Shown here: piece by piece, positions 1 to 38,106 of the stretch
How the letters are laid out: every line of letters starts with the position of its first letter
How positions within the stretch are numbered: position 1 is the first letter of the stretch
Source: a bacterium
GTDB lineage: Bacteria; Patescibacteriota; Minisyncoccia; UBA6257; UBA9933
Assembly (NCBI GenBank): GCA_021791445.1
Contig: JAJYWO010000014.1
Span: 1-38,106, forward strand
Direction: 5' to 3'
DNA length: 38,106 bases
Program-made: the position numbers and the translations under genes
The notes under the pieces: generated by a model
The model's database searches: none
What the model saw: the letters and a program-made list of their open reading frames with translations, nothing else
Told to the model about the DNA's origin: nothing

Positions 1-122
1 CAAAAAAGGCTGCTTGATTAAAGCGCCGGGATGAGATGAAAAAATTTTATTTTGCAATTTCGACATCGTAAATTAAAAATATAAAAAAATCCCTCCTCTA
101 TGATTGCCGGGAATTTTTTAAT

Positions 123-1184
123 TTATTTATTGTTTAACAAATATTTAACGCGGTTTATATTGTGCTTTTCCAAATTTTCTGAAAAAATAGTTTTTTTGGT
201 TTTGGGGTCGGAAATGTAAAAAAGATAATTCGAATCTTTTTTATCGATCACGGCTTTTATGGCGTCCAGGCTCGGATTGGCGATCGGCGCCGGCGTAAGG
301 CCGCGGCGCGTATAAGTGTTATACGCGGAATCTTTTTTTAAATCGCTTCTTACGAGCGGCGAACATCCCGAAAATTTTCCGGAACATTTATTATATAAAA
401 CCGTGGCGTCGATTTGAAGAGGCATTCCGATTTTCAGCCTTTTTTCAATAATTCCGGCGGCTATTTTCCGCTCCTCATTGTCGGGGATCTCTTTTTCCAA
501 ATAAGACGCAATAATCAATAACTTTAACACGCTGTCGTTTTTTTTGTCAACCCCCCACCCGGGCTTATAACTGTAATCCGTCGGCTCAATAACGGACATC
601 GCTTTATTTTCGAAATTATCCAAAAATTTGGTTATTGCCGTTTCAATATCTGAATTTTGGCGGAATTTATAAGTATCTGGAAGTAAAAATCCTTCCAAAG
701 AATCCGCTTCCGCCAGAAAGCCATATATATTTTTCATTTTCTCCAAATTTTCGTAATTTGTCAAATCGCCCTTTTTAATAATGCCCTCTTGCGACAGCCT
801 GTCGTCTATTTCCTTTAGCGTCATTCCCGGAGAAATCAATGCCGGAATATCTTTCGGTCCGGACAGCAAAATATTCAACAATTCCGGGATTGAAACCGGA
901 TAATCAAATCTATATCTTCCGTCCTGCAAGCGATGGGCGGCGCCTTTGAAGAACGCGTAAATTTTAAAAACGATTTTCGACCGAATGAGCCCCGCGGAAT
1001 AAAGATTGTCGGTTATTTCATTAAAACTCGCTCCTTTGGGAACGTTAAAAATAACCGGAATCTTGTCCGGATTCAAAGCCGGTTGAAGTTCTTTCGCAAA
1101 AGCGTTAACAACAACACCAGTTAAAATCGCGCCGATTAAAAAAATGCCTGTTAAAAAAGCTTTCATTTTATTTGCGGACAACAA
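123..1184 (-). CDS. mltG: Endolytic murein transglycosylase MltG (YceG-like)
   Basis: N-terminal TM anchor followed by the YceG/MltG core (LIIASYLEKE, GMPLQIDATVLY, NTYTRRGLTPAPIANP). The ATG at 1166 (MKAFLTG...) lies 1 nt after the upstream stop and is the more likely start. Confidence 0.8.
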   Translation of the reverse strand: MLSANKMKAFLTGIFLIGAILTGVVVNAFAKELQPALNPDKIPVIFNVPKGASFNEITDNLYSAGLIRSKIVFKIYAFFKGAAHRLQDGRYRFDYPVSIPELLNILLSGPKDIPALISPGMTLKEIDDRLSQEGIIKKGDLTNYENLEKMKNIYGFLAEADSLEGFLLPDTYKFRQNSDIETAITKFLDNFENKAMSVIEPTDYSYKPGWGVDKKNDSVLKLLIIASYLEKEIPDNEERKIAAGIIEKRLKIGMPLQIDATVLYNKCSGKFSGCSPLVRSDLKKDSAYNTYTRRGLTPAPIANPSLDAIKAVIDKKDSNYLFYISDPKTKKTIFSENLEKHNINRVKYLLNNK

Positions 1185-2265
1185 TGGATTGAATAATACC
1201 GATAATAATCAAATTAGTCAACAAACTTGAGCCGCCGTAGCTCAAAAACGGAAAAGTGACCCCCACCACCGGCATCAGCCCCAAATTGGAGCCGATATTA
1301 AGAAAAAATTGGGCGATAAACAGAATCGCCGCCCCCAAACAAACAAAACGGCTGAAATTATCGTTTGAATCCGCGCCGATTTTGATTACCCTGAAAATCA
1401 TCCATAAAAAAGCGGCGATAACCAAAAAACCGGCAACCAATCCGAATTCCTCCGCAATCGCCGCGAAAATAAAATCCGTCTGAGCTTCCGGCAAAAATCC
1501 AAGCTGAACCTGTGTTCCTTGCCCGAATCCCTTGCCCAAAAATCCGGCCGAACCGATGGCGATTTTCGATTGGATAACATTATAATTTATTCCCAAAACA
1601 TCCCTTTCCGGGAAAAACAAACCGATAATTCTTTCTTTTTGATAATTTTTCAAAACCCCGAACCACATCAACGACGCTATCAACAAAAAAATCAACAAGG
1701 AGATTATTAAATGTTTTGGCCTCAATCCGGAGACAAGCAAAAAACCAAACCAAATTAAAAATAAAACAATAACCGAACCCAAATCCGGCTGAATCGCTAC
1801 CAGCAAGGCGGGAACTAAAAAATAAACGAAAGAAACCAATAAATTTGAAATTCTCGCTATGGAAACGTGTCTTTTTTTGAAAAAACCGGCGAATACGACA
1901 ATTAAGGCGAGCTTGGCGAATTCCGACGCCTGAAACTGGAATGAACCGACCATAAGCCATCCCCTTATGCCGCGCACCGTTGGCGCAAAAAAATAAGTGG
2001 CGACCAAAAGAATAATCACCGCCGAATAAATCCCGAACACTATCGCCCGATGATTGGCAAAAGGCCGCCAATCAAAAGAAATAATCGCAAACGCGATAAC
2101 AATTCCGATAATCCAAAACAAGATTTGTTTGTAAAACAAATCCGGCTTAGCGCTCAACAAACTCAACAAGCCGGCAAATCCCAGAAATAAAACCGCCGTA
2201 TTGAGTTTCCAGTCCTGATGCTTGAAAAAAGAAATCATTTTTTTATTATAACCCCAAATTGCCAT
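1168..2265 (-). CDS. SEDS-family peptidoglycan polymerase (FtsW/RodA/SpoVE)
   Basis: Polytopic membrane protein with SEDS signatures (FQASEFAKLALIV, LPEAQTDFIFAAIAEEFG, GVTFPFLSYGGSSLL). I cannot tell RodA from FtsW from sequence alone. The alternative ATG at 2238 avoids overlap with tsaD. Confidence 0.85.
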   Translation of the reverse strand: MAIWGYNKKMISFFKHQDWKLNTAVLFLGFAGLLSLLSAKPDLFYKQILFWIIGIVIAFAIISFDWRPFANHRAIVFGIYSAVIILLVATYFFAPTVRGIRGWLMVGSFQFQASEFAKLALIVVFAGFFKKRHVSIARISNLLVSFVYFLVPALLVAIQPDLGSVIVLFLIWFGFLLVSGLRPKHLIISLLIFLLIASLMWFGVLKNYQKERIIGLFFPERDVLGINYNVIQSKIAIGSAGFLGKGFGQGTQVQLGFLPEAQTDFIFAAIAEEFGLVAGFLVIAAFLWMIFRVIKIGADSNDNFSRFVCLGAAILFIAQFFLNIGSNLGLMPVVGVTFPFLSYGGSSLLTNLIIIGIIQSIVVRK

Positions 2266-3289
2266 TGGCGGCCAATCGTTTATTTTTCTTTTTCAAATAA
2301 TTTATATAGCCGGCAACCGCTATCATTACGGCATTGTCTGTGCAAAATTTTTTATTGGGAAAAAATACCTTAATTTTTAATTTTTCTCCGCCAGCTGGCG
2401 GATTGGTTTTTGGTTTTTGGTTATTTATGGCTTTTTTAAATTCTTTCGCCAATGTTTTATTCGCCGCGACTCCGCCGGAAATGAAAATGGATTTAGCGTT
2501 AAATTCCTTTGCCGCGCGCAAAGTTTTTTTGATTAAAATGTCAAAAGCGGCCTTTTGGAACGCTGCCGCCACATCTTCTTTTTTAAAATTTTTATTGTCT
2601 CTTAAATAATAAAGCACGGCTGTTTTAAGACCTGAGAAGCTGAAATCATAGTTTTTTTGGTTGAGCATCGGCCTTGGAAAATCGATCGCGTCGGCGTTGC
2701 CGATTTTTGCCAGTTTTTCAATTTCCGGACCGCCCGGATAAGGCAAATTGAGCAAGCGCGCCACTTTATCAAACGCTTCGCCAACCGCGTCATCGCGCGT
2801 CTCGCCGATTTTTTTATATTTCGCCAGCGAATCCATTTTAACCAAAATCGTATGCCCGCCGCTCACAATCAACGCAATCGCCGGAAAAATATTTTTCTTA
2901 TTCATTCTCACATTCTCAAGAATATTGGAATAAAGATGTCCCTCTAAATGATTTACGCCAATCAAATTAGATTTGAGATTTTTCGCAAAATTTATGCCGG
3001 TCCATAATGCGGGTTCTAGTCCCGGTCCAACCGTTACGGCGATTAAGTCTATAGAATTTAGAATATAGGATTTAGAATTTAGAATTTTTTTAAATAAAAT
3101 CGGCAAATTTTTAAGATGCTCGCGCTTCGCCAAATTCGGCACCACTCCGCCGAACGGCTGGTGAATTTTTATCTGCGACGCCACTAAATTTTTTATAATC
3201 TTAAATTGAGGATTGTTTAAACCCCCCTTCGCGTCTATTAAAGCAATAGCCGTTTCATCGCAGCTTGTTTCAATCGCAAGAATTCTCAT
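2246..3289 (-). CDS. tsaD: tRNA N6-adenosine threonylcarbamoyltransferase TsaD (Kae1/Gcp)
   Basis: MRILAIETSCDETAIAL start, GVNHLEGHL, SGGHT and CTDNAVMIA motifs. I placed the start at the second Met (3289) because the longer ORF to 3301 would run into the tRNA at 3293-3367. Confidence 0.9.
   Translation of the reverse strand: MRILAIETSCDETAIALIDAKGGLNNPQFKIIKNLVASQIKIHQPFGGVVPNLAKREHLKNLPILFKKILNSKSYILNSIDLIAVTVGPGLEPALWTGINFAKNLKSNLIGVNHLEGHLYSNILENVRMNKKNIFPAIALIVSGGHTILVKMDSLAKYKKIGETRDDAVGEAFDKVARLLNLPYPGGPEIEKLAKIGNADAIDFPRPMLNQKNYDFSFSGLKTAVLYYLRDNKNFKKEDVAAAFQKAAFDILIKKTLRAAKEFNAKSIFISGGVAANKTLAKEFKKAINNQKPKTNPPAGGEKLKIKVFFPNKKFCTDNAVMIAVAGYINYLKKKNKRLAANGNLGL
2386..2403. repeat. 18-nt palindromic element CTCCGCCAGCTGGCGGAT (core is the 16-nt perfect palindrome TCCGCCAGCTGGCGGA)
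   Basis: Read directly. The exact reverse complement is present at 27783-27800. It lies inside tsaD, where it encodes PPAGG. Confidence 0.9.
3053..3087. repeat. Five tandem heptamers (AGAATTT AGAATAT AGGATTT AGAATTT AGAATTT) inside tsaD
   Basis: Read directly. On the coding strand it encodes LNSKSYILNS. It belongs to the same heptamer family as 7349-7401, 25907-25931 and 30602-30629. Confidence 0.85.
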
Positions 3290-3292
3290 TTG

Positions 3293-3367
3293 TGCTCCCA
3301 ACGGGATTTGAACCCGTGTTTTCAGGATGAAAACCTGATGTCCTAGACCGGGCTAGACGATAGGAGC
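3293..3367 (-). tRNA. tRNA-Glu (anticodon UUC)
   Basis: The reverse complement reads GCTCCTATCGTCTAGCCCGGTCTAGGACATCAGGTTTTCATCCTGAAAACACGGGTTCAAATCCCGTTGGGAGCA. It has a 7-bp acceptor stem, a GTTCAAATC T-loop, and anticodon loop TTTTCAT with TTC at positions 34-36. CCA is not encoded. Confidence 0.85.
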
Positions 3368-3438
3368 GAAATTTTATTCCAATTTTCGATTGGTTATTAT
3401 ATAATATCTTCAAATAAACGCAAAACGCAAGCCTAAAA

Positions 3439-5085
3439 ATGACGGAAAAAACCAAAGACATCACTGTATTCGCCAAAACAAACTTTCGAAACAAAGATCG
3501 AGTTTTTGGCATTAAAACCATTGACCGGCGGCAGCATATGTACGTCATTGGAAAAACCGGCACCGGAAAAACCACAATGCTTTTTAATTTGGCGGTGCAG
3601 GACATTGTCAACGGCCGCGGGGTTTGCATTGTGGACCCGCATGGTGAATTCGTTGAAACGGTTATAAAAAGAATTCCCGAATCGCGGCTCAAAGACGTTG
3701 TTTATTTTAATCCCATAGACACCGAATACCCAATCGGCTTTAATGTTTTGGAAGTCGCGGATCCGAAATACAAACATTTAATTTCCTCGGATTTAATGGC
3801 GATTTTCACGAAAATCTGGTCCAATGTCTGGTCAGCCAGAATGGAATACATTTTAAGTAACTGTATTTTGGCGCTGATAGACACGCCGGGCACCACGCTT
3901 TTAGGCATTCCGAGAATTCTGGTTGATAAAGATTACCGCCAACAAATTATCGCCAATATTAAAGACCCGGTTGTCAAATCTTTTTGGATAAACGAATACG
4001 AAACATGGCGCGACCAATTCCGAAACGAAGCCATTGTCCCGATTCAAAACAAAGTCGGACAATTCCTCTCAACATCCCTGATTAGAAACATAGTCGGCCA
4101 GCCGAAAAGCACCATTAATATCCCCGAAATAATGAACAGCGAGAAAATATTTTTGGTTAATCTTTCCAAGGGAAGAATCGGCGAAGACAATGCCGCGCTT
4201 CTCGGCGCGATGATTATCACTAAAATCCAACTGGCGGCAATGGAAAGAGTGAGAATTCCGGAACAAGAAAGAAAGGATTTTTATCTTTACGTGGATGAAT
4301 TCCAAAATTTTGTCACCGACTCATTTGCCAACATTCTTTCTGAAGCCAGAAAATACAGATTAAGCTTGGTTATCGCTCATCAATATATCGGCCAGCTTGC
4401 GACCAAAGATTCAACTGTTGTGCGGGACGCCATTTTCGGCAACGTCGGCACAATGATTGTTTTTCGTGTTGGAGCCGCGGACGCGGAATTTCTGGAAAAA
4501 GAACTGGAACCCGATTTTACCATAGAAGACGTCGTCAATCTGCCGAACCGCCAAATTTATCTCAAGCTTATGGTTGACGGCGTTACCAGCCGGCCGTTCT
4601 CGGCCAGCACATTGCCGCCCTTGGCCGTTACGGCGAATGAAAATAACCACGAAATGGTCATTGAAACATCGCGCAAATTATACGCCAAATCAAAAAATGA
4701 AATTGAAGAAGAAATTTCCAGATGGAGCGGAATGGCAATGGAAAGAAGGCCGCAATTCGAAAAACGGTCCGTTACCGGCGCGCCGACTATAAAAAAATAC
4801 GCGCCTCGCGGAGATTTCCGCCCCAAACCGATGGCCGGCATCCAACTCGGAGAAATGGGCATAGAATTTGAACCGCCCAAGCGAAAAACTTTTACCGAAA
4901 AATTCAAGGAATTTGAAAAAATTCCTCGACCGCAAAGAAAAGAAATTTCTTTAGAAGAATTGCGAAAATCAGAGCCCGCAAAAAAAGAATTTATAAAAAA
5001 AGAACCGCTTCCTAAAAAACCAGCAGTAGAGCCTCAAATGGACGAACTAAAAGAAGCGATTAAGAAAGCGATAGAAGAAGTTTAA
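3439..5085 (+). CDS. Soluble TraD/VirD4-like (T4SS coupling-protein-type, FtsK/HerA superfamily) P-loop ATPase, paralog A
   Basis: Walker A VIGKTGTGKTT, Walker B FYLYVDEF (D-E codons at 4294-4299), LVIAHQY, and GNVGTMIVFRVG. There is no N-terminal TM helix. The C-terminal tail of about 130 aa is K/E/P-rich and looks disordered. Confidence 0.7.
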   Translation: MTEKTKDITVFAKTNFRNKDRVFGIKTIDRRQHMYVIGKTGTGKTTMLFNLAVQDIVNGRGVCIVDPHGEFVETVIKRIPESRLKDVVYFNPIDTEYPIGFNVLEVADPKYKHLISSDLMAIFTKIWSNVWSARMEYILSNCILALIDTPGTTLLGIPRILVDKDYRQQIIANIKDPVVKSFWINEYETWRDQFRNEAIVPIQNKVGQFLSTSLIRNIVGQPKSTINIPEIMNSEKIFLVNLSKGRIGEDNAALLGAMIITKIQLAAMERVRIPEQERKDFYLYVDEFQNFVTDSFANILSEARKYRLSLVIAHQYIGQLATKDSTVVRDAIFGNVGTMIVFRVGAADAEFLEKELEPDFTIEDVVNLPNRQIYLKLMVDGVTSRPFSASTLPPLAVTANENNHEMVIETSRKLYAKSKNEIEEEISRWSGMAMERRPQFEKRSVTGAPTIKKYAPRGDFRPKPMAGIQLGEMGIEFEPPKRKTFTEKFKEFEKIPRPQRKEISLEELRKSEPAKKEFIKKEPLPKKPAVEPQMDELKEAIKKAIEEV

Positions 5086-5399
5086 TGTTTCGGCTTGTCG
5101 TTTTCCAGCGGCCTGATTAAAATCAAGCGCAAAAATTTCAATATTACCAATACCAATATCAAATACCCGAGCATCGCGGAAAGAGTTGTAAAATCAACCA
5201 CTCCTTTATTGACATAAACATTCGGAAATATGAATTTGAACGGCGCGATTATGAAATCCGTTGTTTTGTAAAGCAATTCAACTATCAGCGCTTTTGAACT
5301 GGCGCCCAAAAATTTCAAAACCACCCTCGCTCCCAAAACAATTTCCAACAATCCGGTCAAATATTTGATTATCGAAGAAATGTAATAATATTTGTGCAT
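5082..5399 (-). CDS. YggT-like small integral membrane protein
   Basis: 105 aa with two hydrophobic segments flanking a TDFIIAPFKFIFP ... VDFTTL core that resembles YggT-family proteins. Its stop codon overlaps the convergent stop of the upstream ATPase gene. Confidence 0.45.
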   Translation of the reverse strand: MHKYYYISSIIKYLTGLLEIVLGARVVLKFLGASSKALIVELLYKTTDFIIAPFKFIFPNVYVNKGVVDFTTLSAMLGYLILVLVILKFLRLILIRPLENDKPKH

Positions 5400-5423
5400 A
5401 TATATATTTTAATATATTGTTTT

Positions 5424-6767
5424 TTATTGTGCAAATCCGTCCGTCTTTTCCGTCGAAACGCAATAATTTTGACGGTTATATTCAACAATTTTATCTTTAT
5501 AAGACGGATGCGTCGGCGCCAAAACTTTTAAAGTTTCCGCCGAAAATGGGTCCGACACTCCATCGTCAATCGTCATTTTAATATAAAATTCGCGCATTCC
5601 CAAATTTATCATGTCTTTCGCCTTGAAAACCGGCGTCATTTCTTTTTCAATAATGAAGGCGTCGTCAGCGCTTAATCTAAAAACAATTATCGTCGCGATA
5701 TTTCCCATAATCACCGGGAGAATCCCCTGAGGAATCTGTGCGAGATATTGATGGGCAATTGTGAGGCAAAGATTGTATTTTCTGGCATCAGCCAAAAAAT
5801 TATCAAAAAAATCCGTTATGACATTGTGAAAATCACTTATGTAAAAATAAAAATCTTCACGATTTTTTTCCCGGTTGTTTTTTCTTAATATTACTGTCTG
5901 ATAAATTTTAGCAATGAAAAGAGAGCCGAAAAAATTGGCGCTGTTTTCTCCCAATTTTCCTTTTGCAAGGTTAACAAGGAGAATCTTTTTTTCGCTTATT
6001 ATTTTATCAAAATCAATTTTATTTTCTTTCTGATTAAAAATATTTTTAAGCAAGGGATTGGAAAAAATACGGCTGAGCTTGTTGATCAAAGGGATAATCG
6101 CTTCTGTTTCAAATTTTTCCTTCCATCCAATAAATTCAACTTCCCAAAAATTCCTGACCATATCGTCTTTTACGCATTCCAAAACTCTGCGCCGATAATT
6201 TTCATCGGTTATCATCAAAATCATTCCATCTATTGTGGCAAACGGGCAATCAAGAAGAGCCAGACAAATAAATCTGAAAACATGTTCTATTTTAAGATTC
6301 CAATTGGCGTTGAATTGTTTTTTGATTATCTCGGTAAGCCATTGGGCGAATTGATGCCTTATTTCAGGAGAAACGTCTTTCAGCGGATTAAAAGAAAATG
6401 GCCGCTGAATATCGGAAGGGTCAGCCAAAACAACATCCTTAATCCGTTCCTCCGGAATAAAATTAAGAATGTCGTCAATCAATTCCCCGTAAGGATCGAT
6501 TAAACACAGCCCTTCTCCGTAAGAAATATCCTGCCTGACAAGCAATTCTAATAATTTCGTTTTGCCGACTCCCGATTTTCCAACAATATACATATGCCGT
6601 TTTCTGTCGCTTCTTTTAACACCGAAAATAAATCTTTTTGATTCAAATTCGGATTCGTAATTGGTGCGGCCGAAAAAACAAACTTCTGCCGGGTCAATTT
6701 GGCCGTAAATCGGCAAATCCGGCGGCGGCGGCGCGTATTTAATTATTTTTACTTTTTCACCGTTCAT
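5424..6767 (-). CDS. Soluble TraD/VirD4-like P-loop ATPase, paralog B (Walker B degenerate)
   Basis: Collinear with paralog A: Walker A IVGKSGVGKTK, LTIAHQY, and GNIATIIVFRLS. The Walker B position reads FYFYISDF, so D-E is replaced by S-D (codons at 5832-5837). No TM helix. Confidence 0.7.
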   Translation of the reverse strand: MNGEKVKIIKYAPPPPDLPIYGQIDPAEVCFFGRTNYESEFESKRFIFGVKRSDRKRHMYIVGKSGVGKTKLLELLVRQDISYGEGLCLIDPYGELIDDILNFIPEERIKDVVLADPSDIQRPFSFNPLKDVSPEIRHQFAQWLTEIIKKQFNANWNLKIEHVFRFICLALLDCPFATIDGMILMITDENYRRRVLECVKDDMVRNFWEVEFIGWKEKFETEAIIPLINKLSRIFSNPLLKNIFNQKENKIDFDKIISEKKILLVNLAKGKLGENSANFFGSLFIAKIYQTVILRKNNREKNREDFYFYISDFHNVITDFFDNFLADARKYNLCLTIAHQYLAQIPQGILPVIMGNIATIIVFRLSADDAFIIEKEMTPVFKAKDMINLGMREFYIKMTIDDGVSDPFSAETLKVLAPTHPSYKDKIVEYNRQNYCVSTEKTDGFAQ

Positions 6768-7285
6768 ATTAATTCCAATTCTATGTTCAATAATTCCTCT
6801 ATTGTTTTATGATAAATTCCAATAATTCTTTTGGCTTCGTCAGCCGGCAAATGAAAATCAGCTTCATGGGCAAGGCGATTTCTGATTTTATGCGCTTCCC
6901 ATAAATCGTTGAGGTTGTCTATTTCGGACGGGTGAATTGATTTTAATCGTTCGCCCATATCATTGCCCGGATGACCATGCTCTTTCAAAATTTCGTCAAC
7001 CAAACTGTCGGCTTCAATAATTGCCAACCGTAAATCGCGCTCGTCGCCTGATTTTATTCTTTCCAATAATTTGTTCCATTTTTTATGAACGATTTCCCTG
7101 TGTTTTATTATCTGCCTGTATCTGCCGTCTTTAACTTTTATAACTTTAAGCAGGTCTAAAGTTTCGGAAGGAGTTAATTTCGACCTGAATGGCAACGATT
7201 TCACCCAAAACCAAACAATAAGTGCCGTTAAAACAACAATGACAAAAATAAAAAATAATTTAAAAACAAATAAATAAGTTAACAT
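6764..7285 (-). CDS. Membrane-anchored helical protein with an HEPN-like R-x4-H motif
   Basis: N-terminal TM segment (FIFVIVVLTALIVWFWV) followed by an all-helical-looking domain ending in WEAHKIRNRLAHE. It overlaps the start of ATPase B by 4 nt (translational coupling). The functional call is tentative. Confidence 0.4.
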   Translation of the reverse strand: MLTYLFVFKLFFIFVIVVLTALIVWFWVKSLPFRSKLTPSETLDLLKVIKVKDGRYRQIIKHREIVHKKWNKLLERIKSGDERDLRLAIIEADSLVDEILKEHGHPGNDMGERLKSIHPSEIDNLNDLWEAHKIRNRLAHEADFHLPADEAKRIIGIYHKTIEELLNIELELI

Positions 7286-7348
7286 TGAAAATTCTAAAAT
7301 TCAAAGCACTAAATCCTAAATAAATTCAAAAAATTAAATTCAAAAATT

Positions 7349-7401
7349 TGCATTTTAGATTTTAATATTATTTAGAATTTAGGATTTTGTATTTTGGATT
7401 T
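7349..7401. repeat. Intergenic heptamer-periodic tract (TGCATTT TAGATTT TAATATT ... AGAATTT AGGATTT TGTATTT TGGATTT)
   Basis: Read directly in the 126-nt AT-rich spacer 7286-7411. The left half of the spacer carries the complementary units (AAATTCT, AAATCCT), giving an 11-bp inverted repeat between 7311-7321 and 7377-7387. Confidence 0.7.
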
Positions 7402-7411
7402 ATCGTTTATA

Positions 7412-8773
7412 TTATTCTTCCTCGAATATCGGCAATCCCGCCGGCGGGCCCATTTTTCTGCTTTCCATCCGCTCAATATGAGGGGCCGTCAAAATTCTCT
7501 TGTTTGGGATATGAAAAATGGTGGCCAATTCAGAAGTGACGAGAATGGAAGTTTTTGATTTATTGTTAAAATTAAAAATATGAGAAGTAAAAAATTTTCC
7601 AAAAAGCAATTTTTCCGGAAGAGCGCGCTTAATATAATTATTTAAAAACCTTTGCTTTCTTGCCTCAAGTCTCTTATTTATATAAACATAAGGAAAAAGA
7701 TACCCCTTAATTAAAGTCCAAAATTTAACGTTTTGATTGAAAGAATTTGATTTTGCGGAAGAATACTGATTTAAGGCGCTTCTGACTCCCTTGGTCGCAA
7801 AATTCATATTAAAAATAGGATTTGGAGCGATATAAATATAACGGATTAAAGTCTCAAAGCCGTGCTTTGAAAGCTTGTCTTCAACCGCTTTCATATCTTC
7901 ATAATCGCTGATATTCGGGGCTTCCTTGCTTTCCGATTCTTTTTTGTCGGCCCAAACCGGATGCTCCGCCGGCGCCCACAATAAATTTTTCATCCATTCT
8001 GAAAAAATTTGATTAAATCCGCCTCCTTTTTTCTTTTTCCCCTTGCCGAGTTTTTCATTCACAAAATCCTTTCCTTCCGCTTTCCAATCATCGCCGACAG
8101 GCGCGATTAAAATTTGGATGAAAATCGTTTCTTCCTTGTGAAGTCCGGCCAAAGACTCAATTAAAACGGAAAGAGGATCTATTGTTGTTTGCTCTTTTTC
8201 TTCTTTTTGCGCCATTTCCAATCTTTCATAAAAACGCTCATACGTAATAATCGGATAATAATCTTCTTTGCTTAAATTTAATTCACTGCCGAAAATATTT
8301 TCATTACTCTCGTAAATTTCTTTGGTTGTTTCGGGAATTTTTTTGACATAATCTTTAACTTCCGCAACTTCAATATTGGGGTATTGAGCGTAAAGAGCGG
8401 ATTCAACTATTTTTCTATGTTTTTTTGGAGTTCTTATATAAAAATGAACTTCGTTGCGAAGGCCTATAATTTCCAAACTCCACCACAAAGGCACTTCGCC
8501 ATCAATATATTTTTCTTTCAAATCTCCGGCCTCATTTTTTAAACTGTGAATATTTATAAAAAATTGTTCCATTGCCCGCGGCGTCTTTAAAACCTCGCGC
8601 GGAATTCTTAATTCCAAAAGCGTCCATTCAATCACATTTTTATAAAGTAACTGTTTATAAAAAAGAAAAACTTGCCGAAGCAATTTAAAAAGCGCTATTA
8701 CTAACGCCAAAAGAATAACCGTCACTATAACGGAAACAATCAAAGATTGGTAAGAAGCCAAAAAATTAGGCAT
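7412..8773 (-). CDS. N-terminally membrane-anchored protein of unknown function (candidate membrane partner of the soluble T4CP-like ATPases)
   Basis: TM segment (LIVSVIVTVILLALVIALF), then LLELRIPREVLKTPRAMEQFF ... SLEIIG ... VHFYIRTP ... LYAQYPNIEVAEV. From memory, this pattern occurs N-terminal to TraD-like ATPase domains in some monoderm T4CP-type proteins; I could not verify that here. Confidence 0.4.
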   Translation of the reverse strand: MPNFLASYQSLIVSVIVTVILLALVIALFKLLRQVFLFYKQLLYKNVIEWTLLELRIPREVLKTPRAMEQFFINIHSLKNEAGDLKEKYIDGEVPLWWSLEIIGLRNEVHFYIRTPKKHRKIVESALYAQYPNIEVAEVKDYVKKIPETTKEIYESNENIFGSELNLSKEDYYPIITYERFYERLEMAQKEEKEQTTIDPLSVLIESLAGLHKEETIFIQILIAPVGDDWKAEGKDFVNEKLGKGKKKKGGGFNQIFSEWMKNLLWAPAEHPVWADKKESESKEAPNISDYEDMKAVEDKLSKHGFETLIRYIYIAPNPIFNMNFATKGVRSALNQYSSAKSNSFNQNVKFWTLIKGYLFPYVYINKRLEARKQRFLNNYIKRALPEKLLFGKFFTSHIFNFNNKSKTSILVTSELATIFHIPNKRILTAPHIERMESRKMGPPAGLPIFEEE

Positions 8774-8774
8774 A

Positions 8775-9806
8775 TTACTTTATATGGTATCGTCCGTCGG
8801 CCGCTCTCTTAAAATGTTTTTTATTTTGAAGGTTGAGCAAAATCGTATTGTCTTTGAGAAATCTTTCCTGCTTTACCAAATCAACGACTTCTTCTTTGCG
8901 AAGAGGTCCTTTGATTTTCAAAATTCGAGAAATGACATCCTTGGCGATTCCCGGTTTTAAACCGGATTCCGAAAGCCCGTACATTCCCCTGCCAACCAGC
9001 ACAAAACGCGGGTCTTTTATCAGTTCGTTGTGAATTGTCTGATGAATGATGCGCTTCTTCAAATTAATCTTAAGGTCGTTGATTTTTTTCGTGATTTCCT
9101 TGAAATGCAAAGGCGCGCCGTGTTTTTTCAAAATCAAATAAGCTTTGGCGCGAGCGGTCTTCGGAGTTATTTCATCCCACTTCGCCAAACCGAAATCGCC
9201 GAACGGGCTTACGCTGAATTTTTTGGAAATTCCGACATAATTCAAAGCGACAAAATCTTTTATACCGTGCGGCTTGACCGCCTGGCTGAAAAGCTCGTCA
9301 AATTTCTTATGGGTAATCAAATCTTCTTTTTTGTCGCTGATGAATTTTTCCAACTTGTTGATAAAATCAAAAGCCGCTTTGCGGGAATCTTTGTCCAAAT
9401 ACCAAAAAGCGCGAAAATTCTTATCTTCAATCTGATGATCGGGAGCGCCGGCGACTTCAAAAACAAATTTCACCTGTTCTCCGGTGATGTTGTTATTCTT
9501 GAACAAACCGCGCAATTCATTCAAAAAAGCGCCCTCCTTCATCACGCCACCGGATTTTTTAAGATGGTTAATGGCTTCGTTTATGGCAGCCGAAGCGACG
9601 CTGTTTTTCTTTAATTTTTCGCTTATTGATTTTAAGCCGGCTGATTCAATCTGCCTCACTCTTTCGCGGGTTAAACCGTATTTTTTTCCGACAGCCGCCA
9701 AGGTGCGCTTTCTGCCGTTCAAACCGAACCTTTGTTCAATAATATCTTTCTGGCGCTGAGAAAGGCCGGAAAGCAACTCTTTTATTATTTCATTAAAGTT
9801 AATCAT
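8775..9806 (-). CDS. Sigma-70 region-4 HTH protein with C-terminal HARE-HTH-like domain
   Basis: The N-terminus LSQRQKDIIEQRFGL...RTLAAVGKKYGLTRERVRQIESAGLKSI matches sigma-70 region 4. The C-terminal AKAYLILKKHGAPLHFKEITKKI ... DPRFVLVGRGMYGL resembles the HARE-HTH domain of RNA polymerase delta. No sigma region 2 is visible. Confidence 0.6.
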   Translation of the reverse strand: MINFNEIIKELLSGLSQRQKDIIEQRFGLNGRKRTLAAVGKKYGLTRERVRQIESAGLKSISEKLKKNSVASAAINEAINHLKKSGGVMKEGAFLNELRGLFKNNNITGEQVKFVFEVAGAPDHQIEDKNFRAFWYLDKDSRKAAFDFINKLEKFISDKKEDLITHKKFDELFSQAVKPHGIKDFVALNYVGISKKFSVSPFGDFGLAKWDEITPKTARAKAYLILKKHGAPLHFKEITKKINDLKINLKKRIIHQTIHNELIKDPRFVLVGRGMYGLSESGLKPGIAKDVISRILKIKGPLRKEEVVDLVKQERFLKDNTILLNLQNKKHFKRAADGRYHIK

Positions 9807-9815
9807 AATAAATAT

Positions 9816-9845
9816 ATTATAAGGACAACTTGATTATTTTGTCAA
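9816..9845 (-). promoter_or_regulatory. Sigma-70-type promoter (TTGACA-18-TATAAT) for the sigma-r4 gene; the mRNA would be near-leaderless
   Basis: The minus strand reads TTGACA (9845-9840), an 18-nt spacer, then TATAAT (9821-9816). Only 9 nt separate the -10 box from the ATG at 9806. Confidence 0.45.
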
Positions 9846-9901
9846 CACCGTTAGAAATAATATGGATGGTGGGGGGGTGAGAGCGAGAAGATAAGCAGAG
9901 G

Positions 9902-9930
9902 TTGACTTTTTATCCCCACCATTTTATTAT
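9902..9930 (+). promoter_or_regulatory. Sigma-70-type promoter (TTGACT-17-TATTAT) for perR-ahpC
   Basis: TTGACT at 9902-9907, a 17-nt spacer, and TATTAT at 9925-9930, about 30 nt upstream of the Fur-family gene. Confidence 0.5.
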
Positions 9931-9949
9931 TAGTAATTATTACTAATAA
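9927..9949. promoter_or_regulatory. Fur/PerR-box-like perfect palindrome TTATTAGTAAT-T-ATTACTAATAA
   Basis: 23-nt perfect inverted repeat overlapping the -10 box. Its 7-1-7 core TAGTAAT-T-ATTACTA resembles the Per box (TTATAAT-N-ATTATAA) and Fur box (TGATAAT-N-ATTATCA) consensus sequences. Confidence 0.6.
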
Positions 9950-9960
9950 TTATTTTTATA

Positions 9961-10395
9961 TTGATGAATAATAAGCGGCGGACCAAGCAAAAAACGGCGA
10001 TTTTAGAATACTTAAGAAGCGTTAAAACGCATCCGACCGCCGAAGCGGTTTATTCGGCGCTTAAGAATAAAATATCGAATTTGAGTTTGGGAACGGTTTA
10101 CCGGAATTTAAGCGATTTTAAAAAAGAAGGATTATTAAAAGAGATTAAAGTAAACGATAAAAAAAGATTTGACGGCGAAGTTTCTTTCCATGGGCATTTT
10201 GTTTGCGAAAAATGCGGGAAAATAGAAGATTTATTTTTTAAAAAACCGCCAAAAATCGATTTCCCGAACAATTATTCAATTAACAGCGCAGATTTAATAT
10301 TTAAAGGTCGGTGTAAAAATTGCAAAATAAATATGCCTTGCAAAAAGAAATGTTCTAACTGCCGGAAGGCGGGAAAGAAGAAAAATAAAAAATGA
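9961..10395 (+). CDS. perR: Fur-family transcriptional regulator, PerR-like
   Basis: RRTKQKTAILEYL...HPTAEAVY...LGTVYRNL winged-helix region, HGHFVCEKCG and CKNC metal-site motifs, and an extra Cys/Lys-rich tail. The ATG is at 9964. Its stop overlaps the ahpC start (ATGA). Confidence 0.75.
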   Translation: MMNNKRRTKQKTAILEYLRSVKTHPTAEAVYSALKNKISNLSLGTVYRNLSDFKKEGLLKEIKVNDKKRFDGEVSFHGHFVCEKCGKIEDLFFKKPPKIDFPNNYSINSADLIFKGRCKNCKINMPCKKKCSNCRKAGKKKNKK

Positions 10396-10955
10396 TTAAA
10401 ATTGGTCAAATAATTTCCGATTTTGAAACAGATGTATTTCTGGACGAACAGATTAAAAAAATAAAACTTTCCGATTATCGCGGCAAGTGGCTCGTATTAT
10501 TGTTTTATCCGGCCGATTTCACTTTTGTTTGTCCGACAGAACTGGAAGAGGCGGCTGATAATTATGACGAATTCAAGGAAAACGGCGCCGAGATTATGAG
10601 TGTCAGTACGGATACGGTTTTTGCCCATAAGGCGTGGCATGACGTTTCGCCGGCAATTAAAAAAATCAAATATCCGATGGCGGCCGACCCGACCGGAAAA
10701 CTTTGCAGAGAATTCGGAACTTATATCGAAGAAGAGGGATTGTCGTTAAGGGGAAGTTTTATTGTTGACCCGGACGGAATTTTGAAAGCTTGTGAGATTC
10801 ACGACAACAGCATTGGCAGAAGCGCGGCCGAAATTTTAAGAAAGCTTCAGGCGGCGAAATTCGTCAGGGACAACAAGGGTCAGGTTTGTCCGGCGAGCTG
10901 GAAACCCGGCGAAAAAACTTTAAAACCCGGGCTGGATTTAGTCGGAAAGATATAA
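10392..10955 (+). CDS. ahpC: Typical 2-Cys peroxiredoxin (AhpC/Prx)
   Basis: Peroxidatic-Cys motif DFTFVCPTE and resolving-Cys motif GQVCPASWKPG. Confidence 0.9.
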   Translation: MIKIGQIISDFETDVFLDEQIKKIKLSDYRGKWLVLLFYPADFTFVCPTELEEAADNYDEFKENGAEIMSVSTDTVFAHKAWHDVSPAIKKIKYPMAADPTGKLCREFGTYIEEEGLSLRGSFIVDPDGILKACEIHDNSIGRSAAEILRKLQAAKFVRDNKGQVCPASWKPGEKTLKPGLDLVGKI

Positions 10956-11065
10956 GACATCGTTGGATTGTAATAAATAAAATAAAACCCTTTATCACAA
11001 GAAGTCGTTGGAGGAGAAAACGCGAGGGTTTGAGCAAGGGGAGTATTCTGAAAATAGTCCGAACG

Positions 11066-11090
11066 CATTTTGCGGCAAAGCCGCAAAATG
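11066..11090. other. Perfect 11-bp hairpin (CATTTTGCGGC-AAA-GCCGCAAAATG) in an unassigned ~200-nt spacer
   Basis: Read directly. It is not followed by a clear U-tract on either strand. Confidence 0.5.
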
Positions 11091-11159
11091 AGGGGACAAA
11101 AAAATCGGCGGCGACGGGGGCAGCGATTTGCGTTTTTCTAGTCCGACCCAAATCTGAAC

Positions 11160-11234
11160 TGGTGGACGGTGCAAGGATCGAACTTGCGACCTCTCCGATG
11201 TGAACGGAGCGTTCTACCACTGAACTAACCGTCC
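11160..11234 (-). tRNA. tRNA-Val (anticodon CAC), CCA encoded
   Basis: The reverse complement reads GGACGGTTAGTTCAGTGGTAGAACGCTCCGTTCACATCGGAGAGGTCGCAAGTTCGATCCTTGCACCGTCCACCA. It folds as a cloverleaf, with anticodon loop TTCACAT. Confidence 0.85.
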
Positions 11235-11251
11235 TGTCATATTAACTAAAT

Positions 11252-11285
11252 CTAAAATAAAAAGACGCCCTTATCAAGCGTCTTT
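11252..11285 (-). terminator. Intrinsic terminator after rplL
   Basis: The minus strand reads AAAGACGC-loop-GCGTCTTT followed by TTTTATTTT, immediately after the rplL stop codon. Confidence 0.5.
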
Positions 11286-11291
11286 TTATTT

Positions 11292-11663
11292 TTATGCCAA
11301 TTCCACCACCGCTCCCACTTCTTCTAATTTCTTTTTTAACTCTTCCGCTTCTTCTTTCTTCAATCCGGTTTTTATTGGTTTCGGAGCGCCTTCAACCAAA
11401 TCTTTCGCTTCTTTTAATCCGAGTCCTGTCGCTTCTTTGACAACTTTTATGACATTGATTTTCTGCTCGCCGCTGGATTTCAAAACAACGTCAAAAGAAG
11501 TCTTTTCAGCCGCTTCTCCGGCTCCCGCGCCCGCGGCAGGCCCCGCAACGGCCATCGCCGAAGCCGAAACGCCGAATTTTTCTTCCAAAAGCTTCACCAA
11601 TTCGGCAAGCTCCACGACCGTTAATTTTTCAATTTTTTCAATTATGCTGTTGAATTTTTCCAT
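11292..11663 (-). CDS. rplL: 50S ribosomal protein L7/L12
   Basis: The Ala/Gly hinge ([17 protein letters not shown]) and the C-terminal domain [31 protein letters not shown] are diagnostic. Confidence 0.95.
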
Positions 11664-11674
11664 AGTTTTATTGA

Positions 11675-12181
11675 TTATTTATTTTCGACCGTTTGTTTTG
11701 ATTTTTGATCAAGCACATACAAAAACATTTTCATCGGCGACGCCAACATTCCAACCAATTGGCCCAAAAGAACTTCTCTTGAAGGCAACTGGCCAATGCG
11801 CGTTGTCGCCGCGCTGTCAAAAAAATTCTTTTCCGCCAAATCATATCCGCCCAAAATCTTAAAATTCTTGTTTTTTATTTCTTTGGAAAATTTGTAAATC
11901 AAGCCGGCGATTTCGGAAATATCCCCCTTCGCCAAAATGGTGCCAACCTGCAAATCAAATTGTTCCGGATTAAAATCAACTCCGTTTTCTTTTAAAGCGA
12001 TGCGCAAAAGCTTCTTTTTAAAAACTTTCAATTTCGCTCCCACGGAAAGCAATGAACGGCGCAATTTTTTCATATCTTCAACCGTTGTCCCGCTGAAATC
12101 CACGAAAGCCAAAGTCCGGCTCTGTTTGAGCGCTTCTTTACTTTCGTTTATTTGCTGCAATTTTTGAGATTTAGTTAACAT
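11675..12181 (-). CDS. rplJ: 50S ribosomal protein L10
   Basis: Its position directly upstream of rplL, its size (168 aa), and L10-like sequence ([21 protein letters not shown] ... [10 protein letters not shown]). Confidence 0.88.
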
Positions 12182-12302
12182 AAAAATAAAAAACGGATGT
12201 TAAAATCCGCATGAGTAAAATTAATTTCCTCGGCAGGACTTATTTTATGCCTGCTGTCTGCGGACTATTTAAATATATTAACAAACCGAATAATTTTGTC
12301 AA
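12182..12302 (-). promoter_or_regulatory. Promoter (TTGACA-16-TAATAT) plus a structured rplJ leader with a terminator-like hairpin
   Basis: On the minus strand, TTGACA is at 12302-12297 and TAATAT at 12280-12275. The ~90-nt leader ends with GCGGAT-UUUAAC-AUCCGU followed by UUUUUAUUUUU directly before the AUG. This is compatible with an L10-leader attenuator but is not proven. Confidence 0.35.
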
Positions 12303-12307
12303 CAGCC

Positions 12308-12922
12308 CTACTCCAATATTCCATCCAAATCAACATCATATAAAATCTTTTCGGAAATAAGCTTGTAATTGATTATTTCCTCCGATTTGAACCATAAATT
12401 GATTTCCTTTTCGGCGTCTTCAATGGAACCGGAAGCGTGAACCAAATTGCGAATCGCCCGGTCGTCAGTGTCCGACAATTGATAAGAATCCAAAACGAAA
12501 TCTCCGCGAATCGTGCCGACATCGGAACTAAGCGGTTCGGTTCCGCCGACCAATTTTCTGACAATTTTAACCGCGTGCACTCCCTGCCAAACCATCGCGA
12601 TTACCGGTCCGGCAGTCATAAATTTTTTCAAATTATCAAGAATGATTTCCGTAATTTTATAAGGGTCATCAAAAGGCGGTTGCAATCCCTTATCGCGATA
12701 TCCTTTAATGGTTTTCTCGCCGGTGATTCTCCGCCATTCCGGGTCAATCGTGTAATGCTTTTCAATAAAATCGCTTTGCGGCAAAACCATTTTCATGGCA
12801 ACTAATTTCAACCCCACCCGTTCAAAACGGCCGATAATCTCACCGATTAAATTCCTCTGCACCCCGTCGGGCTTTATTAAAATTAAAGTTTGCTCGTTTT
12901 TCATACAATTAACACAAAACAC
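12308..12922 (-). CDS. ndk: Nucleoside diphosphate kinase (long form with insertions)
   Basis: TLILIKPDGVQRNLIGEIIGRFE, GPVIAMVWQG, GTIRGDF, and NLVHASGS (active-site His). About 30 extra residues lie between the HY and GPV motifs. The probable start is the Met at 12904 (MKNEQTL...). Confidence 0.85.
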   Translation of the reverse strand: MFCVNCMKNEQTLILIKPDGVQRNLIGEIIGRFERVGLKLVAMKMVLPQSDFIEKHYTIDPEWRRITGEKTIKGYRDKGLQPPFDDPYKITEIILDNLKKFMTAGPVIAMVWQGVHAVKIVRKLVGGTEPLSSDVGTIRGDFVLDSYQLSDTDDRAIRNLVHASGSIEDAEKEINLWFKSEEIINYKLISEKILYDVDLDGILE

Positions 12923-12925
12923 TAA

Positions 12926-13017
12926 AACAAATACAAAACTATTTCTGAAACCTTAACGGAAGCGCAGCCCGCCCTGGGCGGGCGTGAGCGGGTTGAAAAA
13001 ATAGTTTTGTATTTGTT
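12926..13017. repeat. 92-nt nested palindrome: 19-bp AT-rich outer inverted repeat enclosing a GC-rich 7-bp hairpin
   Basis: AACAAATACAAAACTATTT (12926-12944) is the reverse complement of 12999-13017. The inner hairpin is GCCCGCC-CTG-GGCGGGC at 12967-12983. The element sits between the last gene of the T4SS-like train and ndk. It may be a terminator or a MITE-like element. Confidence 0.6.
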
Positions 13018-14227
13018 AAAGCGCCAACCTGTACACTTTATCATCGTACCTGTTTATAAACAATAATTGGCTGTCAAATGGCGTAAAGCGCGTCGCGTCC
13101 AAAGCCGGTTCCGCTTCGCTGTAAATTCCTTTGAAAGTGTTTTGATTGATGTCAATCTCGTAAATCGCATCCGTGGAATAAGCCGCTCTTTTCAAATATT
13201 CATCCGGCAGTTTCGGCTCCTGAAAACTGGAATACGACTGCGGAATGGCGCAATAAATTTTATCAATGCTAATGGAACACTTATTCGGCAAAGAGGAAAA
13301 ACCCATATTGGCGCGGCTTGTTCCGCTTTTATCAATCAAACTCAATCTGGGATTGGCGCCCTTGGCGTCGGCCTCAAATTTTAAGCCAAATTCGCCGTTT
13401 TCTTTGACCCAATTCAGCATCAAGCCGTTGCCGCTGGCAAATGAACTGATGGTTTTATTTTTAACATCAACGCTAAAAAATTCGCTTCCGTATAAATAAG
13501 ACGGCCTTTGAACCAAAAGAATTTTATCGTTGTCAAACCAGCTCAAGTCAAAATCCCTTTGTGTCAAGGAAATGATTTTCGCGATTTGATTTTTCTTGGC
13601 AGCCAAATCTTTGGTCATTAGATTGCTCGCCAATCTCGCTCCGTTTTCAAGATAAGCGATTTTTCTTCCGTCCGGAGAAAAAGTGGCGGCCGAAACCTTT
13701 TCCAGCGGCTGCCACATTTTTGAAACCAGACTGAAAAGCTCGATTTGCGGCGAAGTCAGACTGCCGTATTTTACCAAAACCATCAGGCCGTCGTTATTGG
13801 CTTCAATCTTCTGCAAATTTTCAAAAATCCGATCACTCACCATTTCGTCTTCGCCGTCTTTCGCCATAAAAATTTGTCCGCTTTTGGTAAAATAAAAAAC
13901 TTGTTTTTCCAAACTAACGAGAGACGAAGTTGCCGCCGGCTGGGTGGAAGTGGCGGTTTTCGCCACAACCGAAATTGTTTTGGATGTCTGGTCCTGAATA
14001 AAAACCAGCGGTCCGCCGGTCGCCCAATAATCAAAAACCGGCTGATCGCTGATGATTTTTATTTTTCCGCCCGCCAATTCCTGCGGCGCGGTTCCTAATT
14101 CTCCTTCTTGATCCACGCCGGCTCCGGGCGTCAAAATCTCCTTGGATTTTTTATAAGCAAAATAAACGCCGACCCCAATGGCGATAATTCCCACAACCGC
14201 GCCGATTATGATAAAAGTTTTTTTCAT
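13016..14227 (-). CDS. Membrane-anchored extracytoplasmic protein, probably beta-propeller (TolB/PD40-like repeat)
   Basis: N-terminal TM segment (IIIGAVVGIIAIGVGVYFA) and beta-rich sequence containing FSPDGRKIAYLENG, which resembles a PD40 repeat. Function unknown. Confidence 0.45.
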   Translation of the reverse strand: MKKTFIIIGAVVGIIAIGVGVYFAYKKSKEILTPGAGVDQEGELGTAPQELAGGKIKIISDQPVFDYWATGGPLVFIQDQTSKTISVVAKTATSTQPAATSSLVSLEKQVFYFTKSGQIFMAKDGEDEMVSDRIFENLQKIEANNDGLMVLVKYGSLTSPQIELFSLVSKMWQPLEKVSAATFSPDGRKIAYLENGARLASNLMTKDLAAKKNQIAKIISLTQRDFDLSWFDNDKILLVQRPSYLYGSEFFSVDVKNKTISSFASGNGLMLNWVKENGEFGLKFEADAKGANPRLSLIDKSGTSRANMGFSSLPNKCSISIDKIYCAIPQSYSSFQEPKLPDEYLKRAAYSTDAIYEIDINQNTFKGIYSEAEPALDATRFTPFDSQLLFINRYDDKVYRLAL

Positions 14228-14233
14228 TTTTTA

Positions 14234-15172
14234 TTAAATTGAATAATGAATATGATCCGCTTTATCACAAGAAACTTTATCTCCTCCTTTATCGCAAAAA
14301 GCATTAAAACCAGCTTTAACAAGATCTTTTACAACATCTTCTCTTTGCGAAACTGGGACATCCATATCCATTGCTTTCCCTTTATAATGTAAAGAATTTG
14401 GCGTATGTTTACCGGTTGTAATTGAATTAATGGTTATCGGATATTTTTGGCTTAAATTTTTAGTTATTTGAAGTAAACTTGTATTTACTGCTACTGGATC
14501 ATTACAATTACAACTGCTACTACAAGCAGTAGCTACACCATCTCTGGCTAATTGACTTATTGAACGTTTTGCATCAAAACCAGTACAATCAGCATTTGTG
14601 CTAAATTTTATTTTTCCGCTATCAATGATTTCGCGAGATAATTCTTTATTTTTCTGAGCTTGTTCAGTTTTTGTAAGAGCATAAAGCTCAGGAATTTTAT
14701 CAATAGGTATTGTTGAATTTGGTTGAATTCCAACTTTTGAATTTTCAATTTTCGCTCCATCTAATTTCGGCTCCTCCAAACTCGTCAATTTCGGATTTAT
14801 CGTCCGCAAGAGAAGATTGGCGCCGAGCAGAAGAACCAAGCCCCAAACTGCGCCGGTAATCCATTGAATGGCGTCTGATTGCGCCGAAGGATTGCCCGCG
14901 GAAACCGCGTATTTTATGCCTCCGTAAATTATGGCTCCCAAAGCGGTTACACCGACTAAGGCTAGGGCGTACTTGTAAAATTTACCCACCAAATCGCCGA
15001 TATTTGTATTTTTTTCTCCGCACCATGGATATTGCTGGTCGCAGGAAATGTTGGATTGAGCAGGCTCCGCCGCATTTACCGCGCCAGAACTCAAAACAAA
15101 CCCCATTAAAATAATTCCCACAATACCCATCAACCCTATAAATCCTATTAAGCTGTTTATTTTTTTATTCAT
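14234..15172 (-). CDS. VirB2/TrbC-type T4SS pilin-like domain fused to an M15/LAS zinc peptidase (peptidoglycan hydrolase) domain
   Basis: Signal peptide, then two TM helices joined by a short loop (ALALVGVTALGAIIYGGIKYAVSAGNPSAQSDAIQWITGAVWGLVLLLGANLLLRTINP), which is the VirB2/TrbC hairpin topology. The C-terminal domain carries S-x-H-x-x-G-x-A-x-D (SLHYKGKAMD, about 14361-14400) and H-x-H (DHIHY, 14234-14260), the LAS / peptidase M15 zinc-ligand motifs. Confidence 0.65.
   Translation of the reverse strand: MNKKINSLIGFIGLMGIVGIILMGFVLSSGAVNAAEPAQSNISCDQQYPWCGEKNTNIGDLVGKFYKYALALVGVTALGAIIYGGIKYAVSAGNPSAQSDAIQWITGAVWGLVLLLGANLLLRTINPKLTSLEEPKLDGAKIENSKVGIQPNSTIPIDKIPELYALTKTEQAQKNKELSREIIDSGKIKFSTNADCTGFDAKRSISQLARDGVATACSSSCNCNDPVAVNTSLLQITKNLSQKYPITINSITTGKHTPNSLHYKGKAMDMDVPVSQREDVVKDLVKAGFNAFCDKGGDKVSCDKADHIHYSI
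15117..15152. repeat. 9-nt periodic tract encoding the signal-peptide region LIGFIGLMGIVGI
   Basis: Plus-strand units are CCCACAATA CCCATCAAC CCTATAAAT CCTATTAAG. It belongs to the same family as 15806-15868. Confidence 0.6.
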
Positions 15173-15174
15173 AT

Positions 15175-15876
15175 CTATCTAACTTCCAATTTAGCGTTCC
15201 CGCTCGCGAACTCAAATTCATCCGCCAGATTTTTAATCACTGCTTGAATGTTTATCCCAAATTCCGACGGCGCCAATTTGTCTATGTTTAACCTTAATAT
15301 ATCCGCGCTAATGGAAGAGCTTTCCGCCGGCCGGCCGTTCACCGTCCAATCAAAAGACAAATTGCTCAAATCCCTGATATCAAAAAAATACGGATACGCC
15401 TTGAACATATCAATTCCGCTCGGCAATCGGCCGTTGGAATACGGAGCGTCAATCACCACTTCCGGACTCACCAAAGGAATGGTGATGATTTTGCCGATTT
15501 GTTGGTCTCCGTAATCAACAATTACAACTTGCACAATAATGTTCTCTCTCGCTAAATCGTCAACGCCGAAATAAAAATTTTTTATTCCCAAGCCGTCATC
15601 CTCGTTTCTCCGCAAATCGTCGTTCACGTACCAACGGACTTTGTTTTTGGACAAATCAACGATTTTGCCGCCATCAATCAAATCAAAAGAAACATCCACC
15701 CAGCTTCCCCGCGTTGCCAAAATTTTTCCCGCGTACCACGACGGCGCATAATTATGCGACCGCCAGGTAACCAAAAACTGCGGCTGATTGACAACCTGCG
15801 CGTTTCCTATTTGTCCTATAAGCCCCATAAAACTTATAAGTCCTATGAGTCCTATTTGTCCCATTCGCTTTTTCAT
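15175..15876 (-). CDS. Secreted protein of unknown function (T4SS-like cluster member)
   Basis: Signal-like N-terminus MGQIGLIGLISFMGLIGQIGNAQ followed by a beta-rich domain. Gaps to both neighbouring genes are 2-12 nt. Confidence 0.55.
   Translation of the reverse strand: MKKRMGQIGLIGLISFMGLIGQIGNAQVVNQPQFLVTWRSHNYAPSWYAGKILATRGSWVDVSFDLIDGGKIVDLSKNKVRWYVNDDLRRNEDDGLGIKNFYFGVDDLARENIIVQVVIVDYGDQQIGKIITIPLVSPEVVIDAPYSNGRLPSGIDMFKAYPYFFDIRDLSNLSFDWTVNGRPAESSSISADILRLNIDKLAPSEFGINIQAVIKNLADEFEFASGNAKLEVR
15806..15868. repeat. Seven 9-nt units (CCTATTTGT CCTATAAGC CCCATAAAA CTTATAAGT CCTATGAGT CCTATTTGT CCCATTCGC) encoding GQIGLIGLISFMGLIGQIG
   Basis: Read directly. The GGnCTnATA sense of the repeat is on the coding (minus) strand here. 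Confidence 0.8.
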
Positions 15877-15888
15877 TTTATTATTTTA

Positions 15889-16167
15889 TCAAACTTTATT
15901 GGTTAAATAAATCGTTATATTCATTCCAATGGTTTTAATCGGCAACGCGCCCACATAAGGAATGAATTCCACGGCGCTGGCAATTAAATCCGCGCTAGCT
16001 TTCGCGCCTTTCATCCTGAAATAAAACTGCGTTACCGGAGCGGTCAATAAATCTATAATCCCGAAATCGTCCAACCCGACAAAAACCAACAATAAACCGA
16101 GCGAATCAAGCGGCACAACATACAAATTCAACATAATTATCTCCGGCAATGAGATTTTTTTATCCAT
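15889..16167 (-). CDS. Small membrane protein, unknown function
   Basis: 92 aa with two hydrophobic segments, located between the VirB4-like gene and the secreted-protein genes. Confidence 0.5.
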   Translation of the reverse strand: MDKKISLPEIIMLNLYVVPLDSLGLLLVFVGLDDFGIIDLLTAPVTQFYFRMKGAKASADLIASAVEFIPYVGALPIKTIGMNITIYLTNKV

Positions 16168-16191
16168 AATTATGAGATGCTAATAAATTAT

Positions 16192-16236
16192 ATTCGTATT
16201 TATTGGTATAATTCGTATGCATTCGTATATTGGTAT
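16192..16236. repeat. Five ATT(C/G)GTAT units at roughly 9-10-nt spacing in the spacer downstream of virB4
   Basis: ATTCGTAT at 16192, ATTGGTAT at 16202, ATTCGTAT at 16211, ATTCGTAT at 16221 and ATTGGTAT at 16229. The tract is non-coding apart from an overlap with the virB4 stop codon. Confidence 0.7.
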
Positions 16237-17980
16237 CACATATTTTCCTGTTCCAACAATTCTTCCGGATTCGTCGTAATAATCTTATTTTCAAAATACG
16301 ACGCCAAAACCGCGATCGCCACGTGATTCAAACCCGCGAAAAACAATCCCTCGCCCACATTGGCTTCCACAAGCAAACTTTTTTCCGCTTCCGAAAGCGC
16401 GAAGGTTTTTTCCAAAGTCGGAATTGACGCCGGCGCCTGTTTCAAAAGAAGCTGAATTGACGAGTTGGTGATAATCGGCCGTCCATAAGGAGATTCCAGA
16501 AAGTCTTCCACGTTTTGGGTGATAGTCGTAACGCCCAAAAAGTATTTGCGGCATCGCTTCACCAAACTGAAAAGAAATGACGCGCTGTCCGGATATTTCA
16601 TCAGCCACCACGCCTCGTCAATTACCATAATTCTTTTCTTGAATTCCGCGCGAATCAAATTCCAGACGAAATTAAGCACGATATAAACCGCGATGGGCCG
16701 CAATTCCTCTTCCAAATCGCGGACTGAAAAAACAATCAAGCGGTTTTTAATGTCCACATTGGTCGGCCGATTGGTGAATCCAGCGTAAGTGCCTTTGGTG
16801 AATTTATAAAGCCGTTCCGCCATATTCCTGCCGCCTTCCATATTCATCAAAACCGATTCCAAATCTTCCAAAAGCGGCGGCTGCAAGCCGGTGAAATCTT
16901 TTGTTTCCGCGGTGATGCCGCGCGAAGCGTATGTTTCCGTAATGGCCCGGTCTAAAATCGCGTCCTCTTCCGGCGTGATTCCTTTCAACATTAATTTCAG
17001 CAGTCCGACCAAATTCAAAATATGGGATTTGAAAACATCCGCCGGCTCTTCGCCTTTCGGCACAATGGGAATTTCAAACGGATTGATTGTGCTTTCCGAT
17101 GTCAGAGAAATTTTGAAAAAACTTCCGGCCACCGTGTTCGCCAATCTTTCGTATTCGTTTTCCGGGTCAATCACCAAAACATCCGTACCCATTGCCAATG
17201 AACGCAAAATTTCCAATTTCACGGCGTAAGATTTTCCGGCGCCGGATCTGGCGAAAACAACCGAATTGGCGTTTTCCAAAGAAAACCGGTCAAACACGAT
17301 TAAAGTGTTATTGTGCCGGTTAACGCCGTACAAAATTCCTTCCTCGGAAGTAAGATTTGTTGAAACGAACGGAAAAATGGACGACGCCGGTCCGGAGTTA
17401 AGCGGTGTCCAAGTCGTCAATTTGTCCAATCCCAGCGGCAAAACCGAAGTGAATCCTTCTATTTGCTGAAAAACCGCGGGCTTGGCGTAAATCAACTGGG
17501 CTTCAAAAATCGCGTTTATTTTTTCTTCAATTTTGAAAAGTTCGTCCAAAGAATCCGTCTGCAAGGTAATATAATGCCGATATTGAACATTTTTTCCCTG
17601 CCTTGTTGGAGAGTGTCGCGCAAAGTTTCAATGTCCTGAAAAGCGGTTTCCAGCATCGGATCGCGCACTAACCCCTTTTCCTCGCGTTCCAAAAGCTGGG
17701 CTTCAATCTGCGAAGTTTTTTTACGCAAACTTTTCATCGCCGAAACCGTATTGACCGGATGGGCGAATATGGAAACATCCATCACTTCCGGAAGATTGAC
17801 TATTTGATTGAACCAGCCGGATGACAAATACCGCGGATAAGTGAAAATGAAAATCGTTTTCACGAATTTATCGCCGAGCTTAAGGTAAGCCGGCGCGTTT
17901 TCAATCGCCGCCGGCGCAATGACGTTTTTAATATCTTTTTCCGACGGCGTATAAGGTTGTGGAACTTTAATTTTTTCCAT
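16236..17980 (-). pseudogene. virB4: VirB4/TrbE-type T4SS ATPase (middle and C-terminal parts) interrupted by a frameshift near 17561-17578
   Basis: ORF 17516-17980 ends ...QQGREKMFNIGI and then runs out of frame. ORF 16236-17564 continues ITLQTDSLDEL... in the other frame. It carries Walker A FARSGAGKSY and Walker B IMVIDEAWWL. Adding one nt in GGCATT|ATATTACC would restore NIGIYITLQTD. Confidence 0.75.
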
Positions 17981-18620
17981 CTTGGGCTATTTTTAGTTTT
18001 TTCCTTTCAATTTTCGCGGGATTGTAATAATTATAAAACAGTTCTATCAGTTCTTCATTGTTTAAAGCCACGGCGCGCAAGCCGATTTGGTTCAATCCGC
18101 TTATCACTTGATCGGTTCTCTGGTCTAATTGCGTTAATTTTTGTTCCGTTCCCTCTTCTTCTTTTTTTGTTTTTTTCTTTTCCCAAAATTTCAAACCGGA
18201 AAGCAAATCCGCGGCCGCTCCGGCAATTTGAATCGGGTCGTAAGGAACGACCGCGAAAAAAGTTTTCGCCATCACCGCGTTCTGCTCAACGAACGATTTG
18301 ATAAATTCCGAATATTCTGAAATTTGGTTCCTTAAAAGCTCGTTTTCTTCCTGTTCTTCCCTGTTTTTCAAATTTTCAAGATAAGCGTCTATATTCATTT
18401 TGCGCGAATGAATGACAAATTGCATGGAAAAATCCAAAGTGTTGAGAAAATTCTGAAAAGCGTAAAGGACGATATTCTGCTCTTCTTCGGATTTTAAATC
18501 AAAATTTATTCCGGAAACCATCAAAACGCGGCGCATTCCGCCGTTTTTCAGAAAAACTATTCCGTTTTTTATTTCGGCGATGTCAACAAACTGCTGAGTC
18601 GCCACGCTTTGCTCTTTCAT
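17967..18620 (-). CDS. VirB4 N-terminal-domain-like protein (separate ORF overlapping the next virB4 segment by 14 nt)
   Basis: ATQQFVDIAEIKNGIVFLKNGGMRRVLMVSGINFDLKSEEEQ ... LNNEELIELFYNYYNP resembles the N-terminal region of monoderm-type VirB4 proteins. The three ORFs together total about 800 aa, the usual VirB4 size. The junction contains an A6 run (17971-17976). Confidence 0.55.
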   Translation of the reverse strand: MKEQSVATQQFVDIAEIKNGIVFLKNGGMRRVLMVSGINFDLKSEEEQNIVLYAFQNFLNTLDFSMQFVIHSRKMNIDAYLENLKNREEQEENELLRNQISEYSEFIKSFVEQNAVMAKTFFAVVPYDPIQIAGAAADLLSGLKFWEKKKTKKEEEGTEQKLTQLDQRTDQVISGLNQIGLRAVALNNEELIELFYNYYNPAKIERKKLKIAQDGKN

Positions 18621-18631
18621 AAAATTTTATT

Positions 18632-18667
18632 AGTCCCGTTGGACTCATTTTTCTCATTGGTCTCATT
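18632..18667. repeat. Non-coding copy of the 9-nt periodic repeat (AGTCCCGTT GGACTCATT TTTCTCATT GGTCTCATT)
   Basis: CTCATT recurs at 18644, 18653 and 18662. The tract lies in the 51-nt spacer between the PrgI-like gene and the virB4 N-terminal ORF. Confidence 0.75.
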
Positions 18668-18671
18668 AATT

Positions 18672-19196
18672 CTACCTGTAATCCACCCGTCTCGCAACTT
18701 GTCTTTCTCCGGTTATTTTTCTGAATGCCGAAAATCTTTCTTTCGCTGTCGCCCGCGCCCCGAAAATCGGCAACGCTTTTTCCCTCTTGCTTATCGGCTC
18801 CTTGCTGGTCATCAAATCCGTCCAAAGTTTTTTTACGCTCGGCATTTTTCTGAAATATTCTTTGGCGCTTTTTTTCGGCGCCGCCGGCATTCCCGGAATT
18901 TCTAAAATTCTTTCTTCTTCCTCCCTTTTCCAAATATAAAGCTTCGGCTTCCAAAAAAATCCGAAAGCGTAAAGAATGATTTTCGGCAGCGACTGGCCGT
19001 TATATTTGATGAAAGCCAGTGCCGCGGCAATCGCCAAACAAACAGCGGTGATTAAAAACCAAAGAAAAGTCTGAAAAAGAAAAAAAGTAATAAAACTCAC
19101 GCCGCCCGCGGCCGCCAAATACAAAAACTGCTTCATCGTCAACGGCCCGACAATCTTGTTTTCAACGTCTATAAATTGAGGAATTTGAAATTGCAT
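18672..19196 (-). CDS. PrgI/VirB3-like small membrane protein
   Basis: The N-terminus MQFQIPQFIDVENKIVGPLTMKQFLYLAAAGG followed by two TM helices matches the PrgI-family pattern. The gene sits immediately upstream of virB4, as VirB3/PrgI genes do. Confidence 0.6.
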   Translation of the reverse strand: MQFQIPQFIDVENKIVGPLTMKQFLYLAAAGGVSFITFFLFQTFLWFLITAVCLAIAAALAFIKYNGQSLPKIILYAFGFFWKPKLYIWKREEEERILEIPGMPAAPKKSAKEYFRKMPSVKKLWTDLMTSKEPISKREKALPIFGARATAKERFSAFRKITGERQVARRVDYR

Positions 19197-19202
19197 GGTG
19201 TC

Positions 19203-20624
19203 CTATATTTCTTTTCCCTTGCTTTCATTTTCTATAACGGAAATTTCTGTTGGAGTTTCTTCTGTCGCGGCCTGTTCTCTTTGAAATTCTATATTCTTAT
19301 TCCTTTTAAACTTCAAAAATTTTCTAAAGAAACTTTCTTTTTTCGGAATTTCTTCCGTTTTTTCTTCTGCCGGCGCTTCTTCTTTTGGTTCTCCTTTAAA
19401 TTCTTCCTCCGCGATTATCTTTGGCGCCTCTTCTGCCATATTAATTACATTTATCTCATTGGTCTTATCAATCCCATCAGACACATCTATCTTATCAGCC
19501 ATATCGGTCTTATTAGATGCATTAGACTCATCAATCTGAATTTCTCCCATTGCTTCCTCTTTCGGCGCTTCCGGCGCTTCCGTAAAATCCACCACTTTCA
19601 CCGTCGGCTTAAACGCCTGAAATATATTTTTAAAAAATAATTTCGGCTTTGATTCCGCTTTTCCCGGCTCATTGGCCTCATTCATCTCATTAATCTCATT
19701 GATCTCATTGGTCTTATTCGTCTCATCACCTATCGGCGTGCTCAACGCCGAATCGTAATGCACCACCCTATCAATCTCATCAACCCCATTAGTCGCATTG
19801 ATCCTATTAGTCTTATTGGTCTCACCCAGACGCCCGAAGGGGGTCGGGGCTCCGACCGAAACGTCGGAGTTAATCTTATCAATCTGAATTTCTCCCGCCA
19901 CCGACGCCGCTTCTTTTTTCACTGCGCCTTCTTTGCCGTTTAAAAATCCGAATAATTCGCCGAGTGATTTCTTTTTCGCTTCTTCAAATATCGGCCTAAT
20001 TTCCTCCTCTTCGTGCAAAACCACCGGCCCTTCGGGCATTACCGGCGCAATCGGCTCGGGTTGTTTTGAAATTTCCGGTTTTGGAATTTCCGCGATTTTT
20101 TCCGGTTCCGCGCCCGGAATTACGAGTTTTTCCTCGCCGCCGCTGGCGACAATTCTCATTGGCTCCACTTCCGCGGGCTGGGCATATTTTACTTCCCGAG
20201 TGATTTTTACGCCTCCGGTTTCACGGCGAATATCCGTCACCACCGACTCTGTTATTTCTCCGCCCTCCGCTTCTTCAATTTCTTCTTCCTCGCCGGATAT
20301 GGGTAACGCATACGCCTTGTCAATTTCGCTTTTAATCGGACTGAAAATTTTTCGCTCAACTTCTTTGGCGATAATATCCGCAACTTCCAAATGAAGACCA
20401 ACGTTTTCTTTAATTTCTTTCACCAAATCTTCTTGATGTAAAAGACCCATAATAACAAAACCACATAGCCTAGCAATTTTCCCTATTTTTTCATCTGTTA
20501 AATGATTAGCCTCACAAACATCCCAAATTATTTTTCCGCGATCTGGAGAACATAAAATTTCCCGCAAATTAATCGGTAAAATATCCCATCTATTATCAAG
20601 TTGTTGTTTGGTAAATTGAATCAT
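19203..20624 (-). CDS. Acidic, repeat-rich protein with a compact N-terminal domain; unknown function
   Basis: An ordered-looking N-terminal region of about 100 aa is followed by E/K/P-rich low-complexity sequence with x-(N/D)-x tripeptide tracts (TNKTNEINEINEMNEANE). An internal duplication is visible (GEIQIDK / GEIQIDE). Confidence 0.55.
   Translation of the reverse strand: MIQFTKQQLDNRWDILPINLREILCSPDRGKIIWDVCEANHLTDEKIGKIARLCGFVIMGLLHQEDLVKEIKENVGLHLEVADIIAKEVERKIFSPIKSEIDKAYALPISGEEEEIEEAEGGEITESVVTDIRRETGGVKITREVKYAQPAEVEPMRIVASGGEEKLVIPGAEPEKIAEIPKPEISKQPEPIAPVMPEGPVVLHEEEEIRPIFEEAKKKSLGELFGFLNGKEGAVKKEAASVAGEIQIDKINSDVSVGAPTPFGRLGETNKTNRINATNGVDEIDRVVHYDSALSTPIGDETNKTNEINEINEMNEANEPGKAESKPKLFFKNIFQAFKPTVKVVDFTEAPEAPKEEAMGEIQIDESNASNKTDMADKIDVSDGIDKTNEINVINMAEEAPKIIAEEEFKGEPKEEAPAEEKTEEIPKKESFFRKFLKFKRNKNIEFQREQAATEETPTEISVIENESKGKEI
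19434..19532. repeat. 9-nt periodic array A (11 units, e.g. GGTCTTATC, GGTCTTATT, AGACTCATC)
   Basis: Read directly. The GGnCTnAT sense is on the plus strand, which is antisense to the gene. Confidence 0.8.
19665..19727. repeat. 9-nt periodic array B (7 units NNNCTCATT)
   Basis: CGGCTCATT GGCCTCATT CATCTCATT AATCTCATT GATCTCATT GGTCTTATT CGTCTCATC. Confidence 0.85.
19764..19826. repeat. 9-nt periodic array C (7 units)
   Basis: CACCCTATC AATCTCATC AACCCCATT AGTCGCATT GATCCTATT AGTCTTATT GGTCTCACC. Confidence 0.8.
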
Positions 20625-20627
20625 AGT

Positions 20628-22712
20628 TTAAGGCGTTGAGGGTGGCGGAGTTGTTCCCGCTATTGGCGCTTCTGACGAAAAACCCATTGCATAATTAGAC
20701 ATTGTTTTGTTCCATGCATCATTTACTTCTTGCAATGTCACTCTTCTGTTATTTCTATTCATCCATTCATTTGGCAACGTTAAAATTTGATCTTCATAAT
20801 GTTGTGAAAAAATAGCTCGTTCCTTTGCGCTCATTGTTGGTATTATTTTGGGCACCATTTGATGATTTTCCATAGCAAACGTTTTAGCAAATTGCGCTCC
20901 CAATTTATTTACACTGTCTTGTGATAATCCAAGTTTGGCTTTCCCACCATACAAATCTTTAATCGCGGACGCTTCAATATCTTTGCCTTTATATGTGGCA
21001 GTAAATTCTCTAACTAAGTCTTCTGACGCCTCGCCTGTGTCTCTTAATTGTTTTGCCATTTTTATATTCATTTTCGCCCCATGTTCAACATCTCCCCATG
21101 ATACACCCTGCCTAAATCTTCCAAATAAAGCTTGACTTTCATCAGTAATAAGATTTTTTGCATCAACATCACCAAGTAATTTTCTTTTTTGTAATTCTTT
21201 TGTAGCGGCTATTTTACGAGGACCGCTGACCGTTAAAACAGACGCCTTCAAATCGGCATCGCTCATATTCGCAACTGATTTTGCATGTTGTTTTAATATA
21301 TTTTCTCCGCCAGCTGTTTCTAAACGAGTTATTCCTCTAGCTGCATATCCAAGTGTATGACGACCAATCCAACCTGTTTTAGAGGCCCACTCCACTGCTT
21401 TTTCCCCAACTGATTTTTCCTCTCCCTTTTTACCAAACCATTTTGTTCTAAGTGGAGCCGTGCCAAGTTGTAATCCCCTTCTCCCCGCCCAGGCGCCGGC
21501 GCCCTTGCCTGCTTTTGAAGCCAAATTCATCGCCACATTAGCGCCGGCAATACCCATTGAATTCGCAGCCATTAATCCACCCCACAATATTCCCATTACA
21601 ACTACTAAATTACCCATTTTCATAAAATCAAATTCCAATCCTTTTTGTTTTTTTGCCATATTATCTATAAAAATTTGATGCCCATCAGGTGATATGGGAT
21701 CACCAACAACGGGATTGCCCAAAGAAACAATCGTCAAAATCATGAAAAACATCATAACTGGCGCGAAAAAAGTCCAACGCAAAAAATTATCCCACCATTT
21801 TTTCCAATATAAACTAGTGGATGGGAAAATCCATAATAACCAAACAATTGGAGATAAGACTAAAAGAATTCCCAAAAAAACATATCTTACAAATAACATT
21901 ATTGCTATTGCTAAATAAGTAAGAGCTGCTAAAAAAGTAAAAATGACGACAAAAATAAAACTAGACACTAAAAGCAACAAGCCCTCAGAGCTTGATGCCT
22001 TGCCAGTAATCATTTCCAATATGCTTTTATTATTTCCCCAAGCAGATCTTTCTGCGCCTAGATTAGTTCCAAACAATAAATTAATAGGAGCATTAACTAT
22101 ATCTACGCCCTTAAGTAGAACTCTTGAATATGCTTCTGCTCCTGTAGTCGTAGCAACATTTCCTGAATTAGTAAATGGATCATTTAAGGTCTGGATTTTT
22201 AATAAACCTGTTAATTTATCCGACATAGGAACATTATTAAGATAATTATTAAAATTATCTGTAACAAGATCTGACACACTAATAAACGCTCCGGCAATCA
22301 CCAAGCTAAAATTCACCAAAAGCGCGGCAACAATTAATTTCCAAAGAGTTTGTTTTATAGCATAGTTTTCTAAACGCAAAATAGTGGCAAAAGCAATGAC
22401 AATAATCCCCAAAACAAAACCGAGATTGGTAAAATTAAGAATAAATTTCCAACCATTTTTAACTATTGGACTAATAAGAAGTAAACTATTTAATCTAAGG
22501 GCTAAATCAACTAGACTAGCGCAGAATGTAAAAAAAGCGCTCGCAATTTTTCCAAATAAATATGACAATGCAAGTGTTGATTGATAAACTGCAACAGAAG
22601 TTATTTCGCCTATTAATTCCGCATGAATTTTTGTCGGCACTCCGCCCGCAACCAAAACCCCCGCTAAAACGGCAGAATAAAACAAAAATTTATTTTTACT
22701 TGAAATTTTCAT
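20628..22712 (-). CDS. VirB6/TrbL-like polytopic membrane protein with a large C-terminal soluble domain
   Basis: The N-terminal ~430 aa contain many hydrophobic helices and the C-terminal ~280 aa are hydrophilic. Its position in the PrgI-VirB4 cluster supports the call. I placed the start at the Met at 22712 (MKISSKNKF...), 5 nt after the upstream stop; the ORF track extends to 22757. Confidence 0.5.
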   Translation of the reverse strand: MKISSKNKFLFYSAVLAGVLVAGGVPTKIHAELIGEITSVAVYQSTLALSYLFGKIASAFFTFCASLVDLALRLNSLLLISPIVKNGWKFILNFTNLGFVLGIIVIAFATILRLENYAIKQTLWKLIVAALLVNFSLVIAGAFISVSDLVTDNFNNYLNNVPMSDKLTGLLKIQTLNDPFTNSGNVATTTGAEAYSRVLLKGVDIVNAPINLLFGTNLGAERSAWGNNKSILEMITGKASSSEGLLLLVSSFIFVVIFTFLAALTYLAIAIMLFVRYVFLGILLVLSPIVWLLWIFPSTSLYWKKWWDNFLRWTFFAPVMMFFMILTIVSLGNPVVGDPISPDGHQIFIDNMAKKQKGLEFDFMKMGNLVVVMGILWGGLMAANSMGIAGANVAMNLASKAGKGAGAWAGRRGLQLGTAPLRTKWFGKKGEEKSVGEKAVEWASKTGWIGRHTLGYAARGITRLETAGGENILKQHAKSVANMSDADLKASVLTVSGPRKIAATKELQKRKLLGDVDAKNLITDESQALFGRFRQGVSWGDVEHGAKMNIKMAKQLRDTGEASEDLVREFTATYKGKDIEASAIKDLYGGKAKLGLSQDSVNKLGAQFAKTFAMENHQMVPKIIPTMSAKERAIFSQHYEDQILTLPNEWMNRNNRRVTLQEVNDAWNKTMSNYAMGFSSEAPIAGTTPPPSTP

Positions 22713-22717
22713 TATTT

Positions 22718-38106: not shown

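Follow-up and report, generated by a model that had tools for sequence, protein, structure and literature searches.

Gene structure and genomic setting

The gene under study lies on the minus strand of a 38,106-nt stretch of DNA, referred to here as the window. It encodes a three-part envelope protein and belongs to a chromosomal Patescibacterial T4SS operon (Table 1). The open reading frame occupies exactly positions 14234-15172, from an ATG start up to and including the stop codon, and all strings quoted in the first-pass annotation occur in its translation: IYGGIKYAV...GANLLL at aa 82-122, SLHYKGKAMD at aa 260-269 and DHIHY at aa 306-310. The gene starts 2 nt past the stop codon of its upstream neighbor, and 6 nt separate its own stop from the start of the downstream gene; these short gaps indicate that it is part of the operon. 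In cluster P0001 the gene caller chose a later start, which gives a protein of 298 aa, but the conserved N-terminus MNKKINSLIG of P0002 speaks for the 312-aa start. Homology searches returned full-length matches down to E=1e-59.

Table 1. Positions of the target gene, its parts and the neighboring genes in the window.
Feature	Position	Strand	Basis
Whole gene: pilin-like hairpin, linker and LAS peptidase; 312 aa plus stop	14234..15172	-	ORF list, ATG start; homologues
Signal-like hydrophobic N-terminus, aa 1-35: KK, 25-residue hydrophobic core, VNA/AE	15068..15172	-	Hydropathy; helix 2-24 in model; cleavage predicted from sequence only
Short extracytoplasmic segment, aa 36-57, with conserved C44/C51 pair (SCDQQYPWC)	15002..15067	-	Conservation in close relatives; Cys positions
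VirB2-like T4SS_pilin hairpin, aa 56-124: two TM helices, SAGNPS loop	14801..15007	-	PF18895; helices 58-90 and 95-125
Flexible linker, aa 126-164, conserved INP motif at its start	14681..14797	-	pLDDT <50 for aa 139-161; unconserved among homologues
Predicted LAS (Hedgehog/DD-peptidase, M15A-like) zinc peptidase domain, aa 165-312; six conserved Cys	14237..14680	-	AF2, Foldseek, BFVD, PDB profile search, Cys conservation
H256-x5-H262-x6-D269 (GKHTPNSLHYKGKAMD): predicted auxiliary catalytic His and two zinc ligands	14366..14407	-	Invariant in 138/138 homologues; aligns to Shh GHHSEESLHYEGRAVD
H307-I-H309 (H-x-H): predicted catalytic His and third zinc ligand	14246..14254	-	Invariant wherever covered; aligns to Shh HIH
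Apparently imported cassette (linker and peptidase), foreign base composition	14237..14785	-	GC3; DNA similarity to L001 and L003
Downstream partner, 403 aa: N-terminal TM helix, beta-propeller-like body	13016..14227	-	Directly downstream in L001, L003, L005
Upstream T4SS operon	15175..24490	-	Pfam and NCBIfam; gene order as in L001, L003, L005
233-aa and 92-aa proteins	within 15175..24490	-	Upstream T4SS operon
VirB4 ATPase, frameshifted	16236-17980	-	Pfam/NCBIfam
TrsD/VirB4-N	17967-18620	-	Pfam/NCBIfam
PrgI/VirB3	18672-19196	-	Pfam/NCBIfam
VirB6/TrbL-like protein	20628-22757	-	Pfam/NCBIfam; TrbL_3 match in VirB6-like gene of L001, L003, L005
473-aa and 590-aa proteins	within 15175..24490	-	Upstream T4SS operon

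The locus is chromosomal and syntenic, with NDK, L10 and L12 as flanking genes in four genomes. The target lies ~1 kb downstream of virB4 in the same operon, an order that is kept in the loci L001, L003 and L005. A search for related loci with the target protein returned a single genome locus, which was already known. On the target contig virB4 is frameshifted near position 17573; this copy of the T4SS may therefore be non-functional. The target is the only ORF with a pilin module in the 38-kb window, and no stand-alone pilin was found there. In locus L006, which is unrelated, the 403-aa partner has a full-length homologue (E=8e-10) close to a further pilin-peptidase fusion.

Similarity of the N-terminal half to VirB2-like pilins

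The first-pass annotation had ascribed the architecture of conjugative pilins to the N-terminal half. The hydropathy profile contains three hydrophobic segments, at aa 5-33 (signal-like, ending in VNA/AE), 68-87 and 104-125, and the AlphaFold model forms a helix-loop-helix with helices at 58-90 and 95-125. The Pfam family PF18895 (T4SS_pilin) matched aa 56-124 with 30.7 bits against a gathering score of 26.6, over profile positions 3-70 of 71. The trimmed pilin module scored 33.4 bits, and 27 of 28 pilin modules taken from fusion proteins also matched this family. TrbC/VirB2 (PF04956) stayed below its curated cut-off in the target (E=0.29/0.029; 11.8-15 bits versus 27.9) and among the relatives, where the best value was E=7e-4. 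This family was the second most frequent Pfam match of the fusion-protein modules (7/28, sub-threshold). In a Foldseek search the Aeropyrum conjugative pilin 8dfu was weakly similar in fold (probability 0.72, TM (target) 0.68, E=2.6). When a sequence profile of the module was compared with the PDB sequences no solved pilin was found, so that homology to VirB2/TraA cannot be demonstrated by this route.

As judged from its sequence, the N-terminal half is a member of T4SS_pilin, the VirB2-like family of Patescibacteria, and the pilin architecture proposed earlier is upheld with PF18895 as the family above cut-off and TrbC/VirB2 as the next one, sub-threshold. The target has the layout of T4SS_pilin proteins, in which a signal-like segment precedes a hydrophobic hairpin of two helices joined by a short loop. 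It shares with the Patescibacterial VirB2-like pilins (PMC12102498, Quinonero-Coronel et al. 2025) the hairpin, the SAGNP loop, the INP end and the siting next to PrgI and VirB4. These pilins are typically stand-alone proteins of 100-160 aa, whereas the target adds 190 aa of linker and enzyme; likewise, the best 120 matches of PF18895 are 88-161 aa long, and the target with its 312 aa is unlike such subunits. The TrbC/VirB2 conjugative pilins of diderm T4SSs are likewise built from a signal peptide and two hydrophobic helices with a short loop between them. The target differs from them in a loop without basic residues, in its monoderm host and in the large C-terminal enzyme.

A predicted LAS zinc peptidase in the C-terminal half

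The Foldseek search with the full-length model was dominated by histidine-kinase-like matches. These were rejected as spurious, being driven by the combination of a helical hairpin with an alpha/beta domain, and for this reason the C-domain was re-modelled alone. The AF2 model of this domain (aa ~165-312) reached a pLDDT of 97.2. In a Foldseek search Hedgehog N-domains were its top 13 matches in the PDB (probability 0.84-0.99), followed by LdcB; the Foldseek E-values are modest (best 3e-3 to 7.5e-3) and the TM value against Hedgehog is ~0.42. In BFVD the domain matched phage M15A and MepK peptidases with an rmsd of 2.2-3 Å over ~95 residues. A family profile found Ihh/Shh among the PDB sequences at E=6e-7; the single sequence reached Hedgehog at E~1 only, and the family profile was needed. 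The structure prediction thus bears out the LAS fold. VanY, Ply500 and the Streptomyces DD-peptidase had been suggested for comparison; the LAS assignment holds, but the nearest relatives are in the Hedgehog/DD-peptidase (M15A) branch and not VanY or Ply500.

The zinc ligands that had been read from the sequence, H-x(6)-D (H262-YKGKAM-D269) and H-x-H, are present in the target and invariant in the homologues that cover them. H256, H262 and D269 occur in 138/138 homologues, H307 in 117/117 and H309 in 116/116 of those covering the C-terminal motif. The roles assigned to H256, H262 and D269 follow PMC6027127 and the general picture of LAS enzymes. The six Cys of the C-domain are conserved as well. 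Alignment and model indicate that the C-terminal half is a cysteine-rich LAS zinc-peptidase domain, with a predicted metal and catalytic center that is intact and strictly conserved. The general-base Glu of Shh (E177), which is located four residues before H-x-H, corresponds to D303 in the target, in a column that varies between S, D, N and T within the family. Other LAS enzymes with H-x-H use the first His in place of this Glu.

Known families capture the domain poorly at the profile level. The target passed no curated cut-off of HH_signal or Peptidase_M15_3/Peptidase_M15_4 (13.4 bits versus 22.1, 13.2 versus 23.2), and these three models gave weak matches in 12, 12 and 7 of 33 relatives. PHROGs and NCBIfam contained nothing for the C-domain or the neighboring unknown genes, and Pfam and NCBIfam gave no match of the target to SLT, muramidase, CHAP or NlpC-P60. 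With the Hedgehog/DD-peptidase family (LAS; MEROPS M15A: ShhN, Streptomyces albus DD-peptidase) the domain shares the fold and the H-x6-D and H-x-H motifs, and Shh has the extra upstream His at equal spacing (GHHSEESLHYEGRAVD). The domain has only ~20% identity to this family and departs from it by a variable E177 equivalent, six conserved Cys, an extra N-terminal subdomain (aa 165-245) and the fusion to a pilin module. The residue roles in LAS enzymes were taken from PMC6027127; the bacterial Hh-like proteins described there are, like the target domain, C-terminal domains of larger proteins. Phage M15A/M15C endolysins and tail peptidases (T5 L-Ala-D-Glu peptidase, MepK-like) have the same fold and zinc site and provide the best BFVD matches, whereas the target is cellular, membrane-tethered and T4SS-linked.

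The predicted placement outside the cytoplasm is backed by the signal-like segment, the two TM helices and the six conserved Cys.

Exchange of the enzyme half as a cassette

A word-indexed search with the C-domain alone returned nothing, while an exhaustive HMMER search found 138 relatives; the blank result therefore reflects a limitation of the index and not an absence of homologues. The pilin module is shared by ~86 of 137 diverged C-domain representatives. The fusion is thus recurrent, which answers the earlier question of whether it is found in related genomes. The tethering of a peptidase to a pilin had been called unusual; this is true in comparison with characterized T4SSs, but not within Patescibacteria, where the fusion is widespread. 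No mention of pilin-enzyme fusions was found in the PMC12102498 survey or in what the T4SS review PMC12857230 says about Patescibacteria and Saccharibacteria.

The pilin module of close relatives is joined to SLT, YkuD, M23 or VanX-type domains instead. SLT occurs in the sister fusions P0007, P0009, P0017 and P0021, and the YkuD transpeptidase in one sister fusion. Orthologous loci retain the pilin module but differ in the wall-active domain attached to it, which makes the enzyme half an exchangeable cassette. The cassette has been replaced between relatives with VirB4 proteins that are 92-94% identical in tblastn. Furthermore, DNA similarity between the target locus and its syntenic counterparts L001 and L003 breaks at position 14785, where the pilin module ends, and picks up again at 14238, at the stop codon. 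The GC3 value is 0.142 in the cassette, compared with 0.488 in the pilin part and ~0.5 in neighboring genes. The coincidence of the similarity break with the GC3 drop at the same boundary suggests a recent import, and the enzyme half looks as if it had been swapped in recently. An assembly chimera was considered but rejected: the target protein is present on 9 contigs, which makes an artefact an unlikely origin, and both borders of the cassette lie within syntenic sequence.

Outside the pilin context the C-domain is found together with LysM, glucosaminidase, phage-tail lysozyme, M23 and GDSL domains. Peptidoglycan as the probable substrate is backed by these companions and by the SLT, YkuD, M23 and VanX sister fusions.

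Proposed function and alternative explanations

The target protein most likely acts as a peptidoglycan peptidase that is presented by the T4SS. As a whole, our main reading is that of a three-part, T4SS-presented wall peptidase with the wall of a host or partner as its preferred target; we assign it a probability of about 0.4. The topology of the hairpin would put the C-terminus outside the cell, where the peptidase would fold with three disulfides and bind Zn via H262, D269 and H309. It would then cut a peptide bond in the stems or cross-links of peptidoglycan, assisted by H256 and H307. The pilin module would be more than an anchor: as a specialized or minor pilin-type subunit it would deliver the enzyme to the T4SS, such that the peptidase would act where the T4SS or a pilus structure meets a wall. 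This could be the host or partner wall at the contact site, possibly after the enzyme has cleared the producer's own wall. A host-wall target is preferred because a vertically inherited locus that faces a constant wall of its own should not need a rapid turnover of cassettes. A tether of 40 residues from the cell's own membrane would reach mainly the cell's own wall, an observation that speaks against a host target.

[quoted passage not shown] The two uses, on the own wall and on the wall of the host, had both been offered in the first-pass annotation and stay the two main hypotheses. To our knowledge, all wall-spanning T4SSs need a wall-cutting activity, and neither another VirB1-type enzyme nor any other hydrolase domain was recognizable in the cluster with Pfam and NCBIfam. 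This lack would be just as compatible with a self-directed role. MltG and FtsW/RodA in the window show that the organism makes peptidoglycan of its own, the short linker and the membrane tether favor the own wall, and the YkuD transpeptidase in one sister fusion suggests remodelling rather than attack. Hydrolases of Gram-positive conjugation systems are likewise modular. VirB1, PrgK, TcpG, TraG(pIP501) and CwlT cleave the wall from within a T4SS operon, as is predicted for the target, and may do the same job; these are, however, separate SLT, muramidase, CHAP or NlpC-P60 enzymes, whereas the target is a LAS metallopeptidase that is covalently joined to a pilin-like subunit. What argues against the self-directed role is that the locus is chromosomal and syntenic and yet has a swapped cassette with foreign GC3, which is unexpected for a constant own wall. 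In addition, some orthologous cassettes, e.g. P0011, have degenerate ligand motifs and lack the canonical ones. These same degenerate cassettes, together with the non-conserved E177 equivalent and the fact that Hedgehog signalling domains are the closest solved structures, would be compatible with a non-catalytic module in which the LAS fold serves as a wall- or ligand-binding adhesin on the pilin, just as Hedgehog is mainly a ligand. We consider this very unlikely, since the five His/Asp residues of the center are invariant across >100 diverged sequences, a pattern characteristic of active enzymes; moreover, as far as we know, LAS enzymes with H-x-H can dispense with the Glu.

It is also unlikely, although less so, that the protein is a generic membrane-anchored wall remodeller, i.e. 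an autolysin or a growth/division endopeptidase, with the helices as an anchor and the T4SS neighborhood as incidental. The VanX-type fusion P0031 would fit this explanation because no T4SS genes are present in its contig stretch, which covers ~10 kb on the upstream side and a single gene on the downstream side. The lack of a solved pilin among the PDB matches of the module would fit as well, and two-helix hairpins produce many spurious matches to membrane families. On the other hand, the PF18895 match is above cut-off and the pilin module has 60-75% identity between close relatives with mutually unrelated C-termini, too conserved for an anchor alone; this disfavors a plain anchor role. The operon position downstream of PrgI, TrsD and VirB4 is fixed in four genomes, and in locus L007 a fused pilin lies inside an array of stand-alone pilins. 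The least probable explanation is a weapon used on contact against bacterial competitors, in the manner of a polymorphic toxin; the delivery domain would be conserved and the lytic toxin variable. The protein does combine a conserved N-terminal module with exchangeable C-terminal domains that are variable and horizontally exchanged (alignment, similarity breakpoints, GC3 break), and the C-domain also occurs in large multi-lysin proteins. However, no cognate immunity gene is present directly downstream, where the conserved 403-aa partner is found whatever the type of cassette; membership in the polymorphic toxins was rejected on this ground. Patescibacteria are, furthermore, host-dependent epibionts rather than free competitors (PMC11665869).

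A far-reaching version of the T4SS-presented wall peptidase, which we regard as rather doubtful, is that pilins form a scaffold for interchangeable wall enzymes. Fused pilins would be built into the T4SS filament or sit at its tip and, as horizontally swapped, polymorphic effectors, would cut host peptidoglycan where the cells touch. We know of no T4SS with such a pilin-borne presentation of effectors, and the mode would be new for any T4SS. An appendage of 190 residues per subunit would be hard to fit into a VirB2-type filament, and the window contains no stand-alone pilin; these points also count against the main reading. In PMC12857230 the formation of pili by Patescibacterial T4SSs is treated as a possibility and not as an observation. 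In Southlakia epibionticum, a cultivated Saccharibacterium, T4SS and pilin genes are essential for epibiotic growth (PMC10633639). No relaxase or coupling protein was recognized in this T4SS, whose role is given as unknown (PMC10633639, PMC11665869); the same is said in current reviews of the role of the essential relaxase-less Patescibacterial T4SS with its VirB2-like pilins in a monoderm (PMC11665869, PMC12857230). A scaffold of this kind would help to explain why the T4SS and the pilin arrays are essential for epibiotic growth.

A pilin module with swappable peptidoglycan enzymes provides a candidate for the wall-breaching activity, and the enzyme cassette may help to explain how Patescibacterial epibionts breach walls. 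The architecture would also explain the seeming absence of VirB1 in most Patescibacterial genomes. It predicts that the type of cassette tracks wall chemistry, either of the host or of the producer. Finally, the 138 relatives, which are cluster representatives at 50% identity, form a sizeable family of Hedgehog-like LAS peptidases without a Pfam model, and this family is relevant to the ancestry of the Hedgehog fold in bacteria.

The fusion gene lies inside a T4SS operon

The target gene encodes 312 aa from an ATG start, with the stop codon inside 14234-15172, and all strings quoted in the first-pass annotation were found in this ORF. One gene caller set a later start (298 aa; P0001, the cluster that holds the protein); we favor the longer form because its N-terminus, MNKKINSLIG, is conserved in the relative P0002 (360 aa). 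The identical protein is on record in nine contigs. Gaps of 2 nt from the upstream stop codon to its start and of 6 nt from its own stop to the downstream gene place it in the interior of a long operon on the minus strand. Upstream are, in order, genes for a VirB6/TrbL-like protein, a 473-aa protein, PrgI/VirB3, a TrsD/VirB4-N-like protein (217 aa), the VirB4 ATPase, and proteins of 92 and 233 aa; a 403-aa membrane protein, NDK, L10 and L12 follow downstream. The same gene order occurs in three related loci (L001, L003, L005), each with a pilin fusion in the equivalent position. The target is the only ORF with a pilin module in the 38-kb window. In L007, a locus from a more distant Patescibacterial lineage, a fused pilin (P0029, 332 aa) lies in an array with a 205-aa protein and four stand-alone pilins of 124-156 aa (one of 156 aa, three of 124-130 aa).

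Features of the window and of the related loci
Locus	Feature	Coordinates	Strand	Remarks
Window	MltG/YceG and FtsW/RodA genes	123-2265	-	
Window	VirD4/TrwB-like coupling-protein-type ATPase	3439-5085	+	~8-10 kb from T4SS operon
Window	VirD4/TrwB-like coupling-protein-type ATPase	5424-6767	-	~8-10 kb from T4SS operon
Window	403-aa protein	13016-14227	-	N-terminal TM helix, beta-propeller-like body
Window	Fusion gene (target)	14234-15172	-	
Window	Linker plus peptidase (cassette)	14237-14785	-	GC 0.326, GC3 0.142
Window	Pilin part	14786-15172	-	GC 0.457, GC3 0.488
Window	VirB4 ATPase gene	16236-17980	-	Frameshift near 17573; ORFs of 154 and 442 aa
Window	VirB6/TrbL-like gene	20628-22757	-	709 aa; GC3 0.275; patchy DNA similarity to syntenic loci
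Window	1461-aa protein	26221-30606	-	Zinc-dependent phospholipase C, lamin-tail and fibronectin-III domains
Window	IS200-type Y1 transposase	31346-32050	-	Between both lamin-tail proteins
Window	Second lamin-tail-domain protein	32090-32941	-	
L001	61-aa and 186-aa (DUF6036/AbiEii-like) genes	11159-11910		Between fused pilin and conserved ~409-aa gene
L001	DsbA/thioredoxin-like gene	15266-15997		Near T4SS-ribosomal block
L006	Homologue of 403-aa protein	8152-9360		Full length, E=8e-10; faint PD40 matches
L006	DsbA/thioredoxin-like gene	9372-10004		Directly upstream of P0031
L007	Pilin array	9531-12961		

The N-terminal half is pilin-like

Hydropathy analysis revealed three hydrophobic segments, a signal-like one at aa 5-33 (VNA/AE at its end) and two at aa 68-87 and 104-125. 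The full-length AlphaFold model (26-sequence alignment, mean pLDDT 72) has helices at 58-90 and 95-125 joined by an SAGNPS loop; aa 25-41 and 139-161 are of low confidence. The half had been described as a VirB2/TrbC-like pilin hairpin. Its pilin nature is borne out by Pfam T4SS_pilin (PF18895; aa 56-124, 30.7 bits against a gathering score of 26.6), but TrbC/VirB2 proper (PF04956) reached only E=0.29 and the NCBIfam model Mbov_0395, a 'pilin-like conjugal transfer protein', stayed under its cut-off (E=3e-5). PF18895 also matched 27 of 28 diverged pilin modules, all taken from fusion proteins; TrbC/VirB2 was the second commonest family (7/28, best E=7e-4, all sub-threshold). The pilin-module profile found no solved pilin among PDB sequences. 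On the structural side the full-length model gave a single, weak hit, to 8dfu, a conjugative pilin of Aeropyrum pernix (probability 0.72, TM(target) 0.68). By these profile matches the module is a member of the Patescibacterial VirB2-like family, and homology to classical VirB2/TrbC is plausible. The usual PF18895 proteins, several called 'pilin' by NCBI, are stand-alone and 88-161 aa long, unlike the 312-aa target.

The C-terminal half is a Hedgehog-like LAS peptidase

No Pfam or NCBIfam family was recognized in the C-terminal half. An exhaustive HMMER search with aa 165-312 against 1.8 billion cluster representatives gave 138 proteins at E<=1e-3. Eight residues (H256, S260, H262, Y263, G265, D269, H307, H309) are invariant in a 33-sequence alignment of relatives; a larger alignment, made with jackhmmer, keeps H256, H262, G265 and D269 in 138/138 sequences, and H307 (117/117) and H309 (116/116) in all that cover these positions. 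Six cysteines, each kept in ~90% of sequences, are consistent with a disulfide-bonded extracytoplasmic domain.

The AlphaFold model of the domain, built on the alignment of its relatives, has pLDDT 97.2 and pTM 0.90. In a Foldseek search of the PDB the first 13 matches were Hedgehog N-terminal domains (probability 0.84-0.99, TM 0.35-0.46), followed by the LAS LD-carboxypeptidase LdcB; viral models yielded a Shh-like protein, 'Peptidase M15A', 'Murein endopeptidase K' and tape-measure-borne peptidases (rmsd 2.2-3 A over ~95 residues). These statistics are moderate, and with Foldseek E-values of 3e-3 at best the assignment to the LAS fold depends on the convergence of all evidence. The family profile found Indian and Sonic hedgehog among PDB sequences (E=6e-7 to 5e-6), with GkHsanSlHYkGkAvD opposite GHHSEESLHYEGRAVD and the family H-x-H opposite HIH. 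Zinc in Shh is bound by H141, D148 and H183, and the Hh/DD-peptidase motif is defined by H-x(6)-D plus an H-x-H pair (PMC6027127); the ligand spacings in the target are identical. The general-base Glu of Shh, E177, corresponds to D303, in a column that is variable across the family. Single members of the 33 relatives gave weak matches to HH_signal (12), Peptidase_M15_3 (12) and Peptidase_M15_4 (7), all LAS-type peptidase families. From the fold, profile and motif matches we conclude that the domain is a LAS branch without an existing model. The earlier call of a LAS zinc peptidase thus holds; its nearest relatives are of the Hedgehog/M15A type, not VanY or Ply500 as had been proposed for comparison.

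The fusion recurs and its partners point to peptidoglycan

The pilin module precedes the LAS domain in ~86 of 137 representatives (pilin-module HMM). Most of these are 270-410 aa long and end in the enzyme domain; some, e.g. P0053 and P0056, have an extra SLT-like segment. The fusion, first taken as unusual, is thus a widespread architecture and no local accident. Outside the pilin context the C-domain occurs alongside LysM and glucosaminidase, or GDSL esterase, phage-tail lysozyme and M23. In its close relatives the pilin module is joined instead to an SLT lytic transglycosylase (P0007, P0009, P0017, P0021), a YkuD L,D-transpeptidase (P0010), M23 (P0030) or a VanX-type M15 domain (P0031). What these domain combinations share is peptidoglycan.

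The enzyme half has been exchanged

The syntenic loci are 72-85% identical to the window over the operon (BLASTN). Within the target gene similarity is restricted to 15061-14785, the pilin module; none was found from 14785 to 14238, and it returns exactly at the next gene. GC3 breaks sharply within this single ORF at the same place, the neighboring genes (about 0.5) resembling the pilin part. The orthologous cassettes (linker plus peptidase) of the relatives are differing LAS-like variants: P0002 has both H-x6-D and H-x-H, P0019 H-x-H alone and P0011 neither. Together, the similarity gap, the GC3 drop and the variant cassettes indicate that the enzyme half is a recent import from a source of lower GC. 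Turnover at this slot took place despite 92-94% protein identity between VirB4 of the window and of L001. The L001 VirB4 is unbroken (581 aa) and the identity holds on either side of the single frameshift in the window. This frameshift may stem from a sequencing error or mark the onset of real decay of the system. A further variable stretch of the T4SS may lie in the VirB6/TrbL-like gene.

Possible roles

The analysis establishes what the two domains are, that the catalytic centre is intact, that the gene belongs to the operon, and that the fusion recurs and exchanges its cassette; the model below is inferred. An N-out/C-out hairpin would place the peptidase outside the membrane, where zinc, presumably held by H262, D269 and H309, would serve to cut a peptide bond in peptidoglycan; the conserved pilin module would link the enzyme to the T4SS. 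The first-pass annotation had left the cell's own wall and a host's wall as targets. Since MltG and FtsW/RodA are encoded, the organism makes its own peptidoglycan, which bears on this choice. We favor, with a probability of roughly 40%, that the T4SS presents the fusion as a specialized pilin-type subunit acting on the wall of a partner or host, because a locus that is passed on vertically and always meets the same wall of its own cell should need no cassette turnover. The main rival, only slightly less likely, is a built-in substitute for VirB1 that makes an opening in the producer's wall. One role does not preclude the other. Minor alternatives are an autolysin with a simple anchor, a binding module without catalysis, and a weapon against competitors.

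Pilin modules and LAS peptidases, taken separately, are known kinds. A 2025 survey of Patescibacterial T4SSs that relied on PF18895 and PF04956 describes VirB2-like pilins and pilin arrays, and term searches of its text turned up no pilin-enzyme fusions (PMC12102498); literature coverage is incomplete and an earlier description is possible. The fusion with its cassette dynamics, the connection to the missing VirB1 and the Hedgehog-like family without a model appear to be new. In S. epibionticum the T4SS and predicted pilins are essential by Tn-seq (PMC10633639); the role of this T4SS is termed unknown in reviews (PMC11665869, PMC12857230).

Neighboring genes

L001, L003 and L005 likewise have the gene for the 403-aa protein behind their fused pilin. 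In L006, its homologue lies two genes away from P0031, an unrelated VanX-type pilin fusion; no T4SS genes occur within the sequence available for that locus. The 403-aa protein may work together with the enzyme or regulate it. The two genes inserted in L001 are missing from the window, so the slot takes extra cargo. The DsbA/thioredoxin-like genes of L006 and L001 agree with Cys-rich enzyme domains that would need disulfide formation. Elsewhere in the window, the domain content of the 1461-aa protein suggests that it could be a secreted membrane-active factor.
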